Of a stretch of DNA of 64,000 nucleotides, positions 1 through 64,000 are shown piece by piece; the stretch's first letter is position 1; each line of letters opens with the position of its first letter. The position numbers and the translations under genes are program-made. Under the pieces are notes generated by a model. It was not told the DNA's origin. It did no database searches and saw only the letters and a list, made by a program, of their open reading frames with translations. The DNA comes from Desulfurivibrionaceae bacterium (lineage in GTDB: Bacteria; Desulfobacterota; Desulfobulbia; Desulfobulbales; UBA5123): NCBI GenBank assembly GCA_030145325.1, contig JAQYVW010000002.1, positions 5,619 through 69,618 of the forward strand. Direction: 5' to 3'.

Positions 1-848
1 GTGCCCATGGTCAGCGCGGTGAGCAGGGTGCCGGTTTCGTCTACCTGTGGTGTGGGTTGGCAAGGAGCGGCGGTGGTGTCGATGATGATCATCTCTTCGC
101 CAAAGGCTGCGCCGTGGCCGATTTCGTTTCCTTCTTGATCAAGGGCCAGGGAATTGCCGTCAAAGAGCAGCGAATCCTGGCCACCGCTCTGGTTGACATA
201 GAGCAGCGGCACTTGGTACTTGCGGCAGATGTTCTCAAAGATGGTCTGCCGCAGCTTGGGCTTGCCCATCTGGAAGGGTGAGGCGGCGATGTTGATTAGT
301 AGTTCCGGGCGTCCTGCCGGGTCGGCGAAGAGGTCGGCGATGGGGTCGCAACCGTAGAGCCTGCGAGGGAAGAAGAGGTCCGGGTCGTTCCAGAGGTCTT
401 CGCAGATGGTGATCCCCAACCGCAGGCCGCGGAAGGGAAAAGTTGTGCTTTCCCGGGCCGGTTCGAAGTAGCGGGATTCGTCAAAAACATCGTAGGTGGG
501 CAGCAGCCGCTTGTGGGCGGTGAAGAGGATCTCCCCGTCGGCAAAAAGAATGGCGCTGTTGTGGAGCGGCTTGCCGGTGGCGAGGTCACGGTGCGGGGTG
601 ATCGCCCCGCATATCACCCCGATGCCTCGGGTGGTGGTGGTCAACTCTGCCAAGGCGCGTTGATGGTCGGCCAAAAAGGCAGGTCGTTCCAGCAGATCCA
701 GGGGCGGATAGCCGCTGAGCGCCAGTTCCGGCAGGATGGCGAGTTCGCAGCCCGCAACACGGGCCTCTTCGATGCGGGCGGCGATTGTCGCCTGGTTGCG
801 GGCGAAGTCACCGATGATCGGGTTGGTTTGGATGAGGGCGATCTTCAT
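1..848 (-). CDS. nadE: Glutamine-dependent NAD+ synthetase, N-terminal C-N hydrolase (glutaminase) domain; the 3' part lies beyond the window start
   Basis: Absent from the ORF track because it runs off the window edge. The reverse complement from the ATG at 846-848 reads MKIALIQTNPIIGDFARNQATIAARIEEARVAGCELAILPELALSGYPPLDLL...GITICEDLWN...LLYVNQSGGQDSLLFDG. This is the typical N-terminal nitrilase-like domain of NadE. The plus-strand ORFs at 57-921 are antisense shadows. Confidence 0.7.
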   Translation of the reverse strand, partial: MKIALIQTNPIIGDFARNQATIAARIEEARVAGCELAILPELALSGYPPLDLLERPAFLADHQRALAELTTTTRGIGVICGAITPHRDLATGKPLHNSAILFADGEILFTAHKRLLPTYDVFDESRYFEPARESTTFPFRGLRLGITICEDLWNDPDLFFPRRLYGCDPIADLFADPAGRPELLINIAASPFQMGKPKLRQTIFENICRKYQVPLLYVNQSGGQDSLLFDGNSLALDQEGNEIGHGAAFGEEMIIIDTTAAPCQPTPQVDETGTLLTALTMG

Positions 849-1251
849 GGTTACTGACGGAAAAGCTCCGGGCTTACAGGTTGGCGGTTTGCTTTCTTTT
901 CAAGCGAGCCATCATATATAGCATACTCGTCTTTGCTTGGGGACGGAAAAAGAGGCGGGATGTGATGTGGTGTCAAAGGTTGTGTTGATAATCCCGTTCA
1001 TCCGTATGAATTCTTAAATTGACGACCTGTCGTGATTACAATGGGGAATTGCTCATGTTTTTTAGCATCGCTTTAAGGGAGTAGCAATTTTACAGAATGC
1101 ATCTATAGGCAAGGAGGGAGGTTTCTAAGGCTACTCGTAGGCATTTGTAGGTGAGGACTTAGGTTGTGGTAGGGTCATTCTCTTTGTCGAATACGTGGGG
1201 TGCCGCATGGATGGCGGGAGGTTTTGTTGGTATAGTTTCCTAACTAGTAAT

Positions 1252-1267
1252 TGGCCTGCCAGGTGCT
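1252..1267 (+). promoter_or_regulatory. Possible sigma-54 (-24/-12) promoter upstream of the FG-GAP gene
   Basis: TGGCCTGCCAGGTGCT has GG at 1253-1254 and GC at 1265-1266, with the canonical 10-nt spacing of TGGCAC-N5-TTGCW. It lies about 45 nt upstream of the GTG start at 1313. Only the invariant dinucleotides and part of the flanks match. Confidence 0.25.
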
Positions 1268-1312
1268 GTCATCGTTTGATTTTAATAATTGCCGAAATGA
1301 TCGGAGGTAAAA

Positions 1313-4300
1313 GTGAAATTCTCTGTGCGAAAAAATTTCTTCCGTCTTTTGTTGGGTCTGTCGTTGGTGTTGTTGCATGGTCCGGCAGGATGGGCCGCCA
1401 CCGTGGATTTCGCGGCTTTGTCTCCGGCCGAAACAAAGTTGCCGATGGGAGAAATGCGGCAAATTACATTCTCGGCCACTAATGACAAGGCGGTGAGCCT
1501 GAAAAAATACAATGTCAAGTTGCAGTTCGATGCCGGACTCGACCTCACTAACCTTACAACTACCCCCGTTGCCGATACGGCTAAAATCAACTCTAAAAAC
1601 GGAAGTATTGTTTTACTGTGGCAAGAAATCCCGGCCGGGACGGAAATGAAGGCATCCTTCGACGTTTCCTGCACAACCGTCGGCGATTACACCATTTCAG
1701 CCCGTGTCCTCAAATATGTTGACGCCGACCGTAATAGAGCTGCCGGAAGTTGTAACACCGCCACGGTGATTGCGAGAACCGATTTTATCCCGCCGGCGGC
1801 CCCCAAGGGTATTGTCACACGATCGGAAGGGGCTGGTGGCAAGGTTTCCTGGCTCCCTCCTGATGACGCTGATCTCAGCCATTATAAGGTATACAGGCGA
1901 TCAGCGATGACCAGTTATAATGAAACGGATTTTTTCGAGACAGTGCTGCCATCCTATACCGATCTTACCTTACCCGGTGGAGAAACTTACTTTTATGCAG
2001 TTCGGGCCGTTGATTCTTCCGGAAACGAAAGTTTATTGTCCGATGAGAGTGCCTGTGCGCATGTCTTCAAGGTGTTGCGAGAATACGACCTGGGCGTCTC
2101 CGAAGTGTCGCCGCAGCAATCGGCAATTGGTGATCTCAACGGTGATGGGAAAACAGATTTGGTGGTGAGTTTTGCCGGCAAGTATGCAAAGAATAGCCGC
2201 GATCAGATCAACAACAGAGTGGATATATTTTGGGGTGGCAATATTTCTTCCTCGCCGGATGTTACCCTCGTTCCATATGTAATGGCTGTTCCCACATCTA
2301 GTTATCAGCAATACGGTTTTGCGCCATTGCTTATAGATCTTAATAGTGACGGATACGATGATCTCCTTGTCATGAACGCCAAGGCCAATGAGGTGTATGT
2401 GTATGAGGGAGGGCCGTCATTCAGCACGACCCCTCTTTTTACCATAGTCGGTGACAATTGGAGCACCGATTCTTATGGGCTTCCTCCTTCTATTGCTGAT
2501 GCCGGCGATGTAAACGGTGACGGCTTTCGGGATGTGGTGATGGGGTTCCCCAATTGGGATCAGAGCCATGATGGCGGTACCGCTTCCAGTTATCACATTG
2601 GGAAAATAATATTCCTTTTTGGTGGCCCCGAAATTATCAATAATACCCTCTCTATTAAGGGTCCTCTCGCTCTCAAGGGCGCATATACCGGCACATCCGT
2701 CGCCGGAGCAGGGGATGTCAACGGAGACGGTTTTGATGATGTCATCGTCGGCGCTCCGAAGAAGATAGATGAAATCAACGTCACCCGTAAAAGAATATCC
2801 TATGCCGCATTGTTTTTGGGCGGTCCCGTCATCACTAAGGCCGCATCCGTTTTCACCGGTGAATACCGTTTGTTCGGGAGGGCGGTCGCGGCAGCGGATT
2901 ATGATGGAGACGGTTTTTCCGATGTTGCTGTTGCCGGCGACGTACTTAATATGTATTTCGGCGGGCCCCAGTGGGATAACGTCGAGGACGAAGTGTTTGG
3001 CATTTCTACTAATACCGTGGAAGAAGTCGGCGACCTCAACCTGGACGGTTTTGAAGACTTGCTCTATAAATCTAAGATTCATTTCGGCAGCAATGATGAT
3101 GGCGTAACCCTGTTTGATATTGGCGGTTATCCGATCGGGACTGGGGATTTCGACAAGGACGGCCGGAAAGACTTTGTGATGGCCGGTATGGATGCAACTG
3201 GTGGGGAAAGGCTTACCATCTACTCGTTAGCAACAGTTGCCCACGAGCCTCTTATAAAGTTTGTAAGCCCTCGCAATGCTTTCGAAACTGTTTATACCGA
3301 CACCTTCCTGGCGAGAGGTCAGGTGCTTGATGCAACAGCTGTACTTACCATCGACGGGCAAACGCTACCGTTACTGGCCGACGGTTCTTTTGAGTATCAA
3401 CTCGAGCTTGCCGAGGGCGCCAATGTGGTTTTGCTCGAAGCGCGCAACTCCACTGGTCATGTGGTCACTCGGACAGTGAGTGTCAACCGTTTCGTTCCCT
3501 CGCCGTTGGCATTACAGATCACCGTGCCGGTAGCAGGCGATGTCATCAATGCGTCCTCCGTCACCGTGACCGGAACGATCAGCGACAAGAGCGCGTCTGT
3601 GGTCGTGAATGACGTGGTAGCCTCCAAAATAATTGGTACGGACGCCGTAACCTTTTATGCAACCGTGCCATTGGTCGACGGCGAAAACACCATTACCGCC
3701 ACGGCCACCGACCAATATGGCCAGACCGCCAGGCAGTCCGTCGTTGTCACGGCGAACTCCACCGGCAAGGTAAGCGGTACGGTCTCTGATGCCGATACCG
3801 GTGTTCCGCTTGCGGGGGCTTCTGTTACAGTAACGGATTCAAATCAAAATACCTTCACCGCCAGTACGGATGTCGGTGGCGGGTATCTTGTCGAGGGCGT
3901 GGCTGAGGGTACATGCACGGTCGTTTTTGCAAAAAACGGTTATGTAACCGTTTCTGGAGCGGGAATGGTGAGTATCGGGGCGACTACCACCATCGACGGC
4001 CACTTGACGTTATTGCCGCCCTTGTCGGTGGCAATAACGAGTCCGGCTGACGGCGTGGTTTTGCGGGAAAGCCCTCTCGCTGTCACCGGTACGGTCAGTG
4101 GCACGGCGGCAACCGTTTCGGTGAACGGTGTTTCGGTATTGGTTGCCGGTAATTTGTTTCAGGCCAGTGTCGCTTTGTCTCCCGGCGGAAATACCATCAC
4201 AGCGATAGCTGTTGATGGATACGGCCAGCAGCAGACTGTCTCCGTCGTTGTAACTTATGCCGTGGGCGGCACCGTTTCCGGCACGATAACCGATCAATTG

Positions 4301-5632
4301 ACCGCTGAGCCTCTTGAAGGGGCCGTCGTAACTGTTACCGATTCTCTCGGTGTTACCTTCTCGGCGCAAACCGATGCCGCAGGAACATTCCTTGTCTCTG
4401 GCGTCGCCGAAGGCCCCTTTGAGTGCGTGGTTGCCAAGGTTGGTTATTATTCGGCAACCCTCACTGACATCGCTGTTGCCGAAGGGGTCGTCACCGTCAA
4501 CATCGCTCTGGCTCCCCTTCCGCCGGTGATCAGCAACATCGCTGTAAACAGCGTCAACGGCAATTCGGCGGTCATCACCTGGCAGACTGACCGGCCAACC
4601 GACAGCACGGTGGAATACGGGGTTTCTATGGATTACGATCTTGCCGTCACTTCCCCCGATTCTACGACAAGCCACCAGGTAGTTCTTTCCGGGCTTCTTT
4701 CGGGAACCGTCTATCATTTTCGGGTCGCGGCAGCCGATGGCCTGGGCACCATCTCCTATTCCGATGACGGCACCTTCGAAACCTGGACTCTTTTCAACAT
4801 CAGAATCGACTCGCCGACCGCAAACGCAATCATCGGCTGCCCGAGCGTCATGGTTCGAGGCTGGTTCTCTACGGCCGTTGAGGGGGGAGCGGTGGTGACG
4901 GTAAACGGTATTCCCGCCATGGTGGACGGTGGTCGATTTGCCGCCAACCATGTGCCGCTTGCCGAAGGTGATAACCTTGTTACCGTGATTGTCAGCGATG
5001 CCGAAGGCAATCAAGGGCAGGCCTCTGTTTCCGTTTCTTCGCAGATCGACAACGGTTATCTCTTGCTCCATACCGACGCGGAGGTCGATATGCCGCCGTT
5101 TTCCACCCACATGCAGGTTGAGGAGACGGACTTTGTCTTTACCGGGCAAATCCAGTTGACCGCCATGGGGGCAGGACTCGTTGATATCGTCGGCACCGAT
5201 GAGCAGGGCTTTGATGTCGACATGAGCGTGCCCGGCTTCTATTATTTCACAGCCGAGGGCCGTGATGAAGCAAGAAACGTCATCACCGACACCATCGCCG
5301 TGTTGGTGGTAGACCCGATCGCCCTGGATAACGAGTTGTTGGTCAAGTGGAACGGGATGAAGGATGCCCTCCGCGCCGGCGATAATGAAACCGCCGCCTC
5401 CTTTTTCTCGGAGAGGACACAGGGGGCCTACCTTGAGCGTTTCATCGCTTTTGCCTCGGTGGTCGATCAGGTTCTGGCCGAGCTTGATAACGCTACGCTT
5501 GTTTTAGAGGATCTGTGGGGCGGCAAGTACGCCATTTACGATTTGCGCGTCACTCGGGAAGGACATGAGCAGTCGTATCAGCTTACATTTGTCAAGGGCG
5601 ATGACAATGTCTGGCAGATCGACCGCTATTAA
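1313..5632 (+). CDS. Large secreted FG-GAP/VCBS-repeat protein with Ig-like, carboxypeptidase-regulatory-like and FN3-like modules (1439 aa)
   Basis: GTG start preceded by GGAGG at 1303-1307, with signal peptide MKFSVRKNFFRLLLGLSLVLLHGPAGWA. There are seven integrin-alpha-type Ca-binding loops: GDLNGDGKTDLVV, DLNSDGYDDLLV, GDVNGDGFRDVVMG, GDVNGDGFDDVIVGAP, ADYDGDGFSDVAVAG, GDLNLDGFEDLL and GDFDKDGRKDFVMAG. An Ig plus CarboxypepD_reg-like module is duplicated (GKVSGTVSDADTGVPLAGASVTVTD and GGTVSGTITDQLTAEPLEGAVVTVTD). An FN3-like stretch is present (AVITWQTDRPTDSTVEYG...VYHFRV). Confidence 0.85.
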   Translation: MKFSVRKNFFRLLLGLSLVLLHGPAGWAATVDFAALSPAETKLPMGEMRQITFSATNDKAVSLKKYNVKLQFDAGLDLTNLTTTPVADTAKINSKNGSIVLLWQEIPAGTEMKASFDVSCTTVGDYTISARVLKYVDADRNRAAGSCNTATVIARTDFIPPAAPKGIVTRSEGAGGKVSWLPPDDADLSHYKVYRRSAMTSYNETDFFETVLPSYTDLTLPGGETYFYAVRAVDSSGNESLLSDESACAHVFKVLREYDLGVSEVSPQQSAIGDLNGDGKTDLVVSFAGKYAKNSRDQINNRVDIFWGGNISSSPDVTLVPYVMAVPTSSYQQYGFAPLLIDLNSDGYDDLLVMNAKANEVYVYEGGPSFSTTPLFTIVGDNWSTDSYGLPPSIADAGDVNGDGFRDVVMGFPNWDQSHDGGTASSYHIGKIIFLFGGPEIINNTLSIKGPLALKGAYTGTSVAGAGDVNGDGFDDVIVGAPKKIDEINVTRKRISYAALFLGGPVITKAASVFTGEYRLFGRAVAAADYDGDGFSDVAVAGDVLNMYFGGPQWDNVEDEVFGISTNTVEEVGDLNLDGFEDLLYKSKIHFGSNDDGVTLFDIGGYPIGTGDFDKDGRKDFVMAGMDATGGERLTIYSLATVAHEPLIKFVSPRNAFETVYTDTFLARGQVLDATAVLTIDGQTLPLLADGSFEYQLELAEGANVVLLEARNSTGHVVTRTVSVNRFVPSPLALQITVPVAGDVINASSVTVTGTISDKSASVVVNDVVASKIIGTDAVTFYATVPLVDGENTITATATDQYGQTARQSVVVTANSTGKVSGTVSDADTGVPLAGASVTVTDSNQNTFTASTDVGGGYLVEGVAEGTCTVVFAKNGYVTVSGAGMVSIGATTTIDGHLTLLPPLSVAITSPADGVVLRESPLAVTGTVSGTAATVSVNGVSVLVAGNLFQASVALSPGGNTITAIAVDGYGQQQTVSVVVTYAVGGTVSGTITDQLTAEPLEGAVVTVTDSLGVTFSAQTDAAGTFLVSGVAEGPFECVVAKVGYYSATLTDIAVAEGVVTVNIALAPLPPVISNIAVNSVNGNSAVITWQTDRPTDSTVEYGVSMDYDLAVTSPDSTTSHQVVLSGLLSGTVYHFRVAAADGLGTISYSDDGTFETWTLFNIRIDSPTANAIIGCPSVMVRGWFSTAVEGGAVVTVNGIPAMVDGGRFAANHVPLAEGDNLVTVIVSDAEGNQGQASVSVSSQIDNGYLLLHTDAEVDMPPFSTHMQVEETDFVFTGQIQLTAMGAGLVDIVGTDEQGFDVDMSVPGFYYFTAEGRDEARNVITDTIAVLVVDPIALDNELLVKWNGMKDALRAGDNETAASFFSERTQGAYLERFIAFASVVDQVLAELDNATLVLEDLWGGKYAIYDLRVTREGHEQSYQLTFVKGDDNVWQIDRY

Positions 5633-5654
5633 TAAATTTTATTAGAGCATTGCG

Positions 5655-6332
5655 ATGACAGCGCTAGAGGAAAATTCAAAGTTGCCCTATTTGCATAAAG
5701 TCGTCCTGTGGCTCAAGGAGCGGCGACCACGATTCTGGTGGTTGCTTGTTCTGGTGCTTTTGATCCAGTCTCAATGCTGCATGGGTATCACCCCCTTTGG
5801 GCCATATCGAGGCAGGGTGGTGGAGAGGGAAACCGACAAACCCATCCCAGGGGCGGTGGTCTTTGTGGAATTTAATACATTGTTCCCCACCGTGGCTGGT
5901 CCTAATGCAGATTTTGCCGATGCGGTGGAAACCCTGACCGACGAGAAAGGGGAATTCTATATTCCTGTGCAGTGGGTCTTTGTTTTCCGGCCCCTCAGCC
6001 ACTGGGGTTCCTCCTCTGCCCAGGTGTATAAGCCTGGGTACGGGGGCTTCCCGAGGCATAGTCTCAGTATTAGGCAGAGCCGATGGGGTGAGTGGGATCC
6101 TGAGTCTGAAAAAAAATGCTCTTTTGGGGAATGTGATCTGCCACCAATCACGCATGCGACTATCCGGTTGCCACGGTTGCTGACCAAGGAGGAGCGAGAA
6201 GGTAATTGGCCAAGAACCACGGGTATTCCGTTTGACAAGAGACGTCTGTTGTCTGAGGCGGAGAAAGTTGGAGACGAATTCCGTTGGTTTTCTCCAAAGG
6301 AGAATCCGAAGAAATACGAGGAGGGTGATTGA
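5655..6332 (+). CDS. Membrane-anchored protein with a carboxypeptidase-regulatory-like beta-sandwich; paralog of 8537-9184
   Basis: N-terminal hydrophobic helix RFWWLLVLVLLIQS followed by YRGRVVERETDKPIPGAVVFVEF...ADAVETLTDEKGEFYIP. It aligns along its length with the ORF at 8537-9184. The exact start is uncertain. Confidence 0.6.
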   Translation: MTALEENSKLPYLHKVVLWLKERRPRFWWLLVLVLLIQSQCCMGITPFGPYRGRVVERETDKPIPGAVVFVEFNTLFPTVAGPNADFADAVETLTDEKGEFYIPVQWVFVFRPLSHWGSSSAQVYKPGYGGFPRHSLSIRQSRWGEWDPESEKKCSFGECDLPPITHATIRLPRLLTKEEREGNWPRTTGIPFDKRRLLSEAEKVGDEFRWFSPKENPKKYEEGD

Positions 6333-6333
6333 T

Positions 6334-8424
6334 ATGAACAGAAATCTTGTGGTGTTCTCCGCTGTGTCGGTATGTCTGGCACTGTCGTCTGTTTCGGCTT
6401 CGGCCTATGAGAAGAAAAAGGTTCATCCCGAGATTAACGAACAGGCGATCACGCAGTCAGTAGCATTGGAAGAATTCTGGGGCGTGCAATTGGGCTTTCC
6501 TTTAGGTGTTAAACAACCCATCAACGGCAAAAAAGTATTCGAATGGTTCAAAGACGGCGGCACCGATGAGGATGCAAAACTCCCGCATCCTCGTTTTCTG
6601 CACCATTTCCATGATCCGTTGCAGGATTGGGGCCAGTCCGGGGCCAGTCATTACCTGTCCTTACCTTTGTGGGCTCAATCATACCCTGGAATTTACCAGA
6701 AGAACTCCTGGCAGCATGCCCGGGATTATTACTACCGGGCGTTGACCGGCGACTGGACCGAAAGCACTCCCGGCACTCGAAATTTCTCGGAGCAGATGTT
6801 TGCCGAAACATTCCGTAGCGTTGGTATGCTTATGCATCTTGTTGCCGACGCTTCGGTGCCGGCCCATGTCCGCAATGATCTTCATCCCGTATTTGACTCG
6901 TATGAACTGTATACGGAAAAACACTTGAAAGTTCTTAAAAGTAATCAGATGTTCATTGCTGCCGATCTGAGTCCGACAATATTTGACAACCCGGCCGGTA
7001 ATTCCTTCGCCTCGACGATGCTTCCCATTTCCGCACTCTGGGATCGAGATCAATATGACGGCTCCAATCCAGGGATAACCGCCACCGATGCTATTATCGG
7101 CCTTGCCGAATACACCAACGCCAATTTTTATAGTGATGAGAGCGTGGAGGCCACGGAAGCACAGCCTTATCCAAATGAAAATTGTGTCGAGGGTGAGTGG
7201 GTCGGGCAACGTAAATACTACCGAAAGAGTGAGGGTTGCGGAGAGTCCGGGTACCTGTTGGTGGCGGAGAACTATTATTCCTTTTGGGGGGGATTGTCGG
7301 GAGTAGAGACTAACTCGTCCATCTCCGTTCTGGATCCGCTCGTCCTCAATGGCTATGCCTCACTTCTTGTTCCCAAGGCGGTAACCTATGCCAAGGGACT
7401 GGCGGAATACTTCTTTCGGGGCAAGTTGGCCCTGCGGTCAAGCGTAGCTGATGGTGGAGACAGATATTCCATTTACAACCTTTCAGATGAAGAGATGTCC
7501 GGTGACTTCAGCCTGTATTATGACGATACCTCCGGCAATCGCCATCTCTTCTCTACCTTAGACAATATGACGATTGCGGCGGGCGAAGGGGTGGGATTGC
7601 AAGACTTGCCATCTCCTCCCCGTGATGCATCGGATGTAGGAGAGTATATCCTTGCCTTCAGGGGCACTTTGGGCAGCGAAACCGATGCGGTAGCCGGGGC
7701 GGTGGTGAAATTGGGTCTGCTCGAAGGGTGGGGCAATGACATAAAAGGAAACTACCCTTGGTTGTTGGCGGATACCGACATTGTCGGTTGGAATGTTGTC
7801 GACGCAAATGGTCTTGAATTCGGAGATGAGCAGGTTTCGGTTGTTGACGGTCGGTTGATCATGGAAAACTCCAGGTATGCCAACAAGGTTGACTATCATG
7901 CAAATGCGGTTGTATTGATGGATGCGGAATATGACGGTCAAAACTACTGTGCGCATATGGCCTACGACATGGAATACTGTTCTGAAAGCGATTTCGGAAT
8001 AAATCTTCCGCGCACAGTTGACGAAAACAGTTGGATCACGGTCAAGGTGGATGAGATGACCAGCGTTGTCGGAGAGGTCGACCAAGACTGTCCTTGGTAC
8101 ATAGGCGGGGACGCTGGCGAGCAAGGTGTTATATTTTACTTCGATGACGGAACCAATCAGGCAAGTTTGGCAGTAACACTCCCCGGTCAGCACCCAAGAA
8201 GTAGTTGGCCTGTGGACCTCCAACGGAATGGTGATGGAACATTGAATGAAATTACCTTTAATATCTTTGATGCCTTTTTTGAGAACAGCGGTGTAAGGCC
8301 GGGCAGGCCGATTAAATTGACCAAGATTGAAATACGACAAGATCTTATGCTTTTGTGCCGATCTGTATCCTTTTCGCAGCAGCAGCGGATGGTGGTGGAC
8401 TCTTTGATGGTTGAGCAGCGTTAA
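6334..8424 (+). CDS. Secreted protein with an N-terminal zinc-dependent phospholipase C / P1-nuclease-like motif set and a C-terminal region of unknown function
   Basis: The internal ATG at 6334 is in frame with track ORF 6232 and gives signal peptide MNRNLVVFSAVSVCLALSSVSASA. The motifs HPEINEQAI, FLHHFHDP and LMHLVADASVPAHVRND resemble the H-x-x-x-D-x-x-x-P-x-H metal-ligand pattern of Zn-PLC family proteins. Assignment rests on motif recall only. Confidence 0.5.
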   Translation: MNRNLVVFSAVSVCLALSSVSASAYEKKKVHPEINEQAITQSVALEEFWGVQLGFPLGVKQPINGKKVFEWFKDGGTDEDAKLPHPRFLHHFHDPLQDWGQSGASHYLSLPLWAQSYPGIYQKNSWQHARDYYYRALTGDWTESTPGTRNFSEQMFAETFRSVGMLMHLVADASVPAHVRNDLHPVFDSYELYTEKHLKVLKSNQMFIAADLSPTIFDNPAGNSFASTMLPISALWDRDQYDGSNPGITATDAIIGLAEYTNANFYSDESVEATEAQPYPNENCVEGEWVGQRKYYRKSEGCGESGYLLVAENYYSFWGGLSGVETNSSISVLDPLVLNGYASLLVPKAVTYAKGLAEYFFRGKLALRSSVADGGDRYSIYNLSDEEMSGDFSLYYDDTSGNRHLFSTLDNMTIAAGEGVGLQDLPSPPRDASDVGEYILAFRGTLGSETDAVAGAVVKLGLLEGWGNDIKGNYPWLLADTDIVGWNVVDANGLEFGDEQVSVVDGRLIMENSRYANKVDYHANAVVLMDAEYDGQNYCAHMAYDMEYCSESDFGINLPRTVDENSWITVKVDEMTSVVGEVDQDCPWYIGGDAGEQGVIFYFDDGTNQASLAVTLPGQHPRSSWPVDLQRNGDGTLNEITFNIFDAFFENSGVRPGRPIKLTKIEIRQDLMLLCRSVSFSQQQRMVVDSLMVEQR

Positions 8425-8536
8425 TGGCCACCGTCAAGAGAGGTTGTAAATATTTTCTTGAGGGGCAGAAGAAAATTCTCGGCCCTATGTAACAGATCGA
8501 ATCTTGTATGCACGTCTTGAAAGAAGAGGGGAATTC

Positions 8537-9184
8537 ATGTCGTCGCGCTTTTTCGTAAAACACCGCTGGCTTGCCATTCTGGCCGGGTTGATCATGGCCA
8601 AGGTGTTGATTTTTCATGGTTATGGTCCTTATTACGGTAAGGTGGTGGAGGCGAAGAGTGGCAAGCCCGTTGCCGACGCCGTGGTGCTGTTTCGCTACAA
8701 CACTCTGACCCTCGGTCTTGGTCAGGGCTATCATCAATATGCTGATGCCGTCGAGGTTTTGAGTGATGAGAAGGGGATATTCTACATCCCTCGCCGCTGG
8801 GTTGCGCCCCTGCGCATCTTCCATCTTCCGGCTCCAGTTCGGGTCCGGATTTTCAGGCCGGGTTTCGGCCTGTTCCCCATCCATGAACAAAGCGATCACA
8901 GGTTTGGTCCTTTCGGGTCTCTTCCTGAAGACCAGGAGGTGACCGTTAAGTTGCCCAGGTTAAAAACCATGGGGGAGCGTTGGCAGAACCTGGACGATAC
9001 TCTGGTCGAGATCCCGCCGGAGAAGAGAAGGCTATATAATTACATTCTGAAAGAAGAGGTGAAGGCACTAGATAAGCTGGCTTTCGATAAGCTCCCTGGG
9101 TTGGTTGAAGTCCCGCCTCCGCCTGGATTGAGCAAGGAACAGTTGGAAAAATTACGCCGTATCCCAGGGGGGCACTGGCGCTGA
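8537..9184 (+). CDS. Membrane-anchored carboxypeptidase-regulatory-like protein; paralog of 5655-6332
   Basis: The ATG at 8537 (MSSRFFVKHRWLAILAGLIMAKVLIF) is preceded by a GAGGGG-type RBS; the track ORF starts at an upstream TTG. YYGKVVEAKSGKPVADAVVLFRYNTL...ADAVEVLSDEKGIFYIPRRW matches the 5655 protein. Confidence 0.6.
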   Translation: MSSRFFVKHRWLAILAGLIMAKVLIFHGYGPYYGKVVEAKSGKPVADAVVLFRYNTLTLGLGQGYHQYADAVEVLSDEKGIFYIPRRWVAPLRIFHLPAPVRVRIFRPGFGLFPIHEQSDHRFGPFGSLPEDQEVTVKLPRLKTMGERWQNLDDTLVEIPPEKRRLYNYILKEEVKALDKLAFDKLPGLVEVPPPPGLSKEQLEKLRRIPGGHWR

Positions 9185-9545
9185 TCTCCCTCTTTTGACG
9201 GTTCCCCACCCCTCTGTCCGTAACTCTGTTGCTGCGGTGATCCCTTTTTTCGCGCCTTCCCGGCAAGGATCGTCGCGTTCCCTTTCCCGTGTACCAGTCC
9301 GCGAAACGTCACTATTTTTATCTCCAGCGAGATGGTATTTGCAATCCCGTTCGCCGTGCGATACACTTCCAAACGCTTTGGTGCCGGGATATTATCCCAA
9401 AGTGGCCATTGTGCTGAAGAAGTGAGAGGAGATCTGTCTTCCTTTCGATAAGCGACTGCCGTTCGGTCCGTGGGTCGGCTCGTCTTTGCTGTTAACTATT
9501 TTCCCCGGTCGATGATTTTTGCAAGCGGTCGGGACGGAGTGACTC

Positions 9546-10859
9546 ATGCCCAAATATTTTGTCCTCGACACCAACGTTCTTCTTCATAACTCCGAAGCCC
9601 TCAGCGCCTTTACCGATAATACCGTGGTGCTGCCCATGTCGGTGATCGAGGAGTTGGACAAATTCAAGTCCCACAACGACGAGTTGGGGCGCAACGCCCG
9701 CCAGGTTATCCGAAAACTCGATCAACTGCGCGAAAAGGGCCGCTTGGGGAAAGGGGTGCCGATGGATGGCGGCGGTACGATGATGATCGACAGTGAACAG
9801 AGTGATACTGTTATCCCTCATCTTGATATGCATGTGCCGGATAACCGTATTCTGTCGGTGGCTTATCGATTATTGAAGGATGGCAAACGAGTAATTTTTG
9901 TTTCCAAGGATATCAATGCCAGGTTGAAAGCCGATGCCCTGGGCATCGATGTGATGGATTTTGAAAAACAAAAGATCAACTTTGATGAACTTTACACTGG
10001 TTACCGGACGGTGGAGGTGGCTTCGACGGTTATTGATGAGTTTTTTGCTGGTGACGATTTGAACCTTGAGGGATACTCATTTTATCCCAACGAATTCGTG
10101 GTTCTGGTGGATGAGGCTGATTCGAAGCATAGCGGGCTGGGGCGAGCCAAGGATGAAAACACTGTGGCTCGGCTAAGGGATAAGCATGATAGTGTCTGGC
10201 AGGTCAGGCCACGCAACAAGGAGCAACGGATGGCCTTTGAGTTGCTTCTTGATCCCAAGATTTCGGTTGTCACTTTGGTGGGGCAGGCTGGTACCGGTAA
10301 GACCTTGCTGGCGTTGGCCGCCGCCCTTGAGGCCGTGGTCAGCTTTAACCGTTATGACCGCTTGCTGGTTTCAAGGCCGATCATCCCCATGGGCCGGGAC
10401 ATTGGTTTTCTGCCCGGAGATAAGGATGAGAAACTTTCCAACTGGATGCAGCCCATCTTTGATAATCTTACCTATCTGATGGGCCTTAACGGCGCCAAGG
10501 GTGAGGCTGAGGATTCGGTGCGACTGAAGGTTGATAAGCTTCTTAAGGAGCATATCGTTGAGCTTGAGGCCCTTACCTATATTCGTGGTCGGTCTATTCC
10601 TGAGCAGTACGTAATTATTGACGAGGCACAGAACCTCACTCCCCATGAGGTGAAGACCATCATTAGTCGGGCTGGGGAGGGGACCAAGATGGTGTTGACC
10701 GGTGACCCGTATCAGATTGATAACCCCTATCTTGATTCCAGCAGTAACGGGCTTTCTTATGCCGTAGAGCGGTTGAAGGGGTTGGCGCTGCATGGGCATA
10801 TTACCCTTAGGAAGAGTGAGAGGAGTGATTTGGCCGCCGTCGCTGCTGCGTACTTGTAA
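9546..10859 (+). CDS. PhoH-like ATPase with an N-terminal PIN domain (YlaK-type)
   Basis: The N-terminus is PIN-like (YFVLDTNVLLHNSEAL...SVIEELD). Walker A is GQAGTGKT, and the PhoH signature is IIDEAQNLTPHEVKTIISRAGEGTKMVLTGDPYQID. Confidence 0.9.
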   Translation: MPKYFVLDTNVLLHNSEALSAFTDNTVVLPMSVIEELDKFKSHNDELGRNARQVIRKLDQLREKGRLGKGVPMDGGGTMMIDSEQSDTVIPHLDMHVPDNRILSVAYRLLKDGKRVIFVSKDINARLKADALGIDVMDFEKQKINFDELYTGYRTVEVASTVIDEFFAGDDLNLEGYSFYPNEFVVLVDEADSKHSGLGRAKDENTVARLRDKHDSVWQVRPRNKEQRMAFELLLDPKISVVTLVGQAGTGKTLLALAAALEAVVSFNRYDRLLVSRPIIPMGRDIGFLPGDKDEKLSNWMQPIFDNLTYLMGLNGAKGEAEDSVRLKVDKLLKEHIVELEALTYIRGRSIPEQYVIIDEAQNLTPHEVKTIISRAGEGTKMVLTGDPYQIDNPYLDSSSNGLSYAVERLKGLALHGHITLRKSERSDLAAVAAAYL

Positions 10860-10893
10860 TCGTCCGCAATGCGGTGCATCTGCTGCGTCATCC

Positions 10894-10927
10894 GCCTGTT
10901 CGCATAGAGGGGCTATGGCGAACAGGC
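10894..10927 (+). terminator. Candidate stem-loop terminator after the phoH-like gene
   Basis: A 10-bp stem (gcctgttcgc ... gcgaacaggc) with a 14-nt loop, followed by a pyrimidine-rich tract (ctcttccttg). There is no clean U-run. Confidence 0.3.
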
Positions 10928-11114
10928 CTCTTCCTTGCACCTGCACCACCTTGCGAACGATTACATCAGAGTAAGGTGGCGGCTTGGCCGCTTTCCTTTC
11001 TGATTCCTTGATTTTGGTCTTTGTTGTGTCGTGGGAATGGGCTATAGTGTCTACTTTGTTATTTTAACGACGTTTTTAGACAGATTTCTTTAAATCTCCT
11101 GAGGAGACTTTATT

Positions 11115-12182
11115 GTGGATTTTGAACCAAAATGGCTTGCCTGGGAAATCACCCGGCGTTGTAATCTGAAATGTGTGCATTGCCGCTCTTCATCGGAGCT
11201 GGCTATTGATGGCCATCCTGATTTCTCTCTGGACGAAGCGAAACGGGTGCTGGACGATATCTCTTCCTATGCCTCGCCGGTGGTGGTTCTTTCCGGTGGT
11301 GAGCCGTTGTTGCGCAAGGATGTCTTTGATATCGCCACCTACGGCGGTAGCAAGGGGCTGCGGATGTGTCTGGCCACCAACGGTACCCTGGTTAACGAAG
11401 AGATTTGCGTCAAGATCAAAGAGGCAGGGATTAAGATGGTCTCGTTGAGCCTGGATGGTGCTTCGGCACCGATCCATGATGATTTTCGTTCCCAGCCCGG
11501 TGCCTTTGAGGGCACCCTCAACGCGGCGGCCCTGTTTAAGAAGCACGGGATCAAGTTTCTGATCAACTCCTCGTTTACCAAGCGCAACAAGGACGAGATT
11601 CCTAAGATCTATAAGCTGGCCAAGGAACTGGGCGCCACGGCCTGGTACATGTTCATGATCGTCCCCACCGGTCGCGGCGAGGATATCATGGAAGAGCTGA
11701 TCCCTCCCGAGATGTATGAGGAGTTGCTGGAGTGGCATTATGAGATGGAGAAGGGTGAGGAGGAGATGCTGGTAAGGCCTACCTGTGCGCCCAGTTATTA
11801 CCGGGTGGTGTTGCAGAAGGCCAAGGAAGAGGGTTCTGACTACAAGCGGCGGAACCTGCAGTTTTCAACCGGCGGCTCCAAGGGATGCCTGGCCGGGCAG
11901 TTGATCTGCCTCATTGATGTTGACGGTAACGTCCTGCCTTGCAGTTATTTTCCCAAGGCGGCGGGCAATATCCGCCAGCAGTCCTTTAAGGATGTCTGGG
12001 AGAATTCCCCCCTCTTCCACGAGATGCGCGATTTCAAGAGCTATAAGGGCCGTTGCGGTTCCTGCGAGTACGTCAATGTCTGCGGTGGTTGCCGTGCTCG
12101 CGCCTATGCGGTGAGTGGTGACTATATGGCTGAGGAGCCTTTCTGTAATCATACGCCGCTGAAGATGGCGAAAAAATCATAA
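11115..12182 (+). CDS. ahbD: Radical SAM/SPASM enzyme of the AhbD/NirJ family (putative Fe-coproporphyrin III decarboxylase, heme b synthase)
   Basis: GTG start after a GAGGAG RBS. The CX3CX2C motif is in [17 protein letters not shown]. Family-typical blocks are present: [42 protein letters not shown] and [11 protein letters not shown]. The C-terminal auxiliary-cluster motif is [18 protein letters not shown]. It is the first gene of a hemE-hemH operon. Confidence 0.7.
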
Positions 12183-12213
12183 TCAACCGAAAAAAATATA
12201 ACGTGGAGAAGAT

Positions 12214-13245
12214 ATGAACGATACATTCCTGAAAGCCTGTCGGGGCGAGAAGACTGACTACACACCAATCTGGATCATGCGTCAGGCTGGCCGCTATCTT
12301 CCCCAGTACCACACGGTTCGTTCCAAGGGAACCTTCCTTGATCTGTGCAAGAATCCCGAGCGGGCCGCCGAGGTGACCATCCAACCCGTCGATTATCTGG
12401 GAGTGGACGCGGCGATCCTCTTTTCTGACATTCTGGTGCCGCTGGAGAAGATGGGCGCGCCGCTAGATTTCTTTGAGAAACGGGGGCCGGTGTTTGAAAA
12501 TCCCATTCGTGATAAGGCGGCCATTGATAAATTGGTCATTCCCGATCCGGAAACCGATCTTGTCTATGTCATGGACACCATTCGTCTCCTCAGGAAAGAG
12601 CTGGCCGGGCGGGTGCCGTTGATTGGTTTTTCCGGCGCGCCTTTTACCTTGGCTACCTATCTTATTGAGGGTGGCAGCTCCAAGAACTACTTACAGACCA
12701 AGAAGATGATGTACGCTGCCCCTGAGTTGTACAAGGCGCTGCTGGACAAGATCACCGATTGCACCATCTCCTACCTGCAAGCGCAGGCCGCGGCTGGGGC
12801 GCAGGCGTTGCAGATCTTTGATTCCTGGGCAGGTGTCCTGGCGCCGGGCGATTTTGCCGAGTTCGCCCTCCCCTACGTACAAAAAATCATCAAGGCGATC
12901 AAGCCTTGCGGGGTGCCGATCATCTATTTCGCCAACAACGGCGCCACCTTGCTTGATCTTTCCAAGACCAGTGGCGCTGATGTCTTGGGCCTGGACTGGC
13001 GAGTCAATATCGGTGACGCCATTGCTCAACTTGGTCAGGATGTATCGGTGCAGGGTAATCTTGATCCCATTGCGTTGCAGCTACCCGCTGACAAGCTTGA
13101 AAAACGGGTCAAGGCCATTGTTGATGCGGGCAAGAAGGCGCGTGGGCATGTCTTTAACCTCGGTCATGGCATTGTCCCGGAAACCCCGCCCGAAAAGGCT
13201 AAGATGGTGGTGGAAATGGTGCACCGGTTGAGCGGCAAGCAGTAA
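12214..13245 (+). CDS. hemE: Uroporphyrinogen decarboxylase
   Basis: Classical N-terminus FLKACRGEKTDYTPIWIMRQAGRYLPQY and a full-length 343 aa. Confidence 0.95.
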   Translation: MNDTFLKACRGEKTDYTPIWIMRQAGRYLPQYHTVRSKGTFLDLCKNPERAAEVTIQPVDYLGVDAAILFSDILVPLEKMGAPLDFFEKRGPVFENPIRDKAAIDKLVIPDPETDLVYVMDTIRLLRKELAGRVPLIGFSGAPFTLATYLIEGGSSKNYLQTKKMMYAAPELYKALLDKITDCTISYLQAQAAAGAQALQIFDSWAGVLAPGDFAEFALPYVQKIIKAIKPCGVPIIYFANNGATLLDLSKTSGADVLGLDWRVNIGDAIAQLGQDVSVQGNLDPIALQLPADKLEKRVKAIVDAGKKARGHVFNLGHGIVPETPPEKAKMVVEMVHRLSGKQ

Positions 13246-13264
13246 TTTTTTCCAGGGGAAGATA

Positions 13265-13858
13265 ATGATACCAACGGTGCATGAATGTTTTCGGCTCATG
13301 GGCGAGTATGCCATGCTCGACAATATTCGTGCGCATTCCGTGCTGGTGGGACGGATTGCCGAGCGGTTGGCCTGTGATCTCGCTGGCAGCGGTATGGAGT
13401 TGCGGGTGGAGGTGGCGGTGGCCGGGGCGTTGCTACATGACATTGCCAAGACCCCATGTTTGGATAGTGGTGGAGACCATGCCGCCGAGGGTGCCGCCAT
13501 CTGTCGGCAGCACGGTTTTGATGAGTTGGTCGATATCGTTGGTGAGCATGTGGTCTTGAAAAACGGGGTCGGGACCAGCACTTGTAGTGAGAAAGAAATT
13601 GTTTATTATGCCGACAAACGGGTCAAGCATGATCAGATTGTTGATCTTGAGGTGCGACTGCAATACATTCTCCAGCGTTATGGTAAAAATGACCCCGATT
13701 TTTGTGAGGCCATTCGCGGTAATTTTTCCCATTGCCATGGGGTGGAGGAAAAGATTTTTGCCCAGCTTGGTTATGGAGCGGCCGATTTGCCCTTGTTGGT
13801 GGATCCCATCGTTGCTGATTTGCACCCGGCCCTGCAGTGGCAGGGCATCTGTGTGTAG
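13265..13858 (+). CDS. HD/HDIG-domain metal-dependent phosphohydrolase-like protein embedded between hemE and hemH
   Basis: H...HD motif set: RAHSVLVGRIAERLA, GALLHDIAKTP and HAAEGAAICRQHG. It is 197 aa, with 20-nt and 10-nt gaps to its neighbours. Confidence 0.7.
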   Translation: MIPTVHECFRLMGEYAMLDNIRAHSVLVGRIAERLACDLAGSGMELRVEVAVAGALLHDIAKTPCLDSGGDHAAEGAAICRQHGFDELVDIVGEHVVLKNGVGTSTCSEKEIVYYADKRVKHDQIVDLEVRLQYILQRYGKNDPDFCEAIRGNFSHCHGVEEKIFAQLGYGAADLPLLVDPIVADLHPALQWQGICV

Positions 13859-13867
13859 GGAAAGCAG

Positions 13868-14848
13868 ATGATCCAGGAATCTATCGGTGTGATTCTTCTC
13901 AATATGGGCGGCCCGGATACCTTGGCCGATGTCGAACCCTTTCTCTTGGAACTCTTTTCTGATCGTCGGATTATTCGTTTAAGCCCTTTCCCTTTTTTAC
14001 AGAAGTTTATTGCGCGGCGTATTGCCCACAAACGTGCGCCCAAGAGTTGCGAAGCTTATGCTCTAATTGGCGGCGGCTCCCCGCAAAAACGACTTACCGC
14101 CGAGCAGGGGGCAGCCCTTGCCCAGGCCCTGGCCCCGGTTGGTTCCTTTCCGGTGAAGATGGCCATGCGTTACTGGTCGCCCAGGTCTGATGATACCCTG
14201 GCGGAACTGGCGGCAGCCGGGGTGCACAAGTTGGTGGCGTTATCCCTTTATCCCCATTATTCAAAGGCCACTGGTGGCTCGTCTATAACCGATCTGCGTC
14301 GGGCCATTGCCCAATCAGTCCATCCTTTTGAACTTGTCGAGATCGATTCCTGGGCCAGTGATCCAGCTTATGTCGATTGTTTGGCTTTAGATATCAAAGC
14401 GGGCCTGGCTGAATTACCAGACGATGGCAAGACCCAGGTGGTTTATTCGGCGCATAGTCTGCCGGTGAAGTTTATCGAAGAGGGTGATCCCTACCTCGAT
14501 GAGATCAAGGAGACCATTGCCGCGGTGGAGCTTAAAACCGGGGTCAAGGGGCGCCTTTGTTTTCAGAGTCGCAGTGGGCCGGTGCGGTGGTTGGCGCCAT
14601 CCACCCCGGAGATGTTGACAACCCTTGCTGCGCAGGGGATGCGTAATCTGTTGGTGGTGCCGATCAGTTTTGTTTCCGACCATGTCGAGACTCTTTACGA
14701 GATTGACATCCTCTATGGAAAACAGGCGGAAGGGCTGGGGATGCGTTTGCTGCGTACTCCCGGTCTCAATGCTCGCCCGAGCTTTATCGCTGTTCTTCAA
14801 GGGTTGGTTCTTGCTGCTTGTCGGAAGCGAAAGTGGTTGGCTGATTGA
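13868..14848 (+). CDS. hemH: Ferrochelatase (possibly a coproporphyrin ferrochelatase)
   Basis: IGVILLNMGGPDTLADVEPFLLELFSD, YWSP, LSLYPHYS and SAHSLP motifs at the conserved spacing. Confidence 0.9.
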   Translation: MIQESIGVILLNMGGPDTLADVEPFLLELFSDRRIIRLSPFPFLQKFIARRIAHKRAPKSCEAYALIGGGSPQKRLTAEQGAALAQALAPVGSFPVKMAMRYWSPRSDDTLAELAAAGVHKLVALSLYPHYSKATGGSSITDLRRAIAQSVHPFELVEIDSWASDPAYVDCLALDIKAGLAELPDDGKTQVVYSAHSLPVKFIEEGDPYLDEIKETIAAVELKTGVKGRLCFQSRSGPVRWLAPSTPEMLTTLAAQGMRNLLVVPISFVSDHVETLYEIDILYGKQAEGLGMRLLRTPGLNARPSFIAVLQGLVLAACRKRKWLAD

Positions 14849-14940
14849 CAACCACGGCTTATCTGGTATATCTTGGTTTTTGTGGATAAATGCCGGGGTG
14901 GCCGGTTTCCTCTGGACCTTAACTTTTCCCTAGAAAGTAT

Positions 14941-15840
14941 ATGCGATCGTTTTCGTTCATCGCCGCATTATGTTTTTCTTTCTCAGCCTTGCTTGGGTCG
15001 GGGGCGGTCTTTGCTGCCGGTCCGGTGCCCACCAGTAAGGCGCGGGCTGCTGCGGTTGTTCGTCTTGTCGACCGCGCGGTGACGGTTTTTGCGGTTCAGA
15101 AACCTTTGCGGCTAATTTTGGTGGCCAAGGACTTACAGCGTTTATTTGTCGTGGAGCATGATGGCGTTACCCCTAAGATTCTCGTCCAGTATGTCTGTGC
15201 CAGTGGTGCCAATCAGGGCAACAAAGAATTGCGTGGTGACGAAAAGACCCCCGAGGGGGTTTATTTTATCACTAAGGTCTACACCGACAGTAAGGTCACG
15301 GTTTTTGGTCGTCGCGCCTTTCATCTCGATTATCCGAACTATTTCGATCAGGAAGACAAACGGGGCGGTGATGGCATTTTCATCCACGGCACCAATCGGG
15401 AGTTGCGCCCCACCAGCACCAATGGTTGTGTAACCTTGGATAATAGGGATCTTGATCAACTTGCCAAGTATCTGGTCCGTGATGCGGTGCCGGTCATGAT
15501 TGTGCCCAGCCTTGATTTGGCTGAGGCGGGTAATATCGCTGCTGCGGATACCTTGATTGGGCCGGTGAAGGCTTTTCTGTTGCCCAACGGTGTTGAGCGG
15601 GAAAGGGTGGATCTCGATACCCTTTACATGGTGCGTATCGGTGTTCAATCCGTCGCTGTTTCCGAGTTTGCCAATGCTGATGAAATGAATCGAGCCGCCC
15701 GTGGTTATAGCCGCAGTTACCTGCGGCACAGTCTTACCAGTGGCTGGGTTACCGCTCAGTGGGTCTGGCATCCAGCCAGCAAGCCGTTACAGACCGCTCG
15801 CGTCACCACTCCCGCCCCCCGGCGGGTTATTCTTTATTGA
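14941..15840 (+). CDS. L,D-transpeptidase (YkuD) domain protein, secreted
   Basis: Signal peptide MRSFSFIAALCFSFSALLGSGAVFA. The catalytic block GIFIHGTNRELRPTSTNGCVTLDNRDL carries the H...SxGC motif. Confidence 0.8.
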   Translation: MRSFSFIAALCFSFSALLGSGAVFAAGPVPTSKARAAAVVRLVDRAVTVFAVQKPLRLILVAKDLQRLFVVEHDGVTPKILVQYVCASGANQGNKELRGDEKTPEGVYFITKVYTDSKVTVFGRRAFHLDYPNYFDQEDKRGGDGIFIHGTNRELRPTSTNGCVTLDNRDLDQLAKYLVRDAVPVMIVPSLDLAEAGNIAAADTLIGPVKAFLLPNGVERERVDLDTLYMVRIGVQSVAVSEFANADEMNRAARGYSRSYLRHSLTSGWVTAQWVWHPASKPLQTARVTTPAPRRVILY

Positions 15841-15887
15841 TCTTACTCTTGGCGGCAAATCCCTCTGGGGCTTCAAATTGGTCGTTC

Positions 15888-16754
15888 TTATTGAGAACCA
15901 CTTGCTCTGATTTGCGCTGCCGCCGATTCTTTTTGCTTGTTCAGCTCCGGGAAGTTTTTGTCTAGACAGTCAGGACAGATACCGTGACTGAAATCGACTT
16001 CTGCGTGCTTGCCAAGATATTCTTCCACCTGATTCCAGTATCCCTGGTCATCTCTGATGTTTTTGCAATAGGCGCAGATGGGGATGATTCCTTGCAAGGT
16101 TTTCACCTCGGCCAATGCATGTTGTAGTTTTTCAATCAGTTTTTCCCTTTCCGCTTCGGCGCCCTTTTTTTCTGTGATGTCGGTGGCAATCTCCAGGCGG
16201 ACTAATCGCCCGTCGATCCAGGGGATTGCTCGATCCCGGATGTCGTACCAGTGGTTGTTAACGGTGTTCTTGAACTCCCAGGCATACATGCCCTGCACTT
16301 CCCCCTCTGTGGAGATTAATTTGTGATTGGAACAGAACTCGCACGGCCCTTCCTGGTCGCTTTGGAGTACCTGCCAGCATGGCTTGCCAATTCCGTCGCC
16401 GAAGATATCACGGCTAAAACGATTCAGAAAGAGGAGCTCATAGGTCTGGATGTCGGCGACGTAAACGATGGCATCCAGGCTGTCGAGGACAGTGAGGAGC
16501 ATATGGTGGGCACGGTTCATGGCCGCGGCCTCAGCATGGTTTTGTACAGATCTTTCAATCAGTGGCTTAAAGGCGAAGAAGTAGAGCAGCGGCCCCATGA
16601 TAATGATTAACAGCGGGGCAATGATGTAGGGTTGACCGATGTTCAAGGTGGGGAAAAGATAATTGATGGTGGTAATGAGAAACGCGGCGCAACCGATGGT
16701 GGCTGAGCTGGTAAGTAAAGAAGAAATAAAAGCAGATGAGTATCTGGGCAGCAT
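15888..16754 (-). CDS. Membrane-anchored PAS sensor with a C-terminal Cys-rich (CxxC...CxxC) module and no recognisable kinase or cyclase output
   Basis: Two N-terminal TM segments are followed by a PAS-like core (LLTVLDSLDAIVYVADIQTYELLFLNRFSRDIFG...WEFKNTVNNHWYDIRDRAIPWIDGRLVRLEIATDITEKK). A coiled coil follows, then IIPICAYCKNIRDDQGYWNQVEEYLGKHAEVDFSHGICPDCLDK. Confidence 0.7.
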   Translation of the reverse strand: MLPRYSSAFISSLLTSSATIGCAAFLITTINYLFPTLNIGQPYIIAPLLIIIMGPLLYFFAFKPLIERSVQNHAEAAAMNRAHHMLLTVLDSLDAIVYVADIQTYELLFLNRFSRDIFGDGIGKPCWQVLQSDQEGPCEFCSNHKLISTEGEVQGMYAWEFKNTVNNHWYDIRDRAIPWIDGRLVRLEIATDITEKKGAEAEREKLIEKLQHALAEVKTLQGIIPICAYCKNIRDDQGYWNQVEEYLGKHAEVDFSHGICPDCLDKNFPELNKQKESAAAQIRASGSQ

Positions 16755-17068
16755 GATTATACCAAGTTGAAATTTACCTGTATTTTGCTCATGGTAATTG
16801 TTAAGGGAAGGAATGGCAAGGAAATGGTGTTGTCGTTTTGGGCTGGATTTCAGGTAACTGTGCTGGCGAGGAGGAGGGGGCGTTGTCTCTGGAGCTGGGG
16901 TAGTTGACCACTAGCTACTGGCTAAAAGGTGGGTAGTCGCCGTCCGTGAAGTTGCTGGCGAGCCGGAGAAAGAGCCTGTCAATCAATGCGTGTTCAAGGA
17001 AAGCATGTCCTCGCAGGATTTGTTTATCTACGTTGCAGGGGGGTGAAAAGAAAATCTTCAAGACACCC

Positions 17069-17611
17069 TTAAGTGAATTCTTGGGTGATTTCCGGAGCGG
17101 TGAGATGGGCAATGAGCCATCCGACCAGGCAGGAAACAGAGAAGGTAATAATGAACATGAACCCCTTCATGGCCCGAATCATGGTTTTGGCCTCTGCCGG
17201 GATCTGGGCGCTGGGGATATTGTCTGTGGCCGGTCTGATGGAAAGTTGGGTAACAAAGGCAACCAGCAGGGCCAGAGCAGCGAAAGCAAGAACAGCTATA
17301 AGTAATTTCCGCGCCAGGTTGTTACGTTTGAGAAGGCCGATGGCCGAGAGCAAGGTGGAAAAAGAAAGGGAAAAAATAAGGGCCAGATAGAGCCGGAAAT
17401 TTTCGAAGATTAATTGTAGTAAGAACGGCATTTGCTTTGCGCCCTCATGCATTGCCTGATGCATAATAGGCATGGATAGCATCCGGACATACATCAAACC
17501 TTGGATCAGGCTGGCGATGGTGGTGAGTGAGCCAATAATGATAAAAATCCAGGCAGTTATTGTTACAAAACCAGAGCGTTGAGAAATGGGCTGGCTAGCG
17601 GTGATTTCCAT
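17069..17611 (-). CDS. Integral membrane protein of unknown function (about 4 TM)
   Basis: The ATG at 17611 (MEITASQPISQRSGFVTITAWIFIIIGSL...) is preferred over the upstream TTG of the track ORF. There are four long hydrophobic segments and no recognisable motif. Confidence 0.55.
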   Translation of the reverse strand: MEITASQPISQRSGFVTITAWIFIIIGSLTTIASLIQGLMYVRMLSMPIMHQAMHEGAKQMPFLLQLIFENFRLYLALIFSLSFSTLLSAIGLLKRNNLARKLLIAVLAFAALALLVAFVTQLSIRPATDNIPSAQIPAEAKTMIRAMKGFMFIITFSVSCLVGWLIAHLTAPEITQEFT

Positions 17612-17786
17612 GGTTTGGATCCTTAGGCAGTTAATGGAGTTTGTAGAAAATTGTAGTGAGAAGAGTGCAACTCTTACCAAAAGGTGGCAGGGAAGGCAAG
17701 GATGGATTTGCTCAGATACTGACTGCTTGAATGAGCTAGTCTGGCTGATACAAGGGTCTGTGGGTTGTTTGAGGGTGGTGCAGAAC

Positions 17787-18251
17787 TTAGGCTAGTTCGG
17801 CATATTGGCCGGTGGTCTGGCGCAGTTTCATACTGAGGCTTTTGGTGAGACCCTTGATAAATTTCAGGCCGAGGTGCGGATTTTCCGCGCAGATTGAATC
17901 CAGGCGGTTCTTGGTGAGGAGCAGGAGTTCGGATGGTTTGGCGGTAATAACGGTTGCCGAACGGGGAAAGTCATCAATGAGGGCCATTTCACCGGCACAT
18001 GCTCCTCGTCCTAGGGTGGCGACGATGATTTGTTTAAAGTCTGGTCCTTCAAGGCGAACTTCGACCTCGCCATCGACAACGAAGAAAAGAAAACTCCCAT
18101 GTTCTTCTTTCTGCACGATGATGGCTTTTTCTGGAAAGCTGCGCAGGCTCATCTGTTTGGCGAAGAAGTCAATTTCATCCGTGTCAAAATCTTCAAAAAA
18201 AGGGTTTTCACGAAGGATGTGTTCAATTCTTTCATACACGGCAGTCACCAA
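17787..18251 (-). CDS. Stand-alone cyclic-nucleotide-binding (CAP-effector type) domain protein, 154 aa
   Basis: FFVVDGEVEVRLEG...LGRGACAGEMALIDDFPRSATVITAKPSELLLL is the canonical cNMP-binding beta-roll and phosphate-binding cassette. No DNA-binding or other output domain is present. Confidence 0.85.
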   Translation of the reverse strand: MVTAVYERIEHILRENPFFEDFDTDEIDFFAKQMSLRSFPEKAIIVQKEEHGSFLFFVVDGEVEVRLEGPDFKQIIVATLGRGACAGEMALIDDFPRSATVITAKPSELLLLTKNRLDSICAENPHLGLKFIKGLTKSLSMKLRQTTGQYAELA

Positions 18252-18292
18252 TTAGAAGTGTTTCAGGGCAAAAAGGCATTTCTTGTTTCTGG

Positions 18293-20335
18293 TCAGGTAA
18301 GTGAGTAAATCCTGTGCAAGCCTGTGATCCCTTTTAGCTCAAAAAGGCCCACCAGTTTGATCTGCGGCCCCTGCATCTGTTGAATCTCCTTGAACACGTT
18401 TTCTGAAACGAGAATCCGATTGTCGGAAGGAACCTCTTCGGCAGTCATGCCGCCTTCCAAGGGGATCAGCCCTTCGGCTTTGACCCCTTCCACCCGGAAG
18501 GTCATACTCACCGCCACGCCAAGGCGGTCGCCCTGATCATCTACCTTTGCCTCGCCAAAATGGATGGCAAAGCGCAGGTTGATTCGTTCTCGCTCCTGGG
18601 CTTTGGCGTTGTGGTTAGCCACAGTAACCAGGGTGTTCTGGGCAAAGCGAACCGCATTGGCCGCATCGGGAAAGGTCATCAGGAAGCCGTCACCGGTGCC
18701 TTTGCTGAAGCGACATTTCTCCTGGCGGGCGATGGGGGAGACCATGTCGGTGAGGTTCTTGATCAGGTTCAGGGAAAAGGTGTCGCCGTATCGGTTGGCG
18801 ATGTCGGTGGAGTTGCAGAGGTCGAGCACCAAAATGGCTTCAGTTACCGAGGTGCCAGCGGCGATTTGTTTTGAAACCACCCGCCTGGTGTCGCCGCCCT
18901 GGCTCTGATCTTCATCCGGGTTGGCGGTGAATTGGCGACCGGTAAGTTCTTTAAGGGTTTCCACAGCCTGAGCGGAGACCTCTTGATCTTGGTCAGAGAG
19001 GCATTGTTTGATCGCATCAGTGGCGTTTTTGTTTTTCATCAGGCCAAGGGCTTTGATGGTATCTATCTTCAGTCGCTTGGAGTTTACACTAAGGAAGCGG
19101 GTTAGATGGGCAAGGGCGCCATCTCCGCCGATTTTGGCCAGGGCTTCTGGTACCCCGCGGCCCATTTCCCGGTCGTCGATGAGCTTCGCAATGGGATCAA
19201 TGGCTCGTTCGTCCTTTAGTTTCCCTAAGGCGCGGAGGGCTTTTTCCCTAACCCACCAATCTTCGTCAGCCAGTCTTTCCACCAAGGCGTCGAAGGCCAG
19301 GGGGTCAACGACATTGTTAAAGAATTCCACTGCGCAGCGGCGCAGGTTCTCGTCGGGATCACGGGTTAGGGAAATAAACCCTCTGGTGATATTGTTGTCA
19401 CCGTGCAAGGCGGTGAGGGAGCTGGTGGCGATTTGGCGAACCCACCAGTCGGAGTCCTTCAGCGCCAGCATCAACTCTTCACTGGTGTTGGGATCTTTGA
19501 GGTTCTTTAAAACCTCAATGGCGCAACGGCGGATATTGACATCCGGGTTGCGCATCAGTTCGATAACCTGGGGGACTATTTTCGCATCAGCGATATGGAT
19601 CAAGCAGTCGGTGGCGCGTTGCCGTACCAGCAGGTCGTCGTCGGTGAGTAGAGCAAGCATTTTGTTTGAGGCGCTCTTGTCGCCAATGGCGTCCAAAGCA
19701 TCCATGGCCAGCATCTTCATCTGTGGATCTTTTTCGTCAAGTTTCTCCAGCAGAGGGGGGACGCTTTCCGGCGCTTTCAGGATCCCGAGGCATTTGACGG
19801 CGGCATGACGAACCTGCCAACTGTTGTCGTTAAGGGCGCTCATGGCCAGTTTGGTGCCGGTGGTGCCGCCGATGCGCCCGATTACCTTGATAATGCAGCG
19901 TTTTGTTTCCGGGGTGGCGCTGTTAAAGAGACCAATAAGGTCGGGAATACATGATTGTGACTTGAAGGTGCTGAGGAGTTCGGTGGCGTTGGTTCTGGTG
20001 TAGGTGTCGGAGCTTTTGAGCGCTTCAACCAGAAACGGGGTTGATGATTTGCTCCATTTATCGATGATGATGGTTTTGGCGACTCTCCGCACTTCGTCGT
20101 ACGGGTCACCCAGGAGTGAAATGATTTCTTCCTGTGACTCATCGTCGCAGATTTTAGCCAAGAGAAACTGTGCTTTACCGGAAGGGAGTTTTTTTTGTTG
20201 AAAGGCCTCAATGGCTGCGCGTACCGCAGCATGGCCGATCTCCTTGAGGTCGGCGACAATGGCAGTATCCTGCTGGGGAGTTTCTGCCGCAGCATACTTG
20301 TTGAGGAGTTTTTTTATCTTGAAACCGGTGAACAC
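18293..20335 (-). CDS. HEAT-repeat protein fused to a C-terminal class III nucleotidyl cyclase domain (680 aa)
   Basis: More than 10 PBS-lyase/HEAT-like repeats are present (DPYDEVRRVAKTI, NDNSWQVRHAAVKCLG, DSDWWVRQIATSSL, DEDWWVREKALRALG, DQDQEVSAQAVETL). The cyclase core follows: AILVLDLCNSTDIANRYGD...SKGTGDGFLMTF...RFAIHFGEAKVDDQGDRLGVAVSMTFRVEG. Confidence 0.8.
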   Translation of the reverse strand: MFTGFKIKKLLNKYAAAETPQQDTAIVADLKEIGHAAVRAAIEAFQQKKLPSGKAQFLLAKICDDESQEEIISLLGDPYDEVRRVAKTIIIDKWSKSSTPFLVEALKSSDTYTRTNATELLSTFKSQSCIPDLIGLFNSATPETKRCIIKVIGRIGGTTGTKLAMSALNDNSWQVRHAAVKCLGILKAPESVPPLLEKLDEKDPQMKMLAMDALDAIGDKSASNKMLALLTDDDLLVRQRATDCLIHIADAKIVPQVIELMRNPDVNIRRCAIEVLKNLKDPNTSEELMLALKDSDWWVRQIATSSLTALHGDNNITRGFISLTRDPDENLRRCAVEFFNNVVDPLAFDALVERLADEDWWVREKALRALGKLKDERAIDPIAKLIDDREMGRGVPEALAKIGGDGALAHLTRFLSVNSKRLKIDTIKALGLMKNKNATDAIKQCLSDQDQEVSAQAVETLKELTGRQFTANPDEDQSQGGDTRRVVSKQIAAGTSVTEAILVLDLCNSTDIANRYGDTFSLNLIKNLTDMVSPIARQEKCRFSKGTGDGFLMTFPDAANAVRFAQNTLVTVANHNAKAQERERINLRFAIHFGEAKVDDQGDRLGVAVSMTFRVEGVKAEGLIPLEGGMTAEEVPSDNRILVSENVFKEIQQMQGPQIKLVGLFELKGITGLHRIYSLT

Positions 20336-20732
20336 GTTCGTATTCCTCCACGGCGATACTGCCCGGGGCGCTAAAATAAAAAGAGCCTGCGAAGTTCAGA
20401 AGCGGCACAGGCATTCAAGATGGTGAAATATAGGCCAATCTCTGCGAAATCTATCATAAACAATATAACCTCGCAAGGGAAGGTGGGGGAAGTTAAATTT
20501 TGTTTTCGGCTAAGTTGTTTTCATCTGGGCGCGTGGTTTACTAACCATAGCGCTGCCGCGTGTGCAGGAGGATTGGGTCGCGTCAAAGATGAAATGCCGG
20601 GAAATTGGGCAGCGATTTTTTTGCCTGCAAGGCACGATTTAGAGAGCATTGCCGTGCTAGGTGATTCAAGTTGTAACGCCGTAGGGGTAAAAAATGGCCA
20701 TCATGATGCATGGTTTCAGAGTTGACATGACA

Positions 20733-22235
20733 CTAGGGAATGGGAGGAATAACTTGGTTCGGTATCTGTTCAGCGGTTGGTTTCTGTAGAGCATTTTTGA
20801 TGGCAATGGGCATGGTTTCGCCTTCCATCGCCATCTCGCGCATTTGTTTAGCAAGATAAGAATTATTGACCAGGAGTTTGAAGACCTGGGTCATGAATTC
20901 CTGTTTCCATGGACTAAGCTGGTCGAGGTTTTGAAACTTGTGCATAAAAAAAGTCTTGGCGGCGTGGCCCAGTTCTTTTTCCAGTTCTTTAAGGGTCATG
21001 GCCTCAGGCTTCAACACCGGCTCCACCAGATTGTATTTCCGGTAATCTGTCACGGCCACATATTTTTTTAAGGTTGGGTACAGATCGGCATAGGGCCAAG
21101 GAGCGATGGCGAGAAAGAAGGCCATGTCCGGGTTATAGTGGATGGCGAGAGCAACGATAGCGGCGATGGACTCCGGGGTGTCGTCCGGCATGCCTAAGAC
21201 AAAAGAGGTTTCAGAGACGATGTTGGCGTTGTTGATGATGTCGATGGCCCGCTTGGATTGTTCGACCTTGGTGCCTTTCTTGAAAAGGTTCAGGTTTTTC
21301 TGGGAACCGGCCTCAACCCCGACGTAGATATGTTCGATACCGGCCTGGCGGTATTTATCCATGATATCCTCATCGCGGAGGATATCGTCAACCCTGGTTT
21401 CCAGGAGGAGTTTTACCCCTGTTTGCCTTTCAATGAGCAGATCCAGAATATTTTCCCAGCGGTTGCGATCCAGGGTGGGGATCTCATCGGCGAGCATGGC
21501 GACGTTGACCCCGTATTGTTGATTTAGGTGTTCAAGTTCAGCCACGAAGTTTTCCGGGCTTCGTGCTCGCCAGGAGCGTTTCCAGAAGAGTTGTTGGGAG
21601 CAGAAGGAGCAGTTTTGCTTGCAACCACGAGAAGAAGAGACAATGGCCAGGGTGGAGTTCTTTTTCGGGCGGTAAGAGTAAATGGGCCATTCCACCAGAT
21701 CCCAGGCGGTGGGCAAAGCGTCAAGATCGGCGATGAAAGGGGCGTCAGCCGTAACCTGAATCTTATTGTTAACGCGAAAGGCGATTCCCGCGACCTTGCT
21801 GGGATCGTCATTATCGTTAAGACAATCAAGTAGGGTGGGGAGGGTAATCTCTCCCTCGCCTCGCACCACAAAATCAATGGGATTATCTTTAGCGCTGAGC
21901 AGCTCGTCATAACAGAAGGTGGCATGGACATTACCGATCACGGTAACCATGCGGGGATTGATCTCCTTGGCCAGTCGCAGTAGTTCCACCCCATCGACAA
22001 TGGAGGGGGTAAAGGCAGTGGTCGCTACCACCTCTGGAGCAAAATCTTCAATGCGTTGGCGGATCTCTGGCCATTGATGCCAGAGGGACATGGCGTCGTA
22101 GTAATCCACCTCATAGCCAGCCTCGCGCAAGGCTCCGGCGATATAGACAAAGCCTAAGTTCAGCCAGGTTCCGGCAGATTCCACCACGCCGGAGTGGTAG
22201 GGGGGGGTGATAAGGGCGACACGTTTCAGTTTCAT
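20733..22235 (-). CDS. Cobalamin (B12)-binding domain radical SAM enzyme
   Basis: The N-terminal B12-binding Rossmann region is RVALITPPYHS...LGFVYIAGALREAGYEVDYYDA. The radical SAM cluster motif is SSRGCKQNCSFCSQ. It is 500 aa. Confidence 0.85.
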   Translation of the reverse strand: MKLKRVALITPPYHSGVVESAGTWLNLGFVYIAGALREAGYEVDYYDAMSLWHQWPEIRQRIEDFAPEVVATTAFTPSIVDGVELLRLAKEINPRMVTVIGNVHATFCYDELLSAKDNPIDFVVRGEGEITLPTLLDCLNDNDDPSKVAGIAFRVNNKIQVTADAPFIADLDALPTAWDLVEWPIYSYRPKKNSTLAIVSSSRGCKQNCSFCSQQLFWKRSWRARSPENFVAELEHLNQQYGVNVAMLADEIPTLDRNRWENILDLLIERQTGVKLLLETRVDDILRDEDIMDKYRQAGIEHIYVGVEAGSQKNLNLFKKGTKVEQSKRAIDIINNANIVSETSFVLGMPDDTPESIAAIVALAIHYNPDMAFFLAIAPWPYADLYPTLKKYVAVTDYRKYNLVEPVLKPEAMTLKELEKELGHAAKTFFMHKFQNLDQLSPWKQEFMTQVFKLLVNNSYLAKQMREMAMEGETMPIAIKNALQKPTAEQIPNQVIPPIP

Positions 22236-22237
22236 GA

Positions 22238-22591
22238 TTACAAAGTCCAGAGAACAGCAAACACGCTACCGACGATAAAGGCGGTGCCGAGAAAGGCGTG
22301 CTTGACGATCAGGATCGGTTTTTTAAGTTTGCCTGGCTCTTCCATCTTGTCCCAGTCGCGCCGGTAGAGAAACCGAACCAGGCCGGTGAGCATGATTAAT
22401 ACCAGGGCCGCGTTGCCGAGCCAAAAGAATTGGTTCTGGAGTTCGCTGGCAAAGGTTGCCAAGGCCGGTGGCACTTCTGTCAGCCCGTTTACTTGGCGGT
22501 GGCAGGTGTAGAGGCCGATAAAACTTCCGAACCAGATCCCGGTAAAAAGATCGTGGGCAAAGTTGTTGATGAGGTAGAGCCAAGATTTCAT
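22238..22591 (-). CDS. Small integral membrane protein (3-4 TM), unknown function
   Basis: Hydrophobic segments FTGIWFGSFIGLY, FFWLGNAALVLIMLTGLV and AFLGTAFIVGSVFAVLW. Its ATG overlaps the upstream stop (ATGA at 22588-22591), and its stop lies 2 nt from the B12-rSAM start. Confidence 0.55.
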   Translation of the reverse strand: MKSWLYLINNFAHDLFTGIWFGSFIGLYTCHRQVNGLTEVPPALATFASELQNQFFWLGNAALVLIMLTGLVRFLYRRDWDKMEEPGKLKKPILIVKHAFLGTAFIVGSVFAVLWTL

Positions 22592-22788
22592 TTACGATCT
22601 TTACCGCCGTGATTTTCAGGTGTCCGCAGCCGCAACAGGGTTTGCCGCAGTGATTTCTTATGGTTGTCGTTAGCGGTGGATTTTTGTAGCAATTGGGCGA
22701 TCCGCACCGAGCAGCTACAGACCTTCTCATCTTTGCCGATGAGTTCGTCGTTGATTTTTGGTGCTTTCCAAAAGCTGAAGAAACTCAT
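22588..22788 (-). CDS. 66-aa ORF, translationally coupled on both sides (possible small protein or peptide)
   Basis: MSFFSFWKAPKINDELIGKDEKVCSCSVRIAQLLQKSTANDNHKKSLRQTLLRLRTPENHGGKDRK. It has 4-nt ATGA overlaps at both ends (22785-22788 and 22588-22591). No family is recognised, and an opposite-strand ORF (22693-22893) overlaps it. Confidence 0.4.
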   Translation of the reverse strand: MSFFSFWKAPKINDELIGKDEKVCSCSVRIAQLLQKSTANDNHKKSLRQTLLRLRTPENHGGKDRK

Positions 22789-24026
22789 TTCTTGCTCAGT
22801 GATTTTGTAAGTTTAGCGTGCAAACGGCCAAGTTTCTTGAGATTTCTTTTGAGGAGGAAGTCGATCATCTGGTTCATTAGCTTACCGCCATGACTGCCCC
22901 TGATCTCTTCTGCATCAAGTTTTCCTGGTCGTTTCTGCCAACGACCGACGATCTCAAAACCGTCCTCGGTCTCAAAGCCCAGGTTGTCGGTCTGTACCGC
23001 CACCACCATGCTGCGGTTGACCAGATCGTAATGCTTGAGCAGTCCCACCTCTCCAGGCGGTAGCCGCGTAAAGGTGTCCACATCAACCACCTGGGTGCGG
23101 GTCCAAGGCGGGATGATTTTGTGGCGACTGCTCTGGCGTCCGGCCAGATGATCAGCCAGGGTGCTGTCAAAGAAGTTGGTGCTGACCTCCCCCATGCCGA
23201 GAACATTGATGCAGTAAGGTTCTTCGATGCCAAGGATTTCGTGGCACATCTCAAAATACTCTTCCTTGGAGCACTCACCGAACTGGCCCATATAGCCGCC
23301 GCCGTCGCAGATCCTGCTCCCCAGGGGCAGTTTAAAGCTGATCTTATCCCGAGCACAGGCCTTGAAGAAAAAGATAAAGCCTGGCGTGCTGCCGATCAAG
23401 GCCAGGGGAGCGCCGGTTGCTTCCGCATCCAGTAATGATTGTACCATGAGTTCAAGATTCAAGCCGCCAAATGAGATCAGATAATCGCTGTCCGGGGTGC
23501 CGAACTGGGTGCGCACCCGATCAAGCCCCACCGCCATGCCGATGCCGGGGGCCATTTGCGGTGATGGAGTCATCAGCAGGATCTTCATCCGTTCCTGGTC
23601 GGGAAAGACATATTTTCGGGTTAATAAACCGTTGGCGGCGTGAATTAATTTCACTGCTGCTGGGTCACGGTAGATCTGGCCCTTTTTTAGGGGATTGGTG
23701 GTGCCGCTGGTAAAATAGGCGTGTTCGGCTTTTTCCACCGGAAAGGAGGCCAGGACAAAATCTTTGAAGGCTTTTGACGGCACCGCCGGGATCTCCTGCC
23801 ACTTCTTTGCCGCAGCTGGGGAAACGCCTTTGTGCTGGCAATACTCCCGATAGGGGGGGATGGTGTGAAACTGGAGTTCAAACTGGGCGAGGGCGATGCG
23901 ATTGAACTCTTCCTCATCGTCATAAGCTAACCCTTTATCGATAAAAGCGAGGATGGCTTGATCGAGTTCGGCGACAAAATCTGAGTTCAGAGCATATTGG
24001 ATGGGCGGCGCCGATTTGAAAAACAT
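22785..24026 (-). CDS. LuxE-like acyl-protein synthetase / adenylate-forming enzyme
   Basis: FELQFHTIPPYREYCQHKGV...WQEIPAVPSKAFKDF...AYFTSGTTNPLKKGQIYRD matches my recollection of the LuxE family N-terminal half, including the modified SSGTTG-type AMP-binding loop. The assignment is by motif only. Confidence 0.6.
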   Translation of the reverse strand: MFFKSAPPIQYALNSDFVAELDQAILAFIDKGLAYDDEEEFNRIALAQFELQFHTIPPYREYCQHKGVSPAAAKKWQEIPAVPSKAFKDFVLASFPVEKAEHAYFTSGTTNPLKKGQIYRDPAAVKLIHAANGLLTRKYVFPDQERMKILLMTPSPQMAPGIGMAVGLDRVRTQFGTPDSDYLISFGGLNLELMVQSLLDAEATGAPLALIGSTPGFIFFFKACARDKISFKLPLGSRICDGGGYMGQFGECSKEEYFEMCHEILGIEEPYCINVLGMGEVSTNFFDSTLADHLAGRQSSRHKIIPPWTRTQVVDVDTFTRLPPGEVGLLKHYDLVNRSMVVAVQTDNLGFETEDGFEIVGRWQKRPGKLDAEEIRGSHGGKLMNQMIDFLLKRNLKKLGRLHAKLTKSLSKK

Positions 24027-24076
24027 TTTGTTACCTATAGGTGGTTTGTGGGTGCTGTTCGCGGTGAGCGTGGGGT

Positions 24077-24553
24077 TTAGAGCTTTGTTTTCTTAAGCCA
24101 GCCGAGGGGCAATATCTCGGGGGTATTTTTTTTATACAAGATATAATCTGTGTCGAATTTTGTCATCAAATAGCGGTCTTCCTTTTTGATTAATATCTTA
24201 AATATAATGTACATTACTAAAGGGGTGGTGAAACTGAGCAATGAATTTGCCCAGAAAGATAGCCCTGGGACAATAAAACAGATCCAGGCTGAATAAATTG
24301 GGTGCCGACAGAGGGCAAAGGCCCCCGAGGTACAGAGTTTGTCGGCATTGTAGGCCTTCAGCATGAAGATGACGCCGGTAATATAGAGGACAATGCCCAT
24401 CGCGATAAAGGCGGCGCCGATGGTGATGCGGAGATCCTTAGAGATTACGGGCAGGCGAAGGAAGGGCGAGAAATAGATGGCAAGGGCCACTGTGGAGACA
24501 AAATAGCTTATTGAGAGGGACGCTAGGGTTGGCCCGATTCCCGTTCGGCTCAA
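24077..24553 (-). CDS. Membrane methyltransferase of the ICMT/PEMT-like family
   Basis: A polytopic 158-aa protein with GAFALCRHPIYSAWICFIVPGLSF, which fits the RHPxY motif of isoprenylcysteine carboxyl and phospholipid methyltransferases. Confidence 0.65.
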   Translation of the reverse strand: MSRTGIGPTLASLSISYFVSTVALAIYFSPFLRLPVISKDLRITIGAAFIAMGIVLYITGVIFMLKAYNADKLCTSGAFALCRHPIYSAWICFIVPGLSFWANSLLSFTTPLVMYIIFKILIKKEDRYLMTKFDTDYILYKKNTPEILPLGWLKKTKL

Positions 24554-25083
24554 TTTTTTGCCCCCCCCTGTGGGTGGTTGGGGGGGCGTTGGAAGATAAA
24601 ACTTGAATCCTTGCTTTCTTTAGTTTTCTGGATGGATATGTCTGCCACCAGCCATTTGTCGGTGGTGTGGGAGAGGGTGTAAGTGAGGCTGTAATGCACC
24701 GTGTTGGCAAAAAGGCGTTTGCCGCTCTTGATCTCCCAATAGACATATTCCCACTCCTCTTCTGCGGCAATGGTGACTGTGTTGGGGGTAATCTCCTGGA
24801 GTGGAGCGAAGGTGATCTCTTGCAGTTTTGAGTCCATCTTTAAGCCTGCTTCACCAGTGGCGGCCATCTGGTAATAAGCCTTTTCGGCCATTTGGGCTGT
24901 GGCGACTTGGGCAAGGGAATTCATTTTGAGGTTTCGGTACCCGTCGGCGAGGAGGGCGTCGTACCAGGTGACGGCGGCCTCAACCGCTGCCTGTCTGCTG
25001 TGGGCGGCGGGCTGTGGCTGGCGGTCGCAACCGGTAATCGCCAGCAGCAGGCAAATGGTCAGAAGAGATAAAAAAGTTTTCAT
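24550..25083 (-). CDS. Lipoprotein of unknown function
   Basis: Lipobox in MKTFLSLLTICLLLAITGCDRQ. ATGA overlaps are present with ccsA upstream (25080-25083) and the methyltransferase downstream (24550-24553). Confidence 0.65.
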   Translation of the reverse strand: MKTFLSLLTICLLLAITGCDRQPQPAAHSRQAAVEAAVTWYDALLADGYRNLKMNSLAQVATAQMAEKAYYQMAATGEAGLKMDSKLQEITFAPLQEITPNTVTIAAEEEWEYVYWEIKSGKRLFANTVHYSLTYTLSHTTDKWLVADISIQKTKESKDSSFIFQRPPNHPQGGAKN

Positions 25084-25907
25084 CGGAAGTATTCCGAGTG
25101 AATTGACGAATCAAACAGCGGCACAAAAAATAATGACGCCATGGAAAGCAGGAAACAGATGATGAGCAGGGCGGCCGCTTTTTCTTCTTTGAGGCCGAAG
25201 AAGCGGCGCAGGTGCAAATAGATAGCAAAGCCGCCCCAGGTGATCAGTGACCATGTTTCAATGGGATCCCAGCCCCAGAACCTACCCCAGGATTGATAGG
25301 CCCAGACCGCGCCGGTGAGCATGGCGATGGACCAGAACACAAAGCCAAAGCCGGTAAAGCGGTAGGCGAGCAGATCCATGGCGGCAGGTTCGGGAAGGCG
25401 CGCCAGCCATGAGTAACTGGTTCTTTTTCTTTGGATATAGCCAAGGGAAAGGGCCAGGGCGATGATGATGGTTGCCAGCGAGATCATGTAAAAGATTACA
25501 TGCAGTACCAGCCAGATGCCCCGGAAGGTGGGGGGCAACGCTTTCACCGCCGGGTTAAAGAAGATGCCGAGTCCAATCATTAGCACCACCGCCGGAAAGA
25601 CCAGCAGGCTGGCCGGGCGGATGGCTGGAAAGGGTTTGCTGAAGAGCAGGAAGGTCAGCATCGTCCCCCAGGCCATTGCCGAAAGGATTTCATAGCGGGC
25701 CAAATATGGTCCATGGCCCACCACGTACCACCAAAAAAGGAGCGCGCTGCTATGGATAATTAGGCCGGTGATAACCAGCCGGTAGGCAAGCCGTTCGGTC
25801 TGTTCCTTCTGGAAAATGATCCCCATGGTATTGCCGACAGTGGCAACCACATAGAGAAGCACTGCTGACCAGTGCATACCGGTGAGGATGGTGAAATCGT
25901 TGTTCAT
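25080..25907 (-). CDS. ccsA: Cytochrome c biogenesis protein CcsA/ResC (System II heme handling)
   Basis: Trp-rich heme-handling motif WGRFWGWDPIETWSLITW and 8 TM-like segments. The start is moved to the ATG at 25907 (MNNDFTILTGMHW), which overlaps the ResB stop as ATGA. The 76-aa upstream extension in the track ORF lies inside resB. Confidence 0.85.
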   Translation of the reverse strand: MNNDFTILTGMHWSAVLLYVVATVGNTMGIIFQKEQTERLAYRLVITGLIIHSSALLFWWYVVGHGPYLARYEILSAMAWGTMLTFLLFSKPFPAIRPASLLVFPAVVLMIGLGIFFNPAVKALPPTFRGIWLVLHVIFYMISLATIIIALALSLGYIQRKRTSYSWLARLPEPAAMDLLAYRFTGFGFVFWSIAMLTGAVWAYQSWGRFWGWDPIETWSLITWGGFAIYLHLRRFFGLKEEKAAALLIICFLLSMASLFFVPLFDSSIHSEYFR

Positions 25908-27268
25908 GGGTTTTTCAATCCTTGTAGGCGCTGGCGCACCGAACAGTATTCTTCCAGGTAGTGATCGCGAAACCTGGGACATTTCCACCGTAAGCGGTAG
26001 CCACCATCCCTCTTTTGACAATACAACTCTCGGGGGATTGTAAAATAGTAGAGCAGGGCGCCCAAGGAGAAAATAAAAATGCCCCAGAAAATGCCGGGCA
26101 TGCCGGTTTTTTCCCAGAAAATAAACCCGGTCCATTGGGTAACCCCCATGAGTTTTACAGCATAGGGGCCAAGGTCGCCATGTTCTCCTTTGGTAAGGGA
26201 AAGTTCGTCGATGAGTTGGTTGTTAGCGAACAGGCGCACAACCAGCAAAGGATTGTTGCTGGCCAGGTTTGTTTTAGCCGCGTCGGCATAGGATTTTGCT
26301 TTGAGATGATAGGGGATTTCCTGAAAATCAAAGTTCCCGTAGCTTGCTTTGGTGAGTGAGGTCGGGCTTTCCATGTCCAGAATTAATTCGCCGGTTATCC
26401 CCGTGCGGTCGGTGAGTAGGAGATGGAAATTGTTGCCGAAGGTTTTTTCTTGATAGATCCGCAAGCCCTGGTGTTGCAGGATGGATCCGGTGGTGGTGGT
26501 CAGGGGGGCGGCCTGGCCGTTTGGAGAAATGAAGATCAGGTTGCTGGTGATGCTTTTGACCCCACCTTTGTTCCAGAATTCAGGGGTAAATTGTTCCAGG
26601 CGGACGGCAGCAGGCAGTCGGAACGATGGGGCTAAGAGGCCATGATCTTCATAAAGCCAGGGGCTGTTGGGGGTATGTGTTTCTCCTTCGGTGAGGCGCA
26701 GCACACCTTCTTTTTGGGTGGCAACCAAGAGTAGGGCTCCAGCAATGGTGATTAGGATGCCAAGGTGGAGGAGGGTAAGCCCCCAGTAGCCCCAAGGATG
26801 TTTTACATATCGGTTGCCGCCATCTGTGTCGGCAAGTTTCCAATAACCAGCCCTTTTGAGGGTGGAGTGTAACGCTGCCGCTGAGATCTGTGCTTCAAAG
26901 TGATCAGCGGTGGGGCTGAGTTGGTTGGTAGGTGGCGGCATGGGGGCGGAAATGGAGAACATTTTTTTATAGGCGTGGCGAAATTGGTCATAGGTGGTGA
27001 TGGTCAGAGAGAGCAGAAAGATAAAGAGGAGGGCGGCAAACCATGGCGCGGTAAACAGTCGGGCAAGATCAAATCGTTGGATGATTGGCAGCCAGGTTGG
27101 GTGTGCCTGTTGCCAGAGGGTTAACTGTGCCGGAGGGGTGCTGAATTCCTGAGGAATAAAGATGGAGAGGGCAACGGAGGAAAGCAGTAGCAAGAGGAGG
27201 GCAAAAACTGTTTTCGGGGAGGTGAGAATATGTTTGAGATGGAATCGCATACGATGGGGGCGGGTCAC
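25904..27268 (-). CDS. ccsB: Cytochrome c biogenesis protein CcsB/ResB
   Basis: LKHILTSPKTVFALLLLLLSSVALSIFIPQEF is a ResB-type N-terminus. A large periplasmic loop and C-terminal TM helices follow. It lies immediately upstream of ccsA. Confidence 0.85.
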   Translation of the reverse strand: MTRPHRMRFHLKHILTSPKTVFALLLLLLSSVALSIFIPQEFSTPPAQLTLWQQAHPTWLPIIQRFDLARLFTAPWFAALLFIFLLSLTITTYDQFRHAYKKMFSISAPMPPPTNQLSPTADHFEAQISAAALHSTLKRAGYWKLADTDGGNRYVKHPWGYWGLTLLHLGILITIAGALLLVATQKEGVLRLTEGETHTPNSPWLYEDHGLLAPSFRLPAAVRLEQFTPEFWNKGGVKSITSNLIFISPNGQAAPLTTTTGSILQHQGLRIYQEKTFGNNFHLLLTDRTGITGELILDMESPTSLTKASYGNFDFQEIPYHLKAKSYADAAKTNLASNNPLLVVRLFANNQLIDELSLTKGEHGDLGPYAVKLMGVTQWTGFIFWEKTGMPGIFWGIFIFSLGALLYYFTIPRELYCQKRDGGYRLRWKCPRFRDHYLEEYCSVRQRLQGLKNP

Positions 27269-27332
27269 CGGGAGGCGTGGAAAGTTTTTATCGGGAGAGT
27301 GGTGGGTGGGCCAAGCCGGTTAAGTTTACTTG

Positions 27333-28820
27333 TTACCACGATTCACCGGTGATGTCTGGACCGTGAGCACTTGTGCCGTCGCATTCTCCGGCGGTAGAGT
27401 AGCAATTACCCTTGGAGTAGTCTGTTGCGTCTGTTTTTATGAACTTTCTTACCTTGGGAGCAGTTGCGGCATCGGTGTTGTCCCCTGCTCCATCAGACGT
27501 GTAGCGGTCTGGCATGGTATAAGTGTCGCTGTTGTCGGCGGCAATCAGCCGCGAGACTCTTCCCCCATGGGGGATCCTGATGTGGCAATCCACACAGGCG
27601 GTACCCGAGTGGTTAGTTTGGTCATGGGCATCGTTGATGACTGGGCTGGTGGGGACGTCGTTGGGGTGGCAATTCCTACAAAAGGTGCCTTGACTGGTGT
27701 TAATGTCCAGATCCATATCTCCCAGCGTTCTGTAGGTGCCGGTTTCCTGGCGACCATTTTTGCCCTTGTCACAATAGGGCCAAGCCTTGTTGGTGCCGGC
27801 CAGCATCCATTTTACCGCTGAGCCGTGTGGTCCGGCCAGGCCGGAATCACTTTCGTGACAGTCGGTGCAGTACATGGTTTGGGTGCCGACGTCGACGTTC
27901 CAGGGCGCGATCAGTTGAGCGGGGTTCAGCGCGCTGGAACCGGAAACTCCACCGCTGAGTCCAGAAACGACAGGGTGGAAAGATTTGTTGTAGGGGTTGA
28001 ATTCCATGCCGACGTCGGTCCAGGCCATGGCTGGGTCGGCGGGGTCACCCCAGCTTTCCACACTGATGTTTGCTTTGGTGTGGCACTTGAAGCAGATCTG
28101 GTATTCCTTGGTGGCCGTTTGCATGGCACTGTAAGGATCACCATAGTCGATGTTGTCGTTACCCCAATTGCTATCTATGCCCGTATAGTTGGCTTCGATG
28201 CCGGTGGCCTTGTACAGCGGGCTGGTGGTGGCAATGGCGTTGGTATGGGTGGTGACGGAGGTTATGGGGTCGAGAATTTGGGTTCCGTCGTGGGTATGAT
28301 GTAAGGTTGTTCCTGCGGCATGGGGGTTATGGCAATCGGTACATTCAATATGTTTGTCATCTTTGATATCTGTAATGGTTTCGTGAGCTCGATGGGCTGT
28401 ATCGCTGAGATAGACGTTGTGTCTGCCGCCTGTTTTGTCAATATCGGTCTTGATATCATCCGGGGCGCCTGCTGAGGCAGAGGAGTCATTGCCGCCATTG
28501 CCGTGGCATTCTAGACAGAAATCTTGTTCGGGATCCATGCCCAGATAGTTGTCCGGGCCCCCTGTGGGACTAGGTTCACTGCCCCCGACACTGGCATGCT
28601 GCTCATGACAATGGGCGCAATTGCCGACGTTGTAATCTTGGCCACCGGTGGCAGAGGTGCGAGTGTTTAAGTCGGAACGGCTAACGCCGTCGGTGGCGCT
28701 ACCATGTGCTGATACGGTATAGGTGCCAGCCGTGCAGTTTGCCGGTTGCCAAAGGGTAAAGGCTGCAACCAGGCCAAAGGTAACAGTGAGCAGGGTGGAT
28801 GTGAAGCGGGCTGTGTTCAT
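27333..28820 (-). CDS. Secreted multiheme c-type cytochrome (7 CXXCH motifs)
   Basis: The start is set at the ATG at 28820 (MNTARFTSTLLTVTFGLVAAFTLW, a signal peptide). Heme motifs are CAHCH, CLECH, CTDCH, CFKCH, CTDCH, CRNCH and CVDCH. Confidence 0.85.
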   Translation of the reverse strand: MNTARFTSTLLTVTFGLVAAFTLWQPANCTAGTYTVSAHGSATDGVSRSDLNTRTSATGGQDYNVGNCAHCHEQHASVGGSEPSPTGGPDNYLGMDPEQDFCLECHGNGGNDSSASAGAPDDIKTDIDKTGGRHNVYLSDTAHRAHETITDIKDDKHIECTDCHNPHAAGTTLHHTHDGTQILDPITSVTTHTNAIATTSPLYKATGIEANYTGIDSNWGNDNIDYGDPYSAMQTATKEYQICFKCHTKANISVESWGDPADPAMAWTDVGMEFNPYNKSFHPVVSGLSGGVSGSSALNPAQLIAPWNVDVGTQTMYCTDCHESDSGLAGPHGSAVKWMLAGTNKAWPYCDKGKNGRQETGTYRTLGDMDLDINTSQGTFCRNCHPNDVPTSPVINDAHDQTNHSGTACVDCHIRIPHGGRVSRLIAADNSDTYTMPDRYTSDGAGDNTDAATAPKVRKFIKTDATDYSKGNCYSTAGECDGTSAHGPDITGESW

Positions 28821-28982
28821 CTGGTCATCCTGTACGGCTGATGGTGGCGGCAATAGAAAACCGTCAATACTGACAATGATAACATATATTTTGTTATTCG
28901 TGCAAAAGCAACCTGCATTGTTTTGGCACCAATGGTCTGGCGGTCAGTGGCTATAAGGGGGGGAGGGGAATTGCGTTCAGCG

Positions 28983-29279
28983 TTAGTCTAAGCTAACAAA
29001 TTGATCAGCGCTGGTTCGTCGGTAGAGGCCGATGATGTCGATATCAGCTTTGTGTAGTAATGCCTGGATCGACTCTGTTTCGGCACAGGGGAATTCCAGA
29101 GCCATACCGCAGGAAGAGCCGATTGCACGGGGGATGGGGGATAGTTCGTAGGATATTTTTTGTTCTTTGAGCAGCTTTTCTGCCTTGAGAACAAAGTGAA
29201 TGGAGAAGAGCACTGCATAGCAGCGTTCTCCCGAGTCTTTGGGGGGCATTTTCATTGGCATCTGCATGGGCCGGCCCAA
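28983..29279 (-). CDS. DUF3343-like small protein (usual partner of YedF)
   Basis: YAVLFSIHFVLKAEKLLKEQKISYELSPIPRAIGSSCGMALEF fits the DUF3343 pattern. The true start is probably one of the internal Met codons at 29249-29267. Confidence 0.55.
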   Translation of the reverse strand: MGRPMQMPMKMPPKDSGERCYAVLFSIHFVLKAEKLLKEQKISYELSPIPRAIGSSCGMALEFPCAETESIQALLHKADIDIIGLYRRTSADQFVSLD

Positions 29280-29309
29280 ACAAGGTTTATTTGGGCAATG
29301 AGCAGTTGG

Positions 29310-29924
29310 TTAGCAAGGGTTGACCGTTCTGGTTGCCTGCGCCATGGCTTCGACAATATTGTACATGTTGGTCATGTCTCCAACCCGCAGTTCTTTTTTT
29401 TGATTGTAAAAGTCGAGGCAGGTGCCGCAAGAGAGTATTTCCACCCCCTTGTTGGCCAGTTCTTGGAGCGGTTCGATGAGGTTGGAGTCTCCGGTGGCGA
29501 GGCGCACGCCGCTGTTGTAAAGCAAGATTTTTTGCGGGAGGGGGGAAACTTCGCCAATGGTTTTGATAAAGGCCTGCATCAAAATGCGGCCCAGGGCCTC
29601 GTCGCCGTGGCCAAGGGTGTCGGACGGAATGACATAGACAAGTTCAAGGGTCGGCAACTCGCAGGCGTAGTCCTCGGGGGTAAAGGGGGCGGCAACTTTC
29701 TCTTCATCGCCCTTGGTGATCTGCAAACGGAAGGTGTCGCCCACGGATTGGATCTTCACCGTACAGTCGCGGTTTTTGGCAAATCGTTCCACGTTGTGTT
29801 TGCATTCGCCGTTGTCAACGATTACCAACACCGTATCGCCGGTGGCCAATGTTTCCAAAGCGTTCTTGGTATGAACCACCGGTTCCGGGCACAGCATGCC
29901 CGTGCAGTCGAGAATCTGTTTCAT
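29310..29924 (-). CDS. yedF: YedF-type sulfurtransferase-like selenium metabolism protein (TusA/SirA-like N-domain plus DsrE-like C-domain)
   Basis: The N-terminal LDCTGMLCPEPVVHTKNAL carries the CPxP motif of the TusA fold. The C-terminal half has a DsrE-like layout (ILLYNSGVRLA...LSCGTCLDFY). Confidence 0.7.
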   Translation of the reverse strand: MKQILDCTGMLCPEPVVHTKNALETLATGDTVLVIVDNGECKHNVERFAKNRDCTVKIQSVGDTFRLQITKGDEEKVAAPFTPEDYACELPTLELVYVIPSDTLGHGDEALGRILMQAFIKTIGEVSPLPQKILLYNSGVRLATGDSNLIEPLQELANKGVEILSCGTCLDFYNQKKELRVGDMTNMYNIVEAMAQATRTVNPC

Positions 29925-29932
29925 AATTGTCT

Positions 29933-30292
29933 TTACTCGATGTCGCTGTCGCTGAAGCCCAAGGCTTGGATGAGTTTAACGATGATATCGATGGTCTCCC
30001 GATCAAGGTCTTCTGCCTGAAAGCCGGTGTCGTAAAAGTCAGGGTTAACGGCGTTGGTACTCCAGCGGCTGGTGGCTTTGAAGCGCAGGGTCTTCTCTTC
30101 GAAGTAGTCTTCCGGCAGCGTCATGCGCATATTATAGGTCTGGCCGTCGGGAAATGCCTCCTTGCTGACCAGCTTGAGTCCTTTGGTGGTGAGATCAACA
30201 AGATGACCAAGTTGTTGGCCGGTGGTGTCGTCAAAAACCTCAAGGTAAAAGATCAGGTGGCGGCGCTGCAGGTTTCTGGGTTGTTCGTCCAT
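29933..30292 (-). CDS. PilZ-domain (c-di-GMP receptor-like) protein
   Basis: RRHLIFYLEVF...LGHLVDLTTKGLKL fits the RxxxR ... D/NxSxxG PilZ pattern. It is 119 aa. Confidence 0.55.
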   Translation of the reverse strand: MDEQPRNLQRRHLIFYLEVFDDTTGQQLGHLVDLTTKGLKLVSKEAFPDGQTYNMRMTLPEDYFEEKTLRFKATSRWSTNAVNPDFYDTGFQAEDLDRETIDIIVKLIQALGFSDSDIE

Positions 30293-30307
30293 AACGTCCT
30301 CCTTGGC

Positions 30308-30973
30308 TTAGCAAGCGTTTATTCTATCCAGCATGAAGCGAACCACTGCCTCGGCATCCATTGTTGATGAATCGATGATGATTGCGTCATCGGCGGCTTT
30401 CAGCGGCGCCAGATCCCGGGAGCTGTCGTCGTGATCCCGCTTGATGATCTGTTGTAAAAGATTTTGGTAGTCAGATGCTTCCCCTTTCTCTTGTAGTTGC
30501 AAGTGGCGACGGCGAGCTCGCTCTTCCGCGGTGGCGTCCAGGTAAAATTTGTGGGGGGCGTTGGGAAAGACCACCGTTCCCATGTCGCGGCCCTCAGCGA
30601 CTATCTTCCCCTGTTGACCCATCTCTTGCTGGAGGGTGGTCAGGGTGCGGCGTACAGCCGGAATCGCCGAAACCCTTGAGGCGACCATCCCCATCTCGGC
30701 GGTACGGATCGCTTGGGAAACATCATCGTTGTCGATAAAAACCTTGGTGCCGCTGTCATCGGTGCTCAGGCGCAGATCGATGTCTGTCAGTAACTGGTTC
30801 AGGGCTTCTTGGTCATTTTCGTCGATCTTGCTGCGGATAATCTTGATCCCCACTGCCCGGTACATGGCCCCGGTGTCAAGATAGGTGTAGTGAAGGTGGG
30901 TGGCAAGCATCTGGCTCACGGTGCTTTTGCCACCCCCGGAAGGGCCGTCGATGGTGATTATATTGCTATTCAT
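30308..30973 (-). CDS. cmk: Cytidylate kinase
   Basis: ITIDGPSGGGKSTVSQMLA P-loop, YLDTGAMYRA, and GRDMGTVVFPNA. Confidence 0.9.
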   Translation of the reverse strand: MNSNIITIDGPSGGGKSTVSQMLATHLHYTYLDTGAMYRAVGIKIIRSKIDENDQEALNQLLTDIDLRLSTDDSGTKVFIDNDDVSQAIRTAEMGMVASRVSAIPAVRRTLTTLQQEMGQQGKIVAEGRDMGTVVFPNAPHKFYLDATAEERARRRHLQLQEKGEASDYQNLLQQIIKRDHDDSSRDLAPLKAADDAIIIDSSTMDAEAVVRFMLDRINAC

Positions 30974-30985
30974 CTTTTATTCCCG

Positions 30986-32086
30986 TTAGCCGCCAATCTC
31001 TTGTAGGGACTCGGCCAGCGCCGAGACCAGACGTTGGTTCTCCGCCGCGAGACCGATGGTGATGCGGATATGGTTTGGAAAGCCATAGGCGGCCATGGGG
31101 CGGATAATCACCCCCCTAGAGAGCATTTTCTCATAGAGTAACTTGCCGCTGACCCCCACGTCCACCAGAAAGAAGTTGGCGTTTGAGGAAAGGGGGCGAC
31201 AGCCGAGTTTTTGTATCTCTGCCTGTAGCCAGGCCATCCCCTCTTTGGTGAGGTTCATGGTTTGTTGGTAATGTTCGTCATCGTCGAGACAGGCCAGCGC
31301 TCCCACCTGGGCCAGGGTGTTGACGTTAAACGGTTGCCGCAACCGGTGCAGATAGTCGGCGATTTCGGGTCGCATTAACCCGTAGCCCACCCGTAAACCT
31401 GCCAGACCGTATGCTTTGGAGAAGGTGCGCAGGGCCACCACCGGGGTGGGTAGGTGCAGGTATTCACGGGCGTCAAGGCGGTTTGGAGCCGCAACAAAAT
31501 CAACATACGCTTCGTCAAGAACCACGATCACCGATTCCGGGATTTTGTTCAGAAATGCTTTGAATTCCTGGTGGGTGAAGATGGTGCCGGTGGGGTTGTT
31601 GGGGTTGTCGAGAAAGATCAACCTGGTTTTGTCAGTAACCGCCGCTGCGATACGGTCAAGGTCGTGGTGGAGGTTGTTCAGTTCCACCACCCGGTTGACG
31701 CCGCCTTGGGCTTGCACCATCTTTTGATAAACAAGAAAGGTGGGATGGCTGGTGATTACCTCTTCGCCCGGCAACAGAAAGGTTGAGACCAGTAGTCCAA
31801 TGATCTCGTTGGAGCCGTTGCCAAAGACCAATTCCTCCGGCTTGACGCCGATTTTTTCCGCCAGTCGGTTGGCAAGGTAGTAGCAACTGCCGTCGGGGTA
31901 GCGGTGCAGGTTGGTCAGTGCTTTGGCGATGGCGGCGGTTGCCTTGGGCGAGGGACCCCAAGCGTTTTCGTTGGAAGCAAGTTTAATTGAGCCGCTGATC
32001 CCGTATTCCCGCTCCAATTCCTCAAGGGGCTTGCCCGGAGGGTAAGGAACCAGGGTTTCGATATTTTTAGGTACGGAGAGTTTCAT
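30986..32086 (-). CDS. hisC: Histidinol-phosphate aminotransferase
   Basis: IKLASNENAWGPSP, YPDGSCYYL, DEAYVDF and RTFSKAYGLAGLRVGY (PLP-lysine motif). Confidence 0.9.
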   Translation of the reverse strand: MKLSVPKNIETLVPYPPGKPLEELEREYGISGSIKLASNENAWGPSPKATAAIAKALTNLHRYPDGSCYYLANRLAEKIGVKPEELVFGNGSNEIIGLLVSTFLLPGEEVITSHPTFLVYQKMVQAQGGVNRVVELNNLHHDLDRIAAAVTDKTRLIFLDNPNNPTGTIFTHQEFKAFLNKIPESVIVVLDEAYVDFVAAPNRLDAREYLHLPTPVVALRTFSKAYGLAGLRVGYGLMRPEIADYLHRLRQPFNVNTLAQVGALACLDDDEHYQQTMNLTKEGMAWLQAEIQKLGCRPLSSNANFFLVDVGVSGKLLYEKMLSRGVIIRPMAAYGFPNHIRITIGLAAENQRLVSALAESLQEIGG

Positions 32087-32115
32087 ATTGTTACCAGTCC
32101 ATCCGGTGGTTGTTT

Positions 32116-33576
32116 TCAGGTAAGGTTGGGTTTTCGCTCGCTTAATCCCAGGCGCTGCTCAAGATTGAAGGCGGCGCGGAGAAGTTTTTCCTCGGCCAAA
32201 TGTGGCCCTTGCAGTTGCAGGCCAATGGGCAGACCGGCTGCGCTGAAGCCGCAGGGCACGGACATCCCAGGCAGCCCGGCCAGGTTGTTGGGGATGGTCA
32301 GGGCGTCGGAAAGATATGCGGACAGTGGGTCATCGCTCTTGGCGCCTAAGGCCCAGGCCGGGGTAGGGGTAACCGGTGAGGCCAGCAGGTCGCATTGGCC
32401 AAAGGCATTCTTGTAGTCTTCGATGATCAGGGTACGAACCTGGGAAGCTTTTTTGTAATAGGCATCGTAGTAGCCGGATGAAAGGGCGTAGGTGCCGATG
32501 ATGATCCGTCGTTTGACCTCGTCGCCGAATCCTTGCGAGCGGCTCTTGCAATACATCTCTTGCAGGGTATCTGCCGAAGTGTCGCGCAATCCGTAGCGGA
32601 CGCCGTCAAAACGGGCCAGATTTGAGCTGGCCTCGGCTGGGGCGATGAGGTAATAGGCGGCAACCCCGTATTTGGTGTGGGGCAGCGAAACCGAGATGGT
32701 TTTGGCCCCGGCCTCTTCCAAGGTGGTGATGCCGTTGCGAACCGCTTTTTCCACCTCCGGGTCAAGTCCTTCCGCGAAGTATTCCTCGGGGATGCCAATG
32801 GTCATGCCCTTAAGGTCGTTTTTAAGGGCGGTGGTGAAATCAGGTACTTCTTGCTTCAGCGAGGTTGAGTCTCTGGGGTCATGACCACAGATCGCGTTCA
32901 TCATGATGGCGCAGTCGCTGACGTTTTTGGTCAACGGCCCCACTTGGTCAAGGGAGGAGGCAAAGGCCACCAAGCCGAACCGTGACACCCTGCCGTAGGT
33001 GGGTTTGAGGCCGACCACGCCGCAATGGGAGGCGGGTTGGCGGATGGAGCCGCCGGTATCTGAACCTAGGGAGGCGATGCATTCGTCCGCTGCCACCGCC
33101 GCTGCTGAACCGCCACTGGAGCCGCCGCAGATATGGTTGGTGGCCCAAGGGTTCTTCGGAGTGCCGTAGGCGCAGTTTTCGTTGGCTGAGCCCATGGCGA
33201 ATTCATCCATGCTCGCTTTGCCGATGATCACCGCCCCGGCGGTTTTTAGTTTTTCAACCACGGTGGCATCGTAGGGAGGGATGAAAGAGTTGAGAATCTT
33301 AGAGCCGCAGGTGGTGCGCATCCCCTCGGTGCAAAGGACGTCTTTGACGGCAATGGGGATGCCGCAGAGCGCGCCGCCGCTGTGGTCGGCAAGTTGTCGA
33401 TCCGCAGCCTCGGCCTGGGTCAGAGTCTGGTCTCGATCCAGGGTGATATAGGCGTTGATCGTCTCTTCAACCTGGGCAATGCGATCGAGAACGGAGGTTG
33501 CGGCTTCCACCGCTGATACCTCACGGCTGTGCAGTCTTTTTTGGAGGTCGGTAATGGATGATGCGTACAGTTCCAT
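32116..33576 (-). CDS. gatA: Glutamyl-tRNA(Gln)/aspartyl-tRNA(Asn) amidotransferase subunit A
   Basis: Amidase signature GGSSGGSAAAVAA...GSDTGGSIRQPA. It is 486 aa and lies downstream of gatC. Confidence 0.95.
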   Translation of the reverse strand: MELYASSITDLQKRLHSREVSAVEAATSVLDRIAQVEETINAYITLDRDQTLTQAEAADRQLADHSGGALCGIPIAVKDVLCTEGMRTTCGSKILNSFIPPYDATVVEKLKTAGAVIIGKASMDEFAMGSANENCAYGTPKNPWATNHICGGSSGGSAAAVAADECIASLGSDTGGSIRQPASHCGVVGLKPTYGRVSRFGLVAFASSLDQVGPLTKNVSDCAIMMNAICGHDPRDSTSLKQEVPDFTTALKNDLKGMTIGIPEEYFAEGLDPEVEKAVRNGITTLEEAGAKTISVSLPHTKYGVAAYYLIAPAEASSNLARFDGVRYGLRDTSADTLQEMYCKSRSQGFGDEVKRRIIIGTYALSSGYYDAYYKKASQVRTLIIEDYKNAFGQCDLLASPVTPTPAWALGAKSDDPLSAYLSDALTIPNNLAGLPGMSVPCGFSAAGLPIGLQLQGPHLAEEKLLRAAFNLEQRLGLSERKPNLT

Positions 33577-33623
33577 GGAAATTTCCTGTTTCTGGGGCGG
33601 TTAATGCTGGTGGGAACCGCCAT

Positions 33624-33652
33624 ATAAAAACGGACCCCGCAAGAGAGGTCCG
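33624..33652 (-). terminator. Weak hairpin plus U-tract between gatC and gatA (possible attenuator or partial terminator)
   Basis: The minus strand reads CGGACC-TCTCTTGCGG-GGTCCG followed by TTTTTAT. A second 7-bp hairpin (GGCGGTT...AACCGCC) follows. The stems are short. Confidence 0.25.
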
Positions 33653-33737
33653 CAGTCTTTCGGTTACCATTGATAATTAAATTTCCAAGGTAGCCTGTAA
33701 TCGTCAACAAGGTCGGTGAGGTTTGTCTGGCCTCAAG

Positions 33738-34022
33738 TTAGATGACTCTTGGCACCACAAAGGCCTCGCCGTTTTGCAAGGGGCCGTTGGCCAGAGATTT
33801 TTCCTGGCCCAATGATGGCTTCACCTGGTCATCACGAAAGGCATTGGTGATGGCCAGGGCATGGGTGGTTGGCTCTACGCCCTCGGTGTCCAGTTCGCTC
33901 AAGGTATCTACATAACTTAAGATCCTATCCAACTGTCCGGTCATTGCCGCCAGTTCTTCAGGGGCTAGGTCAAGGCGGGCCAACTTGGTGACATATTGTA
34001 CTTGTTCTTCGCTAATCTTCAT
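33738..34022 (-). CDS. gatC: Glutamyl-tRNA(Gln)/aspartyl-tRNA(Asn) amidotransferase subunit C
   Basis: MKISEEQVQYVTKLARLDLAPEELAAMTGQLDRILSYVDTLSELDTEGVEPT is a canonical GatC. It is 94 aa. Confidence 0.9.
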   Translation of the reverse strand: MKISEEQVQYVTKLARLDLAPEELAAMTGQLDRILSYVDTLSELDTEGVEPTTHALAITNAFRDDQVKPSLGQEKSLANGPLQNGEAFVVPRVI

Positions 34023-34106
34023 CGGGATTTTTTACCGTAAAAGGGATACCACGTCAAGCCCGGACAGTAACGGCAGCCGAAGCCGGGAGAAGTGGAGGGG
34101 ATTGTT

Positions 34107-35222
34107 TTAGGTGGTGAAAAGTTCGGAAAAGCCGTTTTCCTGTAGCTCTTGCATGGAGTTTTGGGACAGGGTGGAATCTTCTTCAAGGACACTGGCAAAA
34201 TGCTCCACCACTTCTCCGTCAAACTGGCTGTCAATACAGCTGCGCAGTTCTGTAACGGCATCTTCACGGTTCAAATTGATCCGGTAACTGCGCTGTGAGG
34301 TCATGGCGTCGTAGCTGTCAGCAACGGTGACGATTTTGGTCAGGAGATCAAGTTCATCGCCGCCGAGGCCATCGGGGTAGCCCTTACCGTCCAGGCGCTC
34401 ATGGTGATGGCGGACGATGGCCCCTTCTCGCTCCAGAAAGGAAAGTGGTTTGATGATGTTTTCACCGATTACCGGATGTTTGCGCACCAGTTGCCACTCT
34501 TCATCGGTCAAGGGGCCAGGTTTCTGGATACAGCTGACATCAATGACCAATTTGCCCACATCGTGCAGCTGGCAGGCCCGGTCAAGGATGGCCAGCTCTT
34601 CTTGCGCCAACCCCATGGAGCGGCCGATAAGCATGGCATAGTGGGTGACCCGGTTGGTGTGACCGGCGGTGTATTGATCTTTCTCCTCAAGGGCGGTTTG
34701 CAGGGTAATGATGGTGTTGACTGACGCTACCTCAAGGTGATGACTATACTGTTGCAGAAGTTTGTTTTTTTCTGCCAGTTCCTTGGTCTTGGCTGCCACC
34801 TCAGCTTCAAGGTCTTCCGTGTAGGTCTTTTCTTTGATGACGAACATCCGTTTTTCGATGGCTCGGTTGATCTTGACATTAAAGAGGTCAATGTCTTCGA
34901 TGGGTTTTTGGATGAAGTCGTAGGCGCCCAAATTGATGGCCTTGATGGCGTATTCCATGCTGCCCGCGCCGGTGAGAAAGAGAACCGGGATATCGTAACC
35001 GCGCTTGTTTATTTCTTTAATGGTGTCAAAGCCGTCCATGCCCGGCATGTTGATGTCGAGAATGATCAGGTCGAAGTCCTCGGTGAGAACCTCCAGAGCC
35101 TCCTCGCCGCTACCGGTGGGGGAAACCTGGTGGCCGAACATTTCGAGGATCTTGGCCACCGCATCGCGAACCAGGCTGTCGTCGTCGGTGATCAGAATTT
35201 TTGCAGGTTCTTGTCTATTCAT
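34107..35222 (-). CDS. Response regulator (REC) fused to an HD-GYP c-di-GMP phosphodiesterase domain
   Basis: REC: ILITDDDSLVRDAVAKIL...LIILDINMPGMDGF. HD-GYP: HTNRVTHYAMLIG...LHDVGKLVID...HHERLDGKGYPDGL. The start is taken at the ATG at 35222 (MNRQEPAK); the track ORF extends to 35294. Confidence 0.85.
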   Translation of the reverse strand: MNRQEPAKILITDDDSLVRDAVAKILEMFGHQVSPTGSGEEALEVLTEDFDLIILDINMPGMDGFDTIKEINKRGYDIPVLFLTGAGSMEYAIKAINLGAYDFIQKPIEDIDLFNVKINRAIEKRMFVIKEKTYTEDLEAEVAAKTKELAEKNKLLQQYSHHLEVASVNTIITLQTALEEKDQYTAGHTNRVTHYAMLIGRSMGLAQEELAILDRACQLHDVGKLVIDVSCIQKPGPLTDEEWQLVRKHPVIGENIIKPLSFLEREGAIVRHHHERLDGKGYPDGLGGDELDLLTKIVTVADSYDAMTSQRSYRINLNREDAVTELRSCIDSQFDGEVVEHFASVLEEDSTLSQNSMQELQENGFSELFTT

Positions 35223-35494
35223 AGGTTGTTGTGCCGTGAGATTGTTTTTCACCAGCAAAGGGTGGGTCATTTTTGATAATAATAAGGTCCGCAAAGGTGA
35301 GTAACAAGTAATCTGTTAATCTGTTTGCGGGCTGCTTAATTTTCAAAGTGTTTTATATCCTACTATACAATTATGAATTCTTCGCAAGAATTTTTTTGAT
35401 CTTGTTGGGCTGAATCTGTTTCTTTTTCTCCCTTGCATGGTTCAGCAAACTTGCCATCGTAAAGAGATGTAAGGATCGGGTTTAGTTTGGTTTT

Positions 35495-36541
35495 TCATTG
35501 GGGCCAATGTTTTTTTGCCTCAGCCATGGCTTGATCGAGGAAAATAAGCGGTGGCGCAGCGGCGGCAAGGGTTTTGCGGTTTTGTTCGGAAAGGCCTTTG
35601 CCGTCGCGCAGTTCACGAAGTACTGCGGCCACCCCGGAGCGTAATCCTGCCAGATCATAGCCGCCTTCAAGGGCCAAAACCAGCCGACCAGAGCAAAGTT
35701 CGTCGGCCAAAGATTGGACAACCCCGGTCAGGTAGGCAAAACCGTCATTGCTAACCGACATCAACCCCAGCGGGTCGCCCAGGCTGATATCAAATCCGGC
35801 GGAAACCAGGATCAATTCCGGCTGGTAGGATCGAGCTACCGGGGCCAGGAGTTCGTTAAAGATCCGGGCATAGGCCTGATCATCTTGACCGCCGGGTAGC
35901 GGCACGTTGATGGTGTAGCCTTTGCCTGCCCCGCTACCCGTTTCGGTTACTGCCCCGCTACCGGGGAAGTATGGGTACTGGTGGGTGGAAAAATAGAGCA
36001 CCTGATTCGTATCATAAAATGAATGCTGGCTGCCGTTGCCGTGGTGCAGATCCCAATCCACAATTAGTATCCGTTCCAGCCCGAGGTTTTCGAGAGCATA
36101 ATGGGCGGCGATGGCGATGTTGTTGAAGAGGCAGAAACCACTGGTGTGATCAGCCTCGGCGTGGTGACCAGGTGGTCGCACCAGGGCGAAGCCATTGTCG
36201 GCCTCGCCGCTGACCACCATCTTTACCGCCTCCACCACTGCCCCGGCTGCCAAGCGAGCTGCCGCATGGGATTTTGCCGAGGTGGTGGTGTCGGGGTCAA
36301 GGGAGGCGAAGGTTTTGCCGTCGGTGGCCGCCACCCTGGCGAGATGGGGCTTGGTGTGGTTCAAGGCGAGGATCTCGTCGGTGGCTGGGGCAAAGCTTGG
36401 CAACAGATAGCGGTCCTGTTGTTCCGGCTGGTCGAGCATCTCGTAGATCACCTGCAGCCGATCTAGGGACTCGGGATGGCCGAAGCCGGGATCATGTTCC
36501 ATGAACAGCGGGTCTTTGAAGATGGCGGTCTGGCGCGGCAT
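35495..36541 (-). CDS. Histone deacetylase-family (class II HDAC/AcuC-like) Zn-dependent deacylase
   Basis: RPPGHHAEADHTSGFCLFNNIAIAA, IVDWDLHHGNGSQ and SAGFD motifs. Confidence 0.85.
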   Translation of the reverse strand: MPRQTAIFKDPLFMEHDPGFGHPESLDRLQVIYEMLDQPEQQDRYLLPSFAPATDEILALNHTKPHLARVAATDGKTFASLDPDTTTSAKSHAAARLAAGAVVEAVKMVVSGEADNGFALVRPPGHHAEADHTSGFCLFNNIAIAAHYALENLGLERILIVDWDLHHGNGSQHSFYDTNQVLYFSTHQYPYFPGSGAVTETGSGAGKGYTINVPLPGGQDDQAYARIFNELLAPVARSYQPELILVSAGFDISLGDPLGLMSVSNDGFAYLTGVVQSLADELCSGRLVLALEGGYDLAGLRSGVAAVLRELRDGKGLSEQNRKTLAAAAPPLIFLDQAMAEAKKHWPQ

Positions 36542-36561
36542 ATTTTCCTCCGGGTGGGGAA

Positions 36562-37137
36562 TTATGGTTTTATGTGGATAATTCGTTCTTCGGTGACCAG
36601 ATAGTTCAACCGCTGATCGTGGGGTAGCAGCGGCACTGACTCCACCAGTTGCATCTCATAGGCGATGCCGATGCGCAAGGCCTGCGGAGCCTGATCTGTG
36701 AGGAAACGGTCATAGTAGCCGCCGCCGTAACCAAGGCGACCGCCATTGGCATCGAAAACCGAGCCGGGCAGGATGACCACATCGATACCAAGGGGATCAA
36801 AAAGAGGAGTTCGGCTAGGGTCTGGCTCTGGAATGTTGCAGTATCCCAGAATAAGTTGTTGTTGTGGGTCGGTAAGGCGATAGGGATCCAGTCGTTTTTC
36901 CTTGGTCAGGGTCAGTGGCACGCTCACCTCTTTATGAAGGGCAAGGCTACGGTTAATCAGGTCGCTGGTTTCCACCTCACTGCGGAAATGGACGTAAATA
37001 AACGGGGCGTGGGAGTCGGCAAAGGGGGCAAGCTGCCAGAGATGCTCAGCGATGGCGCTGCTGTTGGTCTTTCGTGCTGACTCCGGCAAGGCATCGCGGG
37101 CAGCGAGGATGGTTTTGCGTAAGCTGTGGCGATCCAT
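36562..37137 (-). CDS. 5-formyltetrahydrofolate cyclo-ligase
   Basis: The start is set at the ATG at 37137 (MDRHSLRKTILAARDALP). C-terminal motifs are DVVILPGSVFDANGGRLGYGGGYYDRFL. Confidence 0.8.
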   Translation of the reverse strand: MDRHSLRKTILAARDALPESARKTNSSAIAEHLWQLAPFADSHAPFIYVHFRSEVETSDLINRSLALHKEVSVPLTLTKEKRLDPYRLTDPQQQLILGYCNIPEPDPSRTPLFDPLGIDVVILPGSVFDANGGRLGYGGGYYDRFLTDQAPQALRIGIAYEMQLVESVPLLPHDQRLNYLVTEERIIHIKP

Positions 37138-37308
37138 GGCGATATTGGGGCCTCGTGGGGTGGAGATGATAAATGAAACCAGGGCTACTTTACAGTGGCC
37201 GCAGATTAATCCGAGAAGGGGACAAATGCAAGTTTGCCCTGGCAAGGGTCTAAAAGTGCCTGACTGTTGATTTCCGTCACTGTTTATTGCTAGACTGCAC
37301 GCAATCTC

Positions 37309-37338
37309 CTTGACTTTGCCGCTTCGCCTGATTTATTT
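37309..37338 (+). promoter_or_regulatory. Possible sigma-70-type promoter for the rSAM-ArsM fusion operon
   Basis: TTGACT (37309-37314), an 18-nt spacer, then TATTTA (37333-37338), about 70 nt upstream of the ATG at 37409. The -10 element matches the consensus at only 4 of 6 positions. Confidence 0.25.
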
Positions 37339-37408
37339 AAGCAAATGGTTTGCTTCTGTTCCCGGCGGAATCTTCTGCTCCGAAACGACTCTCGTCTAAC
37401 TGGATATA

Positions 37409-40400
37409 ATGATTATGAATTACACACAACTATGGCAACGGCTGGAAGCAGCCGGGCAGCCTGTCTATGTGCAAGGGGACAAGCCGGACTGGTTGGTTCC
37501 TGATCTGCCCACCGATGAACTTTTGCAACAGTTGCAGGTAGGGGGAACCGCTGCAGATCTTTTAAGCCGGGAACGGTTGTTGGGTCAACTGGACCCTGCC
37601 TCAGGAAGGCCATATCAAGGGCGGGGCGGCAGTCTGCAATTAACCGAGTTAAAGGAATGCTGGTTTCATCTTACCGATAACTGTAATTTGGCTTGCCGTC
37701 ACTGTCTGTTCAGCGCTTCGCCGGCGGCAACCCGCACCCTGAGCAGAGCGCAGCTTGAAAAGGGGTTAGGCGAAGCCCGCGCCCTTGGCTGCACCCTTTT
37801 CTATTTCACTGGTGGCGAGCCCTTTGTCTATCCTGATTTTGTTGCCATTCTCGCCGATCTTCTTCGGGATCAGGCCGTGCATGCGGTGGTGTTAACCAAC
37901 GGGATGCTCTTGGGTGAGCATCTTGCGGCCCTGGCGCAATTGCCCGCTGACCGCCTGCATCTGCAAATCAGTATGGACGGCCTTGAGGAAAATCATCAAC
38001 GGTTGCGTGGTGCGGGTACCTTTTCGCGCTTACTGGCCAATCTTGAGGCTATTCAAGGCGCCGGGTTTGCGGTCACCCTGTCGGTGGCGGTGAATAGCGC
38101 TAATGTTGATGAGTTACCTGCGCTGGTGGAGTTTGCCGCTGCCCATGGGGTGAAGAATGTCCATTTGCTCTGGCATTTTGTCCGGGGCAAGGGCAGTCTG
38201 GCGCAGTTTGTGGAACCGGCGCTGATTTTGCCGCAGTTGCTCGCGGCCCAGAAGGTGGCCGAAGCAAGAGGGGTTATTATTGATAATGTTGAATCCCTGC
38301 GCAGTCAGGTGTTCAGCACCCCCGGCACCCGTTTTGACCTGAGCAACACCGCCTGGGAGTCGCTGGCGGTGGGGCCGGATGGGATGATCTATCCTTCTCC
38401 GGCCCTGGTGGGGATGGAGGAGTTAAACTGCGGTGCTCTTGCCCATGGCCTGGCCACGGTTTGGCGACAAAGCCCGGTTCTGCAGAAGATTAGGGCCACT
38501 TCGCTCATTGATGCCAGCCAATATCAAGAAAATCCGTTGGCTTTGATCATCGGCGGTGGCGACATCGATCACAGCTATCTGGCCGGGGGGGATTTTGTCG
38601 GCCATGATCCTTATCTGGAGCTTTATAATGGGTTGGCCCTCTGGTTGATTAGCGAGCAGGCCCTTCGTTATCCCAATCCACAGGCTGGCGATATCCTCCT
38701 CAGGATGGGCGACGTGCGTTATGATTGCCCCGAAAGTAGTGATGTCGCCCTCACCCATTGTAATTGTGTGATTTCCCTGGCCGATGATCGGGGTCATAGT
38801 TCGGTGCGGGAGTTTTACGGGGCGGCGGCGGTTAACGCCAACGAGGAGATCGCCAACCCCTTTGCCCCGGCTCAGGCTGAGGCTGAGGCTGATTATATCC
38901 CGACGGAGGTGAAGAAAAAATCCTACGGCTGCGGCAGTCCGGTAAGTGATGCGGCTTTACAGGCTGGTGAGGTGCTGGTTGATCTCGGCAGTGGCAGTGG
39001 CATTGAGTGTTTCATGGCGGCGGCGAAGGTGGGGGCCGAAGGCAGGGTATACGGCATCGACATGACCGATGAGATGCTCAAGTTGGCCCGGAAGTCGCAA
39101 GCAGAGGTGACGACAAAGCTTGGCTACGACAATATCGAGTTCAAGAAAGGTTTTCTCGAAGATCTTCCTCTGGATAATGATAGCGCCGACGCAGTGATCT
39201 CCAACTGTGTGATCAACTTAAGCCCGGACAAACGACAAACCTTTCATGAGATCCACCGGATCTTGAAGCCGGGTGGTCGGTTGGTGGTTTCCGATATCGT
39301 CACCGATGGAACGATCCCGGTGTGGATCAAAAACGATGCGCAGTTTCGTGGTGAATGTCTGGGTGGTGCCCTCCAGCAAGAGCAGTTGCTGGCCATGTTG
39401 CGGGCGGCGGGCTTTGGCGGCCTCACCTTGGTGAAGCGCTTTCCCTATCGCCAGGAGGGGGGGGTAACTTTTTATTCCCTGACCTTCCGGGCCTATAAAC
39501 CCACTCCGGCGCAGGAGGTGGAGGTAATCTATCGTGGCCCTTTTGCGGCGGTGAGTACTGAGTCCGGCGTGTTGTTGCCGCGTGGTCGCCGAGTAAGGAT
39601 TTCCCTCTCTGAGGCGGGCACCTTGGACGATTCGGTGTTTGTGGTTGACCCGGCTGGCGCGGTGGTCAATATGAGCCTCAGCAATAGTTGTTGCGATGCT
39701 GCGCCCCAGCCCACCTTGATGCCCCTTGCTGATCTCGCTCCCGTGCCGCAGGCACCTAGTTGTTGCGGGGGGGAGGAGCAACCGGCAGAGGTTGCTGCCG
39801 AAAAGATTGTACCTTTGGGGCTGCTGATAACGTCGCCAACGCCCACCAATAATGGTCGCCACCAGGCCGGGTGCATGGTCTGTGGTGGCGATCTTTCTTA
39901 CCTTGCCAAGGCCGAGAGGGCTGAATGCTATTACTGTGGCGGCAATCAACGGGTTAACGCGGTCTGCGGTCAGGGCCATTATGTCTGTGACGACTGTCAT
40001 CAGCAGGATGGTCTTTCCGCCATCCGCTTGCTCTGTGCCGAAACCAAAGAAAAGGATATGCTCACCCTCTTGGCCAAGATTCGCCGTCATCCGGCCATCC
40101 CCATGCATGGGCCGGAACATCACGCCATGGTGCCGGGGATTATCCTTGCCACCTATCGTAACCAGGGTGGGCCCATCAGTCGGGAGGACATCTTGACCGG
40201 CATTGAGCGGGGTAGCAAGGTGCCCGGTGGTGTTTGTGGTTTCTGGGGGAACTGCGGGGCCGCGGCGGGGGTGGGGATCGCCTTCAGCGTTATTCTTAAG
40301 GCCACGCCTCTTACCGCTGCCAGTCGTCAGCAGGCACAGGCCATCACTGCCCAGGTTTTGCGCAGGATCGCGGCGGTGAAGGGTGGGCGGTGTTGCCAGC

Positions 40401-40585
40401 GGGAAACAACCACCGCATTGCAGGAGGCCGCAACGTTTTCGGTGGGGATCTTACCGGTTTCCCTGTTGGCGGAAGATGTGTCGGCCTGTGAGCAATTTCA
40501 GCGCAACAAGGAATGCATTCGCAAGCAGTGCCCGCTTTGGGCTGAGTCCACAAAAGGTGAAGTTTCCTCAGGAGAGCGGTCATGA
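37409..40585 (+). CDS. Tri-domain fusion: radical SAM domain, ArsM-type As(III) S-adenosylmethionine methyltransferase, and a C-terminal Cys/His-rich (DUF5714-like) domain (1058 aa)
   Basis: rSAM: CWFHLTDNCNLACRHC (C92/C96/C99), FTGGEPF, and a cysteine-less SPASM-like hairpin VGPDGMIYPSP. ArsM core: SYGCGSP (C508), VLVDLGSGSGIECF, YGIDMTDEML, ISNCVINLSPDK (C600), LKPGGRLVVSDIV and GECLGGAL (C650). CC pairs occur at residues 761-762 and 785-786. C-terminus: CMVCGG...CYYCGG...CDDCH, HGPEHHAMVPG, GVCGFWGNCGAA and GGRCCQRE. Confidence 0.8.
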   Translation: MIMNYTQLWQRLEAAGQPVYVQGDKPDWLVPDLPTDELLQQLQVGGTAADLLSRERLLGQLDPASGRPYQGRGGSLQLTELKECWFHLTDNCNLACRHCLFSASPAATRTLSRAQLEKGLGEARALGCTLFYFTGGEPFVYPDFVAILADLLRDQAVHAVVLTNGMLLGEHLAALAQLPADRLHLQISMDGLEENHQRLRGAGTFSRLLANLEAIQGAGFAVTLSVAVNSANVDELPALVEFAAAHGVKNVHLLWHFVRGKGSLAQFVEPALILPQLLAAQKVAEARGVIIDNVESLRSQVFSTPGTRFDLSNTAWESLAVGPDGMIYPSPALVGMEELNCGALAHGLATVWRQSPVLQKIRATSLIDASQYQENPLALIIGGGDIDHSYLAGGDFVGHDPYLELYNGLALWLISEQALRYPNPQAGDILLRMGDVRYDCPESSDVALTHCNCVISLADDRGHSSVREFYGAAAVNANEEIANPFAPAQAEAEADYIPTEVKKKSYGCGSPVSDAALQAGEVLVDLGSGSGIECFMAAAKVGAEGRVYGIDMTDEMLKLARKSQAEVTTKLGYDNIEFKKGFLEDLPLDNDSADAVISNCVINLSPDKRQTFHEIHRILKPGGRLVVSDIVTDGTIPVWIKNDAQFRGECLGGALQQEQLLAMLRAAGFGGLTLVKRFPYRQEGGVTFYSLTFRAYKPTPAQEVEVIYRGPFAAVSTESGVLLPRGRRVRISLSEAGTLDDSVFVVDPAGAVVNMSLSNSCCDAAPQPTLMPLADLAPVPQAPSCCGGEEQPAEVAAEKIVPLGLLITSPTPTNNGRHQAGCMVCGGDLSYLAKAERAECYYCGGNQRVNAVCGQGHYVCDDCHQQDGLSAIRLLCAETKEKDMLTLLAKIRRHPAIPMHGPEHHAMVPGIILATYRNQGGPISREDILTGIERGSKVPGGVCGFWGNCGAAAGVGIAFSVILKATPLTAASRQQAQAITAQVLRRIAAVKGGRCCQRETTTALQEAATFSVGILPVSLLAEDVSACEQFQRNKECIRKQCPLWAESTKGEVSSGERS

Positions 40586-41265
40586 GCAAGGAGCCGGTAG
40601 CAAAGAAAGGGTTTGGCAAAGCGGCAATACTGCTGCTTTTTCTGGTGGTGGCGGTGATCATCTTTCGCTATACGCCGGTTAATGAATGGATTGCGCCGTC
40701 ACGGCTCCGGGAGTTGGTGGAGAGTTTTGGGGTTTGGAGCCCGTTGGTTTTTATCCTGATCTATGCGGTGGGGGTCTGTTTTTTTCTGCCTGCCACCCTC
40801 TTCACCGGGCTCGGGGCCTTGTTATTTGGCACTATGTATGGGTTTATCTATAATGAAATCGCCGCATTGCTAGGGGCGTCGGCAGCATTTTTCATCGGTC
40901 GTTATCTGGGCCGTGATTTTGCTGCTTCCTTGATCGGTGACCGCTTGCAAAAGTATGATGACAAGATTGCTGCCAACGGTTTTACCACCACCCTTTATCT
41001 GCGACTGCTATTCTTTCCCTTTACCCCCCTCAACTTCGGGATGGGGTTGACCAGGGTGACCTTTCGGGATTATTTTTTGGGTACCCTGTTCGGGATCATC
41101 GCCGGTGGCTTTGTCATGACCTTTTTCTTTGCCACCCTGGCTGAGGTCTGGGGCAGTGGAGACTGGTCGCAGTTGCTGGGCTGGAAAACTTTTCTGTCGC
41201 TGGCGTTGTTTGGCGGTTCTTTTATGATCCCCAAGGTGGTCAAAAAACTGAAGCCGGAAATATAA
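40582..41265 (+). CDS. TVP38/TMEM64 (DedA-related, SNARE-associated) family membrane protein
   Basis: YAVGVCFFLPATLFTGLGALLFGTMYGFIYNEIAALLGASAAFFIGRYLGRDF is the family core. Its ATG overlaps the fusion gene stop (ATGA at 40582-40585). Confidence 0.8.
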   Translation: MSKEPVAKKGFGKAAILLLFLVVAVIIFRYTPVNEWIAPSRLRELVESFGVWSPLVFILIYAVGVCFFLPATLFTGLGALLFGTMYGFIYNEIAALLGASAAFFIGRYLGRDFAASLIGDRLQKYDDKIAANGFTTTLYLRLLFFPFTPLNFGMGLTRVTFRDYFLGTLFGIIAGGFVMTFFFATLAEVWGSGDWSQLLGWKTFLSLALFGGSFMIPKVVKKLKPEI

Positions 41266-41267
41266 TC

Positions 41268-42098
41268 ATGCCGGAACTTCCGGAAGTAGAGGTAATCAAG
41301 CAGGGTTTAGCGCCGCTGGTGGTGGGGCGACGGGTGGAGCAGGTCGTCAGTAGCGGCAAGAAGCTGCGGCTGCCGATCCCCATTGTCCAGTTGCAGGGTG
41401 GGCTGCCGGGGAGCAGGATTGTTGCGGTTGAGCGGCGGGCCAAGTTTCTCATCTTGCGCACTGACCGCGAAGATATGCTGGTCATCCATCTCGGGATGAC
41501 CGGGCGAGTAGGGATTTTTGCTGCCGGTACTCTCCGCGCCCGCCATGACCACCTCTGCTTCCTGCTGGACAACGGCTTTGAGATGCGGTTCAATGATGCG
41601 CGGCGATTCGGTTCGGTACAATTCTTTTCAGCCGCCCAGTTAGGTGAGATAGATCCTTTCGCCAACCTTGGCCCGGAGCCATTGGGGAAAAAGTTTACTG
41701 TCGCCCATTTGCAAAAGTGTGCGAAGGGGCGGCGGCTGCCGGTAAAAGGTTTTCTGATGGAGAACCGGGTGGTGGTGGGGATCGGCAATATCTACGCCAG
41801 CGAGACTCTTTTTGCGGCCGGGATTCATCCCCTTACGCCAGCGGGTTCTCTGGTTGCAGAACAGTGGCAAGCCATTGTCCGCTGGGCCAGAAAGGTGCTG
41901 CGGCGGGCCATTAAAGCTGGCGGTACCACCATTTCCGATTATGTGAATGCTGGTGGCGAATCAGGTTATTTTCAATTGGAGCTGGCGGTTTATGGTCGTT
42001 TCGGTCAACCCTGCCGCAGCTGTAAGACAAGTATTGAACGGATTCTGGTGGGTGGTCGCGCCACCTTTTTTTGTCCCCTCTGTCAAGGTCATAGATAA
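41268..42098 (+). CDS. mutM: Formamidopyrimidine-DNA glycosylase
   Basis: MPELPEVE N-terminus and the C-terminal zinc finger CRSCKTSIERILVGGRATFFCPLCQ. Confidence 0.9.
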   Translation: MPELPEVEVIKQGLAPLVVGRRVEQVVSSGKKLRLPIPIVQLQGGLPGSRIVAVERRAKFLILRTDREDMLVIHLGMTGRVGIFAAGTLRARHDHLCFLLDNGFEMRFNDARRFGSVQFFSAAQLGEIDPFANLGPEPLGKKFTVAHLQKCAKGRRLPVKGFLMENRVVVGIGNIYASETLFAAGIHPLTPAGSLVAEQWQAIVRWARKVLRRAIKAGGTTISDYVNAGGESGYFQLELAVYGRFGQPCRSCKTSIERILVGGRATFFCPLCQGHR

Positions 42099-42103
42099 AC
42101 AAG

Positions 42104-42892
42104 ATGCTTCCCTATCCTGAGATTGATCCGGCCATTATTCATCTCGGGCCGTTCCAGGTTCGCTGGTATGGCTTGATGTATGTGCTTGGTTTCTTAGCCG
42201 CCTATCATTTGGTGCGACATCAGATCAAGAAATTTGCTCTCCGGGGGCTGGCTGAACATTTTGAAAACCTTAATTTTGTTCTGCTGGTGGGGCTCATCCT
42301 CGGCGGTCGCTTGGGCTATGTCTTTTTCTATAATCCCAGTTATTACTTTGCCCATCCAGGTGAGATCATCGCCACCTGGCATGGCGGGATGTCTTTTCAT
42401 GGTGCCTTAATCGGGTTGCTTCTGGGCGGAATTTACTTCTGTCGTCGTCACCAGCTTGATTTCTGGCAGACCGCCGATGTCTATGTGGCGGCCATTCCCA
42501 TTGGTCTTGGTTTGGGCAGGATTGGCAACTTTATCAACGGCGAGTTATACGGGCGGGTGAGTGAGGTGCCGTGGGCGATGATTTTCCCCGGTGGCGGGCC
42601 ACTTCCTCGGCATCCTTCGCAGCTCTATGAATGTTTGCTGGAGGGAGTATTGCTCTTTGTCATCCTCTGGCGGCTGAAGGAAAACCGCTGGCCCACCGGA
42701 TTCATGTTGGCTTTGTTTTTGGTTGCTTACGGGCTGGTGCGTTCCTTGGTGGAGTTGTTCCGGCAGCCGGATCCGCAGTTAGGTTTTCTTTTCGCTTCGC
42801 TGACCATGGGCCAGTTGTTAAGCGGGTTGATGATTCTCGGCGGTGGTTTGATTTTTCTTTTCCGGCGACGACGTGGTATCGGTGATCCATGA
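42104..42892 (+). CDS. lgt: Prolipoprotein diacylglyceryl transferase
   Basis: IHLGPFQVRWYGLMYVLGFL, GGRLGYVFFYN, HGGMSFHGALIG, GRIGNFINGELYGR and HPSQLYE. Confidence 0.9.
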   Translation: MLPYPEIDPAIIHLGPFQVRWYGLMYVLGFLAAYHLVRHQIKKFALRGLAEHFENLNFVLLVGLILGGRLGYVFFYNPSYYFAHPGEIIATWHGGMSFHGALIGLLLGGIYFCRRHQLDFWQTADVYVAAIPIGLGLGRIGNFINGELYGRVSEVPWAMIFPGGGPLPRHPSQLYECLLEGVLLFVILWRLKENRWPTGFMLALFLVAYGLVRSLVELFRQPDPQLGFLFASLTMGQLLSGLMILGGGLIFLFRRRRGIGDP

Positions 42893-42950
42893 CCGCTTGA
42901 CGGTGAGAACCTCTTTAAAGTATGGTGATGGGATCGTCGTTTTAGGGACT

Positions 42951-43044
42951 AGTGCCCGTCCATAAATGGTCTTTTCGCAGTCGTCGGAGTCTCGTAAACT
43001 CATGTTCCTGATCTACGACAAATCCTCATTGATGGGCAGACACT
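42951..43044. repeat. MITE-like element, short (internally deleted) copy A
   Basis: The left end is agtgcccgtccataaatggtcttttcgcag and the right end is gatctacgacaaatcctcattgatgggcagacact. Both ends match the copy at 59061-59203, and the ends are imperfect inverted repeats of each other. It is intergenic between lgt and the M16 peptidase gene. Confidence 0.6.
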
Positions 43045-43113
43045 AATTAAATGATAATAAATCCAAGTAATTTCAATATCCGCCGTCTTGGCGGAGAGAG
43101 GAGCGGGTTTCCG

Positions 43114-45912
43114 ATGAGACGGCAGTTCGTACCTGTTTTTTTCTTACTTTTCACAATCCTAGGCATGATGACTATGACAAGCAGACAAAGTAAGGCAGCT
43201 CTTTTGGCACCGCATCTGTACAAGAAGACGCTGGATAATGGCCTGACCCTGTTGGTTAAGGAGACCCCCGGCACCAAGGTCGCCACCGTGCAGATCTGGG
43301 TCAAGGCCGGTAGCGCTTTTGAGGAGCCCAATGAGGCGGGGATCACCCATCTCATTGAGCACATGATCTTCAAGGGCACTCCCACTCGCGGTCCCGGTGA
43401 GTTGGCTGAGGCCATTGAAGGGGTGGGCGGTCAGATCAATGCCTATACCTCCTATGATTACACGGTCTATCATGCCACTTTATCCTCCCGCTCCTGGGGG
43501 CTGGCCATGGATGTCTTGACTGACGCGGTGCTCAATTCCACCTTTGATGCCGATGAACTAGAGCGAGAAAAAAAGGTGGTTCTTGAAGAGCTTTATATGC
43601 GCCGTGACCGGCCCGGTACCAAGCTCTTTGAAAGGTTGATGGCCGAGGCATACACCACCCATCCGTATCGGAAGCCCATTATCGGCACCGAGGAGAGTGT
43701 TTCTTCGTTTACCCGTGAAGACATCCTTCACTATATGGAAAAACACTACCAGGCCAATAATCTGACCGTGGTGGTGGTTGGCGATGTTACCTATCAGGAG
43801 GTGCGTGATAAGGTGGTTAAGCTGATGGGAGAACTCGCCGACGGCAATGGCAAGTCGCCTTCGTTGCCGGTGGAGCCACCCCGCACTGAAGCTAACCTCT
43901 TTGTGGTCAAGGATGATGTGCAGCAGAGCCATATGGCTCTCGCCTTTCCCGTCTCAGCCTTTGCTAATCCTGATACTGCGGTGCTGGATGTGCTCAGCAT
44001 CATTCTTGGCCAGGGGCAAAGTTCACGTCTCTATCATCGTCTGCGGGATGAAAAAGGGTTGGTCTATCGTATTGATGCTTCGGCTTTTACTCCCCGTGAT
44101 CCAGGTTTGCTTGAGGTCACCGCAACCTTGGCGATTGAAAACGGGTTGCCCACCCTTGAAAATACGCTGGAGGAGGTATTTAAGCTTAAGTATGTACCGG
44201 TGAGCGAGGATGAACTGGAGCGGGCCAAGCGGAATCTCGAAAGTGATTTTGTTTTTAATCTGGAACGTATGGAAGGTCAGGCCCGGGTATTGGGCTCTTT
44301 TCAGTTTCTGGCCGGTGATCCCCGCGAGGATGATTACTTGGCGCAGGTGCGGGCGGTTACCCGTGAGGATATTCAACGGGTGGCGGCCAAGTATTTACAG
44401 ACCGATAGCCTGATTGCCGGATTTTTGATACCTGCCGACGCCACCCTTGATGATAACCTTGATAATTTCAAGGCGCTCATCGCCAAGGCCGATGTTGCTG
44501 CTCTGCATGCTGCCCCAACCTCTTTGGTCGCCGATTCGTTTCTGCCCAATATGCACCGGTTTGTCCTACCCAACGGCATCCGGTTGGTGGTAAGGGAGAA
44601 TCCGGCCGTGCCCACGGTGGCGGTGCGGGTGGTTTTTCCCGGTGGTCTGCGGGGTGAATCCAAGGCGACCAACGGCGCTTTTGCCTTGATCTCCGATCTG
44701 TTGACCAAGGGTACTGCTAAGATGTCGGCTCGGGAGTTGGCCGTTGCCGTAGCTGATATGGCTGGTGATGTGCGAGGTTTTAACGGTAAGAACACCTTTG
44801 GCATTCGCGGTGATTTTCTGGCCCGCTATTTTGACTCGGGGATGGGGTTTATTCGCGATGTTATTCGCACCCCGAGTTTTGATTCGGCTGAAGCCGAGAA
44901 GATTAGGCCGGAACTTCTTGCCCTGCTCAAACAACAGGAAGATTCCCTGCCATCCCTGGCTTTTCGTGAGTTTAACCGGGTTCTTTTTCAGGGCCATCCG
45001 TACGGGTTGAATACCGTTGGCTCTGCTGAGGTTCTTGGCCATATGGATACCGCGGAACTCAAAAAAATGTATGAGGAGTATGCGCGCCCCGAGCAGATGG
45101 TAATCTCTGTGGCCGGTGACGTGGATGCCGAGGAGGTGCATAAAACCATCGTCGGCATGTTTGGTGACTGGCAGGTTGTAAATGTTGCTGGGGCGGAGGG
45201 GAGTGAAGAGATCCTTCCGCCTGATCCGCCCCCGTCACCGAAGATCGTCAACATTGATCGTGACAAGGAGCAGGTACATCTGATCATCGGTTTTCTCGGT
45301 GCTACCCTGACCAGTGATGATCGTTATGCCCTTGAGATACTTGATACGGCCCTCAGTGGTCAGAGCGGTCGCTTGTTCACCCAGCTGCGAGATAAGCAGA
45401 GTCTGGCCTACAGCCTTTCTTCGTTTTCCTTGCAGGGACTCGATACAGGCTCTTTCGGCATCTATATCGGCACCAGCCCGGATAAGAAGGCTGAGGCGGT
45501 GAAAGCGATGTGGCGGGAACTGTACCGGGTTCGCGAGGAACCCCTTGGCGATGATGAATTGCAGCGGGCCAAGAATGTGGTTGTCGGCCATTACGAGCTG
45601 GGCTTGCAAACTCACAGTGCGCAAGCCCTTGAGGCGGCGTTGGATGAAACCTATGGGCTGGGCCTTGACTTCGGTAATCGCTACGTGAAATCGGTTGAGG
45701 AGGTTACCGCTGAGCAGGTGCGGGAAGTTGCCCGTAAATATATCCAACCGGATAACTATGTGATGGTCAGTGTCGGCGCTGAGGAGGCTGCGGTGCTTGT
45801 GGAGAGTGGTGAGTCAGCCGCGATCATCACCCCGGCTGAGACTGGAACTGTCGAGAAACCAGCCCAAACCGCGCCTGCCTCCAAAGATGCACCGGCAGCG
45901 GAACAGGAGTGA
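43114..45912 (+). CDS. Secreted M16 (pitrilysin/insulinase) family zinc peptidase, fused active plus inactive halves
   Basis: The start is taken at the ATG at 43114 ([22 protein letters not shown], a signal sequence). The first half carries the inverted zinc motif [11 protein letters not shown]. The second M16-like half begins near [14 protein letters not shown] and lacks HxxEH. Confidence 0.85.
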
Positions 45913-45917
45913 GGACA

Positions 45918-46580
45918 ATGATGCAAAAGAAGATGATAGCCCCTTCCATCCTTTCCGCCGACTTTAGTCGCCTTGGCGAGGAGATTACGGCGGTGGCCAA
46001 GGCTGGCGCTGATATTATCCATATCGATGTTATGGATGGTCATTTTGTCCCTAATATTACCATCGGCCCGCTGGTGGTCGATGCGGTGCGGAAGATTACC
46101 GATCTGCCTCTGGATGTCCATTTGATGATTGCCGATCCTGATCGCTATCTCGAAGACTTTGCTGCGGCTGGCGCGGACTGGATCACGGTTCATGTGGAAA
46201 CCTGTCCGCATCTGCACCGAACCATTCAAGGGATCAAAGATCTAGGTAAAAAGGCGGGGGCGGTGCTTAATCCTGCCACTCCATTAGAGAGCCTTGATTA
46301 TGTTTTGGATGATTTGGATTTGGTGATGTTGATGAGTGTTAACCCCGGCTTTGGCGGGCAGTCATTTATCCCTTCGGCCATTACCAAGATCCGTAAATTA
46401 AAAGAGATGATCGATGCGCGCGGCTTAGCCACTGGCATTGAGATGGATGGTGGTATCAGCCCGAAAAATTTGGCTGAGGTGGCGGCAGCCGGGGCCAATA
46501 TCTTTGTTGCCGGCTCTGCGGTTTTTGGGCAGCCAGATTATGCTGCCGTGATCAGCGAGATGAAAAAGATTTTGGGATGA
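45918..46580 (+). CDS. rpe: Ribulose-phosphate 3-epimerase
   Basis: [41 protein letters not shown] and DGGI. The start is among the ATGs at 45918-45933; the track ORF begins at GTG 45909. Confidence 0.9.
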
Positions 46581-46630
46581 AGATCTTTTAAGTTTGCCGA
46601 AAGTTGTTAAGGCACGGTGAATGAAAAAAA

Positions 46631-46669
46631 AGCGGGGGAGACATTGAAAATGTCTCCCCCGCTTTTTTT
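46631..46669. terminator. Bidirectional rho-independent terminator between convergent rpe and the EIDALL-repeat gene
   Basis: A 13-bp perfect stem (agcgggggagaca / tgtctcccccgct), flanked by an A-run (46624-46630) and a T-run (46664-46669). Confidence 0.85.
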
Positions 46670-46714
46670 GTCAATCAACTCGAGGGTTTCTTGGAAGCCC
46701 TATGTTGTTATTGA

Positions 46715-49147
46715 TCAATTGGGGTAGGGCCAAGGCAGCATTTCTCCTGGGCAGCGTCCTTGCGGGCAGCCCGGTTCAACCGCGATGCTGCTGCCGTTGG
46801 ATCCACCTCGCCAGAGGGCGGCTCGTTGTCGGGAAACAGTGTTGATGGTGATTTGGCGCTGATTCACCTGGTGGTCGTCGTCGATGGCGGTGACCATTAT
46901 TTTCGGCCCGGAAGATGATGCGGCGGCGGTATAGAACGATGATGGAACCACAAAGGAGATGATGGAACCTTCTTCGTTCATTTTTTTGATCCGAATCGGC
47001 GTGCCGCCGGTTTGTTCCCAGTTGAAGTGCAGGGTGGCGCGATTTTCATCGCGGCTGGCACTGGCATCAATGGTTACCACCTCGCCCACTTGATAAGTCT
47101 TGGCCAGCGGGCTTACCTGAACTTGCGGTGGCGGCGTGCCCTTTGCCATCATCAGTCTAACCTTCCGTTTTGGGGAGTAGGTTTTGCCCATTTTAAAGCG
47201 GTAAGTGATGCTTTCGCGACCACTGAAATATGGATCAGGTTGGTAACGATATCGAGTTGGATTTACTTTGGATAATTGCCCATGCAAATCCTTGCCAAGG
47301 ATCTGGACGCTGACATTTTTACCGAAGGGGGCGCTATTGGCCTCTGCCCAGATTTTTCGCCAGTCGAGATCCAAGCTTTCGGTGCTGCGCATGGAGATGG
47401 TGATGTTTTTTGCGGTGGTGCCGGTTGCTTTCGGTTTTTCCGTCATGGCCATGGTTGGGGGGGGGGCGGCGAGATTAGGGCCGGAAATAACGATGTCCGC
47501 CGGTTCGCTTGCCCCTTGGCCGTCGCTGACCAGAAAGGTGAAGCGGTCTTCGCCGGGAAAGTTGTTGTTGGGCAGATAGGTTATTTGGGGAGGTTCTCCC
47601 GAAATTCTGCCGTGGGCAGGGGCATTGGTTATTTCAAAGGTGAGGGGGTCATCTTCCTTGTCGGCCGCGGTGAGTAAGATGGCCAGCTCGCCGCCCTTGG
47701 TAGGCATTTTGTAATCTGCAGCAACGGCCTGGGGCAAGGTATTGACTTCCTCCGGGGGGGCGGCCGTTTCCGGCACCAGTTCCGACATGGTAATGGCAGG
47801 TTTCTTGTTGGGGTGGAGGTAAAAATAGCCCCCGACGAGAAGTGCTAAACTGAGCATAGCAGCAGCGCCCATAACCTTTTTGTTCTTTAGCATCGCTAGT
47901 ATTGGCAGAGTTTTAGATGCTTTGTGCTCAGACATGGAGGTGATGGTTTCTTCTCCCACGGGGCCGTCGGCCAAAAAGTCCGGCAATGCCTGAGTAGCTT
48001 CATCATCATTGAAGAGGGCATTCGCGTCAACTGTCTCACCAGCGGTTATCGGTTCTTCGGTTCCTAAGGTGAAGTCTTCAGCGCTGAGGCCAAAATCTTC
48101 TTCGCCCAGGGTGAAGGATTCATCGTCTCCCTTGTCTTCGTCAAGTAGTTCTGTAAAATCAACCTCTTCAGATTTGAAGGACTTGTCTTTGGGGGCACTT
48201 TCTTCTTCGTTAAAATCGTTGAAGAGTTGGTCGATGTCGTCATCCTGACTGCCTGTATTACTTACTGTGCCGCCATCCATATCTCCGAAAAGATCATCGA
48301 TCTCGGATTGATCAATGGACTCGTCTCCGTTCGCGGCCAGGGATTCCAAGGCGTTGTCGGGAGCAAGATTGGCATCACTGGCATCGTTTTCACCAAATAA
48401 GGCGTCGATGTCATTTTGACTGACCGGGCCACTGTCGTCTGCACTTGCCGCGTCAACGGCCTGATCATCACCACCAAGCAGGGCATCGATTTCGGATTGA
48501 TCAATGGCGTCGTCGCCAGCGTTAAGTTCCGGCTCCGGCGTGGTCGCGGGCGTATCAACGTCCCCACTGAGCAGGGCGTCGATTTCGGATTGATCAATGG
48601 CGTCGCCGCCAGCGTTAACTTCCGGCTCCGGCGTGGCTGCGGGCGTATCACCGCCCCCGCTGAGCAGGGCATCGATATCTGATTGATCAATGGCGTCGCC
48701 GCCAGCGTTAACTTCCGGCTCCGGCGTGGCCGCGGGCGTATCACCGCCCCCACTGAGCAGGGCATCGATATCTGATTGATCGATGGCGTCGCCGCCAGCG
48801 TTAACTTCCGGCTCCGGCGTGGCTGCGGGGGTATCATCGCCCCCACTGAGCAGGGCATCGATATCTGATTGATCAATGGCGTCGCCGCCAGCGTTAACTT
48901 CCGGCTCCGGCGTTGCTGCTGGCGCATCACCGCCCAGGAGGGCATCAATGGCAGATTGGTCAATGGGCCCGTCTTGTTCGGCTGCTTCCGTTGGCGGAGC
49001 TGCTGCGGCCAGATCCTCATCGTTGTTGCCCAATAAGGCTTCATCGATGTCGGACTGATCTATTTGCGCACCGGTTTTGTCAGCTTCTTCAAAATCATCA
49101 AGCCAATCGTCTATTTCGGCAGAGGTGTTTTTTTCTTCATCGGCCAT
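46715..49147 (-). CDS. Single-pass membrane protein: an acidic cytoplasmic N-terminus with about nine FliM-N-terminus-like [IL]DQS[DE]IDALL motifs, one TM helix, and an extracytoplasmic Ig/cadherin-like region (810 aa)
   Basis: ATG at 49147. Motif copies are QIDQSDIDEALLG, PIDQSAIDALLGG, AIDQSDIDALLSGG (3 copies), AIDQSEIDALLSG, AIDQSEIDALLGG, VSQNDIDALFG and SIDQSEIDDLFG. The TM helix VMGAAAMLSLALLVGGYFYL is at about residues 425-444 (nt 47816-47875). The C-terminal region contains DPLTFEITNAPAHGRISGEPPQITYLPNNNFPGEDRFTFLVSDGQG. Confidence 0.85.
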   Translation of the reverse strand: MADEEKNTSAEIDDWLDDFEEADKTGAQIDQSDIDEALLGNNDEDLAAAAPPTEAAEQDGPIDQSAIDALLGGDAPAATPEPEVNAGGDAIDQSDIDALLSGGDDTPAATPEPEVNAGGDAIDQSDIDALLSGGGDTPAATPEPEVNAGGDAIDQSDIDALLSGGGDTPAATPEPEVNAGGDAIDQSEIDALLSGDVDTPATTPEPELNAGDDAIDQSEIDALLGGDDQAVDAASADDSGPVSQNDIDALFGENDASDANLAPDNALESLAANGDESIDQSEIDDLFGDMDGGTVSNTGSQDDDIDQLFNDFNEEESAPKDKSFKSEEVDFTELLDEDKGDDESFTLGEEDFGLSAEDFTLGTEEPITAGETVDANALFNDDEATQALPDFLADGPVGEETITSMSEHKASKTLPILAMLKNKKVMGAAAMLSLALLVGGYFYLHPNKKPAITMSELVPETAAPPEEVNTLPQAVAADYKMPTKGGELAILLTAADKEDDPLTFEITNAPAHGRISGEPPQITYLPNNNFPGEDRFTFLVSDGQGASEPADIVISGPNLAAPPPTMAMTEKPKATGTTAKNITISMRSTESLDLDWRKIWAEANSAPFGKNVSVQILGKDLHGQLSKVNPTRYRYQPDPYFSGRESITYRFKMGKTYSPKRKVRLMMAKGTPPPQVQVSPLAKTYQVGEVVTIDASASRDENRATLHFNWEQTGGTPIRIKKMNEEGSIISFVVPSSFYTAAASSSGPKIMVTAIDDDHQVNQRQITINTVSRQRAALWRGGSNGSSIAVEPGCPQGRCPGEMLPWPYPN
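48470..48967. repeat. In-frame 93-bp (31-aa) tandem repeat, about 5 copies, nearly identical at the DNA level
   Basis: The unit encodes TPAATPEPEVNAGGDAIDQSDIDALLSGGGD. Successive units start at residues about 77, 108, 139, 170 and 201. The central units differ by only a few bases by eye. Confidence 0.85.
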
Positions 49148-49211
49148 GGCGTTTCATCCGCTTATTGCTGTAGGCCCAAGTTGGCGCCAGAGGGAATGAC
49201 TAGGGAGCGAG

Positions 49212-49748
49212 TTATTTTACCTTTTCAGTAAGAACGGTGGTGTGCAAAGCTCGGTAAAGCGGCTCGGACATTTCAACGGCAATCACATGGGAACGATTTT
49301 CGCCATATTCGTTGCGACCGCTGATGTGGATGCGCAGGTATCCGTCCACCTCCTGGATTAATCCGGTAAGTTCCTGGTTTTCTGAAGAGAGGTGTTTATG
49401 GGAGAACTGGGCGCGGGTTTCGTTATTGATCATGGCCAGCATCTGGTCGGCAAGGACCACCCCTAACATGGAAATTTTTCTTTTTGAAGCAATGGTTGCA
49501 AAGGGATGGACGATTACCTCGGTTGGAGTGAAAAAATCATAGAATGTACTAGTAGTATCATTGCAGATGTTGTTCACCAAGGACGTGAGTGACGAGTAGT
49601 TTCCTTTGTCTTTGCTGACAGCTTGTGGCGAATTTGCGTTAGCATTGTTTGTTGTCTGGCGGGCCTGGGCTGTCAAAGGGGCGCAGGCAATAATTAGCAG
49701 GCAGGCCCATGTAATCAGGGATGAGTTTATCTTTGCTGAGGTGCGCAT
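49212..49748 (-). CDS. Secreted protein, divergent member of the FlgO-like family encoded just upstream
   Basis: Signal peptide MRTSAKINSSLITWACLLIIACAPLTAQA. VIVHPFATIASKRKISMLGVVLADQMLAMINN aligns with VAVVDAVPLSDLKRETEFGRLISEYMLTDLAD in the next gene and LAVCSFVDLKKLTRTSSFGRYLAEQLMSEFQQ in the one after. Confidence 0.45.
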   Translation of the reverse strand: MRTSAKINSSLITWACLLIIACAPLTAQARQTTNNANANSPQAVSKDKGNYSSLTSLVNNICNDTTSTFYDFFTPTEVIVHPFATIASKRKISMLGVVLADQMLAMINNETRAQFSHKHLSSENQELTGLIQEVDGYLRIHISGRNEYGENRSHVIAVEMSEPLYRALHTTVLTEKVK

Positions 49749-49783
49749 GAGGTGTCCTTATCTTTACGTTGTTGATAATTTTT

Positions 49784-50590
49784 TTAGTGACTCATACCGT
49801 TGACGGCAATGGTGAATGGCTGTTCCGGGGCGTGGAAGAGGCCCAGCAGTTCGCGGTTCAACGGTAAGGTGTAGCGCCATGATGTTTCCACCAGGCCGGA
49901 TTTGAGGCCCACCAGTCTGCCTTGCAGGATCAGGGTTTTCCTGGTGTTGGTGAAGGTGGAGACCAGAACATAATCCAGCATGGGAGAATCAGTTGCCAAT
50001 TCACCGATGTTGCGGGAGAGAATGAATTCACCGGTCTGGGGCAGAATGTTGATCTCCTTACCCATTCGTAATTCGGTGACCTTGAGGCCCCGGTCAGCAA
50101 GATCGGTAAGCATGTATTCGGAGATAAGCCGACCAAACTCTGTTTCGCGTTTTAGGTCAGACAGGGGCACGGCGTCAACCACAGCTACTCTGGCGGTGAG
50201 GTGTTTATCGCCGTCTTGTTTTAATTCGTAATAGACCTTACCGGCGATCTCTCGGCAGAATTCCGATAACTGTTTTTCCGTACCTAGAGATTGGGAAGCA
50301 TCAGGGGTGTATTCATAGATATAGGGAACGGTTTTTGCCACGGTGGTAGCGGTGGGGGGGGCTTCGGTAACAGCCGGAGTTTCATGCGTTGCCACGGGTG
50401 GTTCTGTAATAACCGGAGCTGTTTGCGTTGCCATGGGCGGTTCTGTAACAACCGGAGCTGTTTCTGTCACCATGGGCGGTTCTGAAACCGCAGTTTTGTT
50501 TGGTGAAGATGGCACTGTCGCACAACCCGTGCTTATTAGCAGACCAAGCCCGATGGTGCAGATCGCCAGGCGTGTGATGGATTTTTTCAT
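49784..50590 (-). CDS. FlgO-like lipoprotein with a Pro/Thr-rich repeat linker
   Basis: The ATG at 50590 gives MKKSITRLAICTIGLGLLISTGC (lipobox). The linker is EPPMVTETAPVVT / EPPMATQTAPVIT / EPPVATHETPAVT. The globular part ARVAVVDAVPLSDLKRETEFGRLISEYMLTDLADRGLKVTELR...GEFILSRNIGEL...VLVSTFT...LILQGRLV resembles FlgO/LpoB-type envelope proteins, by motif recall. Confidence 0.55.
   Translation of the reverse strand: MKKSITRLAICTIGLGLLISTGCATVPSSPNKTAVSEPPMVTETAPVVTEPPMATQTAPVITEPPVATHETPAVTEAPPTATTVAKTVPYIYEYTPDASQSLGTEKQLSEFCREIAGKVYYELKQDGDKHLTARVAVVDAVPLSDLKRETEFGRLISEYMLTDLADRGLKVTELRMGKEINILPQTGEFILSRNIGELATDSPMLDYVLVSTFTNTRKTLILQGRLVGLKSGLVETSWRYTLPLNRELLGLFHAPEQPFTIAVNGMSH
50361..50489. 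repeat. In-frame 39-bp (13-aa) tandem repeat, about 3.3 copies, inside the lipoprotein linker
   Basis: Plus-strand units are ggttctgtaataaccggagctgtttgcgttgccatgggc (50400-50438) and ggttctgtaacaaccggagctgtttctgtcaccatgggc (50439-50477), with a diverged copy at 50361-50399 and a partial copy after 50478. Confidence 0.75.
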
Positions 50591-50670
50591 TTCTGTTCCT
50601 CCCCAGGAAGCCTTCAAATGTTCGTTTTCGGTGTTATTGGTATGATAAATTATGTAATTATTTATGAATA

Positions 50671-51393
50671 TTATAATTCAAGTCGTTTCATGTAGACAAC
50701 GTCTCGCTCACCGGTTTGGGCTGAGGCTCGGTCTGCCAACAGGGTGGCCACAAGCTGATTGCGCGGAAATATCAGCGTAGAGCTGGTGAGCATGGTGGAG
50801 TTGCGGTTATCGATAATCCTGGCGTTGACCAGAACATTATTTCCGGCCAGGGTATAGGTGCCGGTGAGCACAGCCCCGGCAGTTATGGACGGATTCAAAT
50901 CCTCCGGGTTTCGGGACAGGGTGTACTCGCCGCGTTTTTCCTGAATCATCAGGCTGGTGGTTTTACGCATTTCGACCACCGTGTAGCCACGTTGTTGGAA
51001 TTCACTCATCAGTTGTTCGGCCAGGTAGCGGCCAAAGGATGAGGTGCGGGTGAGTTTCTTGAGATCAACGAAGGAGCAGACGGCAAGGCCATCGGCAAGT
51101 TCTCCCACTTGTGGATCGGCATCGGCGAGGTGGTTTTCCAGTTCCTGGGCCATCAGTCTAATGGAACCGGCCAGGCCGGTTGCCTCTTGGGATGTTTGCG
51201 CCGTGGTCGCCACCGTGGTCACGGTTGGTGGTAGCGGTGGGGCGGCGAGAACCGGCGAGGGAAGAAGCCAGGCCAGGGTGAGCAAGGTTGAGGCTACGGA
51301 GAACAGGTAATGGCGCCTGTTGGTGGTAGTAGTACCCAACGAGTTAGATGGCGAGGGTTGCATATCTGATCTCTCTTCGTTAGTGTTGAACAT
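50671..51393 (-). CDS. FlgO-like secreted protein, first gene of the operon
   Basis: The core is LAVCSFVDLKKLTRTSSFGRYLAEQLMSEFQQRGYTVVEMR...GEYTLSRNPEDL...AVLTGTYTLAGNNVLVNARIID. The signal-like segment is HYLFSVASTLLTLAWLLPSPVLA. The start is probably the ATG at 51393 or 51363 rather than the GTG at 51438. Confidence 0.55.
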   Translation of the reverse strand: MFNTNEERSDMQPSPSNSLGTTTTNRRHYLFSVASTLLTLAWLLPSPVLAAPPLPPTVTTVATTAQTSQEATGLAGSIRLMAQELENHLADADPQVGELADGLAVCSFVDLKKLTRTSSFGRYLAEQLMSEFQQRGYTVVEMRKTTSLMIQEKRGEYTLSRNPEDLNPSITAGAVLTGTYTLAGNNVLVNARIIDNRNSTMLTSSTLIFPRNQLVATLLADRASAQTGERDVVYMKRLEL

Positions 51394-51455
51394 TTTGAAC
51401 CCGAATCTGGTTAGGCATAAGGCTTCGAGTTCTGTCACTTTAGAGTTTTATAACC

Positions 51456-51483
51456 CATCGGTATGATGATCTTTTTTCTTTAA
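51456..51483 (-). promoter_or_regulatory. Weak sigma-28 (FliA)-like promoter candidate upstream of the FlgO-like operon
   Basis: The minus strand reads TAAAG-aaaaaagatcatcata-CCGATGG, compared with the enteric consensus TAAA-N15-GCCGATAA. The spacing is off by one and the -10 element is partial. Confidence 0.2.
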
Positions 51484-51665
51484 TGGAAAAATGTGTGGTC
51501 GGTGACGGCTGTTGGCTGAATTTAACCTCTAGGCGGCTTGGATTACCAGATGTGGTGTAGGGTAATCCTCCGATACCGCTAAATATTGATCACTTGTTCC
51601 TGGCGGCTTGCTAAAAAAAATTGCGAAGTCGGTTGTTGCTGGGGAAAAGAAGGAAGCAAAAGACC

Positions 51666-52178
51666 ATGTCCGATAAGGAAAATTATTTATGCGATGAGGT
51701 TTTAATCCTCAGCGATTCAGGTGAGATTCCTGAGATCGCTTATCATACTACGCTCTATTATTTATGTGAAGATCCTGAGGGGCCGAATCTGACCTTGGAT
51801 GAGCGAGATCTGGCCCGGTTACAGGATGCGGTGCTGGCGCGTTGTCGGTGGATTATTATGCGGGATCTGGACCCGGAAAACCGGGGCGAAGGAATCTATC
51901 GAGGGGTGGCGCGCAGCAAGGCGAACTGGCAACGTCTTAAGAATTTTTGCCGACGGCAGGGGCGTGATGAGCCGGTGGAGCCCTTGCGGGGGGAGGTTGC
52001 CCAGGCCTTGCTTGATTTTTTGGGGCGGGAACTGGCCGAGGTGAAGGAAGGTGCTACTTCCTCTCTGAATTGTTGCCTTGCCGACCTGGAAGCCTTTGTG
52101 GTGGAGCTTGGCCTTGTCCCTGCCCTGTTGCCGGTGGGCTGGGAAAAACTCTGCCCAAAGCCCGAAGAAATAGTTTGA
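51666..52178 (+). CDS. Hypothetical cytoplasmic protein
   Basis: The ATG at 51666 is preceded by GAAGGAAG. The sequence MSDKENYLCDEVLILSDSGEIPEIAYHTTLYYLCEDPEG... matches no family I recognise. It is divergent from the FlgO-like operon. Confidence 0.5.
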   Translation: MSDKENYLCDEVLILSDSGEIPEIAYHTTLYYLCEDPEGPNLTLDERDLARLQDAVLARCRWIIMRDLDPENRGEGIYRGVARSKANWQRLKNFCRRQGRDEPVEPLRGEVAQALLDFLGRELAEVKEGATSSLNCCLADLEAFVVELGLVPALLPVGWEKLCPKPEEIV

Positions 52179-52206
52179 GGCGGCTGTCGGTTCTCTATTC
52201 TTGCGG

Positions 52207-52259
52207 GTAACTGCTCACCGGGTAGCGACTTTATTCCTCGCTACCCGGTGAGCAGTTAC
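52207..52259. terminator. Perfect 22-bp stem-loop between convergent genes (probable bidirectional terminator)
   Basis: gtaactgctcaccgggtagcga - ctttattcc - tcgctacccggtgagcagttac. The right arm overlaps the stop codon of the minus-strand gene ending at 52256. There is no strong U-tract. Confidence 0.6.
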
Positions 52260-53554
52260 TCTTGTGGCTGACGAATCCGTTCTATTAATGAAGTAGTTGA
52301 AAAATTTTCCACCAGTGGGATATTGGCCACCATGCCACCAGCCGATGTCACTTCCTTGCCGCCCACAATCTTATTGATGGCCCAGTCGCCGCCCTTGATC
52401 AGTACATCGGGAAGGAGGGCGGTGATCAGTTTAAGGGGCGTATCCTCCTCAAAAATAACCACATGGTCAACGCAGCCTAAGGATGCCAGGAGTCTGGCCC
52501 GATCCTGTTCGCGGTTAATGGGTCGTTCCGGCCCCTTGATGGCTTTGATGGACTTGTCGCTGTTAAGGCCGATGATCAGGCAGTCGCCAAGGCTGCGGGC
52601 CGCCTCCAAGTAAGTGACATGGCCGGGATGAAGGATATCGAAGCAGCCGTTGGTGAATACCACCTTGCGGCCAACTGATTTGTGGGTTCGGACGATTTTT
52701 TCTAACTCGTCCAGGGTGGTGGTTTTGTCCTGATCGTATGGGGGGTAGGGGCGGGGGCCAACGGTGTTGAAGCGTGTTCTTGTTTCGTGAAGCATTGTTG
52801 GGTTTAGCTGGGCCGCGGCGCAAGCGGTGTCTTCGCCAGCTTCGGCAAGGATGGCGCCGTCTGGAGCGACGATCAGGGAGTGGCCGCCGAAATTGGTGTC
52901 GCCGGTGACGCCGCAGCGGTTGCAGGCAATGGCGAACATCTGGTTTTCAATGGCCCGGGCCTGCACCAGGGTTCGCCAGTTTTCTATCCTGGCCAGTGGC
53001 CATTGCGCGCTGATGATGAGTACTGAGGCCCCCTGCCCGGCCATTTTTTCGGCCAGACGCGGAAAGCGTAAGTCATAACAGATTAGCGGCGCAATCTTTC
53101 CCAAAGGAGTTGGCAGCGGTTGCGGATTATTGCCGGGCGAGAAATGGAGGTCTTCAGCCATGGGGGCAAATAGATGCTGTTTACGGTAGCTGCCGACAAC
53201 TCCGTTGGGGCCGATGATGTACAGGGTGTTGTGGTAACGCGGGGTGGAGGCGGTTTCTACTCTTTCGATGAGTGAGCCGGCAAGCAGGATATGATATTGC
53301 GCGGCCATTTGGGTAAGGGAAGCGAGTATTTGGGGGGTATGTTTGCCCAGTTCCGCCAAACGGCCATAGGCGAAACCGGTGGCCCAGAGCTCGGGTAGAG
53401 CGACGATGCTGGGCGAGGTGGGAGCAAGTTCTTGTAAGCCTGCTTCCACCTGGTTCAGATTGGCGTCGATATCGTCCAATTTAACATCGATCTGGAGAAA
53501 GCCGCCGCTACATGGGGCCAAAAGTTCTGGGGTTATGGATAGTGGTAAAACCAA
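52256..53554 (-). CDS. Fusion of a C-N hydrolase (nitrilase-superfamily amidase) domain with an RfaE-domain-II-type cytidylyl/adenylyltransferase
   Basis: N-terminal half: VALPELWATGFAY, RKQHLF, and ICYDLRFP with the catalytic Cys. C-terminal half: GRKVVFTNGCFDILHPGHVTYLEAARSLGDCLIIGLNSDKSIKAIKGPERPINREQDRARLLASLGCVDHVVIFEEDTP, the heptose-1-phosphate adenylyltransferase-type HxGH fold. Confidence 0.8.
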   Translation of the reverse strand: MVLPLSITPELLAPCSGGFLQIDVKLDDIDANLNQVEAGLQELAPTSPSIVALPELWATGFAYGRLAELGKHTPQILASLTQMAAQYHILLAGSLIERVETASTPRYHNTLYIIGPNGVVGSYRKQHLFAPMAEDLHFSPGNNPQPLPTPLGKIAPLICYDLRFPRLAEKMAGQGASVLIISAQWPLARIENWRTLVQARAIENQMFAIACNRCGVTGDTNFGGHSLIVAPDGAILAEAGEDTACAAAQLNPTMLHETRTRFNTVGPRPYPPYDQDKTTTLDELEKIVRTHKSVGRKVVFTNGCFDILHPGHVTYLEAARSLGDCLIIGLNSDKSIKAIKGPERPINREQDRARLLASLGCVDHVVIFEEDTPLKLITALLPDVLIKGGDWAINKIVGGKEVTSAGGMVANIPLVENFSTTSLIERIRQPQE

Positions 53555-53711
53555 TGGGGTACCTCGTTAATAATTGGCAGACGAATGGGCCAATTTAGCC
53601 AGATATGATGGAATAGTCAATATTGGCGGCGTTGGCTGCTTTTTGCAGGGGTAATGAGAATCTGTTACAGTTTCTCCGTTTGATTAAATCAACCAAAGCG
53701 AGGTCATATCG

Positions 53712-55442
53712 GTGAATTCTCTCCTGCTGGCGGTGTTTTGTTTCTGTTTTTATCTTCTTGCCTACCATACCTATGGCCGCTTTCTTGCCGCCCGGATCTT
53801 TGGTCTTGATGACCAGCGTCTAACTCCGGCGCATCGTTTGCGAGATGATGTTGACTTTGTTCCCACCGATAAGGATGTGTTGTTCGGTCATCATTTCACC
53901 TCCATCTCTGGAACCGGCCCCATTGTCGGCCCGGCCATCGGCGTGATCTGGGGTTGGTTGCCTGCTTTGCTTTGGGTGTTGCTGGGGCCAGTGTTGATCG
54001 GGGCGGTGCATGATTTCGGGGCTTTAGTGGTTTCCATTAGAAACGATGGTCGTTCCATTGCCGAAGTGATCGGCAAGACGGTTTCCGCCCAGGTGCGCAC
54101 TCTTTTCTTCGTAATTATTTTCTTTGAACTGTGGATTGTCATCGCCATTTTCGCCTTAATCATTGCGGTTCTTTTCAACCTCTATCCCAACTCGGTGTTG
54201 GCGGTGTGGATTGAGGTGCCGATTGCTCTTTGGGTTGGTTACCGGGTACGCAGGAAGGGCGGTAATCTGCTGGGGTTATCCATTGTCGGCGTTATTTTGA
54301 TGTACGGAGCGGTGTTTGTTGGTTCTTACCTGCCCTTGAAGATGCCGGGGGTGTTGGGATTAAGCCCGGTGATGGTTTGGATGCTGGTTTTATTTCTCTA
54401 TGCCGGGATCGCTTCGGTTTTGCCGGTGGATCAGCTCTTACAGCCCCGTGATTATCTCAATTCACACCAGTTGCTCATCGCCATGGGGCTGTTGGCAACG
54501 GGAGTGGCGGTGGCGCAACCGGTCATTGTTGCCCCGGCCTATGTGCCGCATCCAGAAGGTGCGCCCGCCCTGTTCCCTTTCCTCTTTGTCATCATCGCTT
54601 GCGGCGCGGTTTCCGGTTTTCACGCCATGGTTAGTTCCGGCACGACCTCCAAGCAACTTAACCGGGAGTCGGACGCGCTTTTTATTGGTTACGGATCCAT
54701 GCTTTTTGAGGGTGGACTGGCTGTACTGGTGCTCATCGCCTGCACCGCCGGGATCGGGATGGGGATTAAGGGTCATGATGGTCTCTTGCTCACCGGCAGC
54801 AGCGCGTTTTTTGATCATTACGGAACGTGGTCTTCGGCCAATGGTTTGGGGGCCAAACTTAGCGCCTTTGTCGAAGGTGCCGCCAACATGATTACCACGG
54901 TGGGCCTTGATCGGGCGGTGGCCGTGACCATAATGGGAGTATTTGTCGTCTCCTTTGCCGCCACCACCCTTGACACCGCCACCCGTATCCAACGTTACGT
55001 AGTGGCAGAACTGGCCGAAGGGGCTGGGCTGCCACAGTTTGGCAACCGTTGGGTTGCTACTCTGTTGGCAGTTGCCAGTGCCATGGCGTTGGCTTTTTAT
55101 TCCGGGGATGGCAAGGGGGCTATGGCCCTGTGGCCGATATTTGGGGCGATCAATCAGTTGTTGGCAAGCCTTGCCCTGCTGGCATTGATCTCCTATCTCG
55201 TTGTTCATCAGCGCTCGGTGTGGATTGCTTTGCCGCCGCTGCTCTTCATGGTGGTGATCACGGTCTGGGCCATGGTCGCCAATGGTAAACGTTTGTGGGT
55301 GGCGGGGGATTTCCTGCTGGCGGCTTTGAGTGCCTTGATTCTGCTCTTGCAGGGCTGGATGCTGCTTGAGACCTTGCTGGTGTTGCGACAGCGGCTGGTA
55401 AAACCGGCCCCGGATGAGTTATCTCCAGTGGGAGAAGGATGA
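53712..55442 (+). CDS. cstA: Carbon starvation protein A (peptide/pyruvate transporter family)
   Basis: GTG start. DFVPTDKDVLFGHHFTSISGTGPIVGPAIG...AVHDFGALVVSIRNDGRSIAEVI closely parallels the E. coli CstA N-terminal region. The protein is polytopic. Confidence 0.85.
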   Translation: MNSLLLAVFCFCFYLLAYHTYGRFLAARIFGLDDQRLTPAHRLRDDVDFVPTDKDVLFGHHFTSISGTGPIVGPAIGVIWGWLPALLWVLLGPVLIGAVHDFGALVVSIRNDGRSIAEVIGKTVSAQVRTLFFVIIFFELWIVIAIFALIIAVLFNLYPNSVLAVWIEVPIALWVGYRVRRKGGNLLGLSIVGVILMYGAVFVGSYLPLKMPGVLGLSPVMVWMLVLFLYAGIASVLPVDQLLQPRDYLNSHQLLIAMGLLATGVAVAQPVIVAPAYVPHPEGAPALFPFLFVIIACGAVSGFHAMVSSGTTSKQLNRESDALFIGYGSMLFEGGLAVLVLIACTAGIGMGIKGHDGLLLTGSSAFFDHYGTWSSANGLGAKLSAFVEGAANMITTVGLDRAVAVTIMGVFVVSFAATTLDTATRIQRYVVAELAEGAGLPQFGNRWVATLLAVASAMALAFYSGDGKGAMALWPIFGAINQLLASLALLALISYLVVHQRSVWIALPPLLFMVVITVWAMVANGKRLWVAGDFLLAALSALILLLQGWMLLETLLVLRQRLVKPAPDELSPVGEG

Positions 55443-55447
55443 TAAGT

Positions 55448-55732
55448 TTAGGACTCTATTGTTTGCTCATCTTCGGCTATTTTTCGTTCAAACTCATCCA
55501 GCAGGTGGTGGTAGTGGACACTTTTTTTGCATTCGCTGAGCGCGCGGGCGGAGATAACCAGGTGAATGAGTAATATCAGGGTGATGAGGGCGGTTAGGTC
55601 GCGCAGATGGAGGAGGGTATACAGGCAGTTGCCCACCAAGCTGACCAGAACGATGATTCTTATCGGCAGGACAATTCTTTTGGGCAGAATGCTGCGCGGC
55701 TGGCATCGGGGAGGTTCATAGCAGCAGCCCAT
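55448..55732 (-). CDS. Small membrane protein, hypothetical
   Basis: Two hydrophobic segments (IVLPIRIIVLVSLVGNCLYTLL, LTALITLILLIHLVISA). It lies 3 nt downstream of the DUF4126-like gene. No motif is recognised. Confidence 0.4.
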   Translation of the reverse strand: MGCCYEPPRCQPRSILPKRIVLPIRIIVLVSLVGNCLYTLLHLRDLTALITLILLIHLVISARALSECKKSVHYHHLLDEFERKIAEDEQTIES

Positions 55733-55735
55733 TCT

Positions 55736-56374
55736 TCATACCTGCGGGGAAGTGTTGTCGACATTGCCCTTGCTGCCGAACAGCCTGAAAATGAAGCGAA
55801 AGATCTTCCTTACCCCGCGCCAGATCTTGGGCAGTAGCCAGATCATTATTAGGATGAAGAGGGTGAGGAAGGTAAGGAATACCCAAGGCGAATGGAGCGC
55901 GGTCCACAGTCCACCAAGCACGGCCACGTCTTCAAGGAGGGAGGCGATCCAGTTGCTGAATGGTTCGGGGGAGGTGTTGATCATTGCCCGACTGCCTGCC
56001 TTGGTGGCGTGACTGCCGGCGGCAAGGCCACCGCCCAGGAGCCCGGCTGAAAGAGCCAGGGCCGGATTTACCTCTCCCACTGCCCCGGCGGCCAGCATGG
56101 CCCCGGCCGGGATGCGGATAAAGGTGTGGATGGTGTCCCAGCCGGTGTCGACCCCAGGAATCTTATCGGCGACAAATTCCACCGCATACATGATCCCAGC
56201 GGCACCGATAACCAAAGGATTAGATAAAATTGCCAGGGTTTCCGGGAGGACGATGTTGCCGGTGAGTTGCAATACCCCCAGCACCAGAATGGTGGCGTAG
56301 AGGTTGAGGCCGCTGGCCCAGGCCGTGCCCATGGTGAGGGAGAGGGTTTTGATTATCTGGTCAAGTTCGCTCAT
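55736..56374 (-). CDS. DUF4126-like integral membrane protein
   Basis: Gly/Ala-rich TM helices (GTAWASGLNLYATILVLGVL, AGAMLAAGAVGEV, LSAGLLGGGLAAGSHATKAG) are typical of that family. Confidence 0.6.
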   Translation of the reverse strand: MSELDQIIKTLSLTMGTAWASGLNLYATILVLGVLQLTGNIVLPETLAILSNPLVIGAAGIMYAVEFVADKIPGVDTGWDTIHTFIRIPAGAMLAAGAVGEVNPALALSAGLLGGGLAAGSHATKAGSRAMINTSPEPFSNWIASLLEDVAVLGGLWTALHSPWVFLTFLTLFILIMIWLLPKIWRGVRKIFRFIFRLFGSKGNVDNTSPQV

Positions 56375-56476
56375 GATTACACCCGGTGGCTTGGTTACCC
56401 AGAGGTTTTGGTGGTGAAAGTTGTTTCATTATACACCACCGGCCTTGGGTGGGAAATTTTTTGCAGTGGGGGTAGA

Positions 56477-57079
56477 TCAAATCACCGCCAGCGGAAATGC
56501 CTTCAGCCGCTGCCGTTTTTGTTTGGCTCCGGCCACCAGCAACTCAAGCTCCGCCCAGAAGGATGGGCCGTGGTTCTTTATTCTGGTGTGGAGCAGTTCG
56601 TGGAGGAGCACGTAGTCGATTAACTCGGCGGGCAGGGCCATTAGTTTCATGTTGAGACTTATATTGTTGGTGGCTGAACAGCTGCCCCAGCGGCTTTTCT
56701 GGTTGCGGATGGTTACCCGGTTGTAGGCAAAGTCGTACTTGGCGGCAAGCTCGGTCAGGCGTTGGCTTAGTTGTTGGCGGGCATTGGCTTTGTCGATGGG
56801 CGGCAACTGCTGAGCTTGGGCGGTAAGTTTAGCCTCCATTTGCTTAACTCGGGGCAGGTGGTCGGTCAGCCAGGAGAGCTTGGCGTTAAGGAAATCCTCT
56901 GCTTCTTGCCGGGAGACCCCGACGGGAATGGCAAGGCGGATGCCCTTGAAAGGGCGGATGGAGAGAATAAGCCTTTTGGCGCGACCACTGGGGGCCATAA
57001 GTACTGAGCCGACGCCAGCCACTTCGATGGTGAAAGGTTGGCGAGGGGGGGCTGAACGTAGCAGGTATTTCATGGTCAC
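56477..57079 (-). CDS. YgjP/DUF45-type (M48-like) metal-dependent hydrolase
   Basis: SRWGSCSATNNISLNMKL...IDYVLLHELLHTRIKNHGPSFW carries the HExxH-type motif in the characteristic context. Confidence 0.75.
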   Translation of the reverse strand: MTMKYLLRSAPPRQPFTIEVAGVGSVLMAPSGRAKRLILSIRPFKGIRLAIPVGVSRQEAEDFLNAKLSWLTDHLPRVKQMEAKLTAQAQQLPPIDKANARQQLSQRLTELAAKYDFAYNRVTIRNQKSRWGSCSATNNISLNMKLMALPAELIDYVLLHELLHTRIKNHGPSFWAELELLVAGAKQKRQRLKAFPLAVI

Positions 57080-57124
57080 GGATCGAGAATCATTTCTGAC
57101 TCCTGGAATTGGTTGCCGAGGCGG

Positions 57125-57177
57125 AAGGCGGCATCTGGTTGATAAGCAACTGGATGCCGCCTTGTTTATCTTTTTTT
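57125..57177 (+). terminator. Plus-strand-oriented hairpin plus T-tract in a minus-strand intergenic region
   Basis: An 11-bp stem (aaggcggcatc / gatgccgcctt) with a 17-nt loop, followed by gtttatcttttttt. No plus-strand gene is upstream, so its function is unclear. Confidence 0.35.
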
Positions 57178-57339
57178 ATGGTAACTACTCACGGGGGTGT
57201 GGTTAATTCTCCCAATATGAGCGTAATTTTAACTGTTTGCAGGGTGCCGGAGATGAAAGGCATCGTTCTGCGAAACATACATTGGTATGTGAGCAGGGCG
57301 ATAACGCGGCAGATTCGGTACCCTGTGAGCAGTTACTTT

Positions 57340-58986
57340 TTATGAGCGTAATGAGTGCAGAAGCTCAAGGGCATTGTCGCCGTCTTCCGGAAAGGTTGCG
57401 GTTTTGATCCGCAGTTCCAGGTTGGTGTCCAGTTGTTGCACCGCTGTATTGATTACTTCCGGAGCCTCCATACTATCATGCATGGGGAGAAGAATCGCCA
57501 CCGTATACAGACCGATACGGCTGCATTCATGAACCACGGAGATGTTTTTCGAGATGTCCACCGCCAGTTGTTGCACTTCATCTGAGGCTTCTTGAGCGCC
57601 CTTTTCTCCACAGATGTTGTTATAGTCCTTGATGCTGATCAATGCCAAGGAGAGGCTGCCGAAGTAATCGCGCATCTTGCTAATCTCGTCCTCAATGGTG
57701 GTGGTGAAGGCGTTGAAAGGACCTGCCTGCATGTCTTGCTTCGCCGCCTGATTCAGGCCGATTTGAAAATGCGGGGCCAGTGAGGTCGCAATGATGGCAA
57801 AGGATTTTTGTAGTTCTTCGTTGTCGATTTCCATGTCGGTTACGGCATGGACGGTGATTACGCCCACGGTGTTGCCGGAAGCTTTCAGGGGGACGACCAT
57901 GAACTCTTCCAGATCGTCGCAGCCGTTGGCAATGAAGGTTGCGCCCTGGTCGATGGTTTCACGTTGTTTGCTCAAGCAAGAGATGATGGTCGAGGACTTT
58001 GTCGGCTCCAAACCGTAAGTGCCTCGTTCCTGGATGGCGCCAGCGCCGTCCACCGCGAAGATCGCACATTCCTGCACATGGAAACCAAGGCTCAGCGCTT
58101 TTAAGATCAGGTCGACATTGTCGTTGATGGAATCACTCTTGTTGAGAATTTCACTGACATTAAAGAGAGCCATCAGTTCTTCCATCTGGGTTTTGATTCG
58201 TTGATTGCGCGCTTCAATGGTGTTCATCAGAGAATCGTAGGTGCTGTTGAGAATATCGATTTCGTCCTTGCCGTGCACCACGGTGTCGGCATTAGCTTCC
58301 TCGTCGCCGGCATACTGCATCTTCATTAACAGCTTGCGCAGTGGCTTCTTGACAAGAATATTGCCCAACAGAAAGCAGAGGATGATGGACGAGAGTAAGG
58401 TTGCCACTGCCGAGAAAATCAGCAATTTCCGGTTGTCGATGACCATCTTGTCGATGTCGTCGGTGGTGAAATCCACCATCAGCTTGCCCAGGACGTCGGT
58501 TTCCGGGTCGTGGCATTGGTGACAGCGTTCTTTGTTATGGATGGGGTTGACGTTGCGGAGAACCCGCGAGCCATTTTCGTCGGTGAAAAAGACGGTGAGG
58601 TTTTGCTGACTCAGCTGTGCTTTCTCATGGCAGATGCGGCAACTTTCCGCTGACTGGTCAAGCTGGACGTCGATGTCGTCATGGTCCTTGGCGTATTTTA
58701 CCGTGGCGTCCAGATCGATAATCTTGATGTCGCGGACCATGCTTTCTTTACCCACCGAGTCGATGATGAGTTGAAGTCCTTCGCCCTCATCGCCCAGCAT
58801 GGCATTCTCTAAGCTGCTCTTAATGGCGCTGCTGACCTTCGATGCTTCGCCGGTGGCGAGGTTCAGTAGCCGTTTTTCCGATAGTTTAACGCTGGCATTG
58901 GAAAAAAGGCTTATTACCGCAAACAGGCCGATGGTCATGGCCACGGCCATTTTGAAGCCGATACTGAACTTTACTTTCATTTTCAT
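57340..58986 (-). CDS. Membrane sensor: periplasmic di-heme c domain, TM, GAF domain, and a degenerate GGDEF-like domain
   Basis: TM1 is AVAMTIGLFAVISLF. Two CXXCH motifs in the periplasmic loop are CRICH and CHQCH. TM2 is LLIFSAVATLLSSIILCFLLGNILV. GAF-like: FHVQECAIFAVD...FMVVPLKASGNTVGVITVHA. The C-terminus LSLALISIKDYNNICGEKGAQEASDEVQQLAVDI...CSRIGLYTVAILLP shows GGDEF-fold spacing but has IGLYT in place of GGDEF. Confidence 0.7.
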   Translation of the reverse strand: MKMKVKFSIGFKMAVAMTIGLFAVISLFSNASVKLSEKRLLNLATGEASKVSSAIKSSLENAMLGDEGEGLQLIIDSVGKESMVRDIKIIDLDATVKYAKDHDDIDVQLDQSAESCRICHEKAQLSQQNLTVFFTDENGSRVLRNVNPIHNKERCHQCHDPETDVLGKLMVDFTTDDIDKMVIDNRKLLIFSAVATLLSSIILCFLLGNILVKKPLRKLLMKMQYAGDEEANADTVVHGKDEIDILNSTYDSLMNTIEARNQRIKTQMEELMALFNVSEILNKSDSINDNVDLILKALSLGFHVQECAIFAVDGAGAIQERGTYGLEPTKSSTIISCLSKQRETIDQGATFIANGCDDLEEFMVVPLKASGNTVGVITVHAVTDMEIDNEELQKSFAIIATSLAPHFQIGLNQAAKQDMQAGPFNAFTTTIEDEISKMRDYFGSLSLALISIKDYNNICGEKGAQEASDEVQQLAVDISKNISVVHECSRIGLYTVAILLPMHDSMEAPEVINTAVQQLDTNLELRIKTATFPEDGDNALELLHSLRS

Positions 58987-59060
58987 GGGTACTGTTCTCC
59001 TGGCTCAGGCGATATCTCGCTTGGCGAAGGTTTTGCACGATGAGGATGGACAAGCTATTT

Positions 59061-59203
59061 AGTGCCTGTCCATAAATGGTCTTTTTGCCGTATCTCTGCG
59101 TCATGCTCAAAAAATAATGCTCGGAATATCATGTATATGCCTGTGCTTATTTTTTTCGCAGTCCTTAATCTACGACAAAAATCCTCATTTATGGACAGAC
59201 ACC
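59061..59203. repeat. MITE-like element, full-length copy B (about 142 bp) with 17-bp terminal inverted repeats
   Basis: The left end is gtgcctgtccataaatg, and the reverse complement of the right end is gtgtctgtccataaatg (16 of 17 identical). The interior is AT-rich and non-coding. It is intergenic between the heme sensor and the FapA-like gene. Confidence 0.7.
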
Positions 59204-59237
59204 ATTTAGAAATGTTGGTGTAAGCAGCTTGACAACA

Positions 59238-60287
59238 TTATTCTCCTAACTGGGCGCTTTCGATCTTCATATTTTGTACGAAAAAGGCAGTTTTGTCCAC
59301 TGGCGCAGTAAGTACCCGGTTGCAGTTTTCGATGGTGATTTTTGTTTTCGGGTGACCCTGCTTGGTGATAATGATCCGGTTGCTACCCAACGCTTCAGTG
59401 ATTTTTTTTCTGACTACTTCCTTGTGGCTCTGGCCCGAAATAATTTCTCCGGCAACCTCTCTGAACCGCTTAATATCCATGGCCATCTGCACTTTATCTT
59501 CATAAGGAAGGGTTTCGATATTCTTCCCAAGTTTTTTTACCAGGTCGATGGTGTTTTGTAGCCGGTGTTGTTCTCCTTGCAAGTTAATGTGGTTTTTATC
59601 GATGGCAAGGAGTTCTTGGAAAAGGGCGCGACACTCTTTCGGTTTGACCAGAAGCTGGCAGGGGGATTGGCCATCCCCACATTCTTTAACCCTGATTCTG
59701 GTTTGACTGTAGATCTTCGAGTTGGTGACCGTGCCTTCAATGCGGAGACGACCTTTGGCGGCAATGGTACTGTCGGTGACGTCGCCGTCGATGACCACAT
59801 CACCAATGCAGCGAATGTCCACCGAGGAGAACGGTTCAATGGAGGTATTTTTGATGGTGACGCGATCGGCGGCACTGAGGATGATGTGTTTGTCGCTGGA
59901 ACCTTGAATCTTACCGACGATAACCACTTCTCCCTTGGCGCTAGTGATGTTGCAGCCAGGGTCGATGTTGCCGTTGATGGTGACGGTTTCCCCAGCTTCG
60001 ATTTTGGTTTCTGGCGGTACATCACAGCAGAGTTCCACTGCCCCATTAAAGGTTATGTCTTCCGTTATCTCTGATGGGGCCAGGGTTTCTCCCGGTTTGC
60101 CGAGGTAACCATCCGGAGTGACGACGGTCACGTCGGTAATGCCCCGTTCTTTGAGCCTTTGCACGAATGTGCTTGAAAGTTCCACGCCGCGAGCAATAAT
60201 GGGCAGTTCGCCGCCGAATTCATGGTCGAAGATGTCGGCAGCCACTACCATGCCGTTGCTTATTTTGTCTAAGGAAACTTTTCTCAT
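59238..60287 (-). CDS. FapA-like (DUF342) protein
   Basis: The central beta-helix has periodic G-[DN]-[IV] turns (INGNIDPGCNITSAKGEVVIVGKIQG, IRCIGDVVIDGDVTDSTIAAKGRLRIEGTVTNSKIYS). A C-terminal coiled-coil follows (LFQELLAIDKNHINLQGEQHRLQNTIDLVKKL). Confidence 0.65.
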   Translation of the reverse strand: MRKVSLDKISNGMVVAADIFDHEFGGELPIIARGVELSSTFVQRLKERGITDVTVVTPDGYLGKPGETLAPSEITEDITFNGAVELCCDVPPETKIEAGETVTINGNIDPGCNITSAKGEVVIVGKIQGSSDKHIILSAADRVTIKNTSIEPFSSVDIRCIGDVVIDGDVTDSTIAAKGRLRIEGTVTNSKIYSQTRIRVKECGDGQSPCQLLVKPKECRALFQELLAIDKNHINLQGEQHRLQNTIDLVKKLGKNIETLPYEDKVQMAMDIKRFREVAGEIISGQSHKEVVRKKITEALGSNRIIITKQGHPKTKITIENCNRVLTAPVDKTAFFVQNMKIESAQLGE

Positions 60288-60710
60288 AATTACTGGTTAA
60301 GATCCTGGTTGACGTGTGGAAGGCTAAGGGCCTGGATATCTTTGTGCAGTGGGGACCTAAGCCGTCTTTATTTCTAAACGGCGGTTGCGATAAGATACTT
60401 AAGATAATTTTAAAATGCTGTTGTGGCAGGAAATTTTCCCAACGGCCAAAAAACCTTAATATTTCTACCCGGCATATAGGCAGTGGGCAATGATTATTCT
60501 CCAACTTTGGCAATCTGGACAAAAAAAAAGCCACTGGGCCCGTTCTGCGCAGGTTTCTAGAGACTGGTTGGAGCGGCTGGTTGCCGGATTTGTGCTTTGG
60601 CCTGTACAATTGAGAGTTGGCGATGATATATTGCCGCCTCGAGGTGGTGAGTATTTTTTCCCGAGAGCCAGCAGGGCAATGGCTGGGTGGTGATGATCAG
60701 GGGGGGGGCA

Positions 60711-61709
60711 ATGACAAGTTTTGTGGCTGGTGACCTGGGTGGAACAAAGGCTGTTCTGGCTTTATGTGAAGTCGTCGCAGATGGATATGTTGTTCTGGTT
60801 GAGCAGCGTCTGCAAAGCCAAGATTATGCCGATTTCTCTACCATGCTGGCAGAATTTTTGTCTTCGTGTCCTCAGCCGCCAGAGGTTGCGGCTTTTGGGG
60901 TTGCCGGGCCGGTGCGGGGCGATGGAGTCAGGCTTACCAATCTGGGTTGGACCATTGATCGGCAAGTTATCAAGGAGCGGTTCCACTTTAAAGAGGTGAC
61001 CTTGCTGAACGATCTCGTCGCAGTGGCCCAGGCGGTGCCAACCCTTGCCGCTCAAGAGTTGTTTACCTTTAATGCCGGACATCCAGCCCCCCACGGCAGT
61101 ATAGCAATCATGGCTCCAGGCACCGGCTTAGGTGAAGCTTATCTCTGTTGGGATGGTCACCGTTACCGACCCTATCCTTCAGAGGGGGGGCATGTGGATT
61201 TCGCCCCCACCAATGCCGAGGAAGATGGCTTGCTCCAATTCCTACGAGCCAGTCTTCCCCACGTTAGCTACGAGCAAGTCTGTTCAGGAATTGGCATTGC
61301 AAATATCTTTAACTATCTGGTTGAGGGCAAGGGGATGGATGTGGCCTCGGATCTTGCAAAAGAATTTGCTGGCGCCAAGGACAAGACGCCGTTGATCGTT
61401 GCCCATGCCCTGGCCGAAGATTGTCTGGTCTGCAGCAAAACCATAGAAATATTCCTTGCTATCCTGGCCGCCGAAGCAGGTAACTTGGCGGTGAAATTTC
61501 TCGCCACCGGCGGCATCTATTTGGGCGGGGGGATCTTGCCGCGGATTGGCAAGGCCATTGATCCGGCCCTCTTTATGGAAAAATTCATTGGCAAGGGAAG
61601 GATGGCGGGTCTTCTGGCCGAGGTGCCGGTTCACCTTATTCAGAGCAGCAACAGCGCTCTGCATGGTGCAGCTCAAGTTTGCGCGCGGTTGCTGGTGGTT
61701 GACCGGTAG
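60711..61709 (+). CDS. glk: Glucokinase
   Basis: FVAGDLGGTKAVLAL is the ATP-binding N-terminus. APGTGLGEA, GGHVDFAP and GGIYLGGGI follow. The start is probably the ATG at 60711 (MTSF). Confidence 0.8.
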   Translation: MTSFVAGDLGGTKAVLALCEVVADGYVVLVEQRLQSQDYADFSTMLAEFLSSCPQPPEVAAFGVAGPVRGDGVRLTNLGWTIDRQVIKERFHFKEVTLLNDLVAVAQAVPTLAAQELFTFNAGHPAPHGSIAIMAPGTGLGEAYLCWDGHRYRPYPSEGGHVDFAPTNAEEDGLLQFLRASLPHVSYEQVCSGIGIANIFNYLVEGKGMDVASDLAKEFAGAKDKTPLIVAHALAEDCLVCSKTIEIFLAILAAEAGNLAVKFLATGGIYLGGGILPRIGKAIDPALFMEKFIGKGRMAGLLAEVPVHLIQSSNSALHGAAQVCARLLVVDR

Positions 61710-61767
61710 GGAAAGGATAGCAGGGAGAAAGAGAGTCAGCTCGACAGAATGTGGGGTGCTGGCGCAA

Positions 61768-61806
61768 AGAGGGAGTTGAACCGAAAGGTTCGGCCCTCTT
61801 TTTTTT
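61768..61806 (+). terminator. Rho-independent terminator after glk
   Basis: agaggg-agtt-gaaccgaaaggttc-gg-ccctct followed by a run of eight T. Confidence 0.75.
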
Positions 61807-61831
61807 GTGGGCGAGGAAGGTTTGAGTCTAG

Positions 61832-61919
61832 AATGCTCGGAATATCAAATATATGCCTGTGCTTATTTTTTGAGCAGTCCTTGATCTCCGACAAAAATCC
61901 TCATTTATGGACAGACACT
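61832..61919. repeat. MITE-like element, 5'-truncated copy C (right half only)
   Basis: aatgctcggaatatcaaatatatgcctgtgcttattttttgagcagtccttgatctccgacaaaaatcctcatttatggacagacact aligns with the right two-thirds of copy B in the same orientation. The left inverted repeat is absent. Confidence 0.6.
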
Positions 61920-62137
61920 AACTAAGTTGAGATCCGTTTAAATAAACCAATATATGTTATGGTCTTCAAGGATAGGTGCTTTGGGGTCAGGATGGTGGCC
62001 AGGCCATAAGGGGGCTACTTGCTGAGAATTGGTCCATTGGGTTAAGAAACGACACCGGAAATCTCATCCTCGCTGGTCAGGATGTCAATAATTGAAGATT
62101 ATTCGTTGTAAAATCAGTTGCATCTCTAGGGGTAAGA

Positions 62138-62485
62138 ATGAAAAAGAATTTTAAATTGACCCACCCGAAGAACAAAGTTGAAAGAATTGCCGATGCCATC
62201 AAGTCTGAAGTTAGAAAATATATCAAAAGGGAACGGAATAAGACTCTTCCCGATAAAGTCGATTATTGGGATTTTGACTGTCGGTACGGTGCCGATGAAG
62301 AAAGCAGTGAGGTTATTCATGTTTCCGCCCTTAATAAATCAATTGATCACGCGGTATTAAACCAGCTTGAATCCATTTATTTGGAAATTATGGTCAAGCC
62401 GGGGATCCGCACTAAAAAACCCAAGATGGTAGAGGACGTTATGGGGGGGGATGCGGAAATCCCCAGCGCTGAGGGCGAAGAGTAG
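62138..62485 (+). CDS. Small basic hypothetical protein
   Basis: MKKNFKLTHPKNKVERIADAIKSEVRKYIKRERNKTLPDKVDYWDFDCRYG... is 115 aa and preceded by an AGGGG RBS. I cannot name a family with confidence. Confidence 0.5.
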   Translation: MKKNFKLTHPKNKVERIADAIKSEVRKYIKRERNKTLPDKVDYWDFDCRYGADEESSEVIHVSALNKSIDHAVLNQLESIYLEIMVKPGIRTKKPKMVEDVMGGDAEIPSAEGEE

Positions 62486-62554
62486 TTACGGGACCAGCCG
62501 CCTCTTTTCGGCGCGGCTCATCTTGGTTGCCACTAGCCCCTTAATGGTGATTTT

Positions 62555-63229
62555 TCAGGGCTTTTCTATGAAATCCTCCGGGGTATGGCGAACGATTTCC
62601 GCGTCCACCAGATAGATGACATCCTCGGCGATATTGGTGGCGTGATCGGCCACCCGTTCCAGGTGTCTGCCCACCGAGAGCAGGTGCAGCAGGCAGTTTG
62701 CTGACTCTGGGTGGCTCCCCAACACCTCCTTTACCTTCTCGTACATCTCCCGGTTGAGGGCGTCTACTTCATCGTCTTCTGTGCGCACTTGGTAGGCCAT
62801 TGGCACATCCAGATTAACCAGAGAGTCGATGCTGCGGGTCAGCATTTTTTCAACCTTTTCCGCCATGGCGGTGATGTTGAAGGCGAGCCCAATATCCTCC
62901 TGCCCGCTCAAGAACAGTGACCTTTCGGCGATATTGACGGCCAGATCCCCCACCCGTTCGAGATCGCTGTTGATCTTGAGCACGGCGATGATGAAGCGGA
63001 GATCGATGGCCACCGGCTGGTGGAGGGCGAGGATTTTCAGGCACTCCTCCTCAATGCTTACCTCCATCTCGTCCACTTCGAGATCTCGGGCGATGATTTC
63101 CTGGGCCATGCGGGTGTCGCGCTGCACCACGGATTTGGTGGCCAGATAGACCATGTCTTCAACCACCGCGCCCATGGTGAGCAGATCTTTTTTTAGTTTG
63201 CCTATTTCTCTTTGTAGGTGCTGTGCCAT
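62555..63229 (-). CDS. phoU: Phosphate transport system regulator PhoU
   Basis: Two PhoU repeats with the E/DxxxD signatures (DLERVGDLAVNIAE and HLERVADHATNIAEDVIY). It lies downstream of pstB. Confidence 0.9.
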   Translation of the reverse strand: MAQHLQREIGKLKKDLLTMGAVVEDMVYLATKSVVQRDTRMAQEIIARDLEVDEMEVSIEEECLKILALHQPVAIDLRFIIAVLKINSDLERVGDLAVNIAERSLFLSGQEDIGLAFNITAMAEKVEKMLTRSIDSLVNLDVPMAYQVRTEDDEVDALNREMYEKVKEVLGSHPESANCLLHLLSVGRHLERVADHATNIAEDVIYLVDAEIVRHTPEDFIEKP

Positions 63230-63245
63230 CTCTTGGTCTCCAAAC

Positions 63246-64000
63246 TCAGCCGAAGCGGCCGGTGATATAATCTTCGGTTTGTTTCTCTTTGGGGTTGGTG
63301 AAGAGTCGGTTGGTCTTGCCGAATTCCACCAGTCGTCCCTCGTAAAAAAAGGCGGTACGATCAGACACCCTGGCTGCCTGCTGCATGTTGTGGGTGACGA
63401 TGACGATGGTGTATTTTGTTTTCAGTTCATCGATTAACTCTTCTACTCGGGCGGTGGATTTTGGATCTAAGGCTGAGGCCGGCTCGTCCATGAGCAGGAT
63501 TTCTGGTTGTACCGCCAGGGCTCGGGCAATGCAGAGCCGTTGCTGCTGACCGCCGGAGAGGCCCACCGCGTTATTGTCCAGGCGATCCTTGACCTCTTCC
63601 CAGAGTCCGGCCTGTTGCAGGCTCTGTTTCACCAGTTCACCCAACTTTTCTTTGTCTTTTATGCCATGAATGCGTGGTCCGTAGGCGATATTTTCGAAGA
63701 TCGACTTGGGGAAGGGATTGGATTTCTGGAAGACCATCCCCACCCGTTTGCGTAAATTAACCACGTCGATCTTATCCCGGTAGATATTTGCCTTGTTGAT
63801 GAGGATATCTCCCTCCACCTTGGTTCCGTCGATGATATCATTCATCCGGTTCAAGGTGCGCAGGAAGGTAGACTTGCCACACCCCGAGGGGCCGATGAGC
63901 GCTGTCACCTGCCGTTCTGGAATGGAGATGGAAATATCAAACAAGGCCTGACTGGCTCCGTAATAAAAGGAGAGGTTGTTGACCTCAATGGCCACGGACG
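63246..64000 (-). CDS. pstB: Phosphate ABC transporter ATP-binding protein PstB (the 5' end may lie just beyond the window)
   Basis: GPSGCGKST (Walker A), [14 protein letters not shown] (signature) and [12 protein letters not shown] (Walker B). The track ORF starts at GTG 63995, but the frame stays open to the window edge. Confidence 0.9.

Follow-up and report, generated by a model that had tools for sequence, protein, structure and literature searches.

The window (the whole 64,000-nt stretch of DNA analysed) contains a nine-gene cluster in which a heptaheme cytochrome and its own pair of System II cytochrome c synthase genes are accompanied by a radical SAM enzyme whose clade is sister to the bacteriochlorophyll cyclase BchE, and the core of this neighbourhood recurs across phyla beside multiheme cytochromes. 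The explanation that we favor, although only tentatively, is that the nine genes would form one operon for a specialised unit of System II cytochrome c maturation, in which heme would be tailored or activated on the cytoplasmic side of the synthase.

Gene organization

All nine genes, between positions 20733 and 28820, are co-oriented on the minus strand and every ORF was confirmed (Table 1). The sequence-only reading had described this row of genes with its overlaps, a 2-nt junction and two gaps, and these were recovered from the sequence with one correction: four of the overlaps that it gave as ATGA are so, while the one between the lipoprotein and the methyltransferase reads TTGA. Its domain assignments agree with the Pfam results. 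It had also named a promoter or terminator between ccsA and the lipoprotein gene as an argument against a single tightly coupled unit. A promoter/terminator scan gave five promoter-like sites versus 7.0 in shuffles and no minus-strand terminator-like site in the 64-nt or the 50-nt gap, and thus no evidence for an internal break. The reading of the genes as one tightly coupled unit is supported, and their overlaps suggest that expression may be stoichiometric, as the earlier reading had it. The arrangement is far beyond chance, since dozens of independent loci show this neighbourhood again.

Table 1 Features of the cluster in gene order from the heptaheme cytochrome to the radical SAM enzyme, followed by junctions and gaps
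Feature	Coordinates	Strand	Details
Heptaheme c-type cytochrome	27333..28820	-	495 aa from ATG; 7 CxxCH
ResB/CcsB-like System II cytochrome c synthase subunit	25904..27268	-	PF05140, 92 bits
CcsA paralog, heme-handling WWD subunit	25080..25907	-	PF01578, 117 bits
Lipoprotein	24550..25083	-	177 aa; lipobox LAITGC
ICMT/PEMT-like membrane methyltransferase	24077..24553	-	158 aa; TTG start; PEMT 29.9 bits, ICMT 28.8 bits
LuxE-family adenylate-forming enzyme (LuxE-A)	22785..24026	-	413 aa; PF04443, 79 bits; cytoplasmic
66-aa cytoplasmic Cys peptide	22588..22788	-	Always follows LuxE-A; alignment of 8 homologs
Weakly CopD-like membrane protein, radical SAM partner	22238..22591	-	117 aa
BchE-sister B12-binding radical SAM enzyme	20733..22235	-	500 aa; B12-binding and Radical_SAM domains; cytoplasmic
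resB/ccsA junction	25904-25907		ATGA overlap
ccsA/lipoprotein junction	25080-25083		ATGA overlap
Lipoprotein/methyltransferase junction	24550-24553		TTGA overlap; methyltransferase start is TTG
luxE/66-aa ORF junction	22785-22788		ATGA overlap
66-aa ORF/117-aa ORF junction	22588-22591		ATGA overlap
117-aa ORF/radical SAM junction	22236-22237		TAA-tc-ATG, 2-nt spacer
Gap	27269-27332		64 nt
Gap	24027-24076		50 nt

Cytochrome and dedicated synthase

The heptaheme cytochrome, with a possible alternative upstream TTG start at 28853, matches Pfam Paired_CXXCH_1 and Cytochrome_C7. A motif search found no CxxCK, Cx3CH or Cx4CH in it, only the canonical CxxCH copies, so nothing in the sequence demands a special heme or lyase. 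The family is conserved, and its members accompany this cluster in other phyla as well. Their signature combines G[TA]Y[TS]xSAHG at the mature N-terminus with C...C...H at the C-terminus; a PDB search gave no relative. This cytochrome is presumed to be the substrate of the dedicated synthase. The ResB/CcsB-like subunit has four hydrophobic segments, and the window CcsA reached 150 bits against NCBIfam TIGR03144, under the cut-off of 188. The cluster-linked CcsA proteins of eight loci share, without exception, a transmembrane His, the motif WGWDPIETWS, LHL and a C-terminal His. Thermincola potens JR has a second ResB-CcsA pair next to hemA/hemC/hemD, indicating that the linked CcsBA is a paralogous, specialised set.

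Dedicated System II heme lyases are known in Wolinella succinogenes (NrfI for CxxCK and CcsA1 for CX15CH), where non-standard heme-binding motifs explain them and no extra enzymes are needed. There too a paralogous CcsA or CcsBA is encoded beside the multiheme cytochrome presumably matured by it, and in T. potens, too, a single locus contains two ResB-CcsA sets. Unlike these systems, the window cytochrome contains only CxxCH and its synthase comes with B12-radical SAM, CopD-like and LuxE-like proteins.

Conservation of the neighbourhood

The count covered 45 genome loci that were anchored on LuxE and had 5 kb or more of sequence on either side. A CcsA paralog was found within 7 kb in 39 of them, the BchE-like radical SAM gene in 28 and the small membrane protein in 29, and of the six loci that lack CcsA, five have ORFs of 17 to 34 hemes within 10 kb. 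The sequence-only reading had tied the downstream genes to the cytochrome and Ccs genes, and had held that finding them elsewhere on their own would count against this; in 44 of the 45 loci either a CcsA paralog lies within 7 kb or a multiheme ORF with 17 or more CxxCH lies within 10 kb, and the tie stands. The gene-neighbourhood search that it suggested shows the CcsA link with the other anchor as well: among 28 full-flank metagenome loci anchored on the radical SAM gene, CcsA lies within 7 kb in 22, and CcsA or an ORF of at least four hemes is present in 24. The hosts include Desulfobulbaceae, Geobacter, Nitrospirota, Thermincola, Coriobacteriia and Thermosulfuriphilus. The families that co-occur most are CcsA, the radical SAM enzyme, ResB, the membrane protein and cytochromes, the latter from unrelated families and of very different sizes (7, 10, 27-like, 34 and 58 hemes).

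A minimal layout of ResB, CcsA, small membrane protein and radical SAM enzyme without LuxE occurs in loci such as L090 and L097-L099, and Thermosulfuriphilus and Dissulfurirhabdus share a seven-gene core of cytochrome, ResB, CcsA, membrane protein, radical SAM enzyme, LuxE and peptide. The recurrent core is ResB, CcsA, the CopD-like membrane protein and the BchE-like enzyme, beside multiheme cytochromes, with the LuxE-like enzyme and the ~60-aa Cys peptide as a frequent add-on, and the link between the radical SAM enzyme and cytochrome maturation is conserved and not local. The five-gene tailoring module of the earlier reading does not hold as a unit, the methyltransferase being restricted to the nearest relatives (L007, L009 and L091) and the core being the membrane protein, the radical SAM enzyme and ResB-CcsA. 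Its authoring model could match the combination to no described pathway, and our searches of NCBIfam, the PDB and the accessible literature likewise turned up no account of such a system.

The lipoprotein, with no family match in Pfam or NCBIfam, has homologs in loci L007, L009, L029, L035 and L071, and 13 of the 80 metagenome loci also encode one, suggesting a semi-conserved accessory protein. The methyltransferase resembles the ICMT/PEMT families in being a small polytopic protein with the Pfam PEMT and ICMT domains, for which the scores are barely over the gathering cut-offs. Unlike those families it falls outside all NCBIfam equivalogs, every one far under its cut-off (38 bits versus a cut-off of 160). 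It was found in one of the 45 LuxE-anchored and none of the 28 radical SAM-anchored full-flank loci, and seems to be a lineage-specific addition, a mere passenger of the cluster.

The BchE-like enzyme and its membrane partner

The earlier reading saw a B12-radical SAM enzyme acting on a lipid, cofactor or peptide. The domains are those, but the enzyme is not a generic one. It scores 401 bits against NCBIfam BchE (TIGR02026, cut-off 481) and the next-best family is HpnR with 154 bits; secondary matches to HpnR, HpnJ and ladderane-type lipid radical SAM models lie at 90-154 bits and those to RiPP methylase models at 125-137 bits. In a tree with true BchE sequences taken from photosynthesis gene clusters, a comparison that the sequence-only reading had proposed, the window-type enzymes are monophyletic and sister to true BchE. 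Identity is 34-39% to true BchE and 53-88% inside the clade across phyla. The cluster motif CKQNCSFC is present. CxxxCxxC does not vary, nor does most of the radical SAM core, and the B12 domain is kept. No transmembrane segment or signal sequence was found in this enzyme, the LuxE-like enzyme or the 66-aa peptide.

BchE, the anaerobic Mg-protoporphyrin IX monomethyl ester cyclase, is thus the closest family by a wide margin, with the same B12-binding and radical SAM architecture. Its substrate is a tetrapyrrole propionate in which a methyl ester masks the carboxylate, and the neighbours of the window enzyme include carboxylate-activating or -methylating enzymes. Unlike BchE, however, the window enzyme is under the equivalog cut-off, its hosts are non-phototrophs and its neighbours are Ccs and cytochrome genes instead of bch/puh. 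It belongs to the sister clade of the cyclase, which makes a tetrapyrrole a better guess for the substrate than a lipid or a peptide. Sisterhood at ~37% identity leaves the substrate unfixed. Between Desulfobulbaceae, Geobacter and Nitrospirota the enzyme keeps 65-88% identity even though the cytochromes beside it differ in family, which argues for an invariant small-molecule substrate.

The gene of the 117-aa protein adjoins the BchE-like gene in most loci. It had been read simply as a small membrane protein, which holds and can be sharpened to weakly CopD-like, with 13 of 17 family members matching Pfam CopD (best E 2.5e-6). Residues H13, D14, W20, K97 and H98 are invariant and the AlphaFold model (pLDDT 88.6) has three long helices, for which structure comparison found no match.

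LuxE-like enzyme and cysteine peptide

The sole PDB relative of LuxE-A is LuxE (7xc6_E), the acyl-protein synthetase of the luciferase fatty-acid reductase complex, whose known substrate is a fatty acid. Both share PF04443, and the adenylation motifs SGTT..K..RD and GGG align. The score against NCBIfam LuxE is 59 bits (cut-off 550), and the alignment stops at residue 335 of 373, leaving unaligned the C-terminal region where the acylated Cys of LuxE sits. In LuxE-A this region is replaced by a conserved basic, amphipathic tail without Cys; the protein has five invariant Cys residues. Unlike LuxE it has no LuxC partner. Fusions to LuxC or Zn-ADH reductases occur in more distant relatives of LuxE-A. 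In T. potens and T. ferriacetica the radical SAM and LuxE-like enzymes are fused in one protein of 975-1005 aa (the radical SAM half 43% identical to the window radical SAM enzyme and the LuxE half 54% identical to LuxE-A), in T. potens JR directly after ResB-CcsA and a 58-heme cytochrome.

The 66-aa ORF has no family match in Pfam or NCBIfam. It is a real gene, because in other phyla, too, the LuxE-like gene is followed by homologs, which have a common motif, KITDELIGxDExxCSCSxRIA, in which I12, G18 and C26 are invariant in eight homologs from several phyla. Conservation covers the N-terminal half, where the Cys lies, and the remainder is variable and charged.

Possible function of the cluster

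The favored unit would comprise the heptaheme apocytochrome with its own ResB/CcsA heme exporter-ligase and a set facing the cytoplasm, namely the three-helix CopD-like protein as partner of the BchE sister, the LuxE-family enzyme and the Cys peptide; the lipoprotein and the ICMT-like O-methyltransferase would be later lineage additions. The accessory enzymes may act on heme itself at the inner membrane face. The LuxE-like enzyme would convert a propionate carboxylate to an acyl-adenylate, perhaps passed to the peptide Cys, the BchE-like enzyme would carry out radical chemistry on a tetrapyrrole side chain and, in the lineage of the window, the methyltransferase would esterify a carboxylate. 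The dedicated CcsBA would then export the heme and ligate it to the CxxCH motifs of the neighbouring cytochrome, where the product would end. Propionate activation of a tetrapyrrole has a precedent in CfbE, an ATP-dependent enzyme of coenzyme F430 synthesis that turns a propionate into the carbocyclic ring; CfbE is a Mur-ligase homolog with no sequence relationship to the window enzymes and is unlinked to CcsBA. Heme tailoring fits with the WWD motif and His ligands kept by the cluster CcsA and with the adenylation motifs kept by the LuxE-like enzyme. It fits less well with G. sulfurreducens, where neither CcsA nor LuxE lies within 10 kb of the membrane protein-radical SAM pair. Also against it, no experiment or structure is known to show a modified heme in a cytochrome of these organisms; the Geobacter cytochromes with published structures are known to contain ordinary heme c.

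The same synteny could mean that heme is delivered unmodified. The BchE-like protein would then serve, together with its membrane partner, as a chaperone or loader for the paralogous CcsBA, and the LuxE-like enzyme and Cys peptide would tether heme transiently. HemW, a HemN-derived radical SAM protein that delivers heme to respiratory enzymes, is a precedent for the recruitment of a tetrapyrrole-processing radical SAM fold to heme trafficking, even if it lacks a B12 domain, has no sequence relationship to the window enzyme and is unlinked to CcsBA. The minimal layouts with no other enzyme and the high heme flux needed by hosts that make cytochromes of up to 58 hemes agree with delivery. We consider it unlikely, as the largely invariant radical SAM core and the kept B12 domain are expected of a catalyst (HemW keeps its cluster too) and the fusion to an ATP-consuming adenylating enzyme suggests chemistry over binding. 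Membrane lipid or quinone tailoring, close to the view of the sequence-only reading, is slightly less probable again. Here LuxE-A would activate a fatty acid, the radical SAM enzyme methylate or rearrange a lipid or quinone and the methyltransferase methylate a head group, yielding a component required in the membrane that surrounds the electron-transfer machinery. The fatty-acid substrate of LuxE and the reductase fusions of remote relatives do fit acyl rather than tetrapyrrole chemistry, and the matches to lipid models, the amphipathic tail and the membrane partner point the same way. However, conservation of the module does not extend to the methyltransferase, the co-occurrence survey found no other recurrent lipid-synthesis gene in the neighbourhood, the BchE model beats the lipid models by ~250 bits, and the direct adjacency of ResB-CcsA and the radical SAM gene across phyla would be hard to explain.

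Slightly more doubtful still is a modification of the apocytochrome, or of ResB/CcsA, in the cytoplasm before Sec export, comparable to anaerobic sulfatase-maturating enzymes. The module is beside cytochrome genes in nearly all loci, B12-radical SAM enzymes that methylate protein or peptide residues exist and the RiPP methylase models do match, and LuxE is by name an acyl-protein synthetase; yet the best model is BchE and not a peptide methylase, and the highly conserved enzyme would face unrelated cytochromes with only CxxCH in common. A RiPP-like pathway, with the 66-aa ORF as precursor modified by the radical SAM and LuxE-like enzymes, is very improbable. The small conserved ORF with its invariant Cys after LuxE-A and the moderate matches to RiPP radical SAM models would suit it, but the peptide is missing from many loci that have only ResB, CcsA, membrane protein and radical SAM enzyme, radical SAM conservation does not track it, its conservation is confined to the N-terminal half, and the cluster has no protease, transporter or leader-recognition gene.

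The recurrent pairing of these genes with cytochrome maturation in many metal- and sulfur-respiring bacteria points to an undescribed step in the building of their cytochromes.

Conservation of the gene neighbourhood

Comparison across genomes supports a core formed by a specialised ResB/CcsA pair, a small, putatively CopD-like membrane protein (the 117-aa ORF) and a B12-binding radical SAM enzyme (rSAM) of a lineage sister to BchE, located beside multiheme cytochromes. Also supported, as a frequent addition, are the LuxE-like enzyme and the peptide with an invariant cysteine (the 66-aa ORF), in some loci accompanied by a distant second B12-rSAM and a degenerate paralog of LuxE. Neighbourhood counts were obtained from non-overlapping ORFs and tblastn; plain ORF clustering was noisy from shadow ORFs in GC-rich loci. 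The genome scan anchored on the LuxE-like protein returned 80 loci, and the 45 non-redundant ones with at least 5 kb on each side were counted within 7 kb. The hosts of the 80 loci were Desulfobulbia, Nitrospirota/Thermodesulfovibrio, Geobacter, Geomonas, Geotalea, Thermincola, other Bacillota, Coriobacteriia, Anaeromyxobacteraceae and Thermosulfurimonas. Of the 45, 39 had a CcsA paralog, 29 the small membrane protein, 28 a BchE-like rSAM (at least 40% identity) and 13 a heptaheme cytochrome homolog; the lipoprotein was present in three and the methyltransferase in one. Five of the six loci devoid of CcsA contained ORFs with 17 to 34 hemes within 10 kb. When all neighbouring ORFs were clustered without bias, the families that co-occurred most were those of CcsA, B12-rSAM, ResB, the small membrane protein and the heptaheme cytochrome. 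The metagenome scan anchored on the rSAM also returned 80 loci, and the 28 with full flanks were counted within 7 kb; 22 of them had CcsA, 24 had CcsA or an ORF of four or more hemes, 15 had ResB and 13 a LuxE-family gene, and none had the methyltransferase. The neighbourhood is conserved with either of these independent anchors; a neighbourhood search with the two proteins had been put forward as a check by the sequence-only reading.

The layout of the cluster varies among hosts. Thermosulfuriphilus ammonigenes and Dissulfurirhabdus thermomarina have a compact version of seven genes (cytochrome, ResB, CcsA, membrane protein, rSAM, LuxE and small peptide). ResB, CcsA, the small membrane protein and the rSAM, with no LuxE gene at all, are a common layout (L090, L097-L099; L-numbers designate database loci retrieved by LuxE-like or rSAM homology). 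The membrane protein-rSAM pair of G. sulfurreducens is flanked by giant cytochromes and NHL-repeat proteins, and in Geotalea daltonii FRC-32 the full set comes after a 1527-aa cytochrome, in a locus at about 3.68-3.70 Mb of CP001390.1 that contains ResB, CcsA, the second rSAM, LuxE, the membrane protein and the rSAM. In Thermincola potens JR (L174, CP002028.1, 1184046-1207063) a cytochrome with at least 10 hemes is followed by a 2110-aa cytochrome with 58 CxxCH motifs, ResB and CcsA, and then by a fused rSAM-LuxE gene, a 91-aa ORF, an NHL-repeat protein and an 11-heme cytochrome. At the end of the locus there is a second ResB-CcsA pair, which looks like the housekeeping set, with sirC-like, hemA, hemC and hemD genes; therefore, the CcsBA linked to the rSAM is a second, specialised set. 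In the loci of T. ferriacetica MAGs the fused gene is found among 6-, 14-, 24/34- and 15-heme ORFs. In a T. ferriacetica MAG, ORFs that resemble hemE, hemH and hemY in their N-terminal sequences, the only part used to name them, come after the genes for CcsA, LuxE and the second rSAM.

GT-C membrane glycosyltransferases (PMT/PMT_2/YfhO) recur in the clusters (L003:1944-3566, L005:2096-4399, L067:17035-18786, L058:16120-17349) along with beta-propeller proteins (PD40 or NHL) and TPR proteins, which may be a sign of cytochrome glycosylation or assembly. Three contigs with LuxE-like genes (L031, L027 and L009) are labelled 'Candidatus Iainarchaeum archaeon', 'Dongiaceae' and 'Pseudomonadota', but these labels are probably binning or classification errors because the genes are 59-78% identical to the Desulfobulbia/Geobacter versions.

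The operon and its flanking genes in the window

The nine ORFs, all on the minus strand, span positions 20733-28820. The earlier domain calls agree with Pfam (cytochrome with seven CxxCH motifs, ResB, CcsA, PEMT/ICMT, LuxE, and B12-binding plus Radical_SAM). One junction has to be corrected, as the ATGA claimed between the lipoprotein and methyltransferase genes is a TTGA in the sequence.

Junctions between consecutive genes of the operon, in transcription order, read from the sequence
Junction	Position	Type
cytochrome to resB	27269-27332	64-nt gap
resB / ccsA	25904-25907	ATGA overlap
ccsA / lipoprotein	25080-25083	ATGA overlap
lipoprotein / methyltransferase	24550-24553	TTGA overlap; start codon TTG
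methyltransferase to LuxE-like	24027-24076	50-nt gap
LuxE-like / 66-aa ORF	22785-22788	ATGA overlap
66-aa ORF / 117-aa ORF	22588-22591	ATGA overlap
117-aa ORF to rSAM	22236-22237	2-nt spacer

In consensus scans neither gap showed a terminator-like site on the minus strand, and promoter-like sites were fewer than in shuffled sequence, with nothing above the shuffled expectation. No Rfam family, for example the cobalamin riboswitch, was matched in the whole window. Among database relatives, Desulfobulbaceae MAGs are the closest.

The genes at both sides appear unrelated, with a Se/S-carrier-like protein, a TusA-DsrE fusion, a PilZ protein and cmk upstream, and a HEAT-repeat protein and a cNMP-binding protein downstream. 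The Se/S-carrier-like protein (PF11823) and the TusA-DsrE fusion, located 162 nt upstream of the operon (28983-29924, minus strand), are a sulfur/selenium-trafficking pair, and in Thermosulfuriphilus genes for TusA, Rrf2, a cysteine desulfurase and NifU come after the cluster. The downstream pair (17787-20335, minus strand), a 680-aa protein consisting mostly of HEAT repeats and then the cNMP-binding protein, looks like a signalling module.

The lipoprotein, which is patchy, and the ICMT-like methyltransferase, restricted to the closest relatives, are lineage-specific additions. The Pfam scores of the latter are marginal (PEMT 29.9 versus a gathering threshold of 25, ICMT 28.8 versus 24) and no NCBIfam equivalog cut-off was reached (ICMT 37.9 of 160 bits, LmtA 27.9 of 325, MddA 17.1 of 270). 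The idea that the pathway centres on this enzyme as an analog of BchM was rejected, given the presence of its gene only in the closest relatives. Considering it and the second LuxE paralog as mutual alternatives was also inconsistent with the data, as several loci have neither.

Cytochromes, CcsBA and the small membrane protein

ResB (PF05140, 92 bits) and CcsA (PF01578, 117 bits) were recognized clearly in the window. CcsA reached 150 bits against the NCBIfam equivalog of the housekeeping protein (TIGR03144), under its cut-off of 187.6, and by its sequence it is a divergent paralog of housekeeping CcsA. In eight cluster-linked CcsA sequences the motif WGWDPIETWS (general form WGWDPxExWS), the transmembrane His, LHL and the C-terminal His are invariant, and because these features are kept the paralogs should still handle heme.

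The cluster cytochromes related to that of the window form a family with seven canonical CxxCH motifs, and a sequence search of the PDB gave no significant match to the window protein. Unusual heme-binding motifs were considered as the cause of a dedicated lyase and rejected, since CxxCK, Cx3CH and Cx4CH were all absent from 12 cluster cytochromes. The C-terminal C...C...H of these proteins is not a heme motif because its spacing is variable and it lacks a CH dyad. In the heptaheme cytochromes (window 27333-28820 and aligned homologs) the motif G[TA]Y[TS]xSAHG is strictly conserved right after the predicted cleavage site of the signal peptide, and several members of the family terminate exactly at the conserved C-terminal His behind the Cys pair.

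In the 117-aa membrane protein the residues H13, D14, W20, K97 and H98 are invariant. The Pfam CopD domain (PF05425) was matched by 13 of 17 family members, weakly (best E 2.5e-6), and the window protein itself matched only NCBIfam CopD (30 bits, cut-off 195) and, likewise below cut-off, DUF4149. Its AlphaFold model, a confident one (pLDDT 88.6), predicts three long helices, for which Foldseek gave nothing with E < 1 against the PDB; the PDB sequence search had no significant match either.

A radical SAM enzyme sister to BchE

The rSAM contains B12-binding (PF02310, 97 bits) and radical SAM (PF04055, 80 bits) domains and an invariant C205-x3-C209-x2-C212, that is, the architecture of the cobalamin-dependent radical SAM enzymes. 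Hence the earlier call of a B12-radical SAM enzyme stands, but not as a generic one, as it scored 401.5 bits (E 6e-120) against the NCBIfam BchE equivalog TIGR02026, and only 154 bits against the second-best family, HpnR. The BchE cut-off of 481.35 was not reached, and homologs from three other lineages (including Thermosulfuriphilus and a Geobacterales-like contig) gave 387-398 bits with the same model. We have compared it with true BchE proteins from plasmid-borne photosynthesis clusters of Thiodictyon (puhE-bchE-hemN), Roseinatronobacter (ppsR-bchE) and Pseudanabaena, to which the window rSAM is 34-39% identical. In a neighbour-joining tree, the Ccs-linked rSAMs, including the Firmicutes versions, formed a single clade outside that of the phototroph BchE and sister to it. 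Identity within the clade is 65-88% across Desulfobulbaceae, Geobacter and Nitrospirota. The genomic context also differs, since the true bchE genes are beside puhE/hemN or ppsR whereas the window rSAM is beside Ccs and cytochrome genes.

The second B12-radical SAM, only 20-24% identical to the BchE-like one, recurs between the CcsA and LuxE genes of Geobacter, Nitrospirota and Thermincola loci (L005:7290-8573, L038:11158-12552, L089:5990-7327), and its best NCBIfam matches are the MJ_1487 and ladderane-type families (60-80 bits).

The LuxE-like enzyme and its fusion to the rSAM

The LuxE-like enzyme matched PF04443 with 78.7 bits (cut-off 24.9) and its only solved relative is LuxE (7xc6), with the adenylation motifs SGTT..K..RD and GGG aligning to chain 7xc6_E. 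Against the NCBIfam LuxE equivalog (NF052244) it reached only 59 bits of the 550 of the cut-off, and no LuxC partner was found among the other operon genes or the neighbouring genes scanned. The alignment stops before the C-terminal region, which in LuxE carries the acylated Cys, whereas the window enzyme has there a conserved basic tail without Cys; five other invariant cysteines are located outside this tail. The 66-aa ORF is conserved too, and its motif KITDELIGxDExxCSCSxRIA includes an invariant Cys. No hydrophobic segment was found in the LuxE-like enzyme, the peptide or the rSAM, and all three should be cytoplasmic.

An exhaustive phmmer search retrieved 271 representative clusters at E <= 1e-30. 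The best match was a 975-aa protein with B12-binding and Radical_SAM domains in its N-terminal half, 43% identical to the window rSAM, and a LuxE C-terminal half 54% identical to the window enzyme. Two T. ferriacetica strains carry this gene fusion, as does T. potens JR, and it links the rSAM to the LuxE-like enzyme. LuxE relatives at a greater distance (30-38% identity) have LuxC or Zn-ADH domains as fusion partners, which is how fatty-acid reductases are classically arranged. A tandem LuxE paralog, the second in the locus, is located upstream of the window-type enzyme in many loci of Nitrospirota and Geobacter (e.g. L003:8808-9983, L005:8805-9983). Both the SGTT adenylation loop and the CDGGG..GEC cysteines specific to the family have been lost from this paralog, which is probably non-catalytic, suggesting a pseudo-enzyme partner.

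Possible function of the accessory genes

The accessory genes and the cytochrome c synthase very probably serve one and the same process. That the accessory enzymes modify heme or activate it transiently is a reading that we consider quite possible but hold tentatively; they would act on heme at the cytoplasmic face, before its export. Action on heme is favoured because the family nearest to the rSAM, that of BchE, works on a tetrapyrrole propionate, and because the rSAM hardly changes in sequence among loci whose cytochromes differ in family and in heme number (7 to 58). This same diversity of the adjacent cytochromes weakens the alternative that the accessory enzymes modify the apocytochrome. 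Action on heme is also favoured because the partner enzymes are directed to carboxylates (adenylation, O-methylation) and heme carries two propionates, because the enzymes are predicted to be cytoplasmic whereas the ligation of heme to cytochrome c is periplasmic, and because CcsBA takes heme out of the cytoplasm.

Tailoring of lipids or quinones has lost ground, since no lipid gene recurs in the neighbourhood and the methyltransferase is not conserved. A RiPP pathway, with the 66-aa ORF as the peptide, is weakened as well by the absence of this peptide from many rSAM loci and of any recurrent protease or exporter in the clusters. A pure chaperone function, simple heme delivery with no modification, we regard as quite improbable. 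Heme modification could go further, so that a subset of the c-type cytochromes in metal-reducing and sulfur-cycling anaerobes (Geobacter, Thermincola, Desulfobulbaceae and Nitrospirota) gets a chemically modified heme, which we consider unlikely. A propionate or side chain of heme would then be derivatised in the cytoplasm by the BchE-sister rSAM and the LuxE-like enzyme, with a chemistry analogous to the formation of the chlorophyll isocyclic ring or the F430 carbocycle, and the dedicated CcsBA paralog would export the new heme and attach it.

Novelty and significance

System II cytochrome c maturation is not known to require more than CcsBA and thiol-reducing factors. In NCBIfam the LuxE-like, peptide, membrane and lipoprotein families are not named by any model, and the relatives appear in databases as 'hypothetical', 'acyl-protein synthetase' or 'B12-binding radical SAM', or under the misnomers 'hopanoid C-3 methylase' and 'Mg-protoporphyrin cyclase'. 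The full-text literature searched, mostly from outside the subscription journals and including the Geobacter genome, Thermincola/Carboxydothermus EET and 2026 Geobacter cytochrome papers, did not mention the gene set. We classify the system as System II maturation with an apparently undescribed enzymatic accessory set, with a minority chance that it makes a categorically new modified heme c.

A B12-rSAM of the chlorophyll-cyclase lineage, a putatively CopD-like membrane protein and an ATP-dependent adenylating enzyme are conserved beside paralogous CcsBA genes, adjoining the giant multiheme cytochromes of organisms involved in extracellular electron transfer and the sulfur cycle. The hypothesis is directly testable, as homologs are present in the cultured organisms Geobacter sulfurreducens, which is genetically tractable, Geotalea daltonii and Thermincola potens. 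A modified heme, if real, would add a hitherto unknown cofactor to the known hemes and a new branch to the biogenesis of cytochrome c. The conservation of the accessory set would be explained by such a heme or by a missing step of biogenesis, and either would bear on how cells build proteins with 30 to 58 hemes and on the frequent failure of the heterologous expression of such cytochromes.

What the first reader, a model, noticed from the sequence alone, without database searches (positions are those of the whole stretch)
37409..40585. Radical SAM, ArsM and Cys/His-rich domain triple fusion: a candidate novel organoarsenical (or metalloid) tailoring enzyme
Seen in sequence: one 1058-aa ORF contains three parts. 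(i) A radical SAM core with CX3CX2C (C92/C96/C99) spans about nt 37661-38398. It ends in a SPASM-like hairpin that lacks the auxiliary-cluster cysteines. (ii) A complete ArsM-type class I methyltransferase spans about nt 38801-39478. It has the SAM-binding loop VLVDLGSGSG and all three cysteines that bind As(III) in characterised ArsM enzymes: YGCG (C508), SNCVINL (C600) and GECLGGAL (C650). Downstream vicinal CC pairs are present, as in many ArsMs. (iii) A roughly 230-aa C-terminal domain spans about nt 39866-40543. It has zinc-ribbon-like CxxC pairs and the motifs HGPEHH, GVCGFWGNCG and RCCQRE, which I recall as DUF5714-like. Established knowledge: in the known pathways, ArsM works with a separate radical SAM enzyme. 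ArsS makes arsenosugars by 5'-deoxyadenosyl transfer to dimethylarsenite, and ArsL works with ArsM in arsinothricin synthesis. Inference: a covalent fusion of the two chemistries, in an anaerobe and outside any ars resistance operon, suggests a dedicated route to a C-As (or other metalloid) product not yet described.
Basis: partly seen in the sequence, partly recalled or inferred. Interest (0 to 1): 0.8.

Follow-up and report, generated by a model that had tools for sequence, protein, structure and literature searches.

The report
Radical SAM–ArsM–DUF5714 fusion enzyme
This is a real, intact gene for a three-part enzyme that is conserved across sulfur-cycling Desulfobulbales, joins an arsenic-type methyltransferase to a radical enzyme and a cysteine-rich domain of unknown fold, and whose recurring neighbours suggest an undescribed route to sugar-linked organoarsenic compounds.

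Summary
ORF 37409-40585 (+) encodes 1058 aa with four parts:
- an N-terminal RRE-like lobe;
- a canonical radical SAM core (C92/C96/C99, GGE), followed by a SPASM fold that has lost its cluster cysteines;
- a complete ArsM-type methyltransferase with three invariant As(III)-binding cysteines (C508, C600, C650);
- DUF5714, joined by a roughly 50-aa disordered tether. DUF5714 is a zinc-ribbon plus helical bundle with no solved structural relative.

It is not a mis-assembly. 82 of 83 Desulfobulbales loci carry it uninterrupted, including two chromosome-scale records, and 189 species genomes encode a relative.

The radical SAM part is not ArsS or ArsL; it has the architecture of a peptide-maturase (CteB-like) enzyme. 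The gene is not novel to databases, only uncharacterised. Its neighbours do point to organoarsenical chemistry. In distant lineages the fusion, or its unfused radical SAM homologue, sits beside genes that pass NCBIfam's arsenosugar-glycosyltransferase models (TIGR04282/TIGR04283). It also sits beside VTT, MerA-like and DUF547 genes, and VTT, MerA-like, DUF547 and glycosyltransferase genes also lie beside canonical ArsM or ArsS-ArsM loci. The window keeps the VTT gene, which overlaps the fusion's stop codon.

The likely role is coupled As methylation and radical C-As bond formation. This is unproven.

The parts
37409..40585 (+). Complete ORF, 1058 aa plus stop: the RRE-like / radical SAM / degenerate SPASM / ArsM-like / DUF5714 fusion protein
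   Evidence: AlphaFold full-length model: mean pLDDT 88.6, pTM 0.74.
37409..37588 (+). N-terminal lobe (aa 1-60), beta3-alpha2. Probably a shortened PqqD/RRE-like domain.
   Evidence: DSSP on the model gives E10-14, E17-22, E27-31, H33-44, H48-60 at pLDDT about 95. CteB, which is RRE+rSAM+SPASM by my own knowledge, aligns over 466 columns. The N-termini of homologues P0242 and P0274 hit Pfam PqqD at 21.8 and 20.4 bits against GA 23.4. The window protein itself gives no Pfam hit here.
37670..38137 (+). Radical SAM core (aa 88-243) with the cluster motif C92-x3-C96-x2-C99 and the SAM-binding motif FTGGEP (aa 133-138)
   Evidence: Pfam PF04055, 80.1 bits. C92, C96, C99 and T134-P138 are invariant in 21 close homologues (A1). 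The cluster cysteines and the TGGEP part of the motif are invariant in 10 distant homologues (A2).
38306..38668 (+). Degenerate SPASM/twitch-like subdomain (about aa 300-420). The auxiliary-cluster cysteines are replaced, for example by the invariant GGGDxDHS at aa 382-389.
   Evidence: Pfam SPASM E = 0.2. PqqE, MftC and AlbA profile alignments run to about aa 366. Structural matches to CteB, anSME, ChlB and PqqE. Invariant columns G382, G383, D385, D387, H388, S389.
38726..38767 (+). C440 ... C451-x-C453 (THCNC) at the junction between the radical SAM and methyltransferase parts. C440 and C453 are invariant in all triple fusions examined.
   Evidence: A1 invariants C440, C451, C453. In A2 the equivalents of C440 and C453 are invariant, while C451 is Ser in distant members. 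Their role is inferred only.
38801..39694 (+). ArsM-type class I methyltransferase (aa 465-762). It contains the SAM loop DLGSGSG, the As(III)-binding cysteines C508 (YGCG), C600 (SNCVINL) and C650 (GECLGG), the ArsM C-terminal domain, and ends in the invariant C761-C762.
   Evidence: NCBIfam NF008823, 233.3 bits, aa 488-682. The arsinothricin ArsM model aligns to aa 762. PDB 5evj, 4fr0 and 8xt7 at E = 1e-34 to 1e-39, with the three motifs aligned residue for residue. Foldseek ranks 1-13 are ArsM/AS3MT. The cysteines are invariant in A1 and A2.
39695..39850 (+). Low-complexity, Pro/Ala-rich tether (aa 763-814) containing a second CC pair. Predicted disordered.
   Evidence: pLDDT 31-41 over aa 762-814. 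Its length and sequence vary among homologues.
39851..40021 (+). Cys/His-rich beta-hairpin ('zinc-ribbon-like') module: C822, C825, C840, C843, C853, H857, C860, C863, H864
   Evidence: Two long strands in both models. All nine residues except C822 are invariant in the 116-sequence alignment A4, where C822 is conserved in 90% or more; all nine are invariant in A1. A4 includes stand-alone DUF5714 proteins.
40022..40540 (+). DUF5714 helical bundle (aa 872-1044) with HGPEHH, GxCGFWGxCGA, RCC (C995-C996), C1027, C1036 and C1041
   Evidence: Pfam PF18978, 210.1 bits. AlphaFold model pLDDT 88.7, pTM 0.84. No PDB fold match: best Foldseek E = 1.9. Invariant residues.
40582..41265 (+). VTT/TVP38 (DedA-superfamily) membrane protein gene. 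Its start overlaps the fusion's stop by 4 nt. Probable functional partner.
   Evidence: ORF. The 72%-identical orthologue in Thiovibrio carries Pfam VTT_dom. It lies directly downstream in 18 of 73 Desulfobulbales loci with room downstream. VTT genes also sit next to the fusion in D. alkaliphilus, next to the unfused rSAM homologue in L171, in the L158 cluster and in plain ArsM or ArsS-ArsM loci L108, L120, L129, L137.

Best explanation
The gene encodes a single-polypeptide organo-metalloid (most probably organoarsenic) biosynthetic enzyme.

Shown:
- An ArsM-type methyltransferase with the three As(III)-ligating cysteines is fused to a canonical, 5'-deoxyadenosyl-type radical SAM domain.
- Both are joined by a disordered tether to a Cys/His-rich DUF5714 domain.
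- All catalytic motifs are conserved from 37% to 80% identity.

Inferred mechanism:
1. As(III) is held by C508, C600 and C650 and methylated with SAM to MAs(III) and then DMAs(III).
2. This labile, toxic trivalent product is passed within the same protein to the radical SAM site.
3. There a 5'-deoxyadenosyl radical adds to arsenic, making a C-As bond. This would be an ArsS-like adenosylation giving a dimethylarsinoyl-nucleoside. The domain doing it is a non-orthologous replacement of ArsS, derived from an RRE-rSAM-SPASM maturase.
4. The tethered DUF5714 domain, with its invariant vicinal C995-C996 and surrounding Cys/His, acts as a swinging metalloid-binding or thiol-redox arm that loads or shuttles the arsenical. 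It may also re-reduce the active-site cysteines.
5. Downstream steps use partner genes that are adjacent in other lineages: the DUF2064 and GT2 'arsenosugar' glycosyltransferases, a MerA-like flavoprotein disulfide reductase, DUF547 and a VTT membrane protein. These would convert and export the product as a sugar- or lipid-linked arsenical.

In this window only the VTT gene remains adjacent. By its 4-nt overlap with the fusion's stop codon it is probably translationally coupled.
For: Domain identity and conservation.

The radical SAM motifs CX3CX2C and GGE are invariant, so this domain is under selection and is not vestigial.

Neighbourhood evidence comes from independent lineages:
- L088: a 46%-identical triple fusion is followed directly by a fused TIGR04282+TIGR04283 protein, scoring 223 and 248 bits against cutoffs of 134 and 182.
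- L007: TIGR04282 (219.6 bits) and TIGR04283 (225 bits) lie directly upstream of the fusion.
- L087, a Desulfocapsa MAG: fragments of the glycosyltransferase pair lie directly upstream.
- L173/L174: DUF2064 overlaps the fusion's start, with DUF547, a Pyr_redox_2 protein, GT87 and GT2 genes alongside.
- L171: an unfused rSAM homologue (41% identical over aa 7-468) is followed by DUF547, VTT, a MerA-like gene, GT87 and a DUF2064+GT2 fusion.
- L158: a non-ArsS rSAM, an ArsM-like gene, VTT, a MerA-like gene, TIGR04283, TIGR04282 and an AhpD-like gene.

Members of the same accessory set flank plain ArsM or ArsS-ArsM loci. L137 has ArsS with DUF3641, ArsM, the glycosyltransferases and VTT. L108, L120 and L129 have ArsM with VTT and MerA-like genes, plus DUF547 in L108 and a DUF2064-type glycosyltransferase in L129.

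In Desulfobulbales:
- VTT follows the fusion in the window and in 18 of 73 loci.
- A MerA-like gene lies within 3 kb upstream of the fusion in 5 of the 83 loci; top tblastn hits include L017, L021, L022, L025, L001 and L041.

Precedents:
- ArsS adenosylates DMAs(III) to DDMAA (PMC13598754).
- ArsL binds As(III) through the cysteines of an RCCLKC motif (PMC13598754). Compare the invariant RCC of DUF5714.
- In the selenoprotein form of DUF5714 (MbdU) the review lists the motif as CU (PMC13188914). This fits a ligand or redox role for that pair.

The disordered 50-aa tether fits a mobile carrier domain.
Against: - No biochemical data exist for any member.
- The rSAM domain is not homologous to ArsS beyond the superfamily. 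The ArsS model scores 51.5 bits against a cutoff of 300. Its heritage is peptide-maturase-like: an RRE-like lobe and a CteB-like fold.
- In this window and in most Desulfobulbales loci the glycosyltransferases are not within 10 kb. The context is housekeeping: 5-formyl-THF cyclo-ligase, MutM and Lgt.
- The glycosyltransferase pair also occurs in an ABC-transporter/kinase/EamA operon without any ArsM or rSAM gene. The NCBIfam names calling it 'arsenosugar' are, to my knowledge, computational inferences.
- L171 has the rSAM homologue and the accessory set but no methyltransferase within 7 kb. The core pathway may therefore not need arsenic methylation.
- DUF5714 also partners with a different rSAM family (TrsS) and a different methyltransferase beside a molybdenum hydroxylase cluster.
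- Near-universal conservation in one order in a housekeeping context is odd for metabolism of a trace element.
Confidence: 0.45

Rival explanations
1. Same machine, different element. The three-thiolate site and the Cys/His-rich DUF5714 domain handle selenium, tellurium, antimony or a reactive sulfur species rather than arsenic. The product is a methylated or adenosylated seleno- or other chalcogen/metalloid compound.
For: - DUF5714 and ArsM-like methyltransferases repeatedly occur as selenoproteins and in selenium-linked neighbourhoods. Examples are MbdU, TrsS and the 'dicluster protein near Sec' beside a molybdenum hydroxylase cluster with XdhC in L005.
- A YedF selenium-metabolism gene lies 7.5 kb upstream in the window: TIGR03527, 214.6 bits against a cutoff of 110.
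- The family is conserved in a whole order of sulfur-cycling anaerobes in a housekeeping context. This fits an abundant substrate better than arsenic does.
Against: - The methyltransferase is specifically closest to enzymes that are experimentally As(III) methyltransferases.
- It keeps exactly their three As-binding cysteines.
- The accessory genes are those found next to ArsS-ArsM or plain ArsM loci.
- YedF sits in a syntenic housekeeping block and was not tested for linkage.
Confidence: 0.2
2. A protein, peptide or cofactor maturase. The RRE-rSAM-SPASM-derived domain modifies a polypeptide or a metallocofactor precursor. This could be the enzyme's own tethered DUF5714 domain or the CC-containing linker. 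The ArsM-like domain methylates a thiol or metal-bound ligand on that scaffold. On this view DUF5714 is the substrate or assembly scaffold, not an arsenic carrier.
For: - The structural architecture matches the sactisynthase CteB (466 aligned columns, TMt 0.70), and also SkfB, anSME, ChlB, SuiB and PqqE.
- PqqD/RRE domains are detectable in homologues P0242, P0274, P0291 and P0292.
- DUF5714 is fused or adjacent to a second, unrelated rSAM family: Zn_ribbon_HMPTM/TrsS in P0328, P0381 and L005. In L005 it sits with a DVU_1556 methyltransferase and an AMP-ligase beside a molybdenum hydroxylase cluster with XdhC and a MobA-like gene.
- L171 has the rSAM homologue and accessory genes without a methyltransferase.
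Against: - No precursor-peptide gene is evident beside the fusion in the window.
- The RRE-like lobe in the window protein is shortened and gives no PqqD hit.
- The SPASM auxiliary-cluster cysteines are gone. By my own knowledge these are needed by the known peptide-modifying relatives.
- The strictly conserved ArsM As-binding triad is unexplained by a peptide-thiol methylation model.
- Glycosyltransferase neighbours are not typical of RiPP loci. This last point is my own knowledge.
Confidence: 0.2
3. An ordinary arsenic-detoxifying ArsM that merely carries accessory or vestigial domains. Only methylation and volatilisation of As(III) matters.
For: - UniRef names the D. alkaliphilus protein 'arsenite methyltransferase'.
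- The ArsM part is complete.
Against: - The radical SAM cluster motif, the GGE motif and about 30 Cys/His residues in DUF5714 are invariant over 37-80% identity. These domains are therefore functional.
- There is no ars operon context.
- The ArsM part lacks the fourth cysteine. From my own knowledge of CmArsM mutants, that cysteine is needed for the first methylation of As(III).
Confidence: 0.07
4. An assembly or annotation artefact: separate genes joined by mis-assembly or a read-through error.
For: None found. One related locus, L007, shows the opposite error: the gene is broken into four overlapping frames on a metagenome contig.
Against: - The same uninterrupted architecture occurs in 82 of 83 Desulfobulbales loci.
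- It also occurs in two chromosome-scale records.
- About 20 clusters at 50% identity contain a full-length triple fusion.
Confidence: 0.01

Closest known systems
ArsM / AS3MT As(III) S-adenosylmethionine methyltransferases (CmArsM 4fr0/4fs8, CrArsM 5evj, human AS3MT 8xt7)
   Same: - Same fold and three-domain layout over aa 465-762.
- 29-35% identity in structural alignment.
- E = 1e-34 to 1e-39 by sequence.
- SAM loop present, and the three cysteines of the YGCG, SNCV(I/L)NL and GEC(L)GG motifs are conserved and aligned.
- Vicinal CC after the C-terminal domain.
   Different: - Below NCBIfam's curated cutoff: 233.3 bits against 263. Model positions 1-46 are not matched.
- No cysteine at the position of the fourth, N-terminal cysteine.
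- Embedded between a radical SAM enzyme and DUF5714.
- Not in an ars operon.
ArsS (TIGR04167), the radical SAM enzyme of arsenosugar biosynthesis that adenosylates DMAs(III)
   Same: - A canonical CX3CX2C radical SAM enzyme working with ArsM.
- The fusion, or its unfused rSAM homologue, occupies the place beside TIGR04282/TIGR04283, VTT, MerA-like and AhpD-like genes that ArsS occupies in the canonical cluster L137.
   Different: - Not orthologous. The ArsS model scores 51.5 bits against a cutoff of 300, over the core only.
- No DUF3641 Cys-rich C-terminal domain.
- It has instead an RRE-like lobe and a cysteine-less SPASM fold.
- It is covalently fused to ArsM.
ArsL (arsinothricin biosynthesis, noncanonical radical SAM) with ArsM
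   Same: - Pairs a radical SAM C-As bond-forming step with an ArsM methylation.
- ArsL binds As(III) through the cysteines of a C-terminal RCCLKC motif (PMC13598754). This resembles the invariant R994-C995-C996 of DUF5714.
   Different: - ArsL cleaves SAM to a 3-amino-3-carboxypropyl radical and is noncanonical.
- The window protein has the standard motifs of 5'-deoxyadenosyl-forming enzymes.
- The RCC resemblance covers three residues and may be chance.
- No ArsL-specific model was tested.
RRE-rSAM-SPASM peptide maturases (CteB 5why/5wgg, SkfB 6efn, SuiB, PqqE 6c8v, anSME 4k36)
   Same: These are the best structural matches for aa 1 to about 460. CteB gives 466 aligned columns, TMt 0.70-0.71 and E about 1e-13. 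They are also the best PDB sequence matches (SkfB 1.3e-11, PqqE 1.3e-9). Some homologues have an N-terminal PqqD-like domain.
   Different: - Auxiliary [4Fe-4S] cysteines are absent and replaced by an invariant GGGDxDHS.
- The RRE is shortened.
- No precursor peptide is evident.
- The domain is fused to a small-molecule methyltransferase.
DUF5714 / MbdU 'metal-binding double selenoprotein' and the TrsS neighbourhood (NCBIfam NF045648, NF045646; Haft & Tolstoy 2025, not readable here)
   Same: - The C-terminal 270 aa match the MbdU model over 270 positions, 143.7 bits.
- As a separate gene or in other fusions, DUF5714 also accompanies a radical SAM enzyme plus an ArsM-related methyltransferase (L005, P0328, P0381).
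   Different: - The window protein has Cys-Cys where the review lists a CU motif for MbdU.
- It scores far below the MbdU cutoff of 600.
- The partner rSAM is of a different family (SPASM clade, not the Tes/HMPTM-like TrsS).
- The methyltransferase is a full ArsM type, not the DVU_1556 type.

Membership tests
Radical SAM superfamily (PF04055) | CX3CX2C [4Fe-4S] motif | tested here: met
   C92-x3-C96-x2-C99. Invariant in A1 and A2.
Radical SAM superfamily (PF04055) | Profile score above Pfam's gathering score, and a GGE SAM-binding motif | tested here: met
   80.1 bits against 29.5. T134-G-G-E-P138 is invariant.
Radical SAM superfamily (PF04055) | Reductive cleavage of SAM by a bound [4Fe-4S] cluster | not testable with these tools
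   Needs anaerobic reconstitution and detection of 5'-deoxyadenosine.
SPASM/twitch radical SAM subfamily | C-terminal subdomain fold after the core | tested here: met
   PqqE, MftC and AlbA profiles align to about aa 366. Foldseek matches to CteB, anSME, ChlB and PqqE at TMt 0.70-0.76.
SPASM/twitch radical SAM subfamily | Cysteines ligating one or two auxiliary [4Fe-4S] clusters (Pfam SPASM above 21.5 bits) | tested here: not met
   SPASM scores 12.4 bits, E = 0.2. The motif positions hold GPDGMIYPSP and GGGDIDHS. Relatives P0291 and P0295-P0298 do meet this feature.
ArsS (TIGR04167) | Equivalog model score at or above 300, and a DUF3641 Cys-rich C-terminal domain | tested here: not met
   51.5 bits over model positions 3-151 only. 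No DUF3641 hit. A true ArsS with DUF3641 was seen in L137.
ArsL (arsinothricin radical SAM) | Noncanonical SAM cleavage to an ACP radical, and a C-terminal RCCLKC As-binding motif | not tested
   No ArsL-specific model appeared among the listed hits. Only a three-residue RCC resemblance in DUF5714.
ArsM / arsenite methyltransferase (NF008823) | Curated whole-protein score at or above 263 | tested here: not met
   233.3 bits, aligned to model positions 47-236 of 272. The shortfall comes from the unmatched N-terminal 46 positions.
ArsM / arsenite methyltransferase (NF008823) | Three cysteines that bind As(III) (CmArsM C72, C174, C224 equivalents, numbering from my own knowledge) | tested here: met
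   C508, C600 and C650 align to the YGCG/WGCG, SNCV and GEC motifs of 5evj and 4kw7. They are invariant in A1 and A2.
ArsM / arsenite methyltransferase (NF008823) | Fourth conserved N-terminal cysteine (CmArsM C44 equivalent) | tested here: not met
   The 5evj segment 'TSACT' aligns to 'NPFA' plus a gap, so there is no cysteine between VREFYG and YGCG. C440 and C453 lie upstream and might substitute, which is inference.
ArsM / arsenite methyltransferase (NF008823) | Closer to ArsM than to UbiE/COQ5-type methyltransferases | tested here: met
   ArsM chains score E = 1e-34 to 1e-39, against 3.4e-11 for the next family. Foldseek ranks 1-13 are all ArsM/AS3MT.
ArsM / arsenite methyltransferase (NF008823) | As(III) methylation activity | not testable with these tools
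   Needs an enzyme assay with As speciation.
DUF5714 (PF18978) | Profile score above Pfam's gathering score over the full model | tested here: met
   210.1 bits against 26.2, model positions 1-173 of 173.
MbdU metal-binding double selenoprotein (NF045648) | Score at or above 600, and two selenocysteines (CU motif) | tested here: not met
   143.7 bits. The ORF has no in-frame TGA and reads C995-C996.
PqqD / RiPP recognition element (PF05402) | Winged-helix beta3-alpha3 domain scoring above 23.4 bits | tested here: inconclusive
   No hit for window aa 1-94. The model shows beta3-alpha2. Homologues P0242 and P0274 score 21.8 and 20.4 bits. P0291 scores 39.9 and P0292 27.6.

The most novel reading that the evidence does not exclude
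The fusion is the core of an ArsS-independent, previously unrecognised route to C-As compounds, either arsenosugar- or arsenolipid-like. On one polypeptide, arsenic is methylated and radical-adenosylated, or otherwise alkylated, while it is carried on a tethered Cys-rich domain with a new fold. The route would be widespread in sulfur-cycling Desulfobulbales and other anaerobes. That would imply a physiological use of organoarsenicals, or of another soft metalloid, rather than detoxification.
Probability: 0.3. Interest if true: 0.85.

Novelty: new variant of a known kind. Interest (0 to 1): 0.68.

Why it matters
Known biological C-As bond formation rests on two radical SAM enzymes, ArsS and ArsL. 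Each works with a separate ArsM.

A third, non-orthologous radical SAM lineage fused to ArsM, together with a carrier-like domain of unknown fold, would matter in three ways:
- It would widen the enzymology of organoarsenicals.
- It would explain what an 'arsM-like' gene is doing in a large share of Desulfobulbales. That bears on how arsM counts in anoxic sediments, paddy soils and groundwater are read.
- It would give DUF5714, the VTT/MerA-like/DUF547 gene set and the TIGR04282/TIGR04283 glycosyltransferases a testable biochemical context.

The protein is a self-contained candidate for in vitro work, because substrate-generating and substrate-consuming domains sit in one chain.

If the substrate turns out not to be arsenic, the family would still define a new use of the ArsM three-thiolate site.

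Tried and rejected
- **Mis-assembly:** rejected.
- **UbiE/COQ5 placement of the methyltransferase:** rejected.
- **Orthology of the rSAM part with ArsS:** rejected.
- **Regulatory RNA:** an Rfam scan of 35000-43000 at E <= 1 found nothing.
- **Promoters and terminators:** terminator-like sites occurred at chance frequency, and the scan was uninformative about operon ends.
- **Metagenome scan:** the tool chose ArsM motifs as search patterns, so the scan returned mostly plain ArsM loci. These were still useful as a comparison set.
- **Literature:** there were no papers for 'DUF5714', 'DUF2064', 'ArsM + radical SAM + fused' or 'arsM + Desulfobulb + radical SAM'. The 'MbdU' search returned only unrelated acronyms. 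The two Haft papers that define MbdU, TrsS and the selenoprotein ArsM fusions are not held.
- **Source organism:** exact look-up of P0001, the 100%-identical database protein, found no contig, so the organism was not identified beyond Desulfobulbales. The closest locus is L008, 79% identical, from a Desulfobulbaceae MAG.
- **Model coordinates:** these are not exposed to scripts, so I could not measure whether C440 and C453 or the DUF5714 cysteines approach the ArsM or rSAM active sites.
- **L158 rSAM:** I first counted it as 'the same family'. It matches only the core, 34% identity over aa 72-225, so I now call it only 'non-ArsS'.
- **L137:** it turned out to be a canonical ArsS cluster, not a member of this family.

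Full report
**1. Observation**

The window contains one uninterrupted ATG-initiated ORF at 37409-40585 (+), 1058 aa. Pfam finds three domains above threshold:
- Radical_SAM, aa 88-243, 80.1 bits;
- a class I methyltransferase, Methyltransf_31, aa 519-668, 105.3 bits;
- DUF5714, aa 872-1044, 210.1 bits.

NCBIfam places the methyltransferase with arsenite methyltransferases (NF008823, 233.3 bits over aa 488-682). The C-terminal 270 aa match the DUF5714-containing 'metal-binding double selenoprotein MbdU' model at 143.7 bits, far below its cutoff of 600.

**2. Not an artefact**

- More than 120 database proteins of 995-1118 aa share the whole architecture at 56-80% identity.
- A scan of one genome per GTDB species found 189 genomes with a relative. 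The best 80 are all Desulfobulbales: Desulfobulbaceae, Desulfurivibrionaceae and Desulfocapsaceae. They include cultured Desulfurivibrio, Thiovibrio and Hydrosulfovibrio.
- 82 of 83 such loci give one tblastn alignment segment longer than 950 aa.
- The chromosome-scale records of D. alkaliphilus AHT2 and Thiovibrio sp. JS02 carry the gene intact.
- An exhaustive HMMER search of 50%-identity representatives shows about 20 further clusters of full-length triple fusions down to 38-46% identity.
- That search also shows related architectures: rSAM+ArsM without DUF5714; PqqD+rSAM+SPASM+ArsM; ArsM+rSAM+SPASM in the reverse order; and a different rSAM family (Zn_ribbon_HMPTM type) fused to DUF5714.

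**3. Anatomy**

An AlphaFold model built on 116 homologues is confident (mean pLDDT 88.6, pTM 0.74), apart from aa 762-814 and the last 8 residues.

(a) *N-terminal lobe.* Residues 1-60 form three strands and two helices. Pfam sees nothing there in the window protein. The equivalent region of the 46%-identical triple fusion P0242 and of P0274 hits PqqD just under threshold, and P0291 and P0292 hit it above threshold. The lobe is therefore probably a shortened RiPP-recognition-element-like domain.

(b) *Radical SAM core.* It has the invariant C92, C96 and C99 and FTGGEP. These are the hallmarks of canonical 5'-deoxyadenosyl-radical enzymes.

(c) *SPASM-like subdomain.* PqqE, MftC and AlbA profiles align to about aa 366. 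The model superposes on CteB (466 columns, TMt 0.70), SkfB, anSME, ChlB, SuiB and PqqE. The auxiliary-cluster cysteines are missing: SPASM scores 12.4 bits, E = 0.2. In their place is an invariant GGGDxDHS.

(d) *ArsM part.* A complete ArsM runs from VREFYG (aa 466) to the invariant C761-C762. C508, C600 and C650 align residue for residue with the As(III)-binding cysteines of crystallised ArsMs. They are invariant in close and distant fusions. The fourth, N-terminal ArsM cysteine is absent at its aligned position. C440 and C453, invariant in all triple fusions, lie just upstream and might replace it. That is inference.

(e) *Tether.* A disordered Pro/Ala-rich segment of about 50 aa.

(f) *DUF5714.* A separate model of aa 783-1058, built from 82 sequences, gives pLDDT 88.7 and pTM 0.84. 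It is a Cys/His-rich beta-hairpin followed by an eight-helix bundle. No PDB structure resembles it: best Foldseek E = 1.9. About 20 Cys/His are invariant even when stand-alone DUF5714 proteins are included. These include H900, H904, H905, C943, C949, the vicinal C995-C996, C1027, C1036 and C1041.

**4. What the radical SAM part is not**

Its best NCBIfam matches are generic SPASM-clade families, all far below cutoff. The Rv1681 family scores 105.5 against 380. ArsS scores 51.5 against 300 and covers the core only. It is therefore not an ArsS orthologue. It also has none of the DUF3641 domain that a genuine ArsS shows (seen in L137).

**5. Context in the window and its clade**

The gene is flanked by housekeeping genes. 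Upstream and divergent is 5-formyl-THF cyclo-ligase (TIGR02727). Downstream on the same strand are, in order:
- a VTT/TVP38 membrane protein gene that overlaps the stop codon by 4 nt;
- MutM, after a 2-nt gap;
- Lgt, after a 5-nt gap.

Thiovibrio has the same order. Across 83 Desulfobulbales loci:
- MutM follows in 44 of 73 loci with room downstream;
- VTT lies between the fusion and MutM in 18;
- the cyclo-ligase is upstream in 20 of 68.

A MerA-like flavoprotein disulfide reductase (PRK06370 subfamily) lies within 3 kb upstream of the fusion in 5 loci. The top tblastn hits include L017, L021, L022, L025, L001 and L041. In D. alkaliphilus it is paired with a VTT gene and is divergent from the fusion. 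No ars operon, riboswitch or informative terminator was found.

**6. The informative contexts are in other lineages**

- L088: a triple fusion (P0242) is followed directly by a single protein that passes both the TIGR04282 and the TIGR04283 'arsenosugar biosynthesis glycosyltransferase' models.
- L007: both glycosyltransferases, each above cutoff, immediately precede the fusion. The fusion there is split by frameshifts.
- L087, a Desulfocapsa MAG: fragments of the same pair immediately precede the fusion.
- L173/L174 (P0249): a DUF2064 gene overlaps the fusion's start. DUF547, a Pyr_redox_2/ferredoxin protein, GT2/GT21, GT87 and GT2 genes lie alongside, and a B12-binding rSAM follows.
- L171: P0290 is an unfused protein 41% identical to aa 7-468 of the fusion. 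It heads an operon of DUF547, VTT, a MerA-like gene, GT87 and a DUF2064+GT2 fusion.
- L158: a non-ArsS rSAM, an ArsM-like gene, VTT, a MerA-like gene, TIGR04283, TIGR04282 and an AhpD-like gene.

Members of the same accessory set also flank plain ArsM or ArsS-ArsM loci recovered in the metagenome scan:
- L137 has ArsS with DUF3641, ArsM, the glycosyltransferases and VTT.
- L108, L120 and L129 have ArsM with VTT and MerA-like genes, plus DUF547 in L108 and a DUF2064-type glycosyltransferase in L129.

The fusion, or its unfused rSAM part, thus stands where ArsS (with ArsM) stands. The VTT gene coupled to the fusion in this window belongs to that recurring set.

**7. Mechanism proposed**

Established:
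- ArsM methylates thiolate-bound As(III). This is my own knowledge, with the structures.
- ArsS adds a 5'-deoxyadenosyl radical to DMAs(III) to give DDMAA (PMC13598754).
- ArsL binds As(III) with the cysteines of an RCCLKC motif (PMC13598754).

Inferred for this protein:
1. The ArsM domain generates MAs(III) or DMAs(III).
2. Fusion allows the toxic, oxidation-prone trivalent product to be handed directly to the radical SAM site for C-As bond formation.
3. The tethered DUF5714 domain, through C995-C996 and its neighbours, binds or shuttles the arsenical or serves as a dedicated thiol reductant. The review lists the MbdU selenoprotein motif as CU.
4. The glycosyltransferases, the disulfide reductase and the VTT membrane protein finish and relocate the product.

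I put this at about 0.45.

**8. Why not higher**

- The rSAM heritage is that of peptide maturases.
- DUF5714 also partners with TrsS-type rSAM enzymes and a DVU_1556 methyltransferase next to a molybdenum hydroxylase cluster with XdhC and a MobA-like gene. This hints at cofactor or selenium chemistry.
- L171 lacks a methyltransferase.
- The glycosyltransferase pair occurs without any ArsM or rSAM gene in an ABC-transporter/APH/EamA operon in Desulforhopalus-like genomes.
- Close relatives of the Desulfocapsa glycosyltransferase are rare compared with the fusion: one hit above 55% identity, against more than 120 for the fusion. Most Desulfobulbales carriers may therefore lack the pair.
- The 'arsenosugar' names of TIGR04282 and TIGR04283 are, to my knowledge, guilt-by-association annotations.

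**9. Comparison with the known, and novelty**

The protein works like ArsM plus an ArsS-type partner. It is a member of neither curated family:
- the ArsM model falls just below cutoff and one defining cysteine is missing;
- the ArsS test fails outright;
- the SPASM cysteines fail;
- it is a bona fide member of the radical SAM superfamily and of DUF5714.

No paper in the searchable library mentions DUF5714 or a radical SAM-ArsM fusion. The NCBIfam authors' papers that name MbdU and TrsS could not be read, so prior comment on this architecture cannot be excluded.

I rate it a new variant of a known kind: radical SAM plus ArsM organoarsenical biosynthesis. It is real, widespread, uncharacterised and directly testable.

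Noticed in passing
window 29310-29924 (-): A 204-aa protein passes the model for the sulfurtransferase-like selenium metabolism protein YedF: TIGR03527, 214.6 bits against a cutoff of 110. It lies 7.5 kb upstream of the fusion in the same syntenic housekeeping block. Linkage to the fusion was not tested.
   Followed up: partly
window 27333-28853 (-): A 506-aa protein with many CxxCH-type motifs and weak hits to the 'doubled CXXCH domain' and NrfH models. Probably a multihaem cytochrome.
   Followed up: partly
window 46715-49147 (-): An 810-aa acidic protein with about five near-identical tandem repeats (...GDAIDQSDIDALLSGG.DTPAATPEPEVNAG...), followed by a 'tandem-95 repeat' Ig-like region. 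Function unknown.
   Followed up: partly
window 40582-42892 (+): The fusion, VTT, MutM and Lgt genes are packed with a 4-nt overlap, a 2-nt gap and a 5-nt gap, which looks like an operon. MutM directly follows the fusion in 44 of 73 Desulfobulbales loci. No functional reason for the MutM link is apparent.
   Followed up: partly
window 38552-38575 (aa 382-389): An invariant GGGDxDHS motif replaces the cysteine motif of the SPASM domain in all close homologues. It could be a new metal or substrate site.
   Followed up: no
L005 373-10729 (also L006): A stand-alone DUF5714 protein (P0234) sits in a cluster with a molybdenum hydroxylase, the 'dicluster protein near Sec', the TrsS radical SAM (509.7 bits against a cutoff of 490), a DVU_1556 methyltransferase, a DVU_1553 AMP-dependent ligase, a MobA-like transferase, DUF364 and XdhC. 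The rSAM + methyltransferase + DUF5714 triad therefore recurs with non-homologous parts.
   Followed up: partly
P0291, P0292, P0295, P0297, P0298 (representative proteins): These relatives have PqqD + rSAM + intact SPASM + ArsM (P0291, P0274 also carry C-terminal Cys-rich tails such as ...GCCACG), or the reversed order ArsM + rSAM + SPASM. They suggest a broad, undescribed superfamily of rSAM-ArsM fusions.
   Followed up: partly
L169 1356-7717; L170 1345-8589: In Desulforhopalus-like genomes the DUF2064 + GT2 pair sits in an operon with a sugar-type ABC importer, an APH-family kinase and, in L170, an EamA exporter. No ArsM, ArsS or fusion gene is present. This casts doubt on an exclusively arsenic-related role for these glycosyltransferases.
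   Followed up: no
L173 11260-13185: A B12-binding radical SAM gene directly follows a distant triple fusion. DUF547, a Pyr_redox_2/ferredoxin fusion, GT21/GT2 and GT87 genes lie divergently upstream.
   Followed up: no
P0001 versus L025: The 100%-identical database protein P0001 is recorded on an NCBI contig of 102173 bp. That is the same length as the Hydrosulfovibrio ferrireducens contig behind L025. Yet L025 is only about 64% (protein) and 74-77% (DNA) identical to the window. Exact look-up of P0001 found no contig. The source organism of the window is unresolved.
   Followed up: partly
L007 3762-6897: The fusion homologue is split into four overlapping reading frames on an ENA metagenome contig. 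It is either an indel-rich assembly or a pseudogene, and gene callers report it as three separate genes.
   Followed up: partly
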